Below are positions 1 to 64,000 of a stretch of DNA of 64,000 nucleotides, one piece after another (positions within the stretch are counted from its first letter, which is position 1; each line of letters starts with the position of its first letter). The stretch is from an uncultured Pelagibacteraceae bacterium. GTDB lineage: Bacteria > Pseudomonadota > Alphaproteobacteria > Pelagibacterales > Pelagibacteraceae. The position numbers and the translations under genes are program-made. The stretch lies in assembly GCA_902600855.1 (NCBI GenBank), contig CACKKY010000001.1:6851-70850 (forward strand), in the 5' to 3' direction. A model generated the notes under the pieces. It worked only from the letters and a program-made list of their open reading frames with translations. It was not told the origin of the DNA and ran no database searches.

Positions 1-491
1 TTTGTTATTCCACCTAACATTGATTTCATAATTGAAGGTACTCCAGGAAGACAAAATACATTTTCAACACTAAATCCAGGCGCACCACTTGTTGGATTTA
101 AAATTAATTCTGCATTTTCAGGCATCCATATCATTTTCTGTCTACCTTCGTTAAATTCCCCTGGCTTATAATAAGATTCTAAAATTTTGTAACCTTCTTT
201 ATGAATTTCATATTTCAATCCAAATGCTTTAGAAACCGACTCAGCTGTTATATCATCATGAGTGGGACCTATACCACCAGTTGTAAAAACATAATCGTTT
301 TCTTTTCTTAAAACATTTAATGTATCTACGATGGTTTTTTCAATGTCAGGAATAACTCTTACTTCTTTTACTTTTACTCCAATTGAGTTTAACCAAGTAG
401 CTAAAGTTGATGTATTAGTATCTTGTGTTCTTCCGGATAAAATTTCATTGCCAATAATTAAAATTGCGGCATTAACTTTTGTATCTTTCAT
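1..491 (-). CDS. CinA-like/molybdopterin-binding domain protein (3' end runs off the window)
   Basis: Manual translation from ATG at 491: MKDTKVNAAILIIGNEILSGRTQDTN...VFTTGGIGPTHDDITAE...LPGVP, hallmark motifs of the CinA/MoCF-biosynthesis domain; absent from the ORF track because it is truncated. Confidence 0.85.
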   Translation of the reverse strand, partial: MKDTKVNAAILIIGNEILSGRTQDTNTSTLATWLNSIGVKVKEVRVIPDIEKTIVDTLNVLRKENDYVFTTGGIGPTHDDITAESVSKAFGLKYEIHKEGYKILESYYKPGEFNEGRQKMIWMPENAELILNPTSGAPGFSVENVFCLPGVPSIMKSMLGGIT

Positions 492-502
492 TATTTTAAA
501 TG

Positions 503-508
503 TATAAT
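503..508 (+). promoter_or_regulatory. Probable -10 element (TATAAT) giving a leaderless sfsA transcript
   Basis: TATAAT lies 6 nt before ATG 515; TTGTAT at 479-484 is 18 nt upstream; no SD. Confidence 0.5.
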
Positions 509-514
509 TTAGAA

Positions 515-1213
515 ATGGAATTTACCAAGTCTTTAATTAAAGGCAAATTAATCAAACGATACAAACGTTTTTTTGCTGATGTTCAGCTTGATAAAGAAAT
601 TGTCACAGCTCATTGTCCAAATACTGGCTCTATGCAGGGATTGTTAGATAGTGGAAATGAGGTCTATTTACTTCCAAACAACGACCCTAAACGAAAACTA
701 AAATATGGTCTTGAAATTATAAAGAGTAGAAATAATTTAGTAGGTGTTAATACGCACATGGCAAATAAAATAGCACATCACGCTTTAAAAAATAATTTAA
801 TTAAAGAACTAAAAAATATTGAAACCATTAAACCAGAGGTATTTTTTGATAAAGAGACAAGATTTGACTTCTTGTTGGAAAAAAAGAAAGAGAAAATTTT
901 TGTTGAAGTAAAGAATGTGACCTTATTTAGGGATAAAAAAACTGCTGAATTTCCTGATGCTATTACTTCTCGTGGGTCAAAACATTTACTTACCCTTATT
1001 GATGCCATAAAGAAAGGTTATAAAACCTACTTGTTATTTTTGGTTCAAATTGAAAATATGGAGTATTTTAAAATAGCTAAAGATATAGACACCGAATATT
1101 ATAATAATTTCTTAATTGCAAAAAAAGCAGGTGTTAATTTTTTAGCTTATAGATGTAATATAAGTATCAAAAAAATTTACATAGAAAAAAAACTTAAAAT
1201 TATAAATGACTGA
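515..1213 (+). CDS. sfsA: DNA/RNA nuclease SfsA (sugar fermentation stimulation protein)
   Basis: KRYKRFFADV, AHCPNTGSM, FVEVKNVT and FPDAITSRGSKHL motifs; start placed at the second ATG (515). Confidence 0.92.
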   Translation: MEFTKSLIKGKLIKRYKRFFADVQLDKEIVTAHCPNTGSMQGLLDSGNEVYLLPNNDPKRKLKYGLEIIKSRNNLVGVNTHMANKIAHHALKNNLIKELKNIETIKPEVFFDKETRFDFLLEKKKEKIFVEVKNVTLFRDKKTAEFPDAITSRGSKHLLTLIDAIKKGYKTYLLFLVQIENMEYFKIAKDIDTEYYNNFLIAKKAGVNFLAYRCNISIKKIYIEKKLKIIND

Positions 1214-1976
1214 TTATAAAGAAAAATTCGAAAAAATGAGAATTGCTGGAAACTTAGCTGCAAGGACACTTGATATGTTAACTGAAAATATTAAAGAAGG
1301 AATATCAACAGATCATATTGATAAGCTAGGTTATGAATTTATAAGAGATAATGGTGGTTACTCAGCACCACTTTATTATAGAGGTTTTACAAAATCTTTA
1401 TGTACTTCATTAAATCATGTTATTTGTCATGGAATACCATCTGATAGAATTTTGAGAGATGGTGATGCGGTGAATGTTGATGTTACAGCAATTGTAGATG
1501 AGCATTATGGAGATACGAGTAGAATGTTTTCAATAGGTAACACATCTGTAAAATTAAATAATCTTATAGATGCCACTCACGAGTCTATGATGAGAGCAAT
1601 TAAAATTTTGAAACCTGGAGTAAGACTTGGAGATATAGGTTACGAAATTCAATCTTTCGTTGAAGAAAAAGGTTTTTCAGTTGTAAGAGATTTTTGTGGT
1701 CACGGAATAAGTACAACATTTCATGAACCACCAAATATTTTACATTATGGAAGTAAAAATTCTGGTATGGATTTAAAACCAGGAATGACTTTTACAATAG
1801 AGCCTATGATAAATGCTGGAAAATATAATGTAAAAATGTTAAATGATGGGTGGACAGCCGTTACAAAAGATAAATCATTATCAGCACAATTTGAGCATAC
1901 AATCGGTATTACTGAAAATGGTTATGAAATCTTTACAGAATCTGCTAAAGGTTATTCAAAGCCTCCATACTTATAA
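1206..1976 (+). CDS. map: Methionine aminopeptidase type I
   Basis: CTSLNHVICHGIP, GDTSRMF, FCGHGI, FTIEPMIN, SAQFEHT. Confidence 0.97.
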   Translation: MTDYKEKFEKMRIAGNLAARTLDMLTENIKEGISTDHIDKLGYEFIRDNGGYSAPLYYRGFTKSLCTSLNHVICHGIPSDRILRDGDAVNVDVTAIVDEHYGDTSRMFSIGNTSVKLNNLIDATHESMMRAIKILKPGVRLGDIGYEIQSFVEEKGFSVVRDFCGHGISTTFHEPPNILHYGSKNSGMDLKPGMTFTIEPMINAGKYNVKMLNDGWTAVTKDKSLSAQFEHTIGITENGYEIFTESAKGYSKPPYL

Positions 1977-1979
1977 TTA

Positions 1980-3272
1980 ATGATAAAAAGATACTCGCGA
2001 AAAGAACTTACTGACATTTGGTCAGAAGAAAATAAATATAAAATTTGGCTTGATGTAGAAGTAGCTGCAGCTCAAGCAATGGAAAAACTTGGTCAAATTC
2101 CAAAAGGGGTTTCTTCAACAGTTAAAAAAAAAGCTAAGATAAATGTAAAAAGAATTCATCAAATTGAAGGTCAAGTTAAACATGACGTAATAGCCTTTTT
2201 AACCTCAATCACAGAAAAAGCTGGAATAAAAGCTAGGTATTTACATCAGGGAATGACCTCATCGGATGTTTTAGATACTAGTTTTAATATTCAATTGGTT
2301 CAATCTGGAAAAATAATTCTTAAAGATTTAGATCAAATTTTAAAAGTATTAAAGAAACAAGCTAGAAAATATAAATTTACACCTTGTATGGGAAGAAGTC
2401 ATGGTATTCATGCAGAACCAATTACATTTGGATTAAAATTAGCTTCATTCTACGAAGAGTTTAAAAGAAATAGAAAAAGATTTGTTGATGCAATTGATGA
2501 AGTATCTACTTGTGCTATCTCAGGTGCAGTTGGTACTTTTGCAAACATAAATCCTAATGTTGAAAAACATGTAGCAAAAAAACTTGGTTTAAAAGTGGAG
2601 CCAATTTCAACACAAGTTATTCCAAGGGACAGACATGCATTTTATTTTTCAATTTTGGGAATAATAGCAGGCTCAATAGAAAGAGTTGCAATTGAGATAA
2701 GACATCTTCAAAGAACAGAGGTGTATGAGTTACAAGAATATTTTTCAAAAAATCAAAAAGGTTCTTCAGCAATGCCCCATAAAAAAAATCCTATTTTAAG
2801 TGAAAATTTAACTGGTCTTGCTCGAATGGTTAGAAGTGCAGTTATACCTGCTATGGAAAATATTGCTTTGTGGCATGAAAGAGATATTTCTCATTCAAGT
2901 GTTGAAAGAAATATTGGACCTGATGCTAATATCACAACAGATTTTGCATTGGTAAGATTAACAAATATTCTAGATAATATGATTGTTTATCCCAAAAAAA
3001 TGTTAGAAAATTTAAATATAACTAAAGGTTTGATTTTTTCTCAAGAGTTGATGCTTGAACTTACAAAAACAGGTCTAAGTAGAGAAAAATCTTACAAAAT
3101 GGTTCAAACTTATGCAAAAAAATGTTTTGCTGAAAACTTAGATTTGTTTAATGTCATCCAGTCTGACAAATATATAATGAAAAAAATCTCACAAAAAAAA
3201 TTAAAATCTATTTTTAGTTTTTCAAAACATTTTAAAAATGTAAATTTAATCTTTAGAAGAGTATTCAGATAA
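1980..3272 (+). CDS. purB: Adenylosuccinate lyase
   Basis: [11 protein letters not shown] signature, [18 protein letters not shown]. Confidence 0.97.
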
Positions 3273-4057
3273 TGAAAAAAGGTAAAAAACTTTATGAAGG
3301 AAAAGCAAAAATTATATATGCAACTTCTGATAAAGATTTAGTAATCCAATATTTTAAAGATGATGCTACGGCTTATAATAATCTTAAGAAATCAAGTATT
3401 GAGGGAAAAGGTGTTCTAAACAATAGAATATCAGAACATATTTTAACAAATTTATCTCAAATCGGAATTAAGAACCACTTAGTTAAAAGATTAAACATGA
3501 GAGAACAAGTTATAAAATTTGTGGAGATTATACCTATAGAGTTTGTTGTAAGAAATGTAGCGACAGGATCTCTTACAAAAAGATTAGGTATAGAAGATGG
3601 AACTGTTTTAAAGGAACCATTGATTGAATATTGCTTAAAAGATGACAAATTGGGTGATCCATTAATCGCTGAGGAACATATTTTAACTTTTGATTGGGCT
3701 TCTAAAAAAGAGTTGGAAAAAGTAAAAAAAATGATTTTAAGAATAAATGATTTTATGATTGGTATGTTTAGAGGTGTTGGAATTAAACTTATAGATTTTA
3801 AACTGGAGTTTGGAAGGCTTAAATCAAGTGGCAAAAATGAGATTATATTAGCTGACGAAATAAGTCCTGATACATGCAGATTATGGGACAGTATTACTGA
3901 TAAGAAATTAGATAAAGATAGATTTAGAAAAGATTTAGGTGATTTAATTCCTGCGTACACAGAGGTAGCTAAAAGATTAGGAATCCTTCATGAACAAGCA
4001 AATGTTTCGGCGGTAAATGTTACAAAATTATCCTCAGTAAAAAGAAAACGTAAATGA
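3272..4057 (+). CDS. purC: SAICAR synthetase
   Basis: [34 protein letters not shown]. Confidence 0.97.
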
Positions 4058-4293
4058 AGATATCAGTTATTATAACTCTTAAAAAAGATGTCCTAGATCC
4101 ACAAGGTAAAGTAATACAACAAACATTAGATGGTATGGGTTTTAATGATATTAATGAAGTAAGGCAAGGAAAGTATTTTGAAATTGATACTAAGGAAAAT
4201 GATCCTAAAAAAGCAAAAGATAAAGTTGAAGAAATGTGTAAAAAACTTTTAGCTAATCTTGTTATAGAAAATTATAAAATTATTGAAGTATAA
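4054..4293 (+). CDS. purS: FGAM synthase subunit PurS
   Basis: [27 protein letters not shown]; operon context. Confidence 0.95.
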
Positions 4294-4299
4294 TAATTA

Positions 4300-4983
4300 A
4301 TGAAATCATCAGTCATAACTTTTCCTGGATCAAATTGTGATAGAGATATGGATGTTGCTTTAAAACAATTTGGCTTTAAAAATAAAATGGTATGGCATAA
4401 CGATGCTGAAATTCCTAAAAGTGACTTAGTAGTCCTTCCAGGTGGTTTTTCCTATGGAGATTATCTTAGATGCGGAAGTATGGCTTCAAAATCAAAGATT
4501 ATGAACTCAGTGATTAACTTTGCAAAATCTGGAGGCCTTGTAATGGGTATTTGTAATGGTTTTCAAATATTGGTAGAAACTGGATTAGTTCCAGGTGTTT
4601 TATTAAGAAATAAATATTTAGAGTTTATTTGTAAAAATGTATTTGTGAAAATTAACGATAAAAAAAATACATATTTCAAAAATATTAATAAAGATATTGT
4701 TGAGTTTCATATTGCACATAACGAAGGTAATTATTTTTGTACTAAAGATCAAATAAAAGAAATTGAGGATAATCATCAAATTGCAATAAATTATTGTAAC
4801 AAAGATGGAATAATTGAAGATCAATTTAACCCAAACGGTTCAATTAAAAATATTGCTGGAATATTTAACAAAGAAAAGAATGTTTTAGGAATGATGCCGC
4901 ATCCTGAAAGAATGATAGATTCATCTTTGTCTGGCGAAGATGGTTCGCTTTTTTTTAAAAATCTAATTAATAATTTAAAATGA
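4300..4983 (+). CDS. purQ: FGAM synthase glutaminase subunit PurQ
   Basis: FPGSNCD, PGGFSYGDYLR, GICNGFQ, MMPHPER. Confidence 0.97.
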   Translation: MKSSVITFPGSNCDRDMDVALKQFGFKNKMVWHNDAEIPKSDLVVLPGGFSYGDYLRCGSMASKSKIMNSVINFAKSGGLVMGICNGFQILVETGLVPGVLLRNKYLEFICKNVFVKINDKKNTYFKNINKDIVEFHIAHNEGNYFCTKDQIKEIEDNHQIAINYCNKDGIIEDQFNPNGSIKNIAGIFNKEKNVLGMMPHPERMIDSSLSGEDGSLFFKNLINNLK

Positions 4984-7172
4984 TTGTTAACGAACAGGTA
5001 GCAATTGATCATGGTCTTAAAAAAGATGAATACGCAAAAATTTGTGAACTACTTAAAAGAATACCGAATATTACAGAGCTTGGAATTTTTTCAGCTATGT
5101 GGAATGAGCATTGTTCATACAAATCATCAAGACTTCATTTAAAAAAATTACCAACAAAAGGAAAACAGGTTATTCAGGGTCCAGGTGAAAATGCTGGTGT
5201 AATTGATATTGAAGATAATGATGCAATTGTATTTAAAATTGAAAGTCATAATCACCCTTCTTTTATTGAACCCTATCAAGGTGCGGCAACTGGTGTAGGT
5301 GGTATCATGCGAGACGTATTTACAATGGGGGCAAGACCTATCGCAAATTTAAATTCAATTCATTTTGGATCACCACAACACAAAAAAACTAAAAATTTAT
5401 TAAGAGGTGTAGTTCATGGGATTGGTGGATATGGTAACTGCATGGGTGTTCCAACAATTGCGGGTCAAACAAGCTTTGATAGTTCCTATAATGGTAATAT
5501 TTTAGTTAATGCAATGACATTAGGTTTAGTTAAGAAAGATAAGATTTTTTATTCAAAAGCAGCAGGATTAAATAAACCTGTGATTTATGTTGGCTCAAAA
5601 ACAGGTCGTGATGGAATTCATGGGGCAAGTATGGCTTCAGCTAGTTTTGATGAAAAAATTGAAGAAAAAAAACCAACTGTACAAGTTGGTGATCCATTCA
5701 CAGAAAAATTACTTCTCGAAGCTTGTTTAGAGTTAATGTCTGGAGACTCGATTATTGCTATACAAGATATGGGAGCAGCAGGACTTACTTCATCTAGTAT
5801 TGAAATGGCATCAAAAGGAAATTTAGGCATAGAAATTAATTTAAACAAAGTTCCCTGTAGAGAATCTAAGATGACTCCATATGAGATAATGCTTTCTGAA
5901 AGCCAAGAACGAATGTTGATTGTCTTAGAAAATGGCAAAGAGGAACATGCAAAAAAAATATTTGATAAATGGAATTTAGATTTTGCTGTAATTGGGAAGA
6001 CAACTAAATCTAAAAAAATTGAACTTTATTTTGATAATCAACAAGTTGCAAATATTCCAGTTAATACATTGGTTGAAAATTCCCCTATGTACGACCGAAA
6101 ATGGAAAAAAACAAAGCTACCAAAAAAAAATAAAATTAAGAGAGGTGATCTTAAAAATTTAAAGATAATTGATGTTTTAAAAAAAGTTTTAGCTAATCCT
6201 AATGTTTGTAGTAAAGAATGGATTTGGCAACAGTATGATCATACTGTTATGGGTGATACTATACAAAAGCCTGGTGGTGACTCAGGAGTTGTTAGAGTAC
6301 ATGGAACCAATAAAGCTGTTGCTGCATCAGTAGATTCTTCTGCTGTGTATTGTTGGGCACATCCACTAACTGGTGGAAAACAAGTTGTTTGCGAAAGTTT
6401 TAGAAATTTAATTTCTGTGGGTGCAAAACCGATTGCTATTACAAATTGTTTAAATTTTGGTAGTCCAGAGAACTATGAAAATATGGGAGAGTTTGTAGAG
6501 TGTGTCCAAGGAATTGGTGAGGCTGCAGAATACTTAAATTTTCCAGTAGTTTCAGGAAATGTGTCTTTTTACAATCAAACAAAAGAAGAAGGTATTAAAC
6601 CTACACCATCTATTGGAGGTGTAGGATTGATTAAAGATTATAAAAAAATGATCACGATGGAGTTTAAAGAAAAAAATAATATTGTTTTAGTAATTGGAAA
6701 AACTGAGGGTCATATTGATCAGAGTTTACTTGCAAGAAATATCTTGGATCAAAAAAATGGTCCACCACCAGAAATCAATCTTTTTAATGAAAAAAATATT
6801 GGTGAAACCTTATTGAAGCTTATTGACAATGAATATATTCAAAGTGCCCATGACGTGTCTTTAGGTGGTATATTAACAGCAGTTTCAAAAATGTGTATTA
6901 AAGGAAATAAAGGTATAAATCTTAAAAAACCAAAATATTTAATCAATGAAATTGAATATTTTTTTGCAGAAGATCAAGGTCGCTATATTATTGAGGTCAC
7001 AAAAAAAGATCAAAAAAAAGTAACCGATTTTCTAAAAAAAAATGCTGTTCATTTTGATGAATTAGGAACAATTAATGAAAATGAGCTGTATATTAACGAT
7101 AAGACAAAAGTTACAATTGACGAATTAAAAACTTCAAATAAGAATTGGTTAATTGATTATATGAGTAAATAA
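4980..7172 (+). CDS. purL: FGAM synthase subunit PurL
   Basis: WNEHCSYKSS, ESHNHPS, QDMGAAGL, SESQERM. Confidence 0.97.
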   Translation: MIVNEQVAIDHGLKKDEYAKICELLKRIPNITELGIFSAMWNEHCSYKSSRLHLKKLPTKGKQVIQGPGENAGVIDIEDNDAIVFKIESHNHPSFIEPYQGAATGVGGIMRDVFTMGARPIANLNSIHFGSPQHKKTKNLLRGVVHGIGGYGNCMGVPTIAGQTSFDSSYNGNILVNAMTLGLVKKDKIFYSKAAGLNKPVIYVGSKTGRDGIHGASMASASFDEKIEEKKPTVQVGDPFTEKLLLEACLELMSGDSIIAIQDMGAAGLTSSSIEMASKGNLGIEINLNKVPCRESKMTPYEIMLSESQERMLIVLENGKEEHAKKIFDKWNLDFAVIGKTTKSKKIELYFDNQQVANIPVNTLVENSPMYDRKWKKTKLPKKNKIKRGDLKNLKIIDVLKKVLANPNVCSKEWIWQQYDHTVMGDTIQKPGGDSGVVRVHGTNKAVAASVDSSAVYCWAHPLTGGKQVVCESFRNLISVGAKPIAITNCLNFGSPENYENMGEFVECVQGIGEAAEYLNFPVVSGNVSFYNQTKEEGIKPTPSIGGVGLIKDYKKMITMEFKEKNNIVLVIGKTEGHIDQSLLARNILDQKNGPPPEINLFNEKNIGETLLKLIDNEYIQSAHDVSLGGILTAVSKMCIKGNKGINLKKPKYLINEIEYFFAEDQGRYIIEVTKKDQKKVTDFLKKNAVHFDELGTINENELYINDKTKVTIDELKTSNKNWLIDYMSK

Positions 7173-7402
7173 TGGCGATGGATCTGAAAGAAATTGAGAG
7201 TTTAATAAAAGATGCTCTAGCTGATGCTATTGTAGAAATTCAAGATTTAGCTGGTGATGGAAATCACTATTCAGCAACTGTAACCTCTTCTCAATTTTCA
7301 GGAAAAAGTAAAATAGAACAACATAAAATGGTGTATAATTCTCTTAAGGGTAAAATGGGGAATGAATTACATGCTTTAGCAATTAAAACAAAGGAGCAAT
7401 AA
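7172..7402 (+). CDS. BolA/IbaG family protein
   Basis: GDGNHY, QHKMVY, LHALAIKT; adjacent to monothiol glutaredoxin. Confidence 0.92.
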   Translation: MAMDLKEIESLIKDALADAIVEIQDLAGDGNHYSATVTSSQFSGKSKIEQHKMVYNSLKGKMGNELHALAIKTKEQ

Positions 7403-7734
7403 TGGATGATAATACAAAAAATTTAATACAAAATCATATAGATAATAATGATGTATGTTTGTTTATGAAAGGAACACCTGACGCTCCTCAGTGTGGTTTC
7501 TCAATGGCGGTTACAAATATGTTAAAACTTTTAAATGTAAATTTTCAAAGTGTTAATGTATTAGAAGATCAAAATATAAGAGAGGGAATTAAGATTTTTA
7601 GTGACTGGCCAACAATTCCACAACTTTATATAAAAAAAGAATTTGTTGGTGGATGTGATATTGTTAAAGAAATGTTCGAAACCGGTGAGCTTAAAAAAAT
7701 TCTAGATGACAAGGGTATTAATTATAAAAAATAA
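7402..7734 (+). CDS. grxD: Monothiol glutaredoxin Grx4
   Basis: FMKGTP..PQCGFS, WPTIPQLY, GGCDI. Confidence 0.96.
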   Translation: MDDNTKNLIQNHIDNNDVCLFMKGTPDAPQCGFSMAVTNMLKLLNVNFQSVNVLEDQNIREGIKIFSDWPTIPQLYIKKEFVGGCDIVKEMFETGELKKILDDKGINYKK

Positions 7735-7736
7735 TA

Positions 7737-8354
7737 TTATCTTGAATAATATTCGATAACTAAATTTGGTTCCATTATTATAGGATAAGGGACTTCTTCA
7801 AATTTTGGAATTCTAACAAATTTAAGTTTTTTATTTTTTTCATCCAATTGTATATATTCAGGAATCTCTCTTTCTTTATTAGCTAAAGCGATGTCAATAA
7901 TAGCAAGTTGTTTAGACTTATCTCTAATTTCAATTGTGTCTTCTTCTTTAACTAAGTAACTTCCAATATTCACTTTTTTTCCATTAACTCTAACATGGCC
8001 ATGGTTTATAAGTTGTCTCGCTGAAAATATAGTTGTTGCAAATTTTGCCCTGTAAATAATTGCATCTAATCTTCTCTCTAGTAATCCAATTAAATTTTCT
8101 CCAGTATCACCTTTAAGCATTACAGCTTTTTTGTAAATATTTCTAAATTGTCTTTCGTTAATATTTCCGTAATAAGCTTTTAATTTTTGCTTAGCATGCA
8201 ACTGGATTCCATAATCTGATGGTTTCGAAGTTTTTGTTTGGCCATGCTGACCAGGTCCATAAGCTCTAGTGTTAAATGGACTCTTTGGTCTTCCCCAAAG
8301 GTTGACTTTAAGTCTTCGATCTACTTTATGTTTAGAGTTTAATCTTTTTGTCAT
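7737..8354 (-). CDS. rpsD: 30S ribosomal protein S4
   Basis: [25 protein letters not shown]. Confidence 0.98.
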
Positions 8355-8367
8355 TTAATAATGGAGG

Positions 8368-8395
8368 TTTATAAACTTACTCCTCATTTTGTCAA
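8368..8395 (-). promoter_or_regulatory. Putative sigma70 promoter of rpsD
   Basis: Minus strand TTGACA-16 nt-TATAAA, ending about 13 nt before the rpsD ATG. Confidence 0.45.
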
Positions 8396-9109
8396 TCAAC
8401 GTTTTTTACCTAGACTAGCAAATACACTGGATAAAATACGCGTTTCTTTATCAGATAGATCCATCTTAAAAAAAATATTTCTTAGATTTTCTAACATTAT
8501 TGGTTTCTTTTCTTTGGGCTTAAAAAAATTTATTTGCTCTAGATTTTTAATACATAGGTTAAACATATTGTAGATGTCCTTTTTTGAGGCTGGTTTAATT
8601 TTTTTTGATTGTTTGAATGGTAATCTCTTAAATTTAATTATGCTTGATACAAATTGGGCAATAATAATTAAACTGTGTGAAAGATTTAACGATTTAAAAT
8701 CAGTGTTTGTAGGAATTTGTAATGTATAATTTGCATAACTGATCTCATTATTAGATAAACCTGAAGCTTCAGATCCAAATAAAAAAGAAACTTTTTTCTT
8801 AAAATCAATCTTTTTTAAATCTTCAAGATTTATATGTTTAATATTTTTATTCCTAAATCTTGCGGATGTAGCAATAACATAATCAACATTTTTAACAGCT
8901 AACTCTAAATTATTATAAACTTTACTTTTATTAATTATATTTTTAGCACCAACAGAAGTTGCTAAGATTTTATCATTTGGGTAAATTGGCTTAGGGTCAA
9001 TTATTATTAATTTATCAAAATTAAAGTTTTTCATTGCTCGAGCGCAAGCACCTATATTTTCAGATAACTGAGGTTTATGTAAAATAAATGAAACATTTTT
9101 AGCTGACAT
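8396..9109 (-). CDS. TrmJ/LasT-family SPOUT RNA methyltransferase
   Basis: ENIGACARAMKNF, LFGSEASGLSN, SLNLSHS. Confidence 0.9.
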   Translation of the reverse strand: MSAKNVSFILHKPQLSENIGACARAMKNFNFDKLIIIDPKPIYPNDKILATSVGAKNIINKSKVYNNLELAVKNVDYVIATSARFRNKNIKHINLEDLKKIDFKKKVSFLFGSEASGLSNNEISYANYTLQIPTNTDFKSLNLSHSLIIIAQFVSSIIKFKRLPFKQSKKIKPASKKDIYNMFNLCIKNLEQINFFKPKEKKPIMLENLRNIFFKMDLSDKETRILSSVFASLGKKR

Positions 9110-9114
9110 AAAAT

Positions 9115-9978
9115 TTAATCTAGACCATGATTTTGATTATAAGATGAAATTTTAGATGGTTTTATATTTTCTAAATATTTTTTATCTACTGACCATATAG
9201 AAACTTTCAATGGATAACATTTAGCTGCATCTGATGAATGTTCAGAACCACAATCTCCACCAGGACAAGCAGATAATACTCCCAACAAATCTGTTTCAGC
9301 AAAGAACTCAAGATAATCACCAGGTCGTACTGGGCTTGCTTTCATAAAATATTGTTTAGTATCATGAGTAAAACCTGTGCACATAAAAACATTTAATACA
9401 TCATGAACAATTAATTCTGCTTTTTTAATATCTATGTTTTTTTCTTTGACTAAAGCTCTAGTTAAATTTGAGTGACAACAATAATGGTAATCATTTCCTG
9501 AAAGTAATTTTGAAGTATAAGGGTCGCATCTTGTTCCAATTACATCGTGAACGGAGCCTCCATCACTATCATATCCATACCAATCGAGTGTGTCCCATGT
9601 AATTGTTGCTAGCGATCTTAAATACGGAATTGTGCTATACATTTTATCACCAACTGAAATATGAGTTCCATAAAGAGCTCTTGTTTTTCCTGAATAAAAC
9701 TTTTCATCTAAATTATTTTGTTGAAATAAATTTAGATCCCCAACTTGTGGCCCTTCAATACTTTCAATTCTAAAAAAATCTCCATTTGGTACCTCAAAAG
9801 TATTTGCATCTCTTGGAGAAATAATAATTTCTTTTTGTCGAACAAGATGTTTTCTTGCTTCAAGTAGAATATCTAAATTGTTATCTTGAATTTTATCATT
9901 AGGATAACAAACAACTGGTTTTGCACCTATTCGATAATTTAAATCAGAAGGTTTAATTGAAAACTTTTTAATTTTCAT
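9115..9978 (-). CDS. DUF1989 (urea carboxylase-associated family) protein
   Basis: EGPQVGDLN, HDVIGTRCDPY, CCHSNL, LNVFMCTGF, SACPGGD. Confidence 0.8.
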   Translation of the reverse strand: MKIKKFSIKPSDLNYRIGAKPVVCYPNDKIQDNNLDILLEARKHLVRQKEIIISPRDANTFEVPNGDFFRIESIEGPQVGDLNLFQQNNLDEKFYSGKTRALYGTHISVGDKMYSTIPYLRSLATITWDTLDWYGYDSDGGSVHDVIGTRCDPYTSKLLSGNDYHYCCHSNLTRALVKEKNIDIKKAELIVHDVLNVFMCTGFTHDTKQYFMKASPVRPGDYLEFFAETDLLGVLSACPGGDCGSEHSSDAAKCYPLKVSIWSVDKKYLENIKPSKISSYNQNHGLD

Positions 9979-9980
9979 TT

Positions 9981-11582
9981 TTAAATACTAGCTGGAGCAT
10001 TATCCTTAAATAATTTGTAATCTAAACTATCCACTAGAGCTTTAAAGGATGCATCTATGATGTTCGTTGAAACACCTATTGTAAACCAATTTTTACCTTT
10101 TGAATCAGTACTTTCAATCGAAACTCTTGTTATCGCTTCAGTTCCTGTATTTAAAATTCTAACTTTATAGTCTACAAGCTTTAGATCTTTTAGATAATCT
10201 GAATATTTCGCTAATCGATCAACATTTTGTCTTATAGCATTATCTAAAGCATTAACTGGGCCGTTACCTTCCCCTTCACAAATTATTTTTTCACCATCTA
10301 CTTCTAATTGAGCCTTTGCAGAAGATATAATTTCTCCTAAAGAATTTTTTTTAACTGAAACATCATATTCTGTAATAGAAATATATCTTGGTATTTCACC
10401 TATTATTCTTCTCGCCAATAATTCAAATGAAGCATCAGCGCCATCATAACTATAACCTATAAACTCTCTATCTTTTACTTCATTTAAAAGTTTTTTTATT
10501 TTTGGATCATCTTCTTTGATATCTATATTTATTGTTTTCAATCTTGAAATTATGTTTGATTTACCTGATTGGTCAGAGATAACTATATTTCTTGAATTTC
10601 CAACTTCTTCTGGTTTGATGTGCTCATATGTTTTTGGATCTTTTTGAACTGCAGAAACATGTAGGCCACCTTTGTGTGAAAAAGCAGCAGCACCAACATA
10701 TGGTAAATGTTTATTTGGTTTTCTATTTAAAATTTCATCTAAAAGTCTTGAGCATTGTGTTAATTTTTTAATATTTTCAGATTTGATATTTAAATCAAAT
10801 TTAGAGGAAAAATCTTTTTTTAAAAAGAAGGTTGGGATTAATGACATAAGATTTGCATTGCCACATCTTTCACCCAATCCGTTAATAGTTCCTTGAACTT
10901 GTCTTGCCCCAGACAAAACCGCAGCTAATGAATTGCTAACAGCATTACCAGTATCATTATGAGCATGAATACCAAGATTTTCACCAGGTATTATTTTAGT
11001 CACTTCAGATACAATTTGAGTTACTTCATGAGGAAGTGTGCCGCCATTAGTATCACATAACACAATCCATCTAGCTCCAGAATCATAAGCTGCTTTTATA
11101 CATTCAACTGCATATTTTGAGTTTGCTTTATATCCATCAAAAAAATGCTCTGCATCAAACATGAATTCTTTTTTGGCTTTAACAAAATGTTTTGTACTTT
11201 CTTTAATGTTTTCAAGATTTTCTTCATTAGAAATCTCTAGAGCAATATCTACATGAAAGTCCCAAGATTTACCTACTAAACATACTGCTGGAGTATTAGT
11301 ATTTAATAAGGCTGATAAACCAGTGTCATTATCTGCACTTCTACCTGATCTTTTGGTCATTCCAAAACTAGTTAATTTTGCGTTTTTAAATTTGTGATTT
11401 TTTTGAAAAAACTCAGTATCAGTTGGGTTTGCACCTGGCCAACCACCTTCTATATAATCAACTCCTAGACTATCCAAAGCAAAAGCAATTTTTTCCTTAT
11501 CTTCTACAGAAAAGTCAACTCCTTGAGTTTGTGCCCCATCTCTTAAGGTTGTATCAAAAATATATAATCTATCTTTACTCAT
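9981..11582 (-). CDS. cimA: Citramalate synthase
   Basis: DTTLRDGAQ, EGGWPGANP, DAEHFFDG, HAHND, HKGGLH; LeuA-type regulatory domain. Confidence 0.92.
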   Translation of the reverse strand: MSKDRLYIFDTTLRDGAQTQGVDFSVEDKEKIAFALDSLGVDYIEGGWPGANPTDTEFFQKNHKFKNAKLTSFGMTKRSGRSADNDTGLSALLNTNTPAVCLVGKSWDFHVDIALEISNEENLENIKESTKHFVKAKKEFMFDAEHFFDGYKANSKYAVECIKAAYDSGARWIVLCDTNGGTLPHEVTQIVSEVTKIIPGENLGIHAHNDTGNAVSNSLAAVLSGARQVQGTINGLGERCGNANLMSLIPTFFLKKDFSSKFDLNIKSENIKKLTQCSRLLDEILNRKPNKHLPYVGAAAFSHKGGLHVSAVQKDPKTYEHIKPEEVGNSRNIVISDQSGKSNIISRLKTINIDIKEDDPKIKKLLNEVKDREFIGYSYDGADASFELLARRIIGEIPRYISITEYDVSVKKNSLGEIISSAKAQLEVDGEKIICEGEGNGPVNALDNAIRQNVDRLAKYSDYLKDLKLVDYKVRILNTGTEAITRVSIESTDSKGKNWFTIGVSTNIIDASFKALVDSLDYKLFKDNAPASI

Positions 11583-12934
11583 TTAAATTTCCAAATCGTT
11601 TTACCATCTTTATCTTCTATTAAAACACCTTTATCAAAAAGCTCATTTCTAATATTATCAGCTTTTTTATAATCTTTGTTTCCTCTAGCTTTGTTTCTTT
11701 TTTCAATTAGAGCTAAAATCTCTGACTCTTTAATAGATATTTTATCCCTTTTATAATCAAGCCAATTTTCTTTGGTTTCATTTAAAAGACCTATAAATTG
11801 GCAAGCAGAAATAAAAAGTTTTTTATCTTCAACATTTCCTTTTTGCGCTTTTTCATAAAGACTATGAAGATTTGCAATATAGCCAGGAGTATTTAAATCA
11901 TCATACAGAGGTTTTAATATTTCATATGAAATTATGATTTTATCATCAAATGATACATAAACATTATACCATTTATTTAATGTATTTTCACATTCGACTA
12001 ATAATTTATCACTCCAATCAAGTGGTTGCCTATAATGAGCACTTAAAAGTGCTAATCTCAAAATTTGACCACTAATTTTTTTTCTAAAATCTTTGATCTT
12101 TAGAATATTGCCCTGAGATTTTGCCATTTTTTCATTTGATATTGTGATAAAAGCATTATGTATCCAATAATTTGCAAAATTTTTTGTATTATTTGCACAT
12201 CTTGATTGTGCTATTTCATTCTCATGATGAGGAAAAATTAAATCAATCCCTCCCCCATGAATATCAAATTCATCACCTAAAAATTTTTTTGACATAGCAG
12301 AACATTCTAAATGCCAACCTGGTCTACCTTTACCCCATGGAGAGTCCCACGAAGGTTCATTTTCTAAGGAAGGTTTCCATAAAACAAAATCTTCACTTTT
12401 TTTTTTATTATCACTAACTTCAATTCTTGAACCAGCAATCAATTCATCTAATTTTTTATTTGATAACTGACCATAATCTGTAAATTTTTTAACTTCAAAA
12501 TATACATGGTTTTTATTTTCATAAGCAAATCCATTTTTTATGAGCTCTAAAATCATATCAATCATTTGCTTGATATGTTCTGTAGCCTTTGGTTGATGGC
12601 TAGGATTTTTACAATTTAAAAAAGCACAATCTTCATTAAAACTTTGAGTCACTTGTGATGTTAAATCTGAAATTGATATTTTTTTCTCTTGAGAGGATTT
12701 AATTATTTTATCATCAATATCTGTGATGTTTCTTATATAATTAACTGAAGAAAATTTATTTTTAAGTAATCTATATAAGACATCAAAAACAACAATAGGT
12801 CTTGCATTGCCAATATGAGGATCATCATAAACAGTTGGTCCACAAACATACATACCTACATTGTCTTTATTTATAGGAATAAACTTCTCTTTTTTATTAG
12901 TGAGATTATTTGTTAAATAAATATCCATATCCAT
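11579..12934 (-). CDS. cysS: Cysteinyl-tRNA synthetase
   Basis: YVCGPTVY, HIGN, GRPGWHLEC, KMAKS. Confidence 0.97.
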   Translation of the reverse strand: MDMDIYLTNNLTNKKEKFIPINKDNVGMYVCGPTVYDDPHIGNARPIVVFDVLYRLLKNKFSSVNYIRNITDIDDKIIKSSQEKKISISDLTSQVTQSFNEDCAFLNCKNPSHQPKATEHIKQMIDMILELIKNGFAYENKNHVYFEVKKFTDYGQLSNKKLDELIAGSRIEVSDNKKKSEDFVLWKPSLENEPSWDSPWGKGRPGWHLECSAMSKKFLGDEFDIHGGGIDLIFPHHENEIAQSRCANNTKNFANYWIHNAFITISNEKMAKSQGNILKIKDFRKKISGQILRLALLSAHYRQPLDWSDKLLVECENTLNKWYNVYVSFDDKIIISYEILKPLYDDLNTPGYIANLHSLYEKAQKGNVEDKKLFISACQFIGLLNETKENWLDYKRDKISIKESEILALIEKRNKARGNKDYKKADNIRNELFDKGVLIEDKDGKTIWKFK

Positions 12935-12979
12935 AGTTTTAGAAATATACTTAATTTTTAGATTTGTGAATCTAATTGA

Positions 12980-13717
12980 TTAGTTTGGAATTTTGCAAAC
13001 TGGAATAGGGTCCATTTTATGCAAATTTTGTTTTCTTATTTTTTCGTATTCTGCTCTATTTGTAGAATCAGGGTTATTCATAGCCTCTTCTAGTTCATCA
13101 TATTTTAAACCTAATTGCCCCTCGTCTGTTCTACCATCGTCCCACAATCCATCTGTTGGAGCTGCATTGATAATTTCTTCTAAAATATTTAACTCTTTAC
13201 CAAGTTCCCAAACTTCTGTTTTATTACAATCGGCAATTGGTGATATGTCAACTCCTCCATCACCATATTTTGTATAAAAACCTACTCCAAAATCCTCTAC
13301 TTTATTTCCAGTTCCCACTACAATTCCTTTGTTAGCTGCCGCTACTTGATACAGAGTAGTCATTCTTAATCTTGCTCTCGAATTAGCAAAACCATGTTCA
13401 TTATCGAAATTTGATAAACTATGACTAAAGGCTCGAAACAATTCATCTAAATTAATTGTGTGAGCTTCAACATTTTTGAATTTTTTAATTAACCATTCTT
13501 GATGTTTTAAACTCAAATCGTGTTGAAAAGATTTTTGTTTTATTGGCATCGATAACACAATCGTTTTTAAACCAGTCATAGCACTTAAAGTACTAGATAC
13601 AGAGGAATCTATACCTCCTGATATTCCAATTACAAGTGATTGAGCTTTACTTGGCATATTATCTACATATGCTTTAATCCAACTTGAAATAAATTTTACT
13701 TTTTCAGTGACTATCAT
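12980..13717 (-). CDS. nadE: NH3-dependent NAD+ synthetase
   Basis: GISGGIDS, NSRARLRM, FYTKYGDG, APTDGLW; no glutaminase domain. Confidence 0.95.
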   Translation of the reverse strand: MIVTEKVKFISSWIKAYVDNMPSKAQSLVIGISGGIDSSVSSTLSAMTGLKTIVLSMPIKQKSFQHDLSLKHQEWLIKKFKNVEAHTINLDELFRAFSHSLSNFDNEHGFANSRARLRMTTLYQVAAANKGIVVGTGNKVEDFGVGFYTKYGDGGVDISPIADCNKTEVWELGKELNILEEIINAAPTDGLWDDGRTDEGQLGLKYDELEEAMNNPDSTNRAEYEKIRKQNLHKMDPIPVCKIPN

Positions 13718-13755
13718 GATTCTAATCTAGTAATTAAAAGATAAAAAACAATGGC

Positions 13756-15141
13756 TTAAGATGCCGCTTGAATTGCATCTTTAGAATATCTACTATTCTT
13801 TTTAATCTCATCTGAAATTAGAAAAGCTAATTCTAAAGCCTGGTTAGCGTTTAATCGTGGATCACAATGAGTGTGATACCTGGATGATAAGTCTTTATCA
13901 GATATTTTTTGTGCTCCGCCAGTACATTCAGTGACATTTTGGCCTGTTAGCTCAATATGAAGTCCCCCTGCATAACTTCCTTCGCTTTGATGACATGCAA
14001 AAACATCTTTAACTTCTTTAACGACACTATTAAAAGGTCTTGTTTTGAATCCAGTTGAAGCTTTAATTGTATTTCCATGACATGGATCACAAGACCAGAT
14101 GACATTTAAACCTTCTTTTTTAATTGCTCTAATTAGTTTGGGTAAATGTTTTGAAACATTATCTGCACCAAATCTTGAAATTAAAGTTATTTTACCTTTT
14201 TCATTTTTTGGATTAATTCTATTACATAAGTTTATTAAGTCATCTGCTTTAAGGGTTGGCCCACACTTAATGCCAATTGGATTCTCTATTCCTCTACAAA
14301 ACTCAACATGACCACCATCTAATTGTCTTGTCCTATCTCCAATCCAAACAAAATGAGCTGAAGTATCATGATATTCACCTGTAGTTGAATCTGTCCTTGT
14401 CATGGCTTCTTCAAAAGGTAACAACAAAGCTTCATGAGATGTCCAGAAATTTACTGTATATAATCTATTATTAAAATCTGAAGTTATACCACAGGCCTCC
14501 ATAAACGCTAAGGCATCTGCGATCCTATCTTCTAATTCTTTAAATCTTTTTGTTTCAGGAGTCTTTTTAATATAATCTTGATTCCATAAATGAACTTTAT
14601 TTAAATCAGCAAAACCTCCCTTAGAAAAAGCTCTTATTAAATTTAATGTAGCTGCTGACTGTGAATAAGCTCTAAACAATCTTTTTGGATCTGGAATTCT
14701 TGATTTTTTATCAAATTCTATACCATTTATATTGTCACCCAAGTAACTTGGGAGTTCAACTCCATCTTTTACTTCTGTTGGTGCGCTTCTTGGTTTAGAA
14801 AATTGTCCTGCAATTCTTCCTAACTTTACAACTGGCAACGAAGCTGAGTAAGTTAAAACTAAAGACATTTGAAGCATCAATTTAAAAGTATCTCTAATAT
14901 TATCAGGATGAAATTCTGCAAAACTTTCTGCACAATCACCTCCTTGCAATAAAAATGCTTTACCATCTACAACATCTGCAAGTTGAGATTTAAGATGTCT
15001 TGTTTCTCCTGCAAAAACTAATGGAGGATAATTTCTAATTTTATCTAAAACCATGTTCAACTCATCTTTATCCGGATATTCTGGAATGTGTTTTACAGGG
15101 TATTTTTTCCAAGTATTTGTTTTCCAATTTTTCATATTCAA
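13756..15141 (-). CDS. Class II DAHP synthase
   Basis: LLQGGDCAESF, GRIAGQFSKPRS, WIGDRTR, CDPCHGNT, CDPRLN. Confidence 0.95.
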   Translation of the reverse strand: MNMKNWKTNTWKKYPVKHIPEYPDKDELNMVLDKIRNYPPLVFAGETRHLKSQLADVVDGKAFLLQGGDCAESFAEFHPDNIRDTFKLMLQMSLVLTYSASLPVVKLGRIAGQFSKPRSAPTEVKDGVELPSYLGDNINGIEFDKKSRIPDPKRLFRAYSQSAATLNLIRAFSKGGFADLNKVHLWNQDYIKKTPETKRFKELEDRIADALAFMEACGITSDFNNRLYTVNFWTSHEALLLPFEEAMTRTDSTTGEYHDTSAHFVWIGDRTRQLDGGHVEFCRGIENPIGIKCGPTLKADDLINLCNRINPKNEKGKITLISRFGADNVSKHLPKLIRAIKKEGLNVIWSCDPCHGNTIKASTGFKTRPFNSVVKEVKDVFACHQSEGSYAGGLHIELTGQNVTECTGGAQKISDKDLSSRYHTHCDPRLNANQALELAFLISDEIKKNSRYSKDAIQAAS

Positions 15142-15225
15142 CCTGAAAGTGTTTTAACAGACTTTTATCTATATTCAACTCTTCAAATAATTTTTTATAA
15201 AATACAAATAAATTGCTTATATTTA

Positions 15226-15822
15226 TTAAAAACTCTCAACTAACTTACTAAGGGCAAACATCCCTGGATCATCAAAATCTTTAGTTTTATCTTCAAACAT
15301 TCTTGCTCTGCCAATTAAAATTTTCTTTCCCTTAAATTTTTCCAATGCTTCTTTAGTAGATGTTTTAAAAATTTGACTATATTTGATTTCATTTTTTGTT
15401 TCTTTAATTTCATTTAATATTAAATCTAAAGTATCTAATATTGTTTTATCACCTAAATTAGTTTTGCCTCTTTCTTTAATTGTTTTTAAACAAATTTCAA
15501 AAATTTCAATTATATCCTCATGTTTTAAAAATTTTTTACCTTTTAATATTTTAGAAATATTCATTAAGCAAAACGCAACAATAGTACCAAAACTAGATCC
15601 AGATTTTTTTACAAATGCCTGAGAACAGAGCATAAAATTGTATCCTAAATCATCAGTGAAATTGTCTTTATTGTTTACAATTTCTTGAAATCCATTCTGA
15701 ATAGTGATACCTAAATCTCCATCTCCAATTTTTCCATCAGCTTCATTAAAATCATCATAATATTTCTTTGATTGAATTAATAATTCGTCAAAAATTTTTA
15801 TCATTTCATCTTTATTAAACAT
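15226..15822 (-). CDS. dhaL: Dihydroxyacetone kinase-like DhaL subunit
   Basis: DGKIGDGDLG, GDKTILD, GRA, DPG motifs. Confidence 0.88.
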   Translation of the reverse strand: MFNKDEMIKIFDELLIQSKKYYDDFNEADGKIGDGDLGITIQNGFQEIVNNKDNFTDDLGYNFMLCSQAFVKKSGSSFGTIVAFCLMNISKILKGKKFLKHEDIIEIFEICLKTIKERGKTNLGDKTILDTLDLILNEIKETKNEIKYSQIFKTSTKEALEKFKGKKILIGRARMFEDKTKDFDDPGMFALSKLVESF

Positions 15823-15823
15823 C

Positions 15824-16819
15824 TTAATTGGTCCAGAAAGGACATTTTGAATTTGATAATAAATTTTTTTCTAAATCTTCTGTAAGTTTAAGAATAGTTA
15901 TTGACATGCCAGCCATTTCCATTGAAGTCGCATATCTTCCAACATGAGATTTAATAATCTTAATCTTTAACTTTGATAGATTTTCATTTACTCTTTTTGA
16001 AATAATATAAAGTTCCTCTAAGGGAGTTGAGCCTAAACTATTAATCATTATTGAAACTTTTTCTTCAGGTTGTAACTTTATATCTTTTAATAATCTTACG
16101 CATAAATCATCAACTAATGGATCAGCTTTTCTAAGTTTTTCTCTTTTAATACCTGGCTCACCGTGAATGCCCATGCCTATTTCGATTTCGTCCTCTGTGA
16201 TTTCAAAGGTTGGTTTGCCAGCTTCTGGTAATATACATGGAGATAATGCTACTCCAAGAGTTCTTATATTTTCATTTGCAAGTGAAGTTAAATCAAATAC
16301 TTCATCAATAGATTTTCCACTTTCAGCTAAACTACCAGCAATTTTAAAAATATAAATCATACCAGCAATACCTCTTCTCTTTAATCTATCTTCATAAGAA
16401 GCGCTGGCTATATCGTCTGCAATAATCAATTTTTTTGTTTTAATTCCTTCTTCTGCAACAATTTCACATGCCATTTCGAAATTCATTACATCCCCACCAT
16501 AATTTCCCATGATACATAAAACTCCATTTCCATTGTCTCCATTTCTAATAGCTGATGCAATTTGATTGACTGAAGGTGATGCAAATACAGATCCTATTGC
16601 ACAAGCATCTAGCATTCCTTCACCAATATATCCTGTAAAGACTGGTAAATGTCCTGACCCCCCACCAGTGACTATTCCAACTTTGTTACTAGCTTTTGTG
16701 GCTCTAGTGATTACATTCTCGTTATCTTCTGCAAATGAGTAAATATCTGGATGAGAAACAACTAATCCTTGAATAGATTCTCTCACAAAATTTGAAGGTT
16801 CATTAATTATTTTTTTCAT
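15824..16819 (-). CDS. dhaK: Dihydroxyacetone kinase-like DhaK subunit
   Basis: GGGSGHLP, NYGGDVMNF, RRGIAG, GMGIHGEPG, TSMEMAG. Confidence 0.9.
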   Translation of the reverse strand: MKKIINEPSNFVRESIQGLVVSHPDIYSFAEDNENVITRATKASNKVGIVTGGGSGHLPVFTGYIGEGMLDACAIGSVFASPSVNQIASAIRNGDNGNGVLCIMGNYGGDVMNFEMACEIVAEEGIKTKKLIIADDIASASYEDRLKRRGIAGMIYIFKIAGSLAESGKSIDEVFDLTSLANENIRTLGVALSPCILPEAGKPTFEITEDEIEIGMGIHGEPGIKREKLRKADPLVDDLCVRLLKDIKLQPEEKVSIMINSLGSTPLEELYIISKRVNENLSKLKIKIIKSHVGRYATSMEMAGMSITILKLTEDLEKNLLSNSKCPFWTN

Positions 16820-16864
16820 AATTATAATTTAATACAAATAAATTAATTAACTACTTATGATTTA

Positions 16865-18685
16865 TTATTCTACAGTAACTGATTTAGCTAAATTTCTAGG
16901 TTTATCAATATCAAAACCTTTCTTTAAAGCTGAATAATAAGCTAATTTTTGTAGAGGAATTGTTAAAAGAAATGGTAAAAGATCGTCATTGGTACTTTCA
17001 ACTTCAATTGTTTCCCAAATATTTTCTGAAGTTACTTCATCTGTGCTTTTATTTGTAATAAGTAAAACTTTTGCTCCTCTTGCAATAACTTCTTGCATAT
17101 TAGAAATTGTTTTTTTGTAATAACTGTCACGTGGAGCAAGGACCACTACTGGCATACCTTCCTCTATTAATGCTAATGGGCCATGTTTCATTTCACCTGC
17201 CGGATAACCTTCGGCATGAATATAAGATAACTCTTTTAATTTCAGAGCGCCCTCTAAAGCAATTGGATAAGAATATCCTCTACCTAAAAACATTGAACCT
17301 TTCGCATTATTAAAAGTTCCAACAATTGTTTGAACTTTATTGTCAGTTAGTAATGTTTGTTTAATTAGTTCTGGCAATTTCTTTAAATCAATCAACTTTT
17401 CAATAAATCTTTTTTTTTCTAAATCTTTTTTCATTAATCCAATTTTTAAAGCTAGAATATATAAAATTAAAATTTGACCTAAAAAAGCTTTTGTTGAAGC
17501 TACACCAATCTCAGTTCCACAATGAATTGGTAGAATAAAATTTGAATCTCTTGCAATTGAACTCTCAATTACATTTACTACAGCACAAGTTTTCATTTCA
17601 TTCTTGTTACATAAATCTAATGCAGCGTAAGTGTCTGCTGTTTCACCAGATTGTGAGACAAAGACATATAAATTATCTTTTTTAAATCTATTTTTCCGGT
17701 ATCTAAATTCTGATGCTATATCGACATTCACTTCCAATGATGTAAGTTCTTCAAACCAATATTTAGCCATTAAACATGAATGATATGCTGTGCCACATCC
17801 AATTAATGTAATTGATGATATTTCATCAATTTTCCAAGGAAAATTATATATATTTATATCGTTATTGTGATTATCAATATATTCTTTAATTCCATTTTTA
17901 AGAGTCATTGGCTGTTCTTCAATCTCTTTTGCCATAAAGTGTTTAAACTCACCCTTATCGTAATTTTCTTCATCAGATGAAAGTTCTAATACTTTTTTAT
18001 TTATTTTAATTCCCTCTTCACTAAAAAATTCAACATAATCTTTTTTTATAAAACAAAATTCACCATCATTTAAATAAGTTATTTTGTTTGTCATGGATTT
18101 GAGAGCATACGAGTCTGAACCTAAATAATTTTCATTTGGTCCATAGCCTACTGCCAAAGGTGAGCCTCTTCTTGCACCTACTATTAAATCAGGTTCATCT
18201 TTAAATAAAATTCCTAGAGCAAAACTTCCATGTAACAATTTGAGAGTCTTTTTTATTGCATCAACGTAATTATCTTCTTTTAAATGTTCAGTAATTAAAT
18301 GAACAATAACTTCTGTATCTGTTTGAGATTTAAATTTATGACCTTTTCCAATTAAAAACTTTTTTAATAATGTTGAGTTTTCAATAATTCCATTATGAAC
18401 TACTGAAACATTATTTGATGAATGTGGATGTGCATTAAGACTATTAGGAACGCCATGAGTTGCCCACCTTACATGACCTATGCCAATAGAACCCTGGATA
18501 TTTTGTGATAATAAACTTTTTTCTAATTTATCTACTCTTCCCTCAGTTTTAATTTCATTTATTAAACCATCAGACAAAGTAGCTAAACCAGCTGAGTCAT
18601 AACCTCTATACTCTAATTTTTTCAGAGAATTTATAATTGATGCAGTTACTTGTTTGTTGCTATTTATTCCAATAATTCCACACAT
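16865..18685 (-). CDS. glmS: Glutamine--fructose-6-phosphate aminotransferase
   Basis: N-terminal CGIIG, EYRGYDSAG, SQSGETADT, C-terminal PRNLAKSVTVE. Confidence 0.98.
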   Translation of the reverse strand: MCGIIGINSNKQVTASIINSLKKLEYRGYDSAGLATLSDGLINEIKTEGRVDKLEKSLLSQNIQGSIGIGHVRWATHGVPNSLNAHPHSSNNVSVVHNGIIENSTLLKKFLIGKGHKFKSQTDTEVIVHLITEHLKEDNYVDAIKKTLKLLHGSFALGILFKDEPDLIVGARRGSPLAVGYGPNENYLGSDSYALKSMTNKITYLNDGEFCFIKKDYVEFFSEEGIKINKKVLELSSDEENYDKGEFKHFMAKEIEEQPMTLKNGIKEYIDNHNNDINIYNFPWKIDEISSITLIGCGTAYHSCLMAKYWFEELTSLEVNVDIASEFRYRKNRFKKDNLYVFVSQSGETADTYAALDLCNKNEMKTCAVVNVIESSIARDSNFILPIHCGTEIGVASTKAFLGQILILYILALKIGLMKKDLEKKRFIEKLIDLKKLPELIKQTLLTDNKVQTIVGTFNNAKGSMFLGRGYSYPIALEGALKLKELSYIHAEGYPAGEMKHGPLALIEEGMPVVVLAPRDSYYKKTISNMQEVIARGAKVLLITNKSTDEVTSENIWETIEVESTNDDLLPFLLTIPLQKLAYYSALKKGFDIDKPRNLAKSVTVE

Positions 18686-18687
18686 AA

Positions 18688-19311
18688 TTATTTATTTTTT
18701 CTTTTATAATTTAGTACCTCTGTTTGAGCAGCTCTAGTTAAAGCCAACGATTTACTTTTTACACTTTTTGTGATCACTGAACCTGCGCCAATAACACTTT
18801 TTTTATTTAAAGTAACAGGAGCTACTAATGAAGAGTTAGATCCTATAAAAACATTATCTTTGATTATAGTTTTTCTTTTTTTAACTCCATCATAATTACA
18901 AGTAATTGTTCCGGCACCAACATTTACATCTTTACCAATTTTAGTATCACCGATATAGGTTAAGTGATTTACTTTAGATTTTTTACCTATTATGCTTTTT
19001 TTGATTTCTACAAAATTTCCAATTTTAGAACCTTCTTTCAATGTTGTCTTCGGTCTAATTCTTGCATAAGGACCTATTACTACTTTGTTTTCTATTTTGC
19101 AATCTTCAAGATGTGAAAACGATTTTATAATAACATTGTTTCCAACTTTTACATTTGATCCAAACACTACAAAAGGTTCTATCGTAACATTTTTTCCTAT
19201 TTTAGTATCTGAAGAGAAGTAAACTGTATCAGGTCCAATCATTTTAACTCCTGATCTTAAAAATTTACTTCTAAGGATGTCTTGTTTTTTTTGAAAATTT
19301 AATTGTTTCAT
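18688..19311 (-). CDS. GlmU acetyltransferase (left-handed beta-helix) domain only
   Basis: GPYARIRP, IGNFVEIKK, NHLTYIGD, GAGTITCNYDG; 207 aa, no uridylyltransferase domain; upstream of glmS. Confidence 0.88.
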   Translation of the reverse strand: MKQLNFQKKQDILRSKFLRSGVKMIGPDTVYFSSDTKIGKNVTIEPFVVFGSNVKVGNNVIIKSFSHLEDCKIENKVVIGPYARIRPKTTLKEGSKIGNFVEIKKSIIGKKSKVNHLTYIGDTKIGKDVNVGAGTITCNYDGVKKRKTIIKDNVFIGSNSSLVAPVTLNKKSVIGAGSVITKSVKSKSLALTRAAQTEVLNYKRKNK

Positions 19312-19380
19312 CTAGGCAATTCTTTATATTAAGTATATATATTTCTTAATTCACAATATATTTCTTAAAAATACTTTTAA

Positions 19381-20064
19381 ATGAGTCAAATATTTACAAT
19401 TCTTTTCGATTTAGATGGGACTTTGGTTGATACTGCTCCCGATTTAATGAGAGCTCATAATTTTGTAATGAAAAAATTTGGTTATCCAACAAAATCAACA
19501 GAAGAAATAAGAAATTTAGTAGGTCAAGGAGCTGGTGCTATGATCGGGCGATCTATTTGGGGACAAGCAAAAAAGGAATTTGGAAAAGTTAAAGATGAAG
19601 AAATTAAGAGAGAAATGGTAAAAGATTTTGTTGATTACTATGGAAAAAATATAATAAATGAAAGTACATTAATTAAGGGTGTGAAAAAATTTTTAATATG
19701 GGCCAAAGAAAAAAAAATTTCTATGGCTGTATGCACAAATAAACAAGAGCATTTAGCAATAGACCTATTAAAGAAAATTGGAATTTATGATTTTTTTGAA
19801 TATGTAGCTGGATCAAATACTTTTGATTATTGTAAACCAGACCCAAGACACTTAACTTCGGTGATAGAAATTTTAGATGGTGATATCAAAAAAACTCTCA
19901 TGATAGGAGATAGTGAAACTGATGCTAATGCTGCAAAAGCAGCTGGGCTTCCTGTTATTTTACTTGAAGATGGATATACTGAAAAAAATATTAATGAAAT
20001 CTACCATAATCACTTAATAAAAGACTTTGTTGGTGTAGAAAAGATTGTTTCAGAATATCTTTAA
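19381..20064 (+). CDS. HAD-family phosphatase (phosphoglycolate phosphatase-like)
   Basis: FDLDGTLVDT, CTNK, KPDP, MIGDSETD. Confidence 0.88.
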   Translation: MSQIFTILFDLDGTLVDTAPDLMRAHNFVMKKFGYPTKSTEEIRNLVGQGAGAMIGRSIWGQAKKEFGKVKDEEIKREMVKDFVDYYGKNIINESTLIKGVKKFLIWAKEKKISMAVCTNKQEHLAIDLLKKIGIYDFFEYVAGSNTFDYCKPDPRHLTSVIEILDGDIKKTLMIGDSETDANAAKAAGLPVILLEDGYTEKNINEIYHNHLIKDFVGVEKIVSEYL

Positions 20065-20118
20065 TATTGATTATTTTTTTTTAACTATTAAAAACATCTC
20101 GTTAGTTAGGAGTCATTT

Positions 20119-21621
20119 TTGATAATACATAATATAAAAGTTTATCCATCCAAAATTCATTTGCCTAAAAGAAAGCAGCTAGCTTGGAAAATTGCTCAAA
20201 TAGCAAGTGATAACTCAAAATTAAATAAAGACTCAATTGAAATGGCAATTAATAGAATTATTGATAACGCTTCTGTAGCTATAGCATCTTTGAATAGAAA
20301 GTCTGTAATTTCTGCAAGAGAAATGGCTTTAAAACATCCAAGAAAAAATGGAGCAACAGTAATTGGTGTTAACTCTAAATTAAAATTTGATTGTGAGTGG
20401 GCAGCTTGGTCTAATGGCACTGCCGTAAGAGAACTTGATTTTCACGACACGTTTTTAGCTGCAGATTATAGTCATCCAGGAGATAATATTCCGCCTTTAT
20501 TAAGTGTTGCACAACAAAATAAGAAAAGTGGTTTAGATTTATTAAGAGGAATTATTACTGCTTATGAAGTACAAGTAAATCTCGTAAAAGGTATCTGTTT
20601 ACATAAACATAAAGTAGATCATATAGCGCATTTAGGACCAAGTGTTGCAGCAGGATTAGGTACATTATTAAAACTAAACACTGAAACCATATATCAGGCG
20701 GTCCAACAAGCACTTCATACAACAATATCTACAAGACAATCTAGAAAAGGAGAAATATCAAGTTGGAAAGCATATGCGCCAGCTCATGCTGGAAAACTTG
20801 CAATAGAAGCCGTTGATCGAGTAATGAGAGGTGAAGGTGCTCCTAGTCCAATTTACGAAGGTGAAGATAGTGTAATTGCTAGAATTTTAGATGGAAAAAA
20901 TGCTAAATATAAAGTTCCTTTACCGAAAGTAAATGAAAGCAAAAAAGCAATTTTAGAGACTTACACAAAAGAGTATTCAGCGGAATACCAATCTCAGGCT
21001 TTAATTGATTTAGCAAAAAAATTAAAAGTTAAAATTCCTAATCTTAATAAGATTAAGAAAATAGACATTTTTACAAGTCATCATACGCATTATGTAATTG
21101 GCACAGGCGCAAATGATCCACAAAAAATGGACCCTAACGCTAGTAGAGAAACTCTCGACCACTCCATAATGTATATATTTGCCGTTGCTTTAGAAGATGG
21201 AGATTGGCACCATGTAAAATCTTACACTAAATCAAGAGCAAACAGAAAAAGTACCATTAAAATTTGGAAATCAATTAAAACTTATGAAGACAAAAAATGG
21301 ACTAAAAAATATCATGATCCAAATCCAAAAAATAAATCTTTTGGTGCTAGGGTGGTGATTACATTAAACAATGGTAAGAAAATAACAGAACAACTTGATC
21401 GAGCAGATGCACATCCTTATGGTGCTAGACCGTTTAAAAGAGAAAATTATATAAATAAATTCTTAACTTTAACTGATGGAATACTTAACAAAAAAGAATG
21501 TGATAGATTTTTGAAAACTGTCCAAAATCTTAAAAATTTAAAAGCAGGTCAATTACATAAATTAAATATAGAAGTAAGTAAAAAATATCTCAAAAAAAAT
21601 ATTAAAAAAGGAATTTTTTAA
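20119..21621 (+). CDS. prpD: 2-methylcitrate dehydratase (MmgE/PrpD)
   Basis: [34 protein letters not shown]; TTG start with AGGAG SD; followed by prpB and prpC. Confidence 0.92.
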
Positions 21622-22517
21622 TGCACTTTATTGAAAAAGAACCAGGTCAGAAAAGAATAGACTTCAATGATAAATTAAAATCAAATAAAATTTTAAGAGT
21701 ACCAGGTGCTTACAATCCTTTAACTGCTAAATTAATTGAAGAAATTGGCTATGATGCTGTTTATGTTTCGGGAGCTGTTATGGCAAATGATTTAGGATTT
21801 CCAGATATAGGTTTAACAACATTGCAAGATGTAAGCACAAGATCTTATCTAATATCACGAGTAACTAACTTACCAACTATTGTTGATATTGATACAGGTT
21901 TTAAATCTTGCACAGAAACTATAGAAATTTTTGAACAATTTGGGATAACAGCTGTTCATTTAGAAGATCAGATAGAAAGAAAAAGATGTGGGCACTTAGA
22001 TAATAAAGAACTTATTTCTACCAAAGATATGGTTAATAAAATCAAACAATGTGTTTCAGCTAAAAAAGATAAAAACTTTAAAATCATTGCAAGATCAGAT
22101 GCTAATGGTGTTGAAGGAATTGATAAAATGATTGATAGATGTAAAGCATATATAGATGCTGGAGCAGAAATTATATTCCCAGAGGCTTTACAGAATGAGA
22201 AGGATTTTGAAAAAGTAAGAAAAGAACTTCCATGTTATTTGCTTGCAAATATGACTGAATTTGGCAAATCTAAATTATTTAATTATAAAGAGCTAGAAGA
22301 GCTAGGTTATAATATAGTCATTTACCCAGTAACCACTCAACGCCTAGCAATGAAAAATGTTGAAGATGGACTGAGAGACATTTATGCAAATGGACATCAA
22401 AACAATATCATAGATAAAATGCAGACCAGAAAAAGATTATATGAGCTTGTTGATTATGAGAAATATAATAGTTTAGACGAAAAAATTTATAACTTTAGTA
22501 CTGAAGGGCACGATTAA
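21621..22517 (+). CDS. prpB: 2-methylisocitrate lyase
   Basis: DIDTGF, KRCGHL, LANMTEFGK. Confidence 0.93.
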   Translation: MHFIEKEPGQKRIDFNDKLKSNKILRVPGAYNPLTAKLIEEIGYDAVYVSGAVMANDLGFPDIGLTTLQDVSTRSYLISRVTNLPTIVDIDTGFKSCTETIEIFEQFGITAVHLEDQIERKRCGHLDNKELISTKDMVNKIKQCVSAKKDKNFKIIARSDANGVEGIDKMIDRCKAYIDAGAEIIFPEALQNEKDFEKVRKELPCYLLANMTEFGKSKLFNYKELEELGYNIVIYPVTTQRLAMKNVEDGLRDIYANGHQNNIIDKMQTRKRLYELVDYEKYNSLDEKIYNFSTEGHD

Positions 22518-23641
22518 TGGGTGACGAAATCAAAAAAGGATTACTTGGAATAGTTGTTGATGAAACTGAAGTTTCAAAAGTCATGCCCGAGATCAACTCT
22601 TTAACATATAGAGGTTATGCAGCTCAAGATTTGTGTGCAAAATGTAAGTTTGAAGAAATTGCTTATCTTATCCTAAATGGTGAACTCCCTAATAAAAAAC
22701 AGCTTAAAAATTTTGAAAAACAAGAGAGAAGTGAGAGAAAACTTTCTAAAACTATATTAGAGGATATAAAAAGATTTCCTAAAAAAGCCCACCCTATGGA
22801 TGTTGCAAGAACTTCTGTAAGCATTATGGGATTAGAAGATAGAGAAACTAAAGATAATTCTCCAAAAGCAAATATGAGAAAAATTATGAGAATATTTGCT
22901 AAAACCCCAGTTGCTTTAGCAGCTTTTTATAGAGCAAGAAAGGGAAAGAAAATCATACCTCCAAAAAAAAATCTCTCTTTCTCAGAGAACTTTTTTCATA
23001 TGTGTTTTGGCAAAGTACCAAATAAAGACATTGTTAAAGCATTTGATGTTTCTTTAATTTTATATGCAGAGCACAGTTTCAATGTCTCTACTTTTACAGC
23101 ACGAACTATAACAAGTAGTTTATCTGATATCCATGGCGCAATCACTGGCGCTATAGCAAGTTTAAAAGGTCCTTTGCATGGTGGTGCTAATGAGGAAGTT
23201 ATGCATATGATGAATAAAATTAAGAAACCTGAAAATGCTTTTACATGGATTAATAATGCTTTAAAAAATAAAGATGTTGTAATGGGCTTTGGTCATAGAG
23301 TTTACAAAAGTGGAGACTCAAGAGTTCCTACAATGAGAGAATATTTTGGAAAAGTAGCTAGACTTAAAAAGGATAAAAAATTTGAAAAAATTTATGATAT
23401 AATTGAAAAAGTAATGATAGAAAAAAAAAATATTCATCCTAATGTAGATTATCCCACAGGGCCAACTTATCATTTAATGGGATTTGATACTGATTTTTTT
23501 ACTCCAATTTTTGTAATTGCAAGAATAACAGGTTGGTCTGCACATATAATTGAACAACATGCAGCAAATAAATTAATCAGACCTTTAGCAAGCTATAAAG
23601 GTAGCAAATATAGAAAAGTACTAAATTTAAATCAAAGATAG
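22517..23641 (+). CDS. prpC: 2-methylcitrate synthase/citrate synthase
   Basis: LYAEHSFNVSTF, GPLHGGANE, MGFGHRVY, PNVD; prpDB context. Confidence 0.88.
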   Translation: MGDEIKKGLLGIVVDETEVSKVMPEINSLTYRGYAAQDLCAKCKFEEIAYLILNGELPNKKQLKNFEKQERSERKLSKTILEDIKRFPKKAHPMDVARTSVSIMGLEDRETKDNSPKANMRKIMRIFAKTPVALAAFYRARKGKKIIPPKKNLSFSENFFHMCFGKVPNKDIVKAFDVSLILYAEHSFNVSTFTARTITSSLSDIHGAITGAIASLKGPLHGGANEEVMHMMNKIKKPENAFTWINNALKNKDVVMGFGHRVYKSGDSRVPTMREYFGKVARLKKDKKFEKIYDIIEKVMIEKKNIHPNVDYPTGPTYHLMGFDTDFFTPIFVIARITGWSAHIIEQHAANKLIRPLASYKGSKYRKVLNLNQR

Positions 23642-23642
23642 T

Positions 23643-24272
23643 TTATTCTTTTTCAATTTTAGCAAATCTTCCGTTGCAAACAATTTCACATTTAAAATTG
23701 TGTTTTTCTACAAATTCATCAATTGATTGTTTTACGCCTGGAGCATAAGTTAGATCATAATCGTCACAAAGAACTGTGCCATTATTCTCAATCACTTCTT
23801 TGCAACAATTAAGGTCATTCATTACAGTACTATATTCGTGCCCTCCATCTAAAAAAACATAGTTTACTTTAGACATATCTATTTTCTTTAAAATTTTATT
23901 AGAATTACCTTTTATTAAATGCACATTATCTTTAAATTTATCAAGAAGACGTTGGACTGCACTTAAACTGTAGGGGTCCTCTCTTTTAATATATTTATAC
24001 CATAATGTTTTTAAAGGATTAGAAAATTTTGTATTAGGAATAATTTCATCTTTATTCTCATCACTCTCTTCAAACAAATCTAACCCTATAAATTTAAAAT
24101 CGTTTTTATGAATTTTGTAAAGTAATTCGCATACATTTCTTGCCGTAACACCATGAAATACCCCAACTTCAAGGAAAATTTTGGGTTTTTTCTTTAATAC
24201 TTCATCAAGAAAAAAACTACCTACACCAGGTTGTTTTAAACTAGTTTTACGAAAATATTTTTTATACTTCAA
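23643..24272 (-). CDS. Class I SAM-dependent methyltransferase (Methyltransf_24-like)
   Basis: FLEVGVFHG, GLDLF, VFLDGGHEY, LCDDY; TTG start. Confidence 0.82.
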   Translation of the reverse strand: MKYKKYFRKTSLKQPGVGSFFLDEVLKKKPKIFLEVGVFHGVTARNVCELLYKIHKNDFKFIGLDLFEESDENKDEIIPNTKFSNPLKTLWYKYIKREDPYSLSAVQRLLDKFKDNVHLIKGNSNKILKKIDMSKVNYVFLDGGHEYSTVMNDLNCCKEVIENNGTVLCDDYDLTYAPGVKQSIDEFVEKHNFKCEIVCNGRFAKIEKE

Positions 24273-24325
24273 CTTAATAAGGCTGCAATACCAAATGCAA
24301 CTAATGTAAATATTATTACTTTCAT
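24269..24325 (-). CDS. Putative 18-aa hydrophobic micro-peptide MKVIIFTLVAFGIAALLS
   Basis: Manual translation; fills the nrdB-methyltransferase gap; its TGA overlaps the downstream TTG start. Confidence 0.4.
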   Translation of the reverse strand: MKVIIFTLVAFGIAALLS

Positions 24326-24335
24326 AAGTTTTTTA

Positions 24336-25367
24336 TTAATTAAATGCTTCTGCCCAAGTACCTTGTGTTGAAGCTTTAGAATATTCTGTTGCACGCCCTT
24401 CAAAGAAGTTCATATGCTCAACTGCGTTTAACATTGTATCTAACCATCCTAGTGGATTCTTTTCAACATCGTATATTGGTTCTAATCCTAACTGTACTAG
24501 TCTTCTATTTCCAATGAACCTTATATAATCTTTAACTTCTTGAGCTGTTAAACCTTCCATAGGACCCATTTCAAAAGCTAAATCAATAAATGCATCTTCA
24601 TGTTCAATAATAGTTCTGCACGCCTCATAAAGTTCTTTTTTTAGTTTGGGTGTCCATATTTCTGGATTTTCATTAATAAACTCTTTAAAAATTCTTATCA
24701 TTGAATTGCAATGAAGAGTTTCGTCTCTAACGGACCAAGTAACTATTTGACCCATACCTTTCATTTTATTATGTCTTGGAAAATTTAATAAAATTGCAAA
24801 GCTGGCAAACAATTGTAAACCTTCTGTAAAAGCACTGAATACAGCCACAGTTTTTGCAATATCTTCTTTAGAATTTACATTGAAGTCTTGCATGTAATCA
24901 TATTTATCTTTCATTTCTTTATATTTCATAAAAGCTGAATATTCAGACTCCGGCATCCCAATTGTATCTAAAAGATGAGAGTAAGCAGCTACATGCACTG
25001 TTTCCATCGCGGCAAAAGCTGTCATCATCATCAATACTTCTGTCGGTTTAAAAACAGTTGTGTAATGTCTCAAATAACAATTATTGACTTCAACATCTGC
25101 TTGAGTAAAAAATCTAAAAATTTGCGTTAACAAATTTTTTTCAGAGGCACTTAAACTTTTTTGCCAATCTCTAACATCATCTCCTAAAGGCACTTCTTCT
25201 GGTAACCAATGAATTCTTTGCTGAGTTAACCATGCATCATAGCACCATGGGTATCTAAATGGTTTGTAAACTGGATTTTCAACTAATAAACCCATTTTTT
25301 TTGGTTGAATAATTTCTTTTTTTTCAGATTTTATAATTTCTGAATTTACTTTTTCTGCTACTGACAT
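24336..25367 (-). CDS. nrdB: Class Ia ribonucleotide reductase beta subunit
   Basis: FFTQAD, ETVHVAAY (radical Tyr), EGLQLF, RDETLH, NFFEGR; start moved to MSVAEK. Confidence 0.96.
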   Translation of the reverse strand: MSVAEKVNSEIIKSEKKEIIQPKKMGLLVENPVYKPFRYPWCYDAWLTQQRIHWLPEEVPLGDDVRDWQKSLSASEKNLLTQIFRFFTQADVEVNNCYLRHYTTVFKPTEVLMMMTAFAAMETVHVAAYSHLLDTIGMPESEYSAFMKYKEMKDKYDYMQDFNVNSKEDIAKTVAVFSAFTEGLQLFASFAILLNFPRHNKMKGMGQIVTWSVRDETLHCNSMIRIFKEFINENPEIWTPKLKKELYEACRTIIEHEDAFIDLAFEMGPMEGLTAQEVKDYIRFIGNRRLVQLGLEPIYDVEKNPLGWLDTMLNAVEHMNFFEGRATEYSKASTQGTWAEAFN

Positions 25368-27295
25368 GATAGGCACTCCTCGTATTCCGGTTCTTCAGTT
25401 TTGGTTGCTTTATTTTTATAAACATTAGCCATAATATCAGTTGATTTTGCATCATTAATATTTTCGGCTCTTTGAATCGATTTTGATCTACAATAGTAAA
25501 GGCTTTTTAAGCCTTTTTTCCATGCATCAAAATGAATTTTATGTAACTCTTTTTTGTGAACATCTGCTGGTAAAAACAAGTTAACTGATTGGGCTTGAGA
25601 TATAAAAGGTGTTCTATCACCACTTAATTCAATAATCCAAGCTTGATTTAATTCAAATGCAGTTTTGAAAACATCTTTTTCCAAATCTGTCAAAAAATCT
25701 AAATGATTTACTGAGCCTTGGTTTGTAGTGATTGTAGACCAGGTTTCATCATCATTCTTACTATGTTCATCTAAAATTTCCTCTAAGTATCTATTTCTAA
25801 CATTAAATGAACCTGAAAGAGTTTTGTGTGTATAGCTATTAGCTGCAATTGGCTCTACTCCTGGAGATGCTCCGCCACAAATTATTGATATTGATGCAGT
25901 TGGTGCTATTGCTGTTTTATTAGAGAATCTTTCTTTATAACCATACTCTTCAGCATCGGGACATGCTCCTCTTTCTTCAGCTAAATCTTTTGAGGCTTGA
26001 TTAACTTTTTCATGGATATTTTTAAATATTTTTTTATTCCAAGATTTCGCCATAACTGACTCAAGTGGAATTCTATTTTTTTGTAAAAAAGAGTGAAAGC
26101 CCATTACACCTAAACCAACACTTCTCTCTCTTTCAGCCGAATATTTTGCATCTTTAAATTGATCAGGGGCTTTATTAATAAAATCAGATAATACATTATC
26201 TAAAAATCTCATCACATCACCAATCATATCTGGATCATCTTTCCACTCTTCATACTTTTCTAAATTTAGTGAAGATAAACAACAAACAGCTGTTCTATCC
26301 CTTCCATCTTTATCAATACCTGTTGGTAAAGTTATCTCGCTACATAAGTTAGAAGTTTTAACTGTTAAATTTGCAAGCTTATGATGTTGTGGAATTTGTC
26401 TATTAACGGTGTCAATATAGATAATATAAGGTTCACCAGTTTCAATCCTAGCTGTTAATAATCTTATCCATAAATTTCTAGCTGAAATTGTTTGTTGGAC
26501 TGTACCATCAGCTGGACTTTTTAATGCCCATTGCTCATCAGTTTCAACCGCTCTCATAAATGCATCTGAAACTAAAACACCATGGTGTAAATTTAGAGCT
26601 TTTCTATTTGGATCACCACCAGTCGGTCTTCTCATCTCTATAAATTCCTCAATTTCAGGATGATCAATTGGAAGATAACATGCAGCAGAACCTCTTCTAA
26701 GTGATCCTTGGCTAATTGCCATTGTTAATGAGTCCATAACTTTAATAAATGGAATTATCCCAGAGGTTTTTCCAACTTTACCAATTTTTTCACCAATCGA
26801 TCTTAGGTTGCCCCAATAACTTCCTATCCCTCCACCTTTTGCCGCAAGCCAAACATTTTCACTCCAAAGGTCAAGAATGCCTCCTAAGCTATCTGAAGCT
26901 TCATTTAAAAAACATGAAATTGGTAATCCTCTTTTTGTTCCACCGTTTGATAAAACTGGCGTAGCAGGCATAAACCATAAATTACTTATGTAATTATATA
27001 TTCTTTGAGCATGAAGATTATCATCTGAATAAGTACTTGCTACTCTTGCGAACAAATCTTGATAAGATTCGTTGTGACCTAGATATCTATCTTTTAAAGT
27101 TGCTTTACCAAAATCAGTTAAATTTGAATCTCGAGATCTGTCAATTTTAATAATTATTCCTTTATCATTTTGGAATAATTCTGTTTCATTATTAAGTGAA
27201 AAAAGATCAGGTCTATTGTCTTTTGAAATTTGTTTAACTTCAGGGTTATATTCAGAGACAGCTTTCTTTAGGGCTTGAGATAAATTATTATTCAT
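25358..27295 (-). CDS. nrdA: Class I ribonucleotide reductase alpha subunit
   Basis: PATPVLSN, ISCF, SNLCSEI, AIAPTASIS, KSLYY, C-terminal ECLSCQ; no obvious ATP cone. Confidence 0.96.
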   Translation of the reverse strand: MNNNLSQALKKAVSEYNPEVKQISKDNRPDLFSLNNETELFQNDKGIIIKIDRSRDSNLTDFGKATLKDRYLGHNESYQDLFARVASTYSDDNLHAQRIYNYISNLWFMPATPVLSNGGTKRGLPISCFLNEASDSLGGILDLWSENVWLAAKGGGIGSYWGNLRSIGEKIGKVGKTSGIIPFIKVMDSLTMAISQGSLRRGSAACYLPIDHPEIEEFIEMRRPTGGDPNRKALNLHHGVLVSDAFMRAVETDEQWALKSPADGTVQQTISARNLWIRLLTARIETGEPYIIYIDTVNRQIPQHHKLANLTVKTSNLCSEITLPTGIDKDGRDRTAVCCLSSLNLEKYEEWKDDPDMIGDVMRFLDNVLSDFINKAPDQFKDAKYSAERERSVGLGVMGFHSFLQKNRIPLESVMAKSWNKKIFKNIHEKVNQASKDLAEERGACPDAEEYGYKERFSNKTAIAPTASISIICGGASPGVEPIAANSYTHKTLSGSFNVRNRYLEEILDEHSKNDDETWSTITTNQGSVNHLDFLTDLEKDVFKTAFELNQAWIIELSGDRTPFISQAQSVNLFLPADVHKKELHKIHFDAWKKGLKSLYYCRSKSIQRAENINDAKSTDIMANVYKNKATKTEEPEYEECLSCQ

Positions 27296-27330
27296 ATTTT
27301 ATGTATTATATTTGTCAATTTTGGTGAAAA

Positions 27331-27377
27331 CAACTATATGTTGTATACACATAGTGTTAATACACTATATAATCAGC
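27331..27377. promoter_or_regulatory. Tandem NrdR boxes
   Basis: CAACTATATGTTGTAT (27331-27346) and the weaker ACACTATATAATCAGC (27362-27377), 31 bp apart, upstream of nrdA; resembles acaCwAtATaTwGtg. Confidence 0.7.
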
Positions 27378-27386
27378 AAATCAATA

Positions 27387-27401
27387 GAACATTTATAGAA
27401 C
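27387..27401. promoter_or_regulatory. Alphaproteobacterial LexA (SOS) box
   Basis: GAAC-ATTTATA-GAAC, an exact GAAC-N7-GAAC direct repeat. Confidence 0.6.
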
Positions 27402-27450
27402 ATTATAAAAATATTTCAATAAAAAAATTAAAAAAAGAGTAAGTAATTAG

Positions 27451-28908
27451 ATGATGAATCAAAATTTGAAAATTGATCCATATGGATTTAGAGAATATGA
27501 CGCGCGTTGGTTGTACGAAAAAGACATAAATTTAGCAGGGATAGAGAATCTTGGCAAAGGTTTAGGTACTCAAATAATAAAAAATACAAAAAAAAATAAT
27601 CCAAGAATTATAGTTGGTCATGATTATAGATCTTATAGTGAAGAAATAAAATTAGCTCTTAAAAAAGGTTTAATTTCAACAGGATGTTTTGTGGAAGATA
27701 TTGGTCTTTCATTGTCACCAATGGTTTATTTTGCACAATTTAATTTAGATGCAGATGCAGTTGCAATGGTTACTGCAAGTCATAATGAGAACGGTTGGAC
27801 GGGTGTAAAAATGGGTATCAAAAAAGGATTAACTCACGCTCCAGAGGAAATGAAAGAACTAAAAGATATTACCTTAAATGAAAATTTTTTAAAAGGTCAA
27901 GGCTCTGAAAGACAGATAGAAAATTTCCAACAAATTTATAAAGATGATTTAATAAATAAAAATAAAATTAATAAAGCTTTGAAAGCAGTAGTTGCTTGTG
28001 GAAATGGAACTGCTGGAATATTCGCTCCAGATATTTTAAGGGGAATTGGGTGTGAAGTAATAGAACTTGATTGTAAATTGGATTGGACTTTTCCAAAATA
28101 TAATCCTAATCCAGAAGATATGAAAATGCTACATGCTATTGCTAAAGCAGTTAAAGATAACAAAGCAGATATAGGTTTTGGATTTGATGGTGATGGAGAT
28201 AGGGTTGGTGTTATTGATAATGAAGGCAACGAAATATTCTCAGATAAGATTGGATTATTAATTGCAAGAAATTTATCTTCAAAACATAAAAATTCAAAAT
28301 TTGTGGTTGATGTAAAATCAACAGGATTATATTCAAAAGACAAAGTTTTATTAGATAATAATTGCGAAACTATTTATTGGAAAACAGGACACTCTCATAT
28401 AAAGAGAAAAGTTAATACCGAAAAAGCTTTAGCAGGCTTTGAAAAAAGTGGTCATTTCTTTTTCAATCATCCATTAGGTTATGGTTATGACGATGGAGTT
28501 AACTCAGCTATTCAAGTATGTCATCTATTAGATAATCAGGCCAATAAAGTTTCAGATATAATTAAAGATTTACCAACCACATATCAAACACCAACGATGG
28601 CTCCATTCTGTAAAGATGAAGAAAAATACAAAGTTGTTGAAGAATTAGTTAAACAAATTATTGATATAAAAAATGATAAAATTTTAATTGATGATCAGAT
28701 TATAACTGAAGTGCTGACTGTAAACGGTATAAGATTTTCTTTTGAAGATGGTTCTTGGGGATTAATAAGAGCATCTTCAAATAAACCATCACTAGTTATA
28801 GTAACCGAAAGCCCCAAATCAGACGCTAGAAAAAAGAAAATATTTGAATTTATAGACGATTTACTAAAAAGAACTGGTAAGATTGGTGAGTATGATCAAA
28901 AAATTTAA
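27451..28908 (+). CDS. Phosphomannomutase/phosphoglucomutase
   Basis: FREYDAR, VTASHN, FDGDGDR, GFEKSGH, RASSN. Confidence 0.93.
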   Translation: MMNQNLKIDPYGFREYDARWLYEKDINLAGIENLGKGLGTQIIKNTKKNNPRIIVGHDYRSYSEEIKLALKKGLISTGCFVEDIGLSLSPMVYFAQFNLDADAVAMVTASHNENGWTGVKMGIKKGLTHAPEEMKELKDITLNENFLKGQGSERQIENFQQIYKDDLINKNKINKALKAVVACGNGTAGIFAPDILRGIGCEVIELDCKLDWTFPKYNPNPEDMKMLHAIAKAVKDNKADIGFGFDGDGDRVGVIDNEGNEIFSDKIGLLIARNLSSKHKNSKFVVDVKSTGLYSKDKVLLDNNCETIYWKTGHSHIKRKVNTEKALAGFEKSGHFFFNHPLGYGYDDGVNSAIQVCHLLDNQANKVSDIIKDLPTTYQTPTMAPFCKDEEKYKVVEELVKQIIDIKNDKILIDDQIITEVLTVNGIRFSFEDGSWGLIRASSNKPSLVIVTESPKSDARKKKIFEFIDDLLKRTGKIGEYDQKI

Positions 28909-28924
28909 TTTAAGAGAAAAAAGC

Positions 28925-30301
28925 TTAATAATTCTTAGTGAATAGTCTCTTTAAATTAAATTTCTCCTTAATTAACAAGCTTAAAAATAGAACGTGAAGA
29001 AAATGACCTATATGGCGCATTCTTTCTTGTTCAAAGCCAGCAAACATATGTGTTAGGATTATCATCCAAAGATAAATCAAGAATATTGAAGACATGGCCT
29101 TACCTTTTGAAAAACTACTTACATCTCTAATTTTCATTAAACTTCGAATAAGGATCGTTGTAAAAAAAAGATAAATAATAACGTAATAAGTTTGCACAAT
29201 TCTAACTTTGAGAGAATTTGAAAATTTATATTTTTTAATTTTATCAAAAATATCAAAATATTTACTCCAACCAATTGGCTTATAACCATGATCAAAAGCA
29301 AAATGTCCATGAGTTGAAATAAAATTGAATTTTACTATTGAAAAATAATTTATAGGATCTTCAATAATCAATTCAATACCTTTGTTTAAACATTTTTTTG
29401 TTTTGTAAATCATTCCCACGTTGTTCCATTTACTTAATTTACCTACTAAAGATGGATGTTCAAAGTTAATATCAGAGTCATCCTTATAAAATTTTTCATA
29501 CTCATAAATACGATCAAAATTCATATTGCAAGTTCCATTATAAACATCCCATCTCTTAAGAACTTGAATGACTTGAAGCCCAACCCATGATGAATTTCCA
29601 AAAAAATCTAGTTCAATCTTATTTTTAACACTCGGTAATATAGATATTAAAACAAATAGAGAAAAAATAATTATACTTCTTAGGATCTTATATTCTAATT
29701 TAATAAAACAAATCGTAATAAAAATAAGACATATAAAAAAAGGATGACTAAAAGCACTCCAAGTATAAACTAATAATATAGCAACAAGATAAATATATAT
29801 TTCATATTTTAATTCAAGTTTTTCTATAAATCTAAAATAGTTATAAATAAATAATAAAAAAAATAATGTAGTTAAATGAGTATAATGTAAATAGTTTTCA
29901 TAAAATATATATGAAAGAGATATAGTTATAAAGAACAAAGATATCAAAAATAAATTTATTCTACTAAGTTTTAAAATTTCACTAAGTTTAAAAAAAATTA
30001 TAATTGATATTATTGATATAGTAATATTAATTAAATGAATTACTTTTGAGATTGTTAAATAATCAGCTCCAAATATTTGTACAATAAAACCAACTAATAA
30101 ATTCCACAATGGAGGTTGATAATGGATATAATATATAGATGATAAAAAATTTTTTTCTAATAAATTTAAATCTAATACCTGCCACATAGTTGCAAAAATT
30201 TCATGATTTGGATGAATTCCAGCTAAATAAATTATGATTCTTGATATTAAAAAGATGATAATTGTAATTATTAAGATATCTTTATTCTTTATTTTAATCA
30301 T
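28925..30301 (-). CDS. Polytopic membrane protein, possibly a GT-C-fold glycosyltransferase
   Basis: About 10-11 hydrophobic segments, HYQPPLW loop motif after TM1, large extracytoplasmic loop; very AT-rich; start uncertain (30301 or 30346). Confidence 0.5.
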   Translation of the reverse strand: MIKIKNKDILIITIIIFLISRIIIYLAGIHPNHEIFATMWQVLDLNLLEKNFLSSIYYIHYQPPLWNLLVGFIVQIFGADYLTISKVIHLINITISIISIIIFFKLSEILKLSRINLFLISLFFITISLSYIFYENYLHYTHLTTLFFLLFIYNYFRFIEKLELKYEIYIYLVAILLVYTWSAFSHPFFICLIFITICFIKLEYKILRSIIIFSLFVLISILPSVKNKIELDFFGNSSWVGLQVIQVLKRWDVYNGTCNMNFDRIYEYEKFYKDDSDINFEHPSLVGKLSKWNNVGMIYKTKKCLNKGIELIIEDPINYFSIVKFNFISTHGHFAFDHGYKPIGWSKYFDIFDKIKKYKFSNSLKVRIVQTYYVIIYLFFTTILIRSLMKIRDVSSFSKGKAMSSIFLIYLWMIILTHMFAGFEQERMRHIGHFLHVLFLSLLIKEKFNLKRLFTKNY

Positions 30302-30421
30302 AATACAAACTAGAGATTGGTTGTATTTATATATTGTCAATAACAATTAGCATCAAGTCTAATTCAATATTCAACTAATAAGTGTTCCAAACAATTAAGA
30401 GAATCGATTATAATATAATTT

Positions 30422-30461
30422 GAGGTGATGGAGGGAGACTGAAATCACCTCTTTTTTTTTT
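30422..30461 (+). terminator. Intrinsic-terminator-like hairpin with no upstream + strand CDS (candidate sRNA or attenuator)
   Basis: GAGGTGAT-ggagggagactgaa-ATCACCTC followed by T10. Confidence 0.6.
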
Positions 30462-30504
30462 GTTAATTATTTATACCTAATAAATTATCCTATATATTTA
30501 TACT

Positions 30505-30705
30505 ATGTCAGACAGAAAAATCAGATCGGTTGCTAAAACTTTTTCTTGGAGGCTTTTTATATTTATTTATTGGTCAATTTTTGGCTATATATTTACAGGA
30601 ACCTTTACTGGTGCTGGAATATTGGGATTTGGTTCTATAATTCCACTTTTCTTTTATTATTTTCATGAAAGAATTTGGAATAGAGTTAAATGGGGCCTAA
30701 ATTAA
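30505..30705 (+). CDS. DUF2061-like small membrane protein
   Basis: RSVAKTFSWR ... YYFHERIWNRVKWG pattern. Confidence 0.8.
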   Translation: MSDRKIRSVAKTFSWRLFIFIYWSIFGYIFTGTFTGAGILGFGSIIPLFFYYFHERIWNRVKWGLN

Positions 30706-30714
30706 AAAAAATTT

Positions 30715-32019
30715 CTAAATAAATTTTTGAAGTTTATCAGAAACAATCACTCTTTTATTATTTATGTAATCTTCGTGATTTTTTTCTATGCTTTTTAATT
30801 CATAAAGATAATTAACCATCACCCCAAAAGATCTCTCAAATCCAACATCTGAGATATTCGCATTAACTACTATATCATCAATAATTGCACCGTTACCTAA
30901 ATGAAATCTACAAACATCATTTACTGGAAGTAATTTTTTATTTTTTTCATTCACTAAGTAATGTGCAACTAATCTGATTATAGCCTCTTTATTTGAAGCT
31001 ATTCTTGTATCACCTATTTTTAAATCTTTTGATTTTAGAAAAGAAATACTTTCGTAAGGTATTTTTCCTAATATATTTTTAATTTTACTTTCCTCTAAAG
31101 TTAGAAACCAATTCCTAAAACCTACTATTGGTGAAAGAGTACCAAAATTCTTAACATTTGGTAACTCTTCTTGCAATTCATAAACAACTCTTTTGATCAA
31201 AAAATTTCCTAGAGTAACTCTTGATAAACCTTCTTGACAATTACTAATAGAATAAAAAGTTGCCGTATCATATTTCTTATCACCTTCAGATCTTGGTTTC
31301 TTAATTTCTTGAATTGATTTACCTAAACCATTCGTCAATGCTACTTGAACAAAAATTATAGGTTCATCCTCTAAAGCTGGGTGAAAGTAAGAAAAGAACC
31401 TTCGATCCTCTCCTAAACGTCTTTTTAACTCATTCATATCTTTAATTTTATGAACTCTTTCATATTGCATAATTTTTTCTAAAATGGCAGCTTTTGTATC
31501 CCAAGTAATTTTTGTTAATTTTAAAAAACCTGGATTAAACCATGATTTAAATAATTCTCGAAGATCATCATCTAATACTTGTAAGTCTTTATTTTCATCT
31601 AAAATTTTTAATAAATCTTCTCTTAATGAAACTATTGTAGAAATTCCATTTGGCGACATATTCATACGTCTAAAAAGTTCTCGTCTTTTACCTTCTGACA
31701 CATTAAAAAGTCTAGAAAGATTTATATCGGTTTGAGTCTTTTTATAGTTATCTATAGCTTCATTTACTTTAGTATGACTTGGTTTATATTTTTCATTGAT
31801 TTTTTTAAAAAATAAAAGTTTATTATCAGGGGATAATGTTTGATATAAATCAGTTATATCTCTAGCGACTGTAATACCAAAAGCAGCACCTTTGTTTGAA
31901 ATTAAATCATCACATAAAGAAATAATTGAGTCTAAATTATCTTTTTTAATTTCACTTTTTTTAAATAATTTTTGACCTACGTCAGCGATTGATGAAATAA
32001 TGTCTTTTAAATTAAACAT
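30715..32019 (-). CDS. Malonyl-CoA decarboxylase
   Basis: WFNPGFL, YERVH, EPIIFVQVAL, FYSISNCQEGL, GNFLIKRVV, TLSP, FHLGNGA, SFGVMVNYLY. Confidence 0.93.
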   Translation of the reverse strand: MFNLKDIISSIADVGQKLFKKSEIKKDNLDSIISLCDDLISNKGAAFGITVARDITDLYQTLSPDNKLLFFKKINEKYKPSHTKVNEAIDNYKKTQTDINLSRLFNVSEGKRRELFRRMNMSPNGISTIVSLREDLLKILDENKDLQVLDDDLRELFKSWFNPGFLKLTKITWDTKAAILEKIMQYERVHKIKDMNELKRRLGEDRRFFSYFHPALEDEPIIFVQVALTNGLGKSIQEIKKPRSEGDKKYDTATFYSISNCQEGLSRVTLGNFLIKRVVYELQEELPNVKNFGTLSPIVGFRNWFLTLEESKIKNILGKIPYESISFLKSKDLKIGDTRIASNKEAIIRLVAHYLVNEKNKKLLPVNDVCRFHLGNGAIIDDIVVNANISDVGFERSFGVMVNYLYELKSIEKNHEDYINNKRVIVSDKLQKFI

Positions 32020-32054
32020 ATGAGATCTTATAACCCTCTAATCTTAATTTTTTA

Positions 32055-32894
32055 CTAGTTTATACTCAAATACTCAATAAATGATCTAATTGAGACAATA
32101 ATTAAAAAAGTTCCAAATATTTTGCTCAAGATTTTTTTATTAATTTTATATACCGCTTTGGCTCCTAATCTTGCCATTATCATTGTCACAGGAACAAAAA
32201 CTAAGAATCCCAATAAATTTATATAACCTAAACTAAATGGCGTATTTACATTATCTATAACTTTTCCTCCAATTATCATTGTAATAGATCCACTCAAAGC
32301 GATTAAAAATCCAACTGCAGCTGCAGTTCCAATTGATTTTCTTATATCATATCCAAACGTTCTCATAAATGGTACCATCAACGATCCACCTCCTATTCCT
32401 AAAGGCACAGATATAAAACCAATAACTACTCCAGATATATTTTTAACTAAATCAGAAATTTTTTTTGGGTTTTCAACAAGCTTTTCCCTTAAAAAAATAA
32501 AAAAAAATCCTACCATAAAGGCAAATATTGAAAAAAATAATACTAGCGCTGGAGTTTTTAAATTTACTGCCAAAAAAGTTCCAGCAATAACACCAAATAA
32601 AATAAATATACCAAATGACTTTACCATTTTAAAGTCAACAGCATCATACTCCATATGGGTTTTTGTTGATACAACTGATGTTGGAATAATTATTGCTAAA
32701 GATGTTCCAACTGCAAGATGCATTCTAGTAACAATATCAAAATCTAAAACAGAAAACGCATAATATAAAGCAGGAACCATAATAATACCTCCTCCAACAC
32801 CTAATAACCCAGCCATAAAACCTGCAACAGCTGCTGCCATTGCTAATACAGCTAATAGGTTAACAATTTCATTAAAGTTTATATTTTCCATCAT
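32055..32894 (-). CDS. TauE/SafE (TSUP) family exporter
   Basis: AGLLGVGGGIIMVP and GIGGGSLMVP repeats, AVGTSLA. Confidence 0.88.
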   Translation of the reverse strand: MMENINFNEIVNLLAVLAMAAAVAGFMAGLLGVGGGIIMVPALYYAFSVLDFDIVTRMHLAVGTSLAIIIPTSVVSTKTHMEYDAVDFKMVKSFGIFILFGVIAGTFLAVNLKTPALVLFFSIFAFMVGFFFIFLREKLVENPKKISDLVKNISGVVIGFISVPLGIGGGSLMVPFMRTFGYDIRKSIGTAAAVGFLIALSGSITMIIGGKVIDNVNTPFSLGYINLLGFLVFVPVTMIMARLGAKAVYKINKKILSKIFGTFLIIVSIRSFIEYLSIN

Positions 32895-33895
32895 GAATTA
32901 ACTTGATTTGCCTTTTCATTATTTTGAACAATAGTCATTATATGTTTTGCTTTTTGAAAATCGGAGTCTCTTGCCATCATATTATCACTTAAATATCTCT
33001 TCCATTCTTTTGATCCAACTTGACCATGATATAAACCAACAGTATGTCTCATAATATGATTAACTTTTGTGCCTGATTTAACTTCTCTATCCAAATATTC
33101 TAAAAGTTTTTCAGCTACTTGTTCTCTAGTTGGGTTATCTTTTGTTTTAAATATTTCTTTTTCTATTTCTACTAATGAATAAGGATTTTGATAAATTGAT
33201 CTACCTATCATAACACCATCACAAAATTTTAAGTGGTTATCTATTTCATCTATTTTTGAAATTCCACCATTGATAATAATTTCTAATTCTGGATTTTTTT
33301 TTTTAATTTCATAAACCATGTTGTAATTTAATTTTGGAATATTTAAATTTTGTTTAGGAGATAACCCTGTTAACATTGCTTTTCTAGCATGTAGAATAAA
33401 AGTCTTTGCTCCTGCGTCACGCATTTTATGAATAAAATTGTTTAAATAATTAAATTCCTCCGTGTCATCAAAACCAATTCGTGTTTTAGCAGTTACAGGT
33501 ATATTGCAAGAATTAACCATAGAATTTATACATTCTGCAACTAAGTCTGGTTCTTTCATCAAACAAGCGCCAAACATGTTTTTTTGAACCTTTTTACTAG
33601 GGCAACCTAAATTTATATTAATTTCATCATAGCCCATATCTTCAGCTATTTTTGCTACTTCAGATAACTCCTCTTTATCAGACCCACCGACTTGAAGTGC
33701 TAGTGGTTTTTCTTCAGGGCTATATGACAAAATTTTTTTTCTATCCCCATAGATAGCTGATTTTGTAGCTACCATTTCAGTATAAAGAAGCACGTTTTTA
33801 CTCATTAATCTTAAGAAAAACCGATCATGTCTATCGGTGCAATCCATCATTGGTGCAACTGAAATTTTTCTATTTATATTTTTTTTAATATCCAA
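32891..33895 (-). CDS. dusA: tRNA dihydrouridine synthase A
   Basis: SVAPMMDCTDRH, NINLGCPS, HARKAML.GLSPKQN, GVMIGR. Confidence 0.93.
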   Translation of the reverse strand: MDIKKNINRKISVAPMMDCTDRHDRFFLRLMSKNVLLYTEMVATKSAIYGDRKKILSYSPEEKPLALQVGGSDKEELSEVAKIAEDMGYDEININLGCPSKKVQKNMFGACLMKEPDLVAECINSMVNSCNIPVTAKTRIGFDDTEEFNYLNNFIHKMRDAGAKTFILHARKAMLTGLSPKQNLNIPKLNYNMVYEIKKKNPELEIIINGGISKIDEIDNHLKFCDGVMIGRSIYQNPYSLVEIEKEIFKTKDNPTREQVAEKLLEYLDREVKSGTKVNHIMRHTVGLYHGQVGSKEWKRYLSDNMMARDSDFQKAKHIMTIVQNNEKANQVNS

Positions 33896-35216
33896 GAGGT
33901 TTACCCATTATTTTATCAGGTAGCCAAGTCACTATTTCCGGAAAAATACATAAAATAAGTATAGCTAGAGCCATTATGATCATAAATGGAATTGAGCCTT
34001 TTAAAATTTCTGACAAACTAACATCAGGAGTAATACCTTTAATAATATAAAGATTTAATCCAACCGGTGGAGTTATTAATCCTATTTCCATATTAATTGT
34101 AAATACAATTGCAAACCAATACGGATCAAATCCTAAAGTTGTTATAACTGGTAATAATATTGCTGAAGTCATAACAATAACTGCTACTGGCGGTAGAAAG
34201 AAACCTGCTATTAACAGAAATATATTTATTAAAATAAATACTACCCATTTATTTGAGCTTAACTCTACCATGCTTTGCGCTAGTGATTGAGTTACATAAA
34301 GTTGAGAAAGTGTAAAAGCAAACAAATAAGAGGCTGCAATAATAAACATAATCATTACACTCTCTTTCATTGAGACTTTGACAATATTCCATATCTTTTT
34401 TGGTTGGTAAATTTTATAAACAACTGCAATTAATACAAAAACTAAAAAAGCACCTACACCCGATGCCTCAGAAGGAGTTGCTACCCCTCCATACAATACA
34501 TATAAAACACCAGCAATGATTGCTAGGAATGGAAGTATTCTTGGTAATACCTCAAGTTTTTCTTTTAATGTTGGGGGCTTCCTGTTTTTTAATGCCTTTG
34601 CAGAGTCTTTATCTATAAAGTAACTATGTATGAGTGCCCATATAGCAAACATCCCAGCTAACATAAATCCAGGTATTAACCCACATAAGAATAATCTTCC
34701 TATAGATGTGCCTGTGGCAATTCCATATACTATTAAAACTATACTAGGTGGGATCAAAACTCCTAATGTTCCACCTGCCGCTATGGTTCCAGTAGCAATT
34801 TGATCTGAATATCCTCTTTTTCTCATCTCAGGAATTCCCATAGTCCCAATCGCAGCACAAGTTGCAGGACTTGATCCACTTAATGCAGCAAAAATTGAAC
34901 AAGCACCTATATTTGAAATCACTAATCCACCAGGTAATCTCCATAGCCATCTATCTAATCCAGTATATAAATCTTTTCCTGCTGGAGAATTTGCAACGGC
35001 CATTCCCATCAAAATAAACATTGGTATAGACAGCAGAACAAATGAATTAAGTCCTGCATAAAAAGTTTCAGCAAATACATCTAACATTTGCAATCCTTCA
35101 AAAGCAACTAAAAGAGCTATTGATACAAAGCTTAAACCAAATGCAATTGGTATTCCTGAAAATAAAACTATTAAAGTAAAAACAGCAACTATTATAGCAA
35201 TAAATAATGGGTCCAT
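33885..35216 (-). CDS. TRAP transporter large permease (DctM)
   Basis: SGSSPAT, GGTLGVLIPPS, ATPSEAS, GLITPPVGLNL. Confidence 0.95.
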   Translation of the reverse strand: MDPLFIAIIVAVFTLIVLFSGIPIAFGLSFVSIALLVAFEGLQMLDVFAETFYAGLNSFVLLSIPMFILMGMAVANSPAGKDLYTGLDRWLWRLPGGLVISNIGACSIFAALSGSSPATCAAIGTMGIPEMRKRGYSDQIATGTIAAGGTLGVLIPPSIVLIVYGIATGTSIGRLFLCGLIPGFMLAGMFAIWALIHSYFIDKDSAKALKNRKPPTLKEKLEVLPRILPFLAIIAGVLYVLYGGVATPSEASGVGAFLVFVLIAVVYKIYQPKKIWNIVKVSMKESVMIMFIIAASYLFAFTLSQLYVTQSLAQSMVELSSNKWVVFILINIFLLIAGFFLPPVAVIVMTSAILLPVITTLGFDPYWFAIVFTINMEIGLITPPVGLNLYIIKGITPDVSLSEILKGSIPFMIIMALAILILCIFPEIVTWLPDKIMGKPLGY

Positions 35217-35710
35217 TAATTTACATCCTTCTCATCAGCAAGTTTGATGATTTCAGCAATATACTGCAAAATCATTAGTGCTGCCCCAATCATCATTGAT
35301 GAGTATGGAATCCATAAAGGAGGGTCCCAAACAGTACCAGTCGAATAATTTTTAGTAAATGCTTCTTCAACCATTAAAAAACCAAAATAGAATAAAATTA
35401 AGAAAAATAATAAACTTACTAATGAAGTAAAAATCTTAAGTCTTAAAACATTTTTTTTAGATAAAAAATCATAAATCCATTCCATGCTAACATGAGCTTT
35501 TTCACTTAATACATATGCACTTCCAATAAAGGTTGAAGCTACAAGAAGCATTGTAACTAACTCAGTTTGCCAAGTAATTGCTCTTTGAAAAAAATATCTT
35601 TCAAATACAAGCTCAACAATTACTAAAATTGATAAAAGTAATGCTAAGACTGCAAATGCCCCGCATGCTTTCGCAACTAAATCACAAAATTTTAGATATT
35701 TATTTTTCAT
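35216..35710 (-). CDS. TRAP transporter small permease (DctQ)
   Basis: Four TM segments, W..EL, HV.ME; sits between dctP and dctM. Confidence 0.9.
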   Translation of the reverse strand: MKNKYLKFCDLVAKACGAFAVLALLLSILVIVELVFERYFFQRAITWQTELVTMLLVASTFIGSAYVLSEKAHVSMEWIYDFLSKKNVLRLKIFTSLVSLLFFLILFYFGFLMVEEAFTKNYSTGTVWDPPLWIPYSSMMIGAALMILQYIAEIIKLADEKDVN

Positions 35711-35747
35711 AAAAAAAACCCCTACTTAAAAAAATTAAATAGGGGTT
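35711..35747 (-). terminator. Hairpin plus U-run between dctP and dctQ
   Basis: Minus strand AACCCCTATTTAA-TTTTT-TTAAGTAGGGGTT-TTTTTT directly before the dctQ ATG. Confidence 0.7.
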
Positions 35748-35761
35748 CTTTATATATTATT

Positions 35762-36772
35762 TTAATCTACTGCTAAAGCCATTTCCATTAGCTTGTCGCC
35801 ACCTGGAACTTTTTCAGCAAATGCTTTATGAGATGATTGCTTTGCAATCTCAACCCATGCAGCATGATCTTTTGCATCCATATAAACTAATTTAACACCA
35901 GCAGCTTTATAAGCGTCTTCAAATTTTTTATCTAAGTTTTCAACTTGAGCTGTCATATACTCTTCAGCAACTTTTCCAGCCTTCATTAAAGCTTTTTGTT
36001 GATTAGCGTTTAATTTATCAAAACTCATTTTTGACATTAAAATTGGCTCGTACATAAACCATAAACCAAATTTTCCTGGAGGTGTTGCACAAGTAACCTG
36101 TTCGTAAATTTTATAACTTACAAAACTTCCAGAGCTTGTATTGGCACCAGTTAGTACACCAGTTTGCAAACCAGTATAAATCTCGGAAGAAGGCATACTC
36201 TGAATTCCAGCACCAGCTTGCTCTAACATTTGGTTAAATGCTTTACCTGCTGCTCTCATTACTTGTCCCTTTGCATCACTTGGATTTTTAATACATTTTG
36301 TTTTTGAAGCAAAACCGCCGCCTAACCAAGCATCAGATAGAACAACAACACCAGCGTCATTGATTATCTTTTTAATCTCAGTCATCATCGGACCTTTATT
36401 AAATCTTAATGCATGCTCATGATTTTTTACAGTTCCTGGCATTAGAGTTGCATCAAACTCCGGATGAAATTTAGATGCATATGCTAATGGAAAAGCAGAA
36501 ATATCTAATTGACCTGTTGTCATAGGTTTCCACTGTTCTTTTGGTTTGTATAATGATTTCGCTGGATAGATTCTTATGTCCACACCAACATTTGCTTTTT
36601 TCATTTCATCAGCAATTATTTGAACCATTTCGTGTCTTGGATCAAATGAACCATCAGCTCTTGGAGTTCCTGGCCATTGGTGACTTGCTTTTAAAGTTAC
36701 TGCATATGCAGATCCAATAGTAGAAAATACAAAAACTAATGAAGTTAAATATAAAGATAATTTTCTTAACAT
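35762..36772 (-). CDS. TRAP substrate-binding protein (DctP), malonate (MatP)-like
   Basis: Signal peptide MLRKLSLYL...AYA, LKASHQWPG, MRAAG, EIYTGLQTGVL; GAGG SD before ATG 36772. Confidence 0.9.
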   Translation of the reverse strand: MLRKLSLYLTSLVFVFSTIGSAYAVTLKASHQWPGTPRADGSFDPRHEMVQIIADEMKKANVGVDIRIYPAKSLYKPKEQWKPMTTGQLDISAFPLAYASKFHPEFDATLMPGTVKNHEHALRFNKGPMMTEIKKIINDAGVVVLSDAWLGGGFASKTKCIKNPSDAKGQVMRAAGKAFNQMLEQAGAGIQSMPSSEIYTGLQTGVLTGANTSSGSFVSYKIYEQVTCATPPGKFGLWFMYEPILMSKMSFDKLNANQQKALMKAGKVAEEYMTAQVENLDKKFEDAYKAAGVKLVYMDAKDHAAWVEIAKQSSHKAFAEKVPGGDKLMEMALAVD

Positions 36773-36803
36773 TATTTTCCTCTCAGTTGTTTTTAATAGA
36801 TGC

Positions 36804-36832
36804 ATTAAATGTAAGATGTTGATAAGAGTCAA
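36804..36832 (-). promoter_or_regulatory. Putative sigma70 promoter of dctPQM
   Basis: Minus strand TTGACT-17 nt-TTTAAT. Confidence 0.5.
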
Positions 36833-36856
36833 GGCTGCAAAATTACAAATATAATT

Positions 36857-37999
36857 ATGGAAGGCCCTTTAAAAAATCTATTAGTTGTTGATTTAACTAG
36901 AGTATTAGTTGGTCCTTATTGCACTATGATGCTATCAGATCTTGGTGCTAGAGTTATAAAAATAGAGGCTCCAGAAATTGGTGATGATTCAAGAAAATTT
37001 GGTCCATTTATAAAGAATTATTCTGCATACTTCATGTCATTAAACAGAGGTAAAGAGAGTATTGCCTTAAATTTAAAAAATAATGATGATAAAAAAATTT
37101 TTGAAAAAATATTATCAAAAGCAGATATCTTAGTTGAAAATTTTAAACCAGGTACACTAGAAAAATGGGGTTATGGTTGGAAAGATGTTAGTAAAAAATA
37201 CCCAAAATTAATTTATGCATCCGCCTCAGGATTTGGCCAAACTGGACCATTAAAAGAATTGCCTGCATACGATATGGTTGTACAGGGTATGGGTGGTTTG
37301 ATGAGTGTAACTGGTCACCCCAATTCTGAACCAACAAGAGTTGGAACATCAATTGGAGACATAACTGCAGGTTTGTTTACGACAATTGGAATTAATGCAG
37401 CATTATATGACAGAGAAAAAACAGGTAAAGGTGCTTTCATTGATGTATCAATGTTAGATTGCCAAATTGCTATTTTGGAAAATGCTATCGCTAGATATTT
37501 ATCTAAAAATGAAATACCTGGACCAATGGGATCTAGACATCCATCAATTGCTCCGTTTGAAGCTTTTAAAACCAAGGATAGTTACATTATTATAGCTGCT
37601 GGTAATGATAAATTGTTCAAAAATTTATGTGATGTTTTACAAATTCCCAATATTTCAGATGATGAAAGATTTAATACAAATTCTTTAAGATGTGGAAATA
37701 TGGATCAACTTAAAGAGATATTTGAAAAAAAACTCTCAGAAAAAAATACAGAAGAATGGATCAAAGAGATGGAACAACTAAAAATTCCTTGTGGACCTAT
37801 TTTTAATATTAAACAAGCTGTAGAAAATCCACAAATTCAAGAAAGAAATATGATTGTAAAATCACGTCACAAAGTTATTGGTGATTTTAAATCAGCAGGA
37901 AATCCAATTAAATTATCAACGTATAAAGATGAAAAAACTAGAGGTGATATCCCAGACCTTGACGAACACAGAGAAAAAATATTAAAAGAATTTAGTTAA
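36857..37999 (+). CDS. Family III CoA-transferase (CaiB/BaiF)
   Basis: DLGARVIKIE, NRGKES, ENFKPG, AYD, IGDITAG (catalytic Asp). Confidence 0.93.
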   Translation: MEGPLKNLLVVDLTRVLVGPYCTMMLSDLGARVIKIEAPEIGDDSRKFGPFIKNYSAYFMSLNRGKESIALNLKNNDDKKIFEKILSKADILVENFKPGTLEKWGYGWKDVSKKYPKLIYASASGFGQTGPLKELPAYDMVVQGMGGLMSVTGHPNSEPTRVGTSIGDITAGLFTTIGINAALYDREKTGKGAFIDVSMLDCQIAILENAIARYLSKNEIPGPMGSRHPSIAPFEAFKTKDSYIIIAAGNDKLFKNLCDVLQIPNISDDERFNTNSLRCGNMDQLKEIFEKKLSEKNTEEWIKEMEQLKIPCGPIFNIKQAVENPQIQERNMIVKSRHKVIGDFKSAGNPIKLSTYKDEKTRGDIPDLDEHREKILKEFS

Positions 38000-38025
38000 A
38001 TTAAAAAATATGTTAGGAGTTTAAA

Positions 38026-39459
38026 ATGTTAAATAAAAAACAATTTTATATTAATGGAAATTGGGTAGATCCTGTTAATCCAAATGATTTAGATGTAATC
38101 AATCCTTCGACGGAAGAAGTATGTGCTGTAATATCTTTAGGCTCAAAAGAAGATACAAATAAAGCTGTGAAAGCTGCAAAATTAGCTTTTACAACATGGA
38201 AAGATACATCTAAAAAAGAAAGAATTGATCTCCTTGAAAAGTTATTAGAAATTTATACAAAAAGATCTGGAGAAATGGCAAATGCAATATCTTTAGAGAT
38301 GGGTGCTCCAATGGATTGGTCTACAGATGTTCAAACAGCTTCTGGTCAGTCTCATTTAGAAGATTTTATTTTGAGGTTAAAAGAATTTAATTTTGACAGA
38401 AAATTTAATGAAAATTCAAACAACCGAATATGTTACGAGCCAATAGGAGTTTGTGGTCTTATTACTCCTTGGAACTGGCCTATAAATCAAATCGCATTAA
38501 AAGTTGTACCTGCCTTTGCAACCGGCTGCACCATGATACTTAAACCATCAGAAATTGCACCATTATCAGCGATGCTATTTGCTGAAATGATTGATGAAGC
38601 TGGCTTTCCTCCTGGAGTATTTAATTTAGTAAATGGTGATGGTGCTGGAGTTGGAACAGATATTTCTAGTCATCCTGATATAGATTTAGTTTCATTTACA
38701 GGTTCAACACGTGCTGGAAGATTGATATCTAAAAATGCCGCTGAAACAATTAAAAAAGTTTGTCTTGAATTAGGTGGTAAAGGTGGAAATATTGTGTTTG
38801 CAGATTCTTATCCAAATGCTGTTAGGGACGGTATTAGAAATGTAATGAGTAATTCAGGACAATCATGCGACGCACCAACAAGAATGTTAGTAGAAAAATC
38901 TATTTATGATAGAGCGGTTAAAGAAGCGGCTGATGAAGCAAATTTGATTAAAGTAGATCAATCAAATAAAAAAGGTGATCATATTGGACCGGTAGTTTCA
39001 AAAATTCAATACGATAAAATTATTAGTTTAATTCAAAGTGGCATTGATGAAGGTGCAACATTAGCAGCAGGTGGTCCAGACTTACCAAATGGTATGAATA
39101 AAGGATACTTTATTAAACCTACGATTTTTACTGATGTTAAAAATGATATGAGAATTGCCAAAGAAGAAATATTTGGACCAGTGTTATCAATTATTCCATT
39201 TGAAACTGAAGAAGAAGCAATTAAAATTGTTAATGATACAGAGTATGGATTAGGAAATTATTTACAAACCGAAGATAAAGAAAAAGCTAAAAGAGTATCA
39301 AGACAATTGAATGCTGGAATAATTTATGTAAACGGTATTGCTCCAGACGCTGGAACACCTTTTGGAGGATTTAAACAATCTGGTAATGGTCGCGAAGGTG
39401 GAGTTTGGGGTTTAGAGGAATATTTAGAGGTTAAAACTGTTACTGACTGGCAGGAATAA
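38026..39459 (+). CDS. NAD-dependent aldehyde dehydrogenase
   Basis: ITPWNWP, FTGSTRAG, LELGGK, NSGQSC, EEIFGPV. Confidence 0.95.
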   Translation: MLNKKQFYINGNWVDPVNPNDLDVINPSTEEVCAVISLGSKEDTNKAVKAAKLAFTTWKDTSKKERIDLLEKLLEIYTKRSGEMANAISLEMGAPMDWSTDVQTASGQSHLEDFILRLKEFNFDRKFNENSNNRICYEPIGVCGLITPWNWPINQIALKVVPAFATGCTMILKPSEIAPLSAMLFAEMIDEAGFPPGVFNLVNGDGAGVGTDISSHPDIDLVSFTGSTRAGRLISKNAAETIKKVCLELGGKGGNIVFADSYPNAVRDGIRNVMSNSGQSCDAPTRMLVEKSIYDRAVKEAADEANLIKVDQSNKKGDHIGPVVSKIQYDKIISLIQSGIDEGATLAAGGPDLPNGMNKGYFIKPTIFTDVKNDMRIAKEEIFGPVLSIIPFETEEEAIKIVNDTEYGLGNYLQTEDKEKAKRVSRQLNAGIIYVNGIAPDAGTPFGGFKQSGNGREGGVWGLEEYLEVKTVTDWQE

Positions 39460-39460
39460 G

Positions 39461-39841
39461 ATGATTGGTTATGTTATGGTTGGCACTAATAATTTAGATC
39501 AATCTATAAAATTTTATGATGAATTGTTAGATATACTTAATTTAGAGAGAACCGAAAAAGATGATGTTTGTGCTGGATATTCTCAAAAAGGTGGAGATGG
39601 AAAAGTAGAGTTTTATGTTACAAAACCTGTAAACAAAGAAAAGGCAACAATAGGTAATGGATCACAAATATCTTTTATAACTAACTCAAGATCTATAGTA
39701 GATAAATTTCATGAAACTGCTTTAAAATTAGGTGGAACCAGTGAAGGTTCTGGTGGAGAAAGACCAGAAGGTTCAGGTGTGTACTATTCTTATATTCGTG
39801 ATTTAGATGGAAATAAAATTTGCACATTTACAAATAACTAA
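39461..39841 (+). CDS. VOC/glyoxalase-family protein
   Basis: MIGYVMVGTNNL...FYD, GNGSQISF, YIRDLDGNKI. Confidence 0.88.
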   Translation: MIGYVMVGTNNLDQSIKFYDELLDILNLERTEKDDVCAGYSQKGGDGKVEFYVTKPVNKEKATIGNGSQISFITNSRSIVDKFHETALKLGGTSEGSGGERPEGSGVYYSYIRDLDGNKICTFTNN

Positions 39842-39847
39842 AAATTA

Positions 39848-40765
39848 ATGTCATACAGCTATGTAAAAAATAAATTGGATAGCAATGGAGTTATAGTTTT
39901 AGATGGGGGAATTGGTGGAGAACTGGAAAAGATCGGTGCTATCATGGATAAAGATTTATGGTGCGGGAAATGCTCTGCAGATAATCCTGATAAACTTTTA
40001 AAAGTTCATGAAAATTATATAAATGCAGGTGTAGATGTAATTACTACAAACACTTATGCAACTACTCCTATTTCTATGAAAGAGTATGGTTATGAAAATT
40101 TAACAAATGAATTAAATAAAAAAAGTGTTGAAATAGCAAAACAAGCTGTAAATAATTCTGATAGAGAAATTGCGGTAGCAGGTTCAGTGTCAACGTCTGG
40201 AAGTTGGGATAAATTAGAACAAAGTCAATTAAAGCCTGGATTTACTAAACATTTAAAGATTTTATCAGATGCAGGTGTGGATCTAATTATTTTAGAGGCA
40301 ATGACTGCAAAGAATTCAACTGTTGAGACAATAATTGAATGTTCTTTACAAATTAATTTACCAATATGGTTATCAATATCATGTGCGTTAAATAAAAATG
40401 ATGAAAAATTAATGCATGGCTATCAAGAGAACATTGATAATTCGAAAGCTAAATTCTACGATGATTTTGCAAAATCAATACAACAGTTTAGTAGCGTGCA
40501 TAAGGGTCCTATTTTAGTAGCTCACTCAGATATTAAAGTTACTAAGAATGCAGTTAAAACTATTAAAGAAAATCACAAAGGTATAATTGGAGCTTATCCT
40601 AATAACGGTTATTTTGAAAAACCTAAATGGAAATTAGTTGAGAATATTTCTCCAACAGACTATCTTAACGAAGCTAAATCTTGGGTTTCTAATGGTGCAC
40701 AAATAATTGGAGGTTGTTGTGGTGTAGGTCCAGATTTAATAAAAGCAATTTCAAGTTTAAAATAA
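39848..40765 (+). CDS. Homocysteine S-methyltransferase family protein
   Basis: VLDGGIGGEL, H..YI.AG.DVITTNTY, GAYPN, IIGGCCG. Confidence 0.88.
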   Translation: MSYSYVKNKLDSNGVIVLDGGIGGELEKIGAIMDKDLWCGKCSADNPDKLLKVHENYINAGVDVITTNTYATTPISMKEYGYENLTNELNKKSVEIAKQAVNNSDREIAVAGSVSTSGSWDKLEQSQLKPGFTKHLKILSDAGVDLIILEAMTAKNSTVETIIECSLQINLPIWLSISCALNKNDEKLMHGYQENIDNSKAKFYDDFAKSIQQFSSVHKGPILVAHSDIKVTKNAVKTIKENHKGIIGAYPNNGYFEKPKWKLVENISPTDYLNEAKSWVSNGAQIIGGCCGVGPDLIKAISSLK

Positions 40766-40766
40766 T

Positions 40767-41930
40767 ATGAGTGATAACAAATTAAAAAGTGAACCTAACC
40801 CTACTCTTGTTGTATTAGAAGACAACAAACCTTGGTGGTATTTGCCTAAAACTAGAAGAGAAGGTTATCGAAATCTTCATAAAATTAATAGATACGGACT
40901 GACTTATAGATCTGATCAAGTTTTAACTTTAAATAAAAAATTTAATCAAGAGATCTCAAAAATTCCCTCAGTCCAAAAAATGATTAAACATAAATATTTT
41001 TGCTCTTTATTAGTTGGTAAAGATCAAGACATACTTTTTGAAGAATATGCAAAAGATTTTACCGAAAACACTCCACAAACAATTATGTCAATCACAAAAA
41101 TGTTTGTTAATTTATTTGTTGGAGAACTTGTAGAAAAAAAAGTTCTCGATTTAAATAAGAATATTTCTTTCTATCTACCAAATATTGGCACTGGATACGC
41201 TACAGCTACAGTACAAGATGTTTTAGATATGAATATAGAAAATTCTTATAGTGAAGACTATACAGATCCATATACATCATCTTTTTTGCATGAACCAGTA
41301 TGTGGATGGAGATTGCCTGCTAACTTAGATGAAAAAATGGGACAAGAAGAATTTTTAAATACTATTGAGGCTAACAAAAATAAAGGTTTGAAAAATTCAT
41401 CAGATTTTTCTCATTACAAATCTGCCAATACAGATGTAATTGGTGTTTTAATAGAAAAAATAAGTGATAAAAAATTATCTCAATGGGTTTTAGAGGCTGT
41501 TGAAGCTGCAGGATTTGAAGATGCACTTTATATTGGTACTGACAGATTTAGTATGCCTTGGATATCTGGAGGTGGATGCTTGATTTCAAGAGATTTTTTA
41601 AGATATGGACTATTATTTTCAAGAAAAGGTCTAGGAGTTGGAAATAGAAAAGTTGGATCATCTTTTTTTTTTAATAAAACACTAGAAAATAAGGGCACAA
41701 AGTATATGGAGCTAGCAGCAAATAAGTTTTTATATTATTCAAATTCAACAATGAGATGTGGTAATTGGATAGGTCATTCAGGATTGGGTGGTCAATTTTT
41801 AGCTATAAATTTAAAAACTGGTGTTGTGGCATCGTATTTCTCAGTTATTGATACTGCCTCAGGAACTGATGAAAATTACAAAAAAGATATGATAAATATG
41901 CTAGATGATGTTGTTAACAATAATTTTTAA
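40767..41930 (+). CDS. Beta-lactamase-fold serine hydrolase, NylB (6-aminohexanoate-dimer hydrolase)-like
   Basis: MSITK (SxxK), HYKSANTDVIG, GHSGLGGQ; no signal peptide. Confidence 0.78.
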   Translation: MSDNKLKSEPNPTLVVLEDNKPWWYLPKTRREGYRNLHKINRYGLTYRSDQVLTLNKKFNQEISKIPSVQKMIKHKYFCSLLVGKDQDILFEEYAKDFTENTPQTIMSITKMFVNLFVGELVEKKVLDLNKNISFYLPNIGTGYATATVQDVLDMNIENSYSEDYTDPYTSSFLHEPVCGWRLPANLDEKMGQEEFLNTIEANKNKGLKNSSDFSHYKSANTDVIGVLIEKISDKKLSQWVLEAVEAAGFEDALYIGTDRFSMPWISGGGCLISRDFLRYGLLFSRKGLGVGNRKVGSSFFFNKTLENKGTKYMELAANKFLYYSNSTMRCGNWIGHSGLGGQFLAINLKTGVVASYFSVIDTASGTDENYKKDMINMLDDVVNNNF

Positions 41931-41939
41931 ATATTTTTT

Positions 41940-42929
41940 TTAATTATATTTTTTTATTAGCTCTTTTAAATGTTTGTCATTAACTCCACAACAACCACCA
42001 ATAATTTTAATTTGATCGTCAATTAATTCTTCAAATGAATTAACAAATTCATTTTCAGTAGTTGTAACAATAGCTTTATGAGTGTTAGTATCAAATTTAT
42101 GAATTTCAGGATAAAACATAATTGGTCCATCCCAGTTTTCTTTAATAATCTTTAATCCTTCTTTAGAGTCTTGAAACCATGAATGCATTATTCCATACAC
42201 ATCACCTCCAATACTTGTAAGTGACTTTATAATTTCCTCTATTGGAATAATCTCATCTTCAGGTAGAAATTTGGGTTGTTCTTGATATTTATTTTCATCG
42301 TATATTAATGATTTTTCTTTTTCAGCTCTAAAATTTCGACCAATAACGTTATTATCAAATTTACTTATGCAGCAACTTAGACCAACCCATACTGGTAATC
42401 CAGTTTCCAATGCTGCAGTCAATAATGTTTTTGAATGATCAATATCTAGTAACTGTTCTAAAATTAAAATATCAACTCCAGAATCTTTAAGCAATTTAGC
42501 AGCCTCCTTATAATTTTTTTCCTCTTGTTTATATGTTGGCACATATTTAGGATTTGGAACAAACTCATTTTCTTTTAAAGGAAAAAAATTAGACAAACTT
42601 CCTGCAATTCCAATTTTATTTTCTTTTCCAGTATTACTTAATGCTTTTTTGGCAAGCTCAACTGATTTTAAAATAAATTTATCTGTGTCATCACTACGAT
42701 TTAATGAATCTAGATTATGCCTATTAGTGGCAAAAGTGTTTGCAGTAATAATATCACATCCTGCATTAATAAAATTTTCATGAACCTTAATTACTAAATC
42801 AGGAGAATTTATTGTGGCTAATGCTGAAAAGGCTGGACTCATATCACCACCAAGTCTTGCTATTTCAGAACCATTACCACCATCAAGAAATATTTTTTCT
42901 TTTGATTTTAATTTTTTCTGAAATATCAT
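41940..42929 (-). CDS. Homocysteine S-methyltransferase family protein (second copy)
   Basis: FLDGGNGSEI, HENFINAGCDIITANTF, IIGGCCG. Confidence 0.88.
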   Translation of the reverse strand: MIFQKKLKSKEKIFLDGGNGSEIARLGGDMSPAFSALATINSPDLVIKVHENFINAGCDIITANTFATNRHNLDSLNRSDDTDKFILKSVELAKKALSNTGKENKIGIAGSLSNFFPLKENEFVPNPKYVPTYKQEEKNYKEAAKLLKDSGVDILILEQLLDIDHSKTLLTAALETGLPVWVGLSCCISKFDNNVIGRNFRAEKEKSLIYDENKYQEQPKFLPEDEIIPIEEIIKSLTSIGGDVYGIMHSWFQDSKEGLKIIKENWDGPIMFYPEIHKFDTNTHKAIVTTTENEFVNSFEELIDDQIKIIGGCCGVNDKHLKELIKKYN

Positions 42930-43819
42930 TAAGATTTTTTATTAGGTGCTAAAACAACAGCTAACACTCCACCAATCACAATCAATGAACTTCCTGTAAT
43001 TTCACGCCAACCGAATGGTTCATTGGTAAGTATGCTTGAAGTTATAACTCCAACAACTATTTCGGATAAAAAAAGTATTGAACATAAACCTGCACCAAGT
43101 TTACTTGGTGACCAAAAAATTACTATTCCTGTTGGTATAAAATAAAACACTGAAATAATGATTAAAAATAGTGCCATCGAAACAAAAGCCTCAATTGGTG
43201 GAACCGGACCTAGATATTCTTTAAGAAGAAATCCAGCAACAATATTAAATATACTGCCAAAAAAGAAAAAAGAAAAAATTATCGGGAATACTCCATCTGT
43301 TTTAATAAGTTCAAGACGGACCAAACCAGCAGAGAATAAAGCACCCCCTACAAGTGCTAGCCAGTCACCTGAGTTTTCTGGAAGAGGTATAACTGTTTGT
43401 TTACTAAATACTATCCATAGACCTCCTAAAGCTAAAGATAGAGTCAAAAATCTCTCTATGCCTGGTCTTTTCTTTAAAAATAAAATTTCAAAAATCGTAG
43501 TCCAGATAGGTGTCATATAAAAAAGTATCAATGCACGCACAACGTCTGTCAAAAGAAAGCTTAAAGCATAACAAATAAATCCTCCACCTATCAAAAATCC
43601 AGTAAGTGGTATTTCTAAGCCAGTAGTTTTTCCTTTCGCTTTTCTCCAAATGGCAATTGGGAGCAGAAGTATTACTCCAATTATCATTTGGGATATAGTT
43701 CCCCAGCCTCCAGTTAATCCACCTTCTTCAAGAATTCTTTGTGGTAACCAATATATGCCCCATGCTCCAGCTGATATCGCTAAAGCAATTGCAATCTTAA
43801 AATGATGTGGGTGTCTCAT
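42929..43819 (-). CDS. DMT/EamA-family transporter
   Basis: About 10 TM segments, WGIYW, LFYMTPIW, EIVVG, two EamA repeats. Confidence 0.85.
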   Translation of the reverse strand: MRHPHHFKIAIALAISAGAWGIYWLPQRILEEGGLTGGWGTISQMIIGVILLLPIAIWRKAKGKTTGLEIPLTGFLIGGGFICYALSFLLTDVVRALILFYMTPIWTTIFEILFLKKRPGIERFLTLSLALGGLWIVFSKQTVIPLPENSGDWLALVGGALFSAGLVRLELIKTDGVFPIIFSFFFFGSIFNIVAGFLLKEYLGPVPPIEAFVSMALFLIIISVFYFIPTGIVIFWSPSKLGAGLCSILFLSEIVVGVITSSILTNEPFGWREITGSSLIVIGGVLAVVLAPNKKS

Positions 43820-43821
43820 AA

Positions 43822-45249
43822 TTAAATAATTAATTTTGGTTTGATTTTACTAAAGTTAAAACATTCCTCGTAACTTTTGGCAAATGATAATAATTTTAAA
43901 TCATCAGATTTTTTTGCTATAATTTGCATGCCCATTGGCAATCCTTCTTTATTAAATCCAACAGGAACTGTAATAGTTGGTAAATCAAGTAAACTCGACA
44001 TTATAAATACTTCAATCCATCTATGGTATGTATCTAGTTGTTTTCCATTAATTTGGTCGGGATATTGTAGATTTTTGTCAAACGGGAATACTTGAGCCGA
44101 TGGTAAAATTAAAAAATCATATTTGTTAAACATTTCATCAATTTTTTTGACGCAATCTAACTTCTGTTTCAATGCTTTATCAATATCTTCTTTTTTAACA
44201 TTTTTCCCCTTATTATACTCCCAGATTGCTTGCGATGTCATTTTATTGATATCATCAATTTTCATACTGATGGTATCTTCGAAAATACTTTTTGCTCTTA
44301 AAGTGGTCCAGCTTTCCCATAAATCATTTGAATTTATTTTAGATTTTAAGGGCTCAATTTCTAATTTATGATTATTTAAATCCTTTAATTTATCTTCACA
44401 CATTTCAATTATACCATGTTCAAAATTATATGCCCCATTCAAATCTGACAACCAACAAACTTTTATATTTGAAAATTCAAATTTATTTTTTAAATGTTCT
44501 TTAAAAGATGTGTTTAAACTAATGGAAAATGGATCTAGTGGATCAGCTCCAACGACACAATCTAACAATATACTCATATCCTCAGGTGTTTTTGCAAAAC
44601 ATCCAGGGCTTGTTAAAATAGGAAAATTATCTACTCTATTTTCACTAGATCTATCAGTAGGTATCAATCCAGTAGTTGGTCTAAATCCATAGATATTCGC
44701 ATATGCAGCTGGAGCACGACAAGAGCCCATCATATCTGTTCCGTCTGCAAACGGTAAAAGTCCAGAAGCAACAGCCGAACCTGCCCCACCGCTAGACCCC
44801 GCAGCTGATTTAAAAATATTGTAAGCGTTAGAAGTTGGTCCAAAAAGTCGATTTGTAGTGTGCCCCCCTACTCCAAGTTCTGCAGTATTAGTTTTTCCAA
44901 TAATAATTGCACCATTTTTTTTAAGACGATCTACAATTAACGAATTTTTTTTTGCAATGTTATTTTTAAAATCGGGATACCCATATGTAGAGGGTAATCC
45001 CTCTATATCAAATAGATCTTTACATGCCATTGGTAAACCAGCTAAAGGTTTTTCTTTAATCTGATCTTTTTTATCTATTGAATTTGCTTCATCTAAAATT
45101 TTTCGTTCATCCTCCTGAAGTACTATTGCATTTAAAGTTGAATTATATTTCTTAATTCTCTTAAGATAATATTCTAAGACTTCTTTAACTGAAACTTCTT
45201 TAGATTGTATTAATGAAATTATTTTTGAAATAGATTTATCTTCAAACAT
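43822..45249 (-). CDS. Amidase (amidase-signature family)
   Basis: CKDL (Lys), IIGKTNT, GSSGGAG, GTDMMGSCRAPA (Ser-cisSer-Lys triad). Confidence 0.92.
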   Translation of the reverse strand: MFEDKSISKIISLIQSKEVSVKEVLEYYLKRIKKYNSTLNAIVLQEDERKILDEANSIDKKDQIKEKPLAGLPMACKDLFDIEGLPSTYGYPDFKNNIAKKNSLIVDRLKKNGAIIIGKTNTAELGVGGHTTNRLFGPTSNAYNIFKSAAGSSGGAGSAVASGLLPFADGTDMMGSCRAPAAYANIYGFRPTTGLIPTDRSSENRVDNFPILTSPGCFAKTPEDMSILLDCVVGADPLDPFSISLNTSFKEHLKNKFEFSNIKVCWLSDLNGAYNFEHGIIEMCEDKLKDLNNHKLEIEPLKSKINSNDLWESWTTLRAKSIFEDTISMKIDDINKMTSQAIWEYNKGKNVKKEDIDKALKQKLDCVKKIDEMFNKYDFLILPSAQVFPFDKNLQYPDQINGKQLDTYHRWIEVFIMSSLLDLPTITVPVGFNKEGLPMGMQIIAKKSDDLKLLSFAKSYEECFNFSKIKPKLII

Positions 45250-45259
45250 TAATGCACTT

Positions 45260-46450
45260 TTATCGAGCTTTTTTGATCGATGCTAGTGTCATTTCTTTAA
45301 CTTCCTCTAAAGTTGCTTTTTTAGGATTTTGTCCATAGGCTTGATCTTTCATTGATTTTTCAGCAATTCTATCAACACAATCTTCAGGAACTCCAATTTC
45401 ACTTAAGCTTTTTGGAATATTTATTCTATCTAAAATTTTTTCAATATTCGAGATAAATGCATTAACTGAATGATCTTCAAATTGCATAGCCTCTGACATT
45501 CTTTTAACTTTTTCTTCCATCCCAGGTAAATTATATCTTAAAACAACAGGTAATATAATTGCATTTGTTAAACCGTGATGTGTATTATATTCAGCTCCTA
45601 TCATATGGGCAATTGCATGAACTAAACCTAATCCTTTTAAAAAAGAAATACCTGCTAAACATGATCCAACATGCATCCCGCCTCTTGCAACTAAATTACT
45701 AGGTTCTTCAACTGCAGTAATTAAAGATTTTGAGATTAAAGATAATCCTTCTAAAGCTGCTCCATCACACATAGGATTAAAACCAGGTACACAATAACCT
45801 TCAATTCCATGAATTAGTGCATCTGCTCCAGTCCAAGCTGTTAAATTTGATGGAAGTCCTAATGTTAGTTCTGGATCAATCAACGCTAAAGAAGGTCTTA
45901 CATCTGGATGCCACATACAAAATTTCATGCCTTCTTTTAAATAAGTAACCATAGCTGAAATTTCTGTTTCAGCTCCTGTGCCTGCAGTAGTAGGAATTGT
46001 TATAATTTTTGGAAAAGGATTATCACTACTAATTTTAGGTGGAGTTAATTCAAATTCAAAATCTCTAAGAGGAACATTGTTATTAGCTGTAAGGCATATC
46101 AATTTACCTCCATCCATTGCACTGCCACCACCAATAGCAATAATTGAGTCATGATTTCCATCTTTATATTTTTTACAGCCAGCTGAAACTTCGTCTTCTC
46201 GTGGATTGGGAGATATATCATAAAATAAATCTGAGTTTACATTTGAACTGTTAAGAAAACTTTGTAAATTTACAACAAATGGCAATTTGGGACTTCCCTT
46301 GTCTGTAACTATTAAAGGATTTTTAATATCTAAATTATTACAAATATCACCGATTTCTTTGAGTCTACCTGGTCCATATGCAACATTAGTTGGAAATGTC
46401 CAGTCTTGTTTCGATAAAATGTCAGATTCATTTAGTTTAAAAGGACTCAT
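45260..46450 (-). CDS. Iron-containing alcohol dehydrogenase
   Basis: GGGSAMDGGK, PTTAGTGAE, DALIHGIE, HAIAH, HHGLTN. Confidence 0.93.
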   Translation of the reverse strand: MSPFKLNESDILSKQDWTFPTNVAYGPGRLKEIGDICNNLDIKNPLIVTDKGSPKLPFVVNLQSFLNSSNVNSDLFYDISPNPREDEVSAGCKKYKDGNHDSIIAIGGGSAMDGGKLICLTANNNVPLRDFEFELTPPKISSDNPFPKIITIPTTAGTGAETEISAMVTYLKEGMKFCMWHPDVRPSLALIDPELTLGLPSNLTAWTGADALIHGIEGYCVPGFNPMCDGAALEGLSLISKSLITAVEEPSNLVARGGMHVGSCLAGISFLKGLGLVHAIAHMIGAEYNTHHGLTNAIILPVVLRYNLPGMEEKVKRMSEAMQFEDHSVNAFISNIEKILDRINIPKSLSEIGVPEDCVDRIAEKSMKDQAYGQNPKKATLEEVKEMTLASIKKAR

Positions 46451-46500
46451 TTTATTTGTAAAGTTTATACAATCTTTTTTAAAAAAAGAAATTATTATTT

Positions 46501-47424
46501 ATGTCTCAAAAAGTAGATTTAAAAAAAACTTACCTTGCGATAGTTACTATGCTTTTGGCTGTGTTGTGTGTAGATTTATACATGGTAGTGATTAAATTTT
46601 TAGGTGACGACTATTCTGTTGTTCAGCTAGCTTTATTTAGAAATGCGTCAGCAATTATTCCATTATTCTTATTACTTTTATTCACAAAAGAACATTTTTT
46701 AGTTTTTAAAAATGTAAATAAAAGATTTTACTTTTTAAGCCTTCTTAGAGGTATTTGCTTCTTATCAATGAATATTTTTGTATTTATTTCTGTCATTAAT
46801 TTACAGTTTGCAACTGCAATGACACTTACGTTTTCTTCTCCCTTTTTTATTGTAATTTTGTCAATTATCTTTTTAAGAGATAAAGTTGGGATTTATAGAT
46901 GGTCAGCCGTGATCTTAGGTTTTGTTGGTGTGGTTATGATTATGAAGCCAACTAGTGAAATTTTTAGTTTTTATTCTATTTTTCCTATTCTAACGGCACT
47001 TGCATGGGCTTTATCAGTTATAATTTTAAAATTTATTCCTGAAGGTCATTCAACTGCAAAAATCCAACTCTACACTTTAATCTTTAACGTAATTGGTGCT
47101 GCAGTATTATTTTTATTAACTACAGGTCATATGGAAATACAAAGTTCTAAAGATTTTTGGTTAATGATGCTAACAGGTATATTGGGTGGAACTGCTGCTA
47201 TACTTTTTATCTACTCATATCGTTTAATAGCTGCTAGTAAAATTGCATCATTTGAATATCTTGGTATACCATCATCTTTTATTCTTGGATGGATCTTCTT
47301 CAATGAAGCTCCTTGGGATCAACTTTTTCCAGGTGTTCTTGTAATTATTTTTGCAGGCATGATTATTATTTGGAGAGATAAAGAGAAAAAAAAATCAGTT
47401 AATACGAATAAAAAATTTAATTAA
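46501..47424 (+). CDS. DMT/EamA-family transporter
   Basis: About 10 TM segments, FSSPFF, GFVGV..I.KP, ASFEY. Confidence 0.87.
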   Translation: MSQKVDLKKTYLAIVTMLLAVLCVDLYMVVIKFLGDDYSVVQLALFRNASAIIPLFLLLLFTKEHFLVFKNVNKRFYFLSLLRGICFLSMNIFVFISVINLQFATAMTLTFSSPFFIVILSIIFLRDKVGIYRWSAVILGFVGVVMIMKPTSEIFSFYSIFPILTALAWALSVIILKFIPEGHSTAKIQLYTLIFNVIGAAVLFLLTTGHMEIQSSKDFWLMMLTGILGGTAAILFIYSYRLIAASKIASFEYLGIPSSFILGWIFFNEAPWDQLFPGVLVIIFAGMIIIWRDKEKKKSVNTNKKFN

Positions 47425-48461
47425 GTTTTCATAGATTTCATTATAATTGTACGATCTATTTCACCTAACAATTTACCCGTATCATTACAAATAACAGGAT
47501 GAGCCTTATCTTTTTCACATAATTGATCTATTAATGTTTCAATTTTAGAATTATCTTTTATGCAATCAGATTTTTTTTCAAACATCTTTTTTGTTTCTTC
47601 ACAACACTCTACTCTCATAACTTTTCCTGCGCTAAGGACTTTGTACTTAGGAACATCTTCACAAAAATCTTTCACATATTGGTCTACTGGATTTGCAACT
47701 ATTTCTTCAGGAGTTCCAACTTGAGAAATTTCTCCATCTTTCATGATTGCAATATGGTCCCCCATTTTTATTGCTTCTAAAAAATCGTGAGTGATAAATA
47801 CCATTGTTCTTTGTAATTTCTGTTGAATATCTAATAATTCATCTTGCATCTCTCTTCTGATTAATGGGTCTAATGCTGAAAAAGGCTCATCAAAGATTAA
47901 TATTTCAGGATCAACTGCCATTGCTCTTGCCAACCCTACTCTTTGTTGCATTCCCCCAGATAATTCTCTTGGATAATTATTATGCCAACCTTCAAGGCCT
48001 ACCATTTTTAAAACTTCCATGGATTTATCTGTTCTTTCTTGTTTTTTTGTGCCTCTAATTTCTAGGCCATAACCAATATTTTCTAAAACTGTTCGATGAG
48101 GGAACAGTCCAAAATGTTGAAAAACCATACTCATTTTATTTCTTCTTAAATCTAATAATTCACTTGTGCCCATTTTTGTGACATCTTGATCATCCATCAT
48201 TACTGTGCCTGAAGTTGGCTCAATTAATCTAGTAAGACATCTAACTAAGGTAGATTTGCCACTTCCTGATAAACCCATTACAACAAATGTTTCGCCCTTT
48301 TGAATTGAAAAACTTACATCTTTTACTGCAACAACATGGCCTGTTTTTAGTTGAACTTCATTTCTTGATAATCCTGAGTCTAAGTCTTTTAAAACTCTTT
48401 TTTCATCAGGTCCAAATAGTTTCCAAACATTTGAACATGTAATTTTTGCGTTATTACTCAT
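47421..48461 (-). CDS. Glycine betaine/proline-type ABC transporter ATP-binding subunit (ProV/OpuAA-like)
   Basis: GLSGSGKST, MVFQHFGLFPH, LSGGMQQRVGLARA, DEPFSALDPLIR. Confidence 0.95.
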   Translation of the reverse strand: MSNNAKITCSNVWKLFGPDEKRVLKDLDSGLSRNEVQLKTGHVVAVKDVSFSIQKGETFVVMGLSGSGKSTLVRCLTRLIEPTSGTVMMDDQDVTKMGTSELLDLRRNKMSMVFQHFGLFPHRTVLENIGYGLEIRGTKKQERTDKSMEVLKMVGLEGWHNNYPRELSGGMQQRVGLARAMAVDPEILIFDEPFSALDPLIRREMQDELLDIQQKLQRTMVFITHDFLEAIKMGDHIAIMKDGEISQVGTPEEIVANPVDQYVKDFCEDVPKYKVLSAGKVMRVECCEETKKMFEKKSDCIKDNSKIETLIDQLCEKDKAHPVICNDTGKLLGEIDRTIIMKSMKT

Positions 48462-48542
48462 ACTTAATTCATTATTTAATTACTGAAATAGACAATATTT
48501 TTCTTTAAATGTAAAATAATATATTTTAGTTTATAGCTTATT

Positions 48543-50666
48543 ATGTCTAGTTCCACAGAATTACTTACAAAACCTAATAATCCAAAAAAGGTAGTTTCGT
48601 ATGCGTTAATTTTGTTAACTTTTTTAGTAGCTTTATGGTTATCAACTCAGAGTGAAGGACCATCAAAATTCCCTAAAGTTGTAACAGATGAGTTTAAATT
48701 TACAGCTTGGGTAAATGATGGTGAAAGTTATCTTAAAAAAAATTATAGATGGATAACAAAAATTATAGCAAACTATATTAAAGAAGGTTATTTTTTTCTT
48801 GAAGATTTCTTTTTAGACTCACCTTGGATTTTAATCGCAGCAATAATGATATTACCGTGTTTGATAGCTGGTGGTTTGAGGCTAGGTTTGTATGCATGTT
48901 TCGTAATTTACTTTTGGGGCGCGGTAGGTATGTGGGATGAGTCACTACAAACTGTTGCTTTGATGGGTTTATCAGTATTATTATGTGTATTTTTTGGAGT
49001 GACCTTGGGAGTTCTTTGTTCTCAAAGTGATAGGTTTGAAAACTTCATGAAACCTATTTTAGACACTATGCAGGTTATGCCAGCATTTGTTTATTTATTT
49101 CCAGCATTATTTTTTTTTGGAATAGGTGGTGCTCCAGCAATATTAGCAACCATGATTTATGCTATGCCTCCTATTATAAGATTAACTAACACAGGTATAA
49201 GACAGGTTTCTAAAGAGTCAATTGAATCTGCAACATCATTTGGATCAAGTAAATTACAACTTTTATTTAAAATAAAAATTCCTTTATCACTACCAAGCAT
49301 AATGATGGGAGTTAACCAGGTAATAATGATGGCACTTGCTTTAGTTGTGTTAGCTTGTTTTATTGGTGCTGAAGGTATTGGAGGTCAAGTCTGGTTAGCA
49401 ATTAGAAACTTAGATGTTGGATGGGCCATGGAGGGGGGATTATGTATTCTTTTTATGGCTATTATGTTTGATAGATTTAGTTTGGCTTTTAGTAAAGAAC
49501 CTGAAACACTTCCTTTAGATGTTCAAAAATTTTATTTACTGCCTCAAAGTTGGGAAAAATATCAAGTGGCACGAATTATTGAAAAACCACTTAGTTTATT
49601 AAGTTATTTTACTGATCTAATTTGTACAAAAATTACAAATTTAATAGCTTATATTTTTGCTCTAGTTGTTTCTTTAATTAATAAATCAAGTGCTTTAGAT
49701 GTTGGAGATTTTATAAGTAAAAAATACTATTTAATACCATCTTTAATAATTTTATTTTTGATATCTTTTATTGATAGTACATTTTTTGAATTTGGTACAT
49801 TTCCAAAAGAGTGGAAGCTATCTTTAAGGCAGCCTATTGCAAACGGTGTTGAGTCATTAACTGTCAATGAAAGCTTTATTGCATTCACAAAAGGATTGAG
49901 AGGATTTGTATATTTAAAATTACTTAAACCACTTGATACGTTTTTAACCCATATACCTTGGTGGTATACAATGGGAATTTTTGTTGTTATTGGCTACTTT
50001 ACTGTAGGTTTAAGGTTCGCGTTTATTACATTTCTTTTGCTTCTTTTTATTGGAGCTTGTGGAATTTGGACTCAATCCATGGTTACCCTATCTTCAGTTT
50101 TAGTTTCTGTAGCATTATGTTTTGCGCTTGGAGTTCCATTGGGAATTATTGCATCCTATAACGAAAGATTTAGAAATATTCAAAACGTAGTATTAGATGC
50201 TATGCAAACATTACCTTACTTTTGCTATTTAATACCTGTATTAATGTTTTTTGGTGGCGGAATAGTTTCGGCGGTGCTTGCAACTGTCGTTTATTCTATT
50301 CCACCAATTATAAGACTAACATCCTTGGGTTTAACTCAAGTATCTGGATCGTATTCTGAAGTTTCAAGGTCTTTTGGAGGTACGTTAATGCAAACTCTTA
50401 AAAAAGTTAAATTCCCACTAGCAGTTCCAAGTTTAGTAATTGGATTTAATCAAACAGTTATTATGGCATTTGCTATGCAAATAGTTACTCCATTAATTGG
50501 AGGTAAAGGTTTAGGTCTTGAAGTATTTAATGGCTTAGCAAGGTCTGATACTGGAAGAGGGCTTGCAGCAGGCATCGGAATTGTTCTCTTAGCAATTATC
50601 ATAGATAGAATTAGTCTCGCTTGGACTAGAAAACAAAGATTAGCATTAGGTTTATCTAAAAATTAA
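48543..50666 (+). CDS. Betaine-type ABC permease with two fused ProW-like domains
   Basis: Two repeats: LDTMQVMPAFVYL..PPIIRLT..GVNQ and LDAMQTLPYFCYL..PPIIRLT..GFNQ; 707 aa. Confidence 0.92.
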   Translation: MSSSTELLTKPNNPKKVVSYALILLTFLVALWLSTQSEGPSKFPKVVTDEFKFTAWVNDGESYLKKNYRWITKIIANYIKEGYFFLEDFFLDSPWILIAAIMILPCLIAGGLRLGLYACFVIYFWGAVGMWDESLQTVALMGLSVLLCVFFGVTLGVLCSQSDRFENFMKPILDTMQVMPAFVYLFPALFFFGIGGAPAILATMIYAMPPIIRLTNTGIRQVSKESIESATSFGSSKLQLLFKIKIPLSLPSIMMGVNQVIMMALALVVLACFIGAEGIGGQVWLAIRNLDVGWAMEGGLCILFMAIMFDRFSLAFSKEPETLPLDVQKFYLLPQSWEKYQVARIIEKPLSLLSYFTDLICTKITNLIAYIFALVVSLINKSSALDVGDFISKKYYLIPSLIILFLISFIDSTFFEFGTFPKEWKLSLRQPIANGVESLTVNESFIAFTKGLRGFVYLKLLKPLDTFLTHIPWWYTMGIFVVIGYFTVGLRFAFITFLLLLFIGACGIWTQSMVTLSSVLVSVALCFALGVPLGIIASYNERFRNIQNVVLDAMQTLPYFCYLIPVLMFFGGGIVSAVLATVVYSIPPIIRLTSLGLTQVSGSYSEVSRSFGGTLMQTLKKVKFPLAVPSLVIGFNQTVIMAFAMQIVTPLIGGKGLGLEVFNGLARSDTGRGLAAGIGIVLLAIIIDRISLAWTRKQRLALGLSKN

Positions 50667-50667
50667 A

Positions 50668-52998
50668 ATGGCCGGTTCTAAAGGTCTACCATTAACAAGT
50701 TCACATTGGGGAACATATAGAGCTAAAGTAGAAAATGGTAAAGTATCTGAACTTGTAGGATGGGAACATGATAATGACCCTTCACCTATCGGACCTGGAA
50801 TTTTAGATGTTCAACATGGACCAACCCGCATTGATGCACCAATGGTTCGTAAAAGTTGGTTAGAGAATGGACCAGGTAGTAAAAATGAATTAAGAGGAAT
50901 AGATCCTTTTATTGAAGTAAGTTGGGATAAAGCTAACAAGTTAGTGGCTGAAGAGTTTAAAAGAGTGATAAATAATTTTGGAAACTCTTCTATTTTTGGA
51001 GGATCATATGGCTGGGCTAGTGCTGGAAGGTTTCATCATGCTCAAAGCCAGCTTCATCGATTTCTTAATTGTATAGGTGGATATACAAGATCAAAATTTA
51101 CGTATAGTTTTGCTGCTGCAGAGGCAATGGTTCCACATATACTTGGGAGTTACAGAGCCTATCTTGATACTTGTACTAGTTGGGATTTAATTAAAAAACA
51201 TACAAAATTATTTGTTTGTTTTGGAGGAGTGCCTATTAAAAATAGTCAAATTTGCCAAGGTGGAACGGGTAGCCATTATCAACGTGAAAGTTTAATTAAT
51301 GCAGGTAATAATGGTATTGAATTTATCAACATAAGTCCTCTAAAATCTGATTTAATTGATGAAGTTAAAGGTGAGTGGTTAGCTGCCAGACCTAATACTG
51401 ATACAGCACTAATGTTAGGTATTGCTCATACACTTCATATTGAGGGGTTAAGTGATAAAAAGTTTTTAGAAAATTACACCGAGGGTTTTGATATTTTTCT
51501 ACCTTATCTTTTAGGTACTAATGACGGTATAGAAAAAAATGCAGAATGGGCTTCTAAAATTTGTGACATTTCAGTGGATAAAATTAAAGATCTTGCAAGA
51601 CGTATGGTATCAGATCGTACAATGATTTCGGTAAGTTGGTCATTAACTCGTCAGGATCATGGTGAGCAACCTTTTTGGATGGCTATAATGTTAGCTTCCA
51701 TGATTGGACAAATAGGGTTACCTGGAGGTGGATTTGGATTTGGTTACAGTGCTACAAACCATATTGGAGGAAAATTTAAGATTTTACCAGGTGCTGCATT
51801 TCCACAAGCAAAAAATGAGATAGAAAATTTTATTCCTGTTGCAAGGATAAGTGATTTATTACTTAAAGCTGGAGAGCGTTTTGATTTTGATGGAAGTTCA
51901 TACGTGTATCCTGATACTAAAATAGTATACTGGGCTGGTGGAAATCCGTTTCATCATCATCAAGATCTAAATCGTTTGATTAAAGCATGGGAAAAACCAG
52001 ACACAATTATATCTAACGATTGGTGTTGGAATACTCTTGCTAAGAGATCAGATATCGTTTTGCCTTGCACAACTCCACTTGAAAGAAATGATATAATGAT
52101 GACACCTCGAGATCCATATGTAGTATCTATGTCAAAATTAGTTGATCCCTATGGTCAAGCTAAAAATGACTTTGAAATTTTTAAAGGTATAGCTAAAAAA
52201 ATGGGAGTAGAGGAAAAATTTACTGAAGGTCGAAGTGAAGAAGAATGGCAAAAATGGATTTATAATCAAACATACGAACGAGCAACAGCTGATAATATTG
52301 ATGTGCCTAGTTATGAGAAATTCAGAGAAGAAAGATGGTTTAAGATAAAAGATCCGACCGAATCAACTTTAATGCTTAAAGATTTTAGAAAAGATCCAAT
52401 CAAAAATCCTCTAAGTACTCCAAGTGGTAAAATAGAGATATATTCTAAGACAGTTGCAGACTTTGGTTATGATGACTGTCCGGGGCATCCTGTGTGGATA
52501 GAGCCGTGTGAATGGTTAGGAATGAAAAATAAAACTTATCCACTTCATTTAATTTCAAATCAACCTAAAAATAAATTACACAGTCAGATGGATCATGGGA
52601 AATATAGTAAATCTTTCAAAATTAAAGATAGAGAACCTCTAGAGATTAGCCCAAATGATGCAAAAGAACGTAACTTAAAAAATGGTGATATAGTGAAATT
52701 ATTTAATGATCGAGGAGCTTGTCTAGCAGGTGTAATTATTAATGACAAAGTAAGACCTGGGGTAGTTCAAATTAGTACCGGGGCGTGGTATGATCCAGAA
52801 GATCCTAAAAAACCTAATAGTCTTTGCAAGCATGGTAATCCTAATGTTTTAACTCCCGATAAAGGAACCTCAAAACTTGGACAAGGTCCCATTGCGCATT
52901 CTTGTCTTATTGAGATAGAGAAATACACGAGTATTTTGCCAAAAGTTACAGCTCATGAACCACCAAAAATAATTAGGGGAAATAAAAAAATAAGTTAA
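50668..52998 (+). CDS. Mo-bisPGD oxidoreductase, BisC/DorA/TorA (DMSO reductase type III) family, cytoplasmic
   Basis: SSHWG start, FGGSYGWASAG, TYS (Ser ligand), RQDHGEQ, GGNPFHHHQD, TPSGKIEI, LHSQ; no Tat RR leader and no FeS motif. Confidence 0.9.
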   Translation: MAGSKGLPLTSSHWGTYRAKVENGKVSELVGWEHDNDPSPIGPGILDVQHGPTRIDAPMVRKSWLENGPGSKNELRGIDPFIEVSWDKANKLVAEEFKRVINNFGNSSIFGGSYGWASAGRFHHAQSQLHRFLNCIGGYTRSKFTYSFAAAEAMVPHILGSYRAYLDTCTSWDLIKKHTKLFVCFGGVPIKNSQICQGGTGSHYQRESLINAGNNGIEFINISPLKSDLIDEVKGEWLAARPNTDTALMLGIAHTLHIEGLSDKKFLENYTEGFDIFLPYLLGTNDGIEKNAEWASKICDISVDKIKDLARRMVSDRTMISVSWSLTRQDHGEQPFWMAIMLASMIGQIGLPGGGFGFGYSATNHIGGKFKILPGAAFPQAKNEIENFIPVARISDLLLKAGERFDFDGSSYVYPDTKIVYWAGGNPFHHHQDLNRLIKAWEKPDTIISNDWCWNTLAKRSDIVLPCTTPLERNDIMMTPRDPYVVSMSKLVDPYGQAKNDFEIFKGIAKKMGVEEKFTEGRSEEEWQKWIYNQTYERATADNIDVPSYEKFREERWFKIKDPTESTLMLKDFRKDPIKNPLSTPSGKIEIYSKTVADFGYDDCPGHPVWIEPCEWLGMKNKTYPLHLISNQPKNKLHSQMDHGKYSKSFKIKDREPLEISPNDAKERNLKNGDIVKLFNDRGACLAGVIINDKVRPGVVQISTGAWYDPEDPKKPNSLCKHGNPNVLTPDKGTSKLGQGPIAHSCLIEIEKYTSILPKVTAHEPPKIIRGNKKIS

Positions 52999-53006
52999 AA
53001 AAATAA

Positions 53007-54185
53007 ATGGGAAATCTTCAAGAAATATCTGATCTAAAAAAAACAATAAAAATAAGTGCGCGTAGATTTGAAGAGTCTCCTTATATTGACAGAACTAATT
53101 GTGCAGAAATGGTTCGAGGTGTATATGCGGGAAGATATTTTGCAATGTCTCTAGGAGAGGATCCTATCCAAAAATATTGGTTGTTAAGACAAAAAGCTGC
53201 AATTTTTGATGTACCTGAAAAACCAGTTGAAATATCCGGACCAGACTCAATTCCATTTTTAGATAAGGTAATGACTAGAAAAGTTACTTCAATTAAAGAA
53301 GGTAGAGGATATTACTCATTAGCATGCACTCATCAAGGTGGAATCTTTATGGATGGAGTAATTTTTAAATTTAATGATAACAAATTTTGGTATGTGCAAG
53401 CTGATGGTCCTTTTGAAGATTGGTTATTAGCTCATAGTGGAGGATTTGATGTAAAAATTTCAGATCCAAAATCAAGAGTACTTCAAATACAAGGTCCAGC
53501 ATCAATTGATATAATGAAAGCAGCATCTAATGGAAAGATCGATGAAAACATGCCTTATTATAGATCTGGATTTTTTGATCTTGGTGGACAAAAACTTTAT
53601 GTTTCTAGATCTGGTTTTACTAATGAGCTTGGTTTTGAAATTTACTCAGATGGATCTACAACAAATCATTTAGCTCTATGGGATCATCTTATGGAGTGTG
53701 GAAAACCATTTGGAATGGAACTTTCTGCAACAAGAGCAATGACGATAAGAAGAATTGAAGCTGGAATTTTTGGAAACTTAACAGATATTGACACTTCAAT
53801 TAATCCTTTTGAGGCTGGTTTAGGTTTTTGTGTTAACATGGATAAAGGAGATTTTATAGGTCGAGAAGCTTTATTAAAAAAAGACACTAGAACTTGTTTA
53901 CTTGGTATCACATGTAAAACTGAAACTCCAGTATCTTCAAGTAAAGTAATTTATGAAGATAAAATTGTTGGTCATATTACAGCTGGTGTTCATTCTCCTA
54001 CCCTAAATACTGGTATAGGATATGTGAGGTTTTACAAACCAAACGATTGGTCAGGTAAAGAATTAACTCTTCAATTACCTGATGGCAGTTTACACAAAGG
54101 TGAAATTGTTAATCTACCCTTTTTTGATAAAGAAAAAAAAATAGTAAAAGGAATTGATAGAACAATACCTTCTAGGACAAAATAA
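53007..54185 (+). CDS. GcvT-family aminomethyltransferase/demethylase, DmdA-like
   Basis: SARRFEESPY, FDV...VEISGPD, LQIQGP, SRSGFTNELGFEIY, RRIEAG, NPFEAGLG; single domain. Confidence 0.88.
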   Translation: MGNLQEISDLKKTIKISARRFEESPYIDRTNCAEMVRGVYAGRYFAMSLGEDPIQKYWLLRQKAAIFDVPEKPVEISGPDSIPFLDKVMTRKVTSIKEGRGYYSLACTHQGGIFMDGVIFKFNDNKFWYVQADGPFEDWLLAHSGGFDVKISDPKSRVLQIQGPASIDIMKAASNGKIDENMPYYRSGFFDLGGQKLYVSRSGFTNELGFEIYSDGSTTNHLALWDHLMECGKPFGMELSATRAMTIRRIEAGIFGNLTDIDTSINPFEAGLGFCVNMDKGDFIGREALLKKDTRTCLLGITCKTETPVSSSKVIYEDKIVGHITAGVHSPTLNTGIGYVRFYKPNDWSGKELTLQLPDGSLHKGEIVNLPFFDKEKKIVKGIDRTIPSRTK

Positions 54186-54292
54186 TTAGCAAAATTAAGC
54201 CAAATATGGCTAATTTCTCTATTTCATATGTGCTGAAACAAAAAATCACACCTCAAAATAAGTAAAAACTTAAAATTTTGATATTTATAAAG

Positions 54293-54348
54293 TTTACATA
54301 CGTCTATTTTTTGAATTAAAATGCTTTTTTTAATTAATTAAATAGGAG
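54293..54348 (+). promoter_or_regulatory. Putative own promoter and SD of the substrate-binding protein gene
   Basis: TTTACA (54293)-18 nt-TAAAAT (54317); AGGAG at 54344-54348. Confidence 0.45.
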
Positions 54349-54353
54349 ATTAA

Positions 54354-55367
54354 ATGAAGTTAACTAAAAGAATATCAGCGCTGATATTATCTTTTGTCCT
54401 AATATTAGGTGGTCTAACTCAAGCTAATGCTGCTAAAAGATTAACAGCTGCAGTTGCTGATTGGACTGGAGGAGAGATATCTTGTCAAGTTGCTGTAACT
54501 ATGCTTGAAGAAGAGCTAGGATACAAAATCAAAAGAGTTGTATTTCCTTCAGGAACTGGCTTATGGGAAGCTATTGCTGCTGGAGAAATTGACTTTGCTT
54601 GTGAAAGTTGGCCAAGTTATGCAGAAGCAGACTCAGTAATGATGAATGAAGATCTGATTTACGAAGGAGAAGTAGTTGGCACTTATAATGGTGACGGTAG
54701 TATCGATTTATTAGGTACTGTAGGTGTTATCGGTATGTCAGATTACTATATCCCTAGATATGCTGCTGAAAGCTTGGGTATTAAATCATGGAAGGATTTA
54801 AACAAACACAAAGATAAGTTTGCAACAATAGAAACTGGTAGTAAAGGAAGATTAATTGCATGTCCAGTAGCTGGTTGGAACTGTCATGACCAAAAAAGAC
54901 TTGATCTTTTAGGAATTGATTTCCAAGCGGACGAACTAGGTACTGAAGCAGCAGCAGTAGCTGAAGCAGTAGCAGCTTACAAAAGAAAAGAGCCATTCTT
55001 ACTTTACTTATGGGAGCCACATTGGTTCTTTGGTGCTTATGATATGGTTGGTGTAGGTTTACCAGAACACAAAGTTTGTGATCCTGATACTTTTACTGAA
55101 GCTGGAAACTGGAAAGATTGTGGAACTAAAGGCTGGCCAGCAACTGGTTGGGCTAAAGACTACACAATGAACTACGGTAACCCTGCTACTTTTGCAAAAC
55201 CAGAACATGCAAAAGCTAAGGAATTTTTTGAATTAATGTCATTTCAAAATGCAGACCAAGCAGTAATGTTAGTTGAAGTTAAACAAAAAAATAGAGACTT
55301 AAAAGAAGTAGTTAAAGAATGGAAAGATGCTAATCCTGATAAGTGGAAAAGCTGGATTCCTAAATAA
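54354..55367 (+). CDS. Betaine/TMAO-type ABC substrate-binding protein (ProX/TmoX-like)
   Basis: Signal peptide ending ANA-A, DWTG, ESW, ACPVAGWNC, LYLWEPHW; Trp-rich pocket. Confidence 0.88.
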   Translation: MKLTKRISALILSFVLILGGLTQANAAKRLTAAVADWTGGEISCQVAVTMLEEELGYKIKRVVFPSGTGLWEAIAAGEIDFACESWPSYAEADSVMMNEDLIYEGEVVGTYNGDGSIDLLGTVGVIGMSDYYIPRYAAESLGIKSWKDLNKHKDKFATIETGSKGRLIACPVAGWNCHDQKRLDLLGIDFQADELGTEAAAVAEAVAAYKRKEPFLLYLWEPHWFFGAYDMVGVGLPEHKVCDPDTFTEAGNWKDCGTKGWPATGWAKDYTMNYGNPATFAKPEHAKAKEFFELMSFQNADQAVMLVEVKQKNRDLKEVVKEWKDANPDKWKSWIPK

Positions 55368-55386
55368 TCTTTAAGTTAAAATTATT

Positions 55387-55420
55387 AAAAAGGGCTTTGA
55401 TTTTCAGAGCCCTTTTTTTT
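55387..55420. terminator. Bidirectional intrinsic terminator between the SBP gene and rpoZ
   Basis: AAAAA-GGGCTTTGA-TTT-TCAGAGCCC-TTTTTTTT between convergent genes. Confidence 0.85.
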
Positions 55421-55428
55421 GGGGATTA

Positions 55429-55947
55429 TTACTCTTGATTTTCTGTATCTTGAATATTTGATTGAACTTCTTCTTCTTGCATTTCATCTAAAGATGCATC
55501 ACCATCTTCAGCTGTAGCTTCTAGAGCTTCAGTTGATGAAGTTTCTGTAGCATTTTCTATTTCTGCTAAATCTTCTTTAGATACCTGAATTTTTTCTGGA
55601 GTTTTTCTTGCTCTTTTAGATGGAAGAATTGGATTCCCACTTTTTGAAATTTCACCTTTATATAAATTTTCAAAATCATCACCTATTTCTTCATCATCGT
55701 CTATTCCTTCATCAACCTGCTCAACATGTTTTCTAAGTTTATAAACAGCACTCTCTGTTAGATCTGAGACTTTAATCTTTTCCTCTGCAATTTCTCTTAA
55801 AGAAATAACAGTATTTTTGTCATTGTCTCTATCTATTGTAGGTTCAATTCCTGCATTAAGCTGTGTCGCTCTCTCTTTTGCTACTAATACTAACTCGTAA
55901 GGACTTTCTACTTTATCTATGCAGTCTTCAACTGTAACTCTTGCCAT
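55429..55947 (-). CDS. rpoZ: RNA polymerase omega subunit with acidic C-terminal tail
   Basis: [29 protein letters not shown]. Confidence 0.95.
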
Positions 55948-55953
55948 GCGCAG

Positions 55954-55982
55954 TATCTATACAGGGATAATTTAAAAATCAA
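55954..55982 (-). promoter_or_regulatory. Putative leaderless rpoZ promoter
   Basis: Minus strand TTGATT-17 nt-TAGATA-6 nt-ATG. Confidence 0.45.
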
Positions 55983-55990
55983 GGGGAATT

Positions 55991-57199
55991 TTATAAAAAA
56001 TTTGGATTTAGCTTATTTTTTATTAAAAATAATAAGATAATACCTGTCATAATATAAATTCCTGAAAACAACGCAATTTCTTCAATCGAGAAACCTTTAT
56101 CTATAAGTATTCCAAACAAAGCTGTTCCAAAAGCAGTTGAAAAAACCATTAAAGCTGTTGTTAAAGCTTTAATCGATCCAATATATTTTACTCCATAGAT
56201 CTCAGCCCATAATGAGGAACCCAATACGTTTGCAAAACCATTTGAAATTCCTATTAAACCTAAAAATACAAAAGCAGAAATTATTTCATTAAAACTATAG
56301 AGCACAAATACTGAAAATATCAGTGGTATATTCATATAAATAAGTAATTTTCTACTTGTAAATTTATCTATTAAAAATCCAGATATAGATAAAGTGATAA
56401 CAGATAATATTGAGTATACCATAAACGATTGAGCAATAGTGTATGGTCCCCAATCTTTTGAGTCTGTAATAAATGACTGATAAACAAATGTACCAGTTGC
56501 TATTGATGGCATTGCTAACATATTCATTGTCACAATATAAAATCTATAGTCTTTTATTACTTCTATTCTTTTCCATTGTTTGATTTTTTCTATAATCTTA
56601 TCATTTAATGAATTTTCTTCCCTAGTATCTAATTTTACATCTTTTACAGTAAAAAAAATTACTAATGGGAGTATTAGCAATATTAATATAGATATTGAGA
56701 TCCAAAGATCTCTCCATTCAATAAATGTTAATAAAAAAACAATAGTGAGGGGCATTACAAATTCTGCAGATGAAAGCCCTAGCCAAGATGTGCTTAAAGC
56801 CTTACCTCTACTTTTTTCAAAGTATCTAGAAATAGTGGTAGATGCAGCATGTGACATTAGGCCTTGGCCAGATAATCTCATTAAAAAAATAGCAGTAAAT
56901 AAAAATACTATTGATGAAATTTTAGAAAATAAAAAACTCGATATTGAAAGTAAAACGACTACATAAAAAGCAAATTTAGATATATTCATATCATCAATTT
57001 TTTTTCCAATCCAAATTAAAATAAAACTGCTTAATAATGTTGCTGATGCATAAATTGATCCAAATTGACCGTGGCTAATTGATAAGGTCTCTCTTATACT
57101 AGAATTAAATAATCCTAAAAAAAAACTCTGTCCAAAACTAGAAAAAAATGTAAATATAAAACCAAATATAATTACTTTAAAACTTAAACTTTTAAACAT
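55991..57199 (-). CDS. MFS transporter
   Basis: 12 TM segments, SSFGQSFF, GKKID, RGKALS, GFLIDKF. Confidence 0.88.
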   Translation of the reverse strand: MFKSLSFKVIIFGFIFTFFSSFGQSFFLGLFNSSIRETLSISHGQFGSIYASATLLSSFILIWIGKKIDDMNISKFAFYVVVLLSISSFLFSKISSIVFLFTAIFLMRLSGQGLMSHAASTTISRYFEKSRGKALSTSWLGLSSAEFVMPLTIVFLLTFIEWRDLWISISILILLILPLVIFFTVKDVKLDTREENSLNDKIIEKIKQWKRIEVIKDYRFYIVTMNMLAMPSIATGTFVYQSFITDSKDWGPYTIAQSFMVYSILSVITLSISGFLIDKFTSRKLLIYMNIPLIFSVFVLYSFNEIISAFVFLGLIGISNGFANVLGSSLWAEIYGVKYIGSIKALTTALMVFSTAFGTALFGILIDKGFSIEEIALFSGIYIMTGIILLFLIKNKLNPNFL

Positions 57200-57210
57200 A
57201 GAAAAAAATT

Positions 57211-58080
57211 ATGAGTTGTAATGTTGCTTTCATAGGTCTTGGTGTAATGGGTTATCCAATGGCTGGATATATATCAAAAGGTGGCCATAATGTAACTGTT
57301 TTTAATAGAACAAAATCAAAAGCAGAAAAATGGGTTAGTGAGTACAATGGTAAAACGGCTGAAACGCCAGCAGAAGCTGCAAAAAATGCAGAATATGTAT
57401 TTACATGTGTTGGTAATGATAATGATTTAAGAGAAGTTACTTTTGGTGAAAATGGTATTTTCAAAACCATTAATAAAGGTTCTGTCTATGTTGATAACAC
57501 TACAGCCTCAGCAACAATTGCAAGAGAGATTTATGAATATGCAAAAAAAAATGGATTTGGTGCACTAGACGCTCCTGTTTCAGGAGGACAAGCTGGTGCT
57601 GAAAATGGTGCTTTAACTGTAATGATTGGTGGAGATAAAAATGATTTTGATAAAGCAAAAGATAAAATTGATTGTTATAGCAAAAAAAAGAAGCTTCTTG
57701 GTAATGCTGGAAGTGGACAACTAGCAAAAATGGTAAATCAAATTTGTATAGCTGGACTTGTTCAAGGATTGTCTGAGGGAATTAATTTTGGGATGAAGGC
57801 TGGATTAAATATGGAAGATGTTATTGAAGTTATTTCAAAGGGTGCAGCTCAATCATGGCAAATGGAAAATAGATATAAAACAATGATTGATGATAAATTT
57901 GATTTTGGTTTTGCAGTAGACTGGATGAGGAAAGATTTAAAAATTGCAATGGATGAAGCTAAGAACAATGGTTCATTACTGCCTGTAACTGAGCTTGTGG
58001 ATAAATATTACGGCGAAGTTCAAGAATTAGGTGGAAAACGTTGGGACACATCAAGTTTAATTAAAAGATTTAGAAAGTAG
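57211..58080 (+). CDS. Beta-hydroxyacid dehydrogenase (3-hydroxyisobutyrate/tartronate semialdehyde reductase family)
   Basis: FIGLGVMGYPMA, DAPVSGGQ, GQLAKMVNQ, KDL. Confidence 0.92.
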   Translation: MSCNVAFIGLGVMGYPMAGYISKGGHNVTVFNRTKSKAEKWVSEYNGKTAETPAEAAKNAEYVFTCVGNDNDLREVTFGENGIFKTINKGSVYVDNTTASATIAREIYEYAKKNGFGALDAPVSGGQAGAENGALTVMIGGDKNDFDKAKDKIDCYSKKKKLLGNAGSGQLAKMVNQICIAGLVQGLSEGINFGMKAGLNMEDVIEVISKGAAQSWQMENRYKTMIDDKFDFGFAVDWMRKDLKIAMDEAKNNGSLLPVTELVDKYYGEVQELGGKRWDTSSLIKRFRK

Positions 58081-58086
58081 CCTTGT

Positions 58087-58686
58087 ATGCAACCAGCATA
58101 CTATGAAGATTTCGAGGAAATTAAGAATAAATATTGGTCTATGTTAGATGGTGCAGTCACCAATAGAGCTTCATCATTTAGAATTCCTGTTTTTATTTGC
58201 TCTCATAAAGATGAAGTTGATGGAAGAATTGTTGTATTAAGAAAATCAGATAGAGAAAATAATTTATTACAATTTCATACAGATTTTAGATCTCCAAAAG
58301 TAGAAATATTAAAAAACAATAATAAAGCTTCTTTGCTCTTCTATGATAAAGAGGAAAAAATTCAACTAAGAGTAAAAGTGAACTGTGAAATTAATAATCA
58401 AAATTCAATTACCAAAGAATCTTGGAAAAAAACACAACACATAAGTAGGAGATGTTATCTAACTGATAGTCCACCTGGAACCAGCTCAGAAAATCCAACA
58501 TCTGGAATGATTTCAAAATTAGAAGATTTTGATTATACGATGGATCAAAGTGAAGAAGGTTTTAAAAACTTTACCGTAATTAAATGTAAAATTAAAACTA
58601 TCGAATGGTTATATCTTGCAGCTAAAGGACACCGTAGAGCTATGTTTGATATAGAAAATAAAAAAGAAAGTTGGTTGGTGCCATAA
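58087..58686 (+). CDS. Pyridoxamine 5'-phosphate oxidase-like FMN-binding protein
   Basis: RIVVLR, FHTDFRSPK, LFYD..KIQLR, EWLYL...GHRRA. Confidence 0.8.
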   Translation: MQPAYYEDFEEIKNKYWSMLDGAVTNRASSFRIPVFICSHKDEVDGRIVVLRKSDRENNLLQFHTDFRSPKVEILKNNNKASLLFYDKEEKIQLRVKVNCEINNQNSITKESWKKTQHISRRCYLTDSPPGTSSENPTSGMISKLEDFDYTMDQSEEGFKNFTVIKCKIKTIEWLYLAAKGHRRAMFDIENKKESWLVP

Positions 58687-59102
58687 TGAAAAAATATGAA
58701 GCTATGGTTTTATCTTGCATAGATCCTAGATTTCAGGCCAAAGTATTTAATCACCTTAAAAGAAAAAAACTTACCGGAAAATATAGCTCTTTTACAATTG
58801 CTGGTGCAGCAATTGGTGTAACGCATAAAAAATTTAAAAAATGGCACTCAACATTTTGGGATAACTTAGAAACGTCAATTAAACTCCATAAAATAAGCAA
58901 ATTAATTGTTTTAAATCATAAAGATTGTGGTGCAGCAAAAATAGCCAACAAAAAAAAACAATTTAACTCTTTAATTGAAAATAAAATACATAAAGAATCT
59001 TTTATAAATTTAAAAAAAAAATTGAAAAAAAAACATCCCAACTTAAAAGTAAGCTTAAAACTTTATCAATGTAGATTAATTTTAAATTTTTTGATTTTCT
59101 AA
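58686..59102 (+). CDS. Small beta-type carbonic anhydrase-like protein
   Basis: CIDPR (CxDxR) and HKDCG (HxxC) Zn ligands; TAATG coupling with the upstream gene. Confidence 0.75.
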   Translation: MKKYEAMVLSCIDPRFQAKVFNHLKRKKLTGKYSSFTIAGAAIGVTHKKFKKWHSTFWDNLETSIKLHKISKLIVLNHKDCGAAKIANKKKQFNSLIENKIHKESFINLKKKLKKKHPNLKVSLKLYQCRLILNFLIF

Positions 59103-60103
59103 AGTAAATTTTCTATAAAAAATTTTTTGAATGGTCTACTGAATGCACTTCCTTTATTTCCGCCTACGCTATAACCATATGTAATACATGAAGCATCTAT
59201 CTTGGCGTCCTTGTTAGCCATTCCATCATCTTCTGTGTAGTAATCGGGACACTCATGCCAGGCTTCTAAATGTTTTTCATATTCAGGTTCATAATTAGCC
59301 TCGAATCCATGACCCCATCCTGCTTTAGTAGTTACTTTAATATCTGCTCCATTTGCTCTCATTTTTTCTCCATATTCTTCACATATGTGTGCATGTGAAG
59401 CGTCATCATCTTTACCATTTACCATCCAGATTTTGGTTTCTTTGATAGGTTGAGGGTTTCTAAAAAATCCTGATTGTCGACATTCTACAGATCTAGGTAT
59501 TGAAGCAGCATAATATAGATCTTTACTTATAAGTGTATCTCTTATTCTTTTTTCAGCAATTGCGAGTGAATTCATCCCACCTCTTGACCAACCAGTAATG
59601 CCAACTTTTTTTATATTAATCTTTGGATTTTTTGATAAATATTCTAGCGTCATAAATGCATCAATATAAAATGAATAAGTTGATACTTGTGCTTGATCAG
59701 CCCCTGCACTTATTACACTTCTTCCATTAAAATTATCAACAAACATTACTGCAATTCCTTTTTTCAGCAACATCCTTGCTTGTTGTCTGTTAAATTTAAA
59801 CCATTCATTGCTAAATAACCTAGCTCCTCCGCTTGAATGATTGAATACTACAATAGGGAATGGCTCTTCACCTTTTTTAGGATAAGCAATTAGTGCATCG
59901 ACATTAACTGGTGAATTTTTATATGATCCATCTTTTAAACTCATGAATTCATTTGGAAAAGGTCCAGAATTATAAGATTTAAATCTAACCATTTTACCAT
60001 CTTTAAAATATTTCCATAAATCATGTAACGAGGATGTCCCCGCGAATGAAGAGTCTGTTTTGGAAACTAATAAGAGTATTATCAGCGCTAAAAATTTTTT
60101 CAT
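59099..60103 (-). CDS. Secreted alpha/beta hydrolase, dienelactone hydrolase-like
   Basis: Signal peptide, HSSGG, GWSRGG nucleophile elbow, GKDD, GHGF. Confidence 0.78.
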   Translation of the reverse strand: MKKFLALIILLLVSKTDSSFAGTSSLHDLWKYFKDGKMVRFKSYNSGPFPNEFMSLKDGSYKNSPVNVDALIAYPKKGEEPFPIVVFNHSSGGARLFSNEWFKFNRQQARMLLKKGIAVMFVDNFNGRSVISAGADQAQVSTYSFYIDAFMTLEYLSKNPKINIKKVGITGWSRGGMNSLAIAEKRIRDTLISKDLYYAASIPRSVECRQSGFFRNPQPIKETKIWMVNGKDDDASHAHICEEYGEKMRANGADIKVTTKAGWGHGFEANYEPEYEKHLEAWHECPDYYTEDDGMANKDAKIDASCITYGYSVGGNKGSAFSRPFKKFFIENLL

Positions 60104-60393
60104 TAAATACCTTTAACTATAATATTACTTCCCTCAGAATTAGCCAATCTAATATCTTTAACAGGTTTGTAATCCTCTGAATTGTACCATTCTAGAGCTT
60201 TCTCATAAGTTGGAAATTTAATTATTACAATCCTTGGAAAGTTATCTTCTCCTTCTACAACTTGATATTCTCCATTTCTAACAAGGTATTCTCCTCCAAA
60301 TTTTTTTACAACTTCAGATACTTGAGAAACATATTCTTTATAATTTTCTGGATTTGTTACCTTTAATTGAGCTATCACATATCCTGCTGACAT
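60103..60393 (-). CDS. DUF1330 family protein
   Basis: GGEYLVRNG, VEG, IIKFP, WYNSEDY. Confidence 0.88.
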   Translation of the reverse strand: MSAGYVIAQLKVTNPENYKEYVSQVSEVVKKFGGEYLVRNGEYQVVEGEDNFPRIVIIKFPTYEKALEWYNSEDYKPVKDIRLANSEGSNIIVKGI

Positions 60394-60407
60394 ATATTAC
60401 CTTTCTA

Positions 60408-60920
60408 CTAAAATATTGATTTTGAGTATCTTTTCCAATTATCTTGATAACGTTTTGTATTTACTAAAACTGCTTTTTTTTCCTCTTCAGTAACTTCTCT
60501 AATTACTTTACCAGGTGAGCCCATAACAAGTGAATTATCCGGTATTACTTTATTTTCGGTTATTAATGACTTTGCACCAATAATACAATTTTTTCCTATC
60601 TTAGCGTTGTTAAGTATCACAGCACCGATTCCAATTAAACTTTCATCTTCGATTGTGCATCCATGAAGCATTACCATATGTCCAACAGTTACATTTTTAC
60701 CAATCTTTAATGGACATCCAGGATCAGTGTGTAAAACACTGCCGTCCTGAACGTTTGAACCTTCTCCAACAAAAATATTTTCCAAATCTCCTCTTAAAAC
60801 AGCATTAAACCATATACTTGAATTTTTCTCTAAAGTCACATCTCCAATGATAGTAGCATTAGGTGCTACCCAATTTTCGCCAGAGTTTTTTGGTTTTTTA
60901 TCTTTTAAATCATAAAACAT
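60408..60920 (-). CDS. Gamma carbonic anhydrase family protein (YrdA-like)
   Basis: IWFNAVLRGD, NVQDGSVLH, VGH.VMLHGC, hexapeptide repeats. Confidence 0.92.
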   Translation of the reverse strand: MFYDLKDKKPKNSGENWVAPNATIIGDVTLEKNSSIWFNAVLRGDLENIFVGEGSNVQDGSVLHTDPGCPLKIGKNVTVGHMVMLHGCTIEDESLIGIGAVILNNAKIGKNCIIGAKSLITENKVIPDNSLVMGSPGKVIREVTEEEKKAVLVNTKRYQDNWKRYSKSIF

Positions 60921-60940
60921 AATTTATATATTATAACATT

Positions 60941-61495
60941 ATGCCTATTCAAACTCCAATATGTGATTTTGGTCAAAAAGCTCATGACTTTGAACTTAAA
61001 TCTACAGATAGTAAAATAGTTTCACTAAATGATGTCAAAGGGGAAAATGGAACTCTTATAATATTTATTTGTAATCATTGTCCATATGTTAAAGCAATCA
61101 CTAAAGATATCGTTGAGGATTGTAGTGAGTTAAAAAAAATAGGCATCAATACAGTTGCTATTTGTGCCAACGATGCTGAAAATTATCCAGAAGACTCATT
61201 TGATAATATGGTTGAATTTGCAAAAAATAATAAATTCAATTTCCCTTACTTACATGATGAAACACAAGAAATAGCTAAAATTTATGATGCCGTTTGCACT
61301 CCAGATTTCTTTGGCTATAACAAAAATTTGGAACTTCACTACAGAGGTAGGTTAAAAGAATTAAAAAATTTTGTTCCTGTAAATGATGGGGAAAGTGATT
61401 TATTTAAAGCTATGAAACAAATTGCTGAAACCAATCATGGACCACAAAATCAAATTCCAAGCGCAGGATGTGGTATTAAATGGAAAATTAATTAA
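60941..61495 (+). CDS. Thioredoxin-fold (AhpC/TSA-like) protein
   Basis: FICNHCPYV, YPEDS, AVCTPDFF, YRGR, GCGIKW. Confidence 0.9.
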   Translation: MPIQTPICDFGQKAHDFELKSTDSKIVSLNDVKGENGTLIIFICNHCPYVKAITKDIVEDCSELKKIGINTVAICANDAENYPEDSFDNMVEFAKNNKFNFPYLHDETQEIAKIYDAVCTPDFFGYNKNLELHYRGRLKELKNFVPVNDGESDLFKAMKQIAETNHGPQNQIPSAGCGIKWKIN

Positions 61496-62583
61496 TGTAT
61501 TTAATTGTTACTAGATCTTATCCACCAACAATTGGTGGAATGCAAAACTTAATATGGGGCCTTTCAAATGAATTATCTAAAAATTATATGATTAAAGTCT
61601 TTGCTGACTATGAATATAATCATAAAATATTTGATGACAAAGCCTCATTTTCAATAGAAAGAGTTGGTGGCCCTAAAATTCTTAGAAAGTACAGAAAATC
61701 ATATTTAATTGATGAGTTTGTTAAGAATAATAAAATTGAAGGGATTATTGCTGACCACTGGAAAAGCTTAGAAAAATTAAAAAATGATAAAAAAAAATAC
61801 TGCTTAATACATGGAAAAGAAATTAATCATTCTAAAGGGTCCTCTTTACATAAACGTCTTATAAAAGTTTTGAATAATGTTGAAAAAATAATAGCTAATT
61901 CTGAATATACTAAAAATTTGGCAATAGAACTGGGAATAGATAGAGATAAATTTGTTGTCATTAACCCTGGTATTAGTCAATACGAAGAATTAAACCAAAA
62001 AACATTAGATAAAGTTGAAAGCTTACTTTCAATTAAAACACCTAGATTAATTACTGTTTCTAGATTTGATAAAAGAAAAAATCATGAAAAAATAATCATG
62101 GCTTTAAGGAATCTAAAACAAATTTATCCTAATATTATATACGTTTGTGTTGGATATGGTGATGAAGAAGAAAATATTAAAAAACTTGTTAAAGAATTAA
62201 ATTTAGAAACTCAAGTTATGTTCTTTAAAGATATCAGTAATGATTTAAAAAATGCTTTAGTAGCTAAATCAAATATATTCGTAATGCCTTCAATAATTCA
62301 TGAAAAGTCGGTTGAAGGTTTTGGTATTGCTTACATAGAAGCAGCTCAATACGAGATTCCATCTATTGGTGGAAAAGATGGTGGTGCTGCTGATGCAATT
62401 GAACACGAAAAAACTGGATTAATTTGTGATGGTAATAATTTGGATGATATTTATTCGTCAATAAACTTGATGTTAGAAAATAAGAAATACCTAGAATACG
62501 GAAAAAATGCAAAAGAATACGTTTCTAAATTTTATTGGTCTAATATTATTAAGCAATATAAAAAAGTATTAAATTCAATTTAA
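61495..62583 (+). CDS. Glycosyltransferase family 4
   Basis: YPPTIGGMQ, HGKE, VSRFDKRKN, EGFGIAYIEA. Confidence 0.9.
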   Translation: MYLIVTRSYPPTIGGMQNLIWGLSNELSKNYMIKVFADYEYNHKIFDDKASFSIERVGGPKILRKYRKSYLIDEFVKNNKIEGIIADHWKSLEKLKNDKKKYCLIHGKEINHSKGSSLHKRLIKVLNNVEKIIANSEYTKNLAIELGIDRDKFVVINPGISQYEELNQKTLDKVESLLSIKTPRLITVSRFDKRKNHEKIIMALRNLKQIYPNIIYVCVGYGDEEENIKKLVKELNLETQVMFFKDISNDLKNALVAKSNIFVMPSIIHEKSVEGFGIAYIEAAQYEIPSIGGKDGGAADAIEHEKTGLICDGNNLDDIYSSINLMLENKKYLEYGKNAKEYVSKFYWSNIIKQYKKVLNSI

Positions 62584-62584
62584 G

Positions 62585-63526
62585 TTAAATTAATTTATTA
62601 TATAATTTTTCAAATACTTTCTCTGCAGAAAGTTTTGAAAGATCTGATACTTGAATTGCTTTAAAATTCTCTCTTTCAATACTGACTTTATAAGCTGTGG
62701 TATGGGCACCAAACAAAGCTAATCCTTTTACGCCTAAATGAGCAGACATATGTGCTGGACCAGTGTCGTTAGAAACAACGAAAGAACTATCTTTAATTAA
62801 CGAGGATAATTGTGAAACATTTAAAGCCTTTCCATTATCTAAAACAGGTAAAGCATTAATCGATGATGCCTCTTTAATTTCATCTGGGCCTGGTGCTAAA
62901 ACAACTTTATAGGTTTTATTGAATTTTTTATTAATAATATCAATTAGCTCATTGTAATAAGGCCATTTTTTTGAAGTTAAGTGAGGAGAACAAAAAGGAA
63001 AAAGGATAATATATTTTTCTAGTTGATAAAATTTTTTTATTTCAGATAAATCTGATGAACACCATGTAAAGTCAGGTTTCATTGTATGAGCTGTATTTAT
63101 TCCAGAATTTTTTAATTGATAATTAAATCTTTCTAAAACAGAATCTTTATCAAAATCTTTTTTAATTGTTCCCTCTGGAAGAGTTGTTTCTGTTGATGAC
63201 CAAATATCTTTACCAGCTTTAGGGAATAATATTCTTTTATAAAAAGATGTTCTGCTAGAATTTTGAAGATCGTAAACTTTAGAAAAATTAAATTTTTTTA
63301 TTGATCTCATTAAAAGATATAAATAAATCAAATTTAATTTAGAGAGTCTTTTGTCTAAAATTACATTTGAAATATGTGGGTTTTTTTTAAATAAATCATA
63401 ATAAGGTCTAGTGGTCATTAAATGGATCTGATTATCTCTATGATGTTCAGAAATATCTTGAATTGCACCACTTGCTTGGGCTATATCACCTAATGATCCG
63501 TGTTTAATAATTAAAATATTAGACAT
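62585..63526 (-). CDS. Glycosyltransferase family 9 (heptosyltransferase-like)
   Basis: IKHGSLGD, YDLQ, KKWP, SNDTGPAHMSA, LFG. Confidence 0.9.
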   Translation of the reverse strand: MSNILIIKHGSLGDIAQASGAIQDISEHHRDNQIHLMTTRPYYDLFKKNPHISNVILDKRLSKLNLIYLYLLMRSIKKFNFSKVYDLQNSSRTSFYKRILFPKAGKDIWSSTETTLPEGTIKKDFDKDSVLERFNYQLKNSGINTAHTMKPDFTWCSSDLSEIKKFYQLEKYIILFPFCSPHLTSKKWPYYNELIDIINKKFNKTYKVVLAPGPDEIKEASSINALPVLDNGKALNVSQLSSLIKDSSFVVSNDTGPAHMSAHLGVKGLALFGAHTTAYKVSIERENFKAIQVSDLSKLSAEKVFEKLYNKLI

Positions 63527-63558
63527 ATTTAAAACAACTTAACATAGTATTAAATTTT

Positions 63559-63948
63559 ATGAATAAAATTATAGTTGAAGTTTCAGTAGGTGAGCTACTT
63601 GATAAAATTTCTATACTTGAGATTAAACAAGAAAAGATTAAAGACCCTGATAAGTTAAAATTTATAACTGATGAACATTCAATTTTAAAAGATCAATTTA
63701 ATAAGAAGGTACACTCAGATGAAAAACTTGAAAATCTCTTTCAATCTCTAAAGAAAATTAATGCCAAACTTTGGATTATCGAGGATGATAAAAGACTATG
63801 TGAAAAAGAAAAAGATTTTACTGAGAAGTTTATAAAACTTTCAAGAGATGTTCATTTTTTAAATGATGACAGAGCTAAAATTAAACTAGAAATTAATAAT
63901 CATTCTGGATCTAAAATAAAAGAGATTAAAGAATATACTAATTATTGA
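63559..63948 (+). CDS. Conserved hypothetical protein (DUF6165-like)
   Basis: VSVGELLDKISILEIK, LWIIEDDKR, NDDRAKIK, SKIKEIKEY. Confidence 0.75.
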   Translation: MNKIIVEVSVGELLDKISILEIKQEKIKDPDKLKFITDEHSILKDQFNKKVHSDEKLENLFQSLKKINAKLWIIEDDKRLCEKEKDFTEKFIKLSRDVHFLNDDRAKIKLEINNHSGSKIKEIKEYTNY

Positions 63949-64000
63949 AAATTCTAGGAAACCAATCCTCACGCATTAAATCACCTGATTTCAAATTAAT
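63938..64000 (-). CDS. 3' end of a CDS entering from beyond the window
   Basis: Open frame INLKSGDLMREDWFPRIFNN* on the minus strand, convergent with the 63559 gene. Confidence 0.35.
   Translation of the reverse strand: MNLKSGDLMREDWFPRIFNN

What the first reader, a model, noticed from the sequence alone, without database searches (positions are those of the whole stretch)
47421..55420. Candidate new pathway: import, reduction and demethylation of an oxidised methyl-onium compound (ABC + cytoplasmic S-oxide reductase + DmdA-like demethylase)
Seen: a betaine-type permease, a Mo-bisPGD reductase and a GcvT-family gene are almost abutting (1 and 8 nt gaps), followed by a ProX/TmoX-like binding protein, with the ATPase divergent. 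Known: BisC/DorA enzymes reduce S- and N-oxides, DmdA/GcvT enzymes move methyl groups to THF, and SAR11 needs exogenous reduced sulfur. Inference: the module imports an oxidised zwitterionic osmolyte (for example dimethylsulfoxonium propionate DMSOP, a methionine or S-methylcysteine sulfoxide, or an N-oxide betaine), reduces it in the cytoplasm and demethylates it. That would open an oxidised sulfur/methyl pool to SAR11. I do not recognise this combination as a described pathway.
Basis: partly seen in the sequence, partly recalled or inferred. Interest (0 to 1): 0.85.

Follow-up and report, generated by a model that had tools for sequence, protein, structure and literature searches.

The report
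Methyl-sulfoxide salvage cassette in SAR11 importer
Some ocean SAR11 bacteria carry two extra enzyme genes inside a betaine-type uptake system, and versions of the same gene island that lack them mostly carry a different sulfoxide reductase instead, so the pair likely strips a methyl group from a still unidentified methylated sulfur compound and reduces its sulfoxide.

Summary
The five genes are real and arranged as described. The molybdenum enzyme (BisC/DorA family, no export signal) lies directly upstream of this GcvT clade in 87 of 99 informative loci from several marine lineages, beside two SBP families only 26-29% identical. The five genes are not one fixed unit. In 300 Pelagibacter genomes the SBP occurs in 55 and the GcvT in 9; without the pair, permease and SBP abut. 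New here: islands lacking the pair carry an extra MsrA-family sulfoxide reductase (40 of 47 genomes); islands with it do not (0 of 11). This is probably only one or a few evolutionary events, but it points to a methyl sulfoxide rather than an N-oxide or arsenic compound. The GcvT is not DmdA, and carriers also have DmdA and TmoX, so reducing DMSOP to DMSP first would make it redundant. Best reading (0.4): demethylate a dimethyl-sulfonium or -sulfoxonium compound to folate, then reduce the methyl sulfoxide. The substrate is unproven. Ten literature searches found no description. The scan noted this cassette before on three other genomes.

The parts
47421..48461 (-). ProV-subfamily ABC ATPase of the betaine-type importer, divergent
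   Evidence: TIGR01186 367 bits over cut-off 326.6
48489..48517 (+). sigma-70-like site (10 of 12) upstream of the permease; a consensus match only
   Evidence: 32 sites found against 40.7 expected, so not significant by count
48543..50666 (+). fused double ProW-type permease, 707 aa
   Evidence: two BPD_transp_1 stretches; ChoW and ProW models
50668..52998 (+). Mo-bisPGD S/N-oxide reductase of the BisC/DorA/TorA family, no export signal; Y114, W116, S147, Y165, Y360 kept; clade motif RSKFTYSF and R163
53007..54185 (+). stand-alone GcvT-fold folate-dependent C1 transferase of an unnamed clade; not DmdA, GcvT or Tdm
54198..54211 (.). short hairpin scored as terminator-like on both strands between GcvT and SBP
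   Evidence: 5 found against 4.3 expected, so weak
54293..54322 (+). sigma-70-like site (10 of 12) upstream of the SBP, suggesting a promoter of its own; a consensus match only
54354..55367 (+). ProX/TmoX-fold substrate-binding protein, a paralogue distinct from TmoX; aromatic cage W37, W86, Y218, W220
38026..47424 (.). left arm of the host island: aldehyde dehydrogenase, VOC protein, homocysteine S-methyltransferase-family gene, beta-lactamase-like hydrolase, second methyltransferase, EamA, amidase, Fe-alcohol dehydrogenase, EamA; inherited with the importer with or without the pair
40765..40767 (+). junction between methyltransferase and hydrolase genes where pair-less islands carry an MsrA paralogue; empty here

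Best explanation
The Mo and GcvT genes are a two-gene cassette sitting between permease and SBP of a betaine-type importer, and they likely act in sequence on an imported methylated sulfur compound, the GcvT protein predicted to move a methyl group to tetrahydrofolate and the Mo enzyme predicted to reduce the resulting methyl sulfoxide to a thioether. Shown: gene identities, linkage, presence and absence within the importer, and exchange with an MsrA paralogue. Inferred: a cationic dimethyl-sulfoxonium or -sulfonium substrate, the order demethylate then reduce, oxidation of the methyl group for energy by the folate C1 pathway, and recovery of reduced sulfur. Named candidates: DMSOP (to 3-methylsulfinylpropionate, then MMPA), or the two-carbon series (sulfocholine, dimethylsulfonioacetate and their oxides), which would also explain the BetI-type regulator, choline dehydrogenase-type oxidase, aldehyde dehydrogenase and CitE-like lyase nearby. 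The electron donor is unknown, as for BisC.
For: Mo directly upstream of the GcvT in 26 of 26 SAR11-like, 33 of 33 f30-like and 28 of 40 other informative loci (groups set by identity thresholds, some loci redundant). The pair persists beside two SBP families only 26-29% identical. Mo and GcvT distances correlate (rho 0.83, 28 loci, 0 of 2000 permutations; shared ancestry contributes). An extra MsrA (TIGR00401 150 bits over cut-off 108.1) is in 40 of 47 SBP-positive pair-negative genomes and 0 of 11 with the pair; at the island junction 22 of 23 against 0 of 9; 0 of 5 further pair-bearing genomes, at least one a repeat. MsrA reduces methyl (S)-sulfoxides (established knowledge; PMC13488963 passages) and Dor/Tor-type enzymes are S-sulfoxide specific (PMC8166771 passages). 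Y114, W116 and S147 are kept. DmdA is present in carriers, so a dedicated paralogue implies a substrate other than DMSP. The one island with neither reductase has a DMSP-lyase-type cupin at that place (L338). A SELENBP1-type protein (methanethiol oxidase family) follows the CitE-like gene in 2 loci. DmdA does not accept DMSA, and a DMSA demethylation route is unidentified (PMC7221440, section 3.3). Whether DMSOP can be demethylated is stated as open (PMC10686828, passages).
Against: No ligand, activity or product was measured. The left-arm genes beside the MsrA site form one clade in pair-bearing islands (support 1.0), so the exchange may be a single event, and the Fisher P of 1e-7 overstates it. 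MsrA beside a homocysteine methyltransferase may simply serve methionine repair. The island MsrA has changed residues (GCFWD, loss of the conserved Asp), so its activity is not certain. Twelve loci on at least four branches have the GcvT without the Mo gene upstream, yet keep nearly the same motif residues. The GcvT has Val and Phe where DmdA has S122 and W197, so methyl rather than methylene transfer is not established. DMSOP is 0.1-1% of DMSP in most samples (PMC10686828). Many neighbours are nitrogen-betaine genes (carnitine dehydrogenase, BKACE, butyrobetaine hydroxylase-like, MttB, DMG dehydrogenase-like).
Confidence: 0.4

Rival explanations
1. Co-regulated but not coupled. The Mo enzyme is a BisC-like salvage reductase for free methionine sulfoxide or another methyl sulfoxide, interchangeable with MsrA. 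The GcvT separately demethylates a non-oxidised onium compound (DMSA, gonyol, S-methylmethionine or a betaine) that the importer brings in.
For: GcvT without the Mo gene upstream in 12 of 40 other loci, including a close sister of a Mo-linked copy (L083 and L082). The genomes behind L085 and L091 gave no match and that behind L083 only a 46% paralogue (incomplete assemblies). A source names close homologues 'biotin/methionine sulfoxide reductase'. BisC reduces free MetSO (PMC7759655, passages). MsrA lies next to a homocysteine methyltransferase.
Against: The two genes are present or absent together between permease and SBP in Pelagibacter and stay adjacent in loci of very different G+C content and beside two different transporters. 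Other BisC-like enzymes of the class have no GcvT neighbour (28 of 29 loci). The MtsZ residues that bind the MetSO side chain (R166, H182) are Q126 and S142 here.
Confidence: 0.25
2. One reading: the importer takes up an oxidised compound, the Mo enzyme reduces it, and the GcvT demethylates the reduced form.
For: Gene order permease-Mo-GcvT. Mo-less GcvT loci fit a GcvT that acts on the reduced compound, with the Mo gene as an optional front end.
Against: For DMSOP the product is DMSP, already served by DmdA in these genomes. Reducing a neutral sulfoxide gives a thioether, a poor methyl donor for folate (established chemistry; LigM acts on aryl ethers). Known Dor/BisC and MsrA substrates are neutral sulfoxides, not sulfoxonium cations (PMC8166771 passages; recalled). 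The same SBP serves genomes without the Mo gene.
Confidence: 0.2
3. The substrate is a nitrogen or arsenic compound: an amine N-oxide or choline/carnitine-type betaine, or arsenobetaine, arsenocholine or a dimethylarsinoyl compound demethylated by alternating methyl transfer and oxo transfer.
For: The SBP's closest solved relative is TmoX. BetI-type repressor, choline dehydrogenase, carnitine dehydrogenase and BKACE neighbours. A SAR11 strain oxidises the methyl groups of dimethylarsenate by unknown genes (PMC6426599, passages).
Against: Exchange with MsrA, which is not known to reduce N-oxides or As-oxides (recalled). Carriers hold their own TmoX and Tdm-sized GcvT fusions. No arsenic-resistance family among the 182 neighbour proteins sent to Pfam, and the VOC neighbour lacks the cysteine pair of ArsI (motif recalled).
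Confidence: 0.1
4. The two proteins form a split, redox-neutral demethylase like Tdm: the Mo enzyme rearranges a methyl S- or N-oxide to a formaldehyde equivalent that the GcvT captures as methylene-THF.
For: No electron-donor gene in the operon. The order oxidoreductase then GcvT mirrors Tdm, DMG dehydrogenase and sarcosine oxidase, whose GcvT domains are top fold matches. T-protein-like Val130 and Asp116.
Against: BisC also lacks a partner gene (PMC7759655, passages). The active site is that of an oxo-transferring reductase. The GcvT occurs without the Mo gene. MsrA could not replace such a function.
Confidence: 0.05

Closest known systems
DmdA, DMSP:THF methyltransferase (P. ubique, PDB 3TFH; NF009133)
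   Same: Stand-alone GcvT fold (Z 41.8, rmsd 1.9 over 356 residues); best PDB sequence match (E 1.6e-40); E204 and Y206 equivalents kept (E211, Y213).
   Different: 29-30% identity; 169 bits against cut-off 410; separate clade; W197 is Phe and S122 is Val; carriers have a true DmdA elsewhere.
BisC, DorA and MtsZ S/N-oxide reductases (TIGR00509; PDB 1EU1, 7L5I)
   Same: Ser-ligated Mo-bisPGD site with Tyr114 and Trp116; cytoplasmic and without a partner gene, like BisC.
   Different: 39-40% identical to E. coli BisC, TorZ and TorA; own clade inside a signal-less alphaproteobacterial group; D145 is Thr and W196 is Gln; conserved K143 and R163; linked to a GcvT and an importer.
TmoXWV importer with Tdm (TMAO uptake and demethylation; PDB 4XZ6, 9Q59)
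   Same: Betaine-type ABC importer with an aromatic-cage SBP and a folate-linked GcvT domain for methyl removal.
   Different: The SBP is 22-23% identical to SAR11 TmoX orthologues, which carriers also have; TmoX E131 is Ser129; the GcvT has no DUF1989 fusion; an oxide reductase is present.
Arctic SAR11 glycine-betaine island (PMC12421898)
   Same: Shares gene families with the host island: aldehyde dehydrogenase, VOC, GDPD, butyrobetaine hydroxylase-like, alcohol dehydrogenase, carnitine dehydrogenase, BKACE, a betaine-type ABC system.
   Different: Main text and the one supplement held contain no 'sulfoxide', 'molybd' or 'aminomethyltransferase'. L081 holds this importer and a second one (SBP 23% identical) side by side, so the published ABC system may be the other; not tested.

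Membership tests
BisC/DorA/TorA S/N-oxide reductases | Ser ligand to Mo (DorA S147) | tested here: met
   S147 aligns with 1EU1 S147 and is kept in all clade rows
BisC/DorA/TorA S/N-oxide reductases | Catalytic Tyr114 and Trp116 (Tyr absent in TorA) | tested here: met
   GSYGW motif; roles from PMC8166771 passages
BisC/DorA/TorA S/N-oxide reductases | Score above the TIGR00509 cut-off | tested here: not met
   966 against 1017.55 over the full profile, E 1e-290; a near miss
DorA/TorA respiratory reductases | Tat signal and partner cytochrome gene | tested here: not met
   No twin-arginine leader in any clade member; no cytochrome gene in the loci
MtsZ-type methionine sulfoxide reductase | R166 and H182 side-chain pocket | tested here: not met
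   Equivalent positions are Q126 and S142
Rhodobacter BisC-like group 3 | Clusters with R. sphaeroides BisC | not tested
   No reference sequence was at hand; the clade groups apart from E. coli BisC, TorZ and TorA
BisC/DorA/TorA S/N-oxide reductases | Reduces an S- or N-oxide | not testable with these tools
   Needs an assay
DmdA | Score above the NF009133 cut-off | tested here: not met
   169 against 410; the genome's own DmdA scores 550
DmdA | DMSP-site Trp (W197) and folate-site Ser (S122) | tested here: not met
   F203 and V130. PMC7487153 passages name a Trp as key for DMSP; the role of S122 is recalled
DmdA | Folate-binding Glu and Tyr (E204, Y206) | tested here: met
   E211 and Y213
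DmdA | Forms 5-methyl-THF from a sulfonium compound | not testable with these tools
   Needs an assay
Tdm (TMAO demethylase) | DUF1989 domain fused to GcvT | tested here: not met
   392 aa with GCV_T domains only; 188 against cut-off 1100
TmoX | Orthology with TmoX | tested here: not met
   Separate clade; two complete carrier genomes hold a TmoX-type SBP elsewhere
TmoX/ProX onium-binding proteins | Aromatic cage for methyl groups | tested here: met
   W37, W86, Y218, W220 align with 4XZ6 W55, W102, F220, W222; the cage role of these residues is recalled
ProV-subfamily ABC importer | ATPase above the TIGR01186 cut-off, with permease and SBP | tested here: met
MsrA (island paralogue in pair-less genomes) | Score above TIGR00401 and catalytic Cys, Trp, Tyr, Glu | tested here: met
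   150 against 108.1; GCFW, TY and GHIE motifs kept, conserved Asp changed

The most novel reading that the evidence does not exclude
This is the missing demethylation route for dimethylsulfoxonium compounds such as DMSOP: a dedicated folate-dependent sulfoxonium demethylase yields a methyl sulfoxide, which a Mo enzyme (or, in other lineages, a specialised MsrA) reduces to the thioether, feeding methyl energy and reduced sulfur to SAR11, the f30 family and roseobacters without release of DMSO or DMS.
Probability: 0.2. Interest if true: 0.88.

Novelty: new variant of a known kind. Interest (0 to 1): 0.66.

Why it matters
SAR11 cells need reduced sulfur and gain energy from methyl groups, and enzymes for several abundant algal sulfur zwitterions are unidentified: a DMSA demethylation route is reported without genes (PMC7221440) and DMSOP demethylation is an open question (PMC10686828). 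This cassette supplies two purifiable candidate enzymes and a binding protein, with a comparative clue (the MsrA exchange) that narrows the test panel to methyl sulfoxides. The importer is in about 18% of sampled Pelagibacter genomes, and the GcvT orthologue in 43 of 71 genomes of a second streamlined marine family, so the flux could matter for ocean sulfur budgets.

Tried and rejected
Rfam scan of the window: 0 matches, so no riboswitch clue; no tRNA at the island. Promoter and terminator counts do not exceed shuffles. Fold searches gave only the expected folds and do not separate DmdA from T-protein or DMG dehydrogenase domains (Z 41.8-43.5), nor name a ligand for the SBP. The ESM Atlas gave only generic names. 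MoaC was not found in the 57% complete genome, but MoeA is there and in two complete carriers, with a formate dehydrogenase, so cofactor supply is no obstacle. MtoX above cut-off in 0 of 5 genomes: no support from methanethiol oxidase in SAR11 or f30. Arsenic reading: no ars families among neighbours, VOC without the ArsI cysteine pair. TMAO reading: TmoX and Tdm-sized genes lie elsewhere. The first estimate that the whole module is very rare (Mo in 2 of 300 family genomes) holds for the pair, not for the importer. RNA runs: 24 listed, all with small shares; contigs cannot rank genes or prove transcription, so depth was not used. Roseobacter plasmids with a 60% Mo homologue and a 36% GcvT 11 kb apart are a different arrangement and were not counted. 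No complex prediction was run, as binding is not claimed. Literature searches with no description of the pairing: (served the MtsZ residues). The DmdA structure paper was not held.
Full report
Observation. The SBP follows after 168 nt that hold a weak hairpin and a promoter-like site (counts not above shuffles). The window is about 30% G+C. Close relatives of its genes lie in records titled Pelagibacteraceae; the genome is 57% complete.

The Mo enzyme. It matches DorA over its full length (E 7e-214) and scores 966 against the BisC-family cut-off of 1017.55. It keeps S147, Y114, W116, Y165 and Y360, which line the Dor/Tor site (PMC8166771, passages), and has no leader peptide. In a tree of 54 representatives the GcvT-linked copies form one clade (support 1.0, with L095 next to it) inside a signal-less group, apart from E. 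coli BisC, TorZ and TorA. All 20 clade rows shown have Lys or Arg at 143 and Arg at 163, which may suit an anionic substrate (inference). MoeA is present in the genome and in two complete carriers. BisC too has no partner gene and its donor is unknown (PMC7759655, passages).

The GcvT protein. It is a stand-alone GcvT fold (model pLDDT 92), best matched in sequence by DmdA but far below the DmdA, GcvT and Tdm cut-offs. It forms its own clade among uncharacterised stand-alone paralogues. It keeps E211 and Y213 but has Phe and Val at DmdA W197 and S122. The genome has its own DmdA (550 bits), and 4 of 5 tested f30 carriers have a protein above the DmdA cut-off.

The SBP. It has the ProX/TmoX fold and aromatic cage but is 22-23% identical to the SAR11 TmoX orthologues, which two complete carriers also hold. 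TmoX E131 is Ser129 here (role recalled).

Linkage. A scan of genome contigs gave 102 relatives, of which 80 were returned; a partial scan of metagenome contigs (10 of 64 parts) gave 80 more loci, of which the 43 closest were mapped. Of 106 loci with a GcvT at least 60% identical, 99 have 400 nt or more upstream, and 87 of these have the Mo gene directly upstream: 26 of 26 SAR11-like, 33 of 33 f30-like, 28 of 40 others (groups by identity, some loci redundant). The others include records titled Rhodobacteraceae, Planktomarina, Halieaceae and Gammaproteobacteria, where a second SBP family (26-29% identical) serves. In 400 genomes across the class, 61 hold a BisC-like enzyme, and only the one above 60% identity has this GcvT beside it among 29 loci fetched. 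So the pairing is clade-specific. In family f30, 43 of 71 genomes hold the GcvT orthologue at 73% or more (counted from the table).

Against a fixed five-gene unit. In one even sample of 300 Pelagibacter genomes, 55 have the SBP orthologue and 9 the GcvT orthologue, 8 of them both. In 26 of 29 fetched SBP loci the permease directly precedes the SBP. SBPs with and without the pair are up to 97% identical, interleave in the tree and share binding-site columns. The importer belongs to a larger island (aldehyde dehydrogenase, VOC protein, two homocysteine S-methyltransferase-family genes, two hydrolases, Fe-alcohol dehydrogenase, two EamA, often carnitine-type genes) that is kept either way. Conversely, 12 loci on at least four branches have the GcvT without the Mo gene upstream. 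Pair-bearing genomes in this sample overlap with loci, so the two counts are not independent.

The MsrA exchange. Pair-less islands carry a 150-aa gene between the first methyltransferase and the hydrolase. It is an MsrA (PF01625; TIGR00401 above cut-off), about 50-57% identical to the housekeeping copy, with the catalytic Cys, Trp, Tyr and Glu kept and a conserved Asp changed. Among 80 genomes searched it is in 40 of 47 SBP-positive pair-negative genomes, 0 of 11 SBP-positive pair-positive, 0 of 1 with the GcvT only, 1 of 12 SBP-negative controls and 0 of 9 f30 genomes. Where the junction is visible the count is 22 of 23 against 0 of 9; the exception has a DMSP-lyase-type cupin there. Five more carriers lack it, one a repeat. 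Caution: the genes flanking this site are monophyletic in pair-bearing islands, so this may be one event, although the genes between the two sites, 9 kb apart, are shuffled between the two types. A CitE-like lyase lies in 8 of 9 pair-bearing left arms (not in this window) and in none of the pair-less ones.

Mechanism. Two unrelated (S)-sulfoxide reductases alternating in one island suggest that the island must reduce a neutral methyl sulfoxide. A methyltransferase plus such a reductase is the minimal set for a dimethylsulfoxonium compound: methyl transfer from the cation leaves a methyl sulfoxide, and reduction gives the thioether. The reverse order would turn DMSOP into DMSP, which DmdA already handles, or a neutral sulfoxide into a thioether, a poor donor for folate. 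With a plain sulfonium substrate the reductase would instead rescue oxidised product or co-imported oxide. In other lineages the neighbours are a BetI-type repressor (8 of 45 loci), a choline dehydrogenase-type oxidase (12), Fe-alcohol dehydrogenase (11), aldehyde dehydrogenase (10), the CitE-like lyase (13) and a VOC protein (8). These fit a choline-like sulfur alcohol oxidised to a DMSA-type acid, but fit nitrogen betaines as well. All steps after gene identity and distribution are inferred. I give 0.4 to the coupled demethylate-then-reduce reading, 0.25 to co-regulated but uncoupled enzymes, 0.2 to reduce-first, 0.1 to nitrogen or arsenic substrates and 0.05 to a split Tdm-like enzyme.

Expression. 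Contigs from four RNA-labelled runs of four studies lie on all five genes at 85% likeness or more, and one 476-nt contig spans the Mo-GcvT junction. Contigs cannot show strand, level or a single transcript.

Literature. PMC10686828 (passages): strain HTCC1062 uses DMSOP and DMSO as sulfur sources, DMSOP is 0.1-1% of DMSP in most samples, and whether DmdA demethylates DMSOP is left open. PMC7221440 (abstract and section 3.3): R. pomeroyi releases methanethiol from DMSA by an unidentified route. PMC3160333 (passages): four aminomethyltransferases in HTCC1062, two of unknown substrate. PMC13360808 (passages): a 2026 review that mentions only cleavage of DMSOP in the passages seen. PMC6426599, PMC7487153, PMC13488963, PMC5069961 and PMC8547437: passages only. 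PMC12421898 (passages and one supplement) and PMC10734472 (term search) do not mention these enzymes. Nine searches aimed at the pairing or its candidate substrates found no description; the library lacks most subscription papers, and supplements of the other papers were not read and could list these genes. The scan's own notes record the cassette on three other genomes and the pair-less importer on a fourth; I tested their main claims here. The MsrA exchange was not among the notes returned.

Verdict. A real, conserved and apparently undescribed enzyme pair built from new clades of known families, riding in an importer that mostly lacks it. It works like DmdA- or Tdm-type methyl scavenging but is a member of neither. 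New variant of a known kind; interest 0.66.

Noticed in passing
L332:3982-4437 and equivalents in 40 Pelagibacter genomes: Island-specific MsrA paralogue with a GCFWD motif and a changed conserved Asp, found only where the Mo-GcvT pair is missing; possibly specialised for a small methyl sulfoxide.
   Followed up: yes
window 39848-40765 and 41940-42929: Two homocysteine S-methyltransferase-family genes keep the GGCC motif but show His where the first zinc cysteine is expected (motif recalled); all NCBIfam scores are below cut-off. A 66% orthologue of the second lies in an operon with the GcvT clade and the second importer in L224 and L225.
   Followed up: partly
L338:12942-13535; L215:12365-13003: DMSP-lyase-type cupin (PF16867) at the MsrA site in one island, and near the GcvT clade in two metagenome loci.
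   Followed up: partly
G000:C4:49224-50405 and 55113-56336 (L006, L145; L289 in G126): A second protein of a type that scores above the DmdA cut-off (521 bits for L176) and another stand-alone GcvT paralogue, 5 kb apart, with a TPP enzyme, an FMN dehydrogenase and a thiolase between or beside them; absent from G008.
   Followed up: partly
G000:C4:26692-34609: Carnitine-type cluster (GMC oxidase, CitE-like lyase, BKACE, carnitine dehydrogenase, SDR) on another contig; in other genomes these genes adjoin the importer.
   Followed up: partly
L197:13218-27797, L199:10292-24865 (Phaeobacter and Tritonibacter plasmids): A 60% Mo homologue after a CoA ligase, with crotonase, TRAP transporter, aldehyde dehydrogenase and a 36-38% GcvT: a second Mo-plus-GcvT catabolic island of different make-up.
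   Followed up: partly
L085:236-3467, L238:4860-8237, L248:14508-17786: A recurring GMC oxidase-VOC-second GcvT triple beside the BetI-type regulator, suggesting a second demethylation branch.
   Followed up: partly
L085:15455-16804; L088 after 12407: SELENBP1-type protein (PF05694) directly after the CitE-like gene in two lineages.
   Followed up: partly
L089:11275-17720, L090, L223: F420 biosynthesis genes and a luciferase-like oxidoreductase next to the Mo-GcvT pair.
   Followed up: no
window 30715-37999; L037:14077-15573: Malonyl-CoA decarboxylase, TRAP transporter and class III CoA transferase left of the island; a malonyl-CoA synthase follows the SBP in f30-like loci.
   Followed up: no
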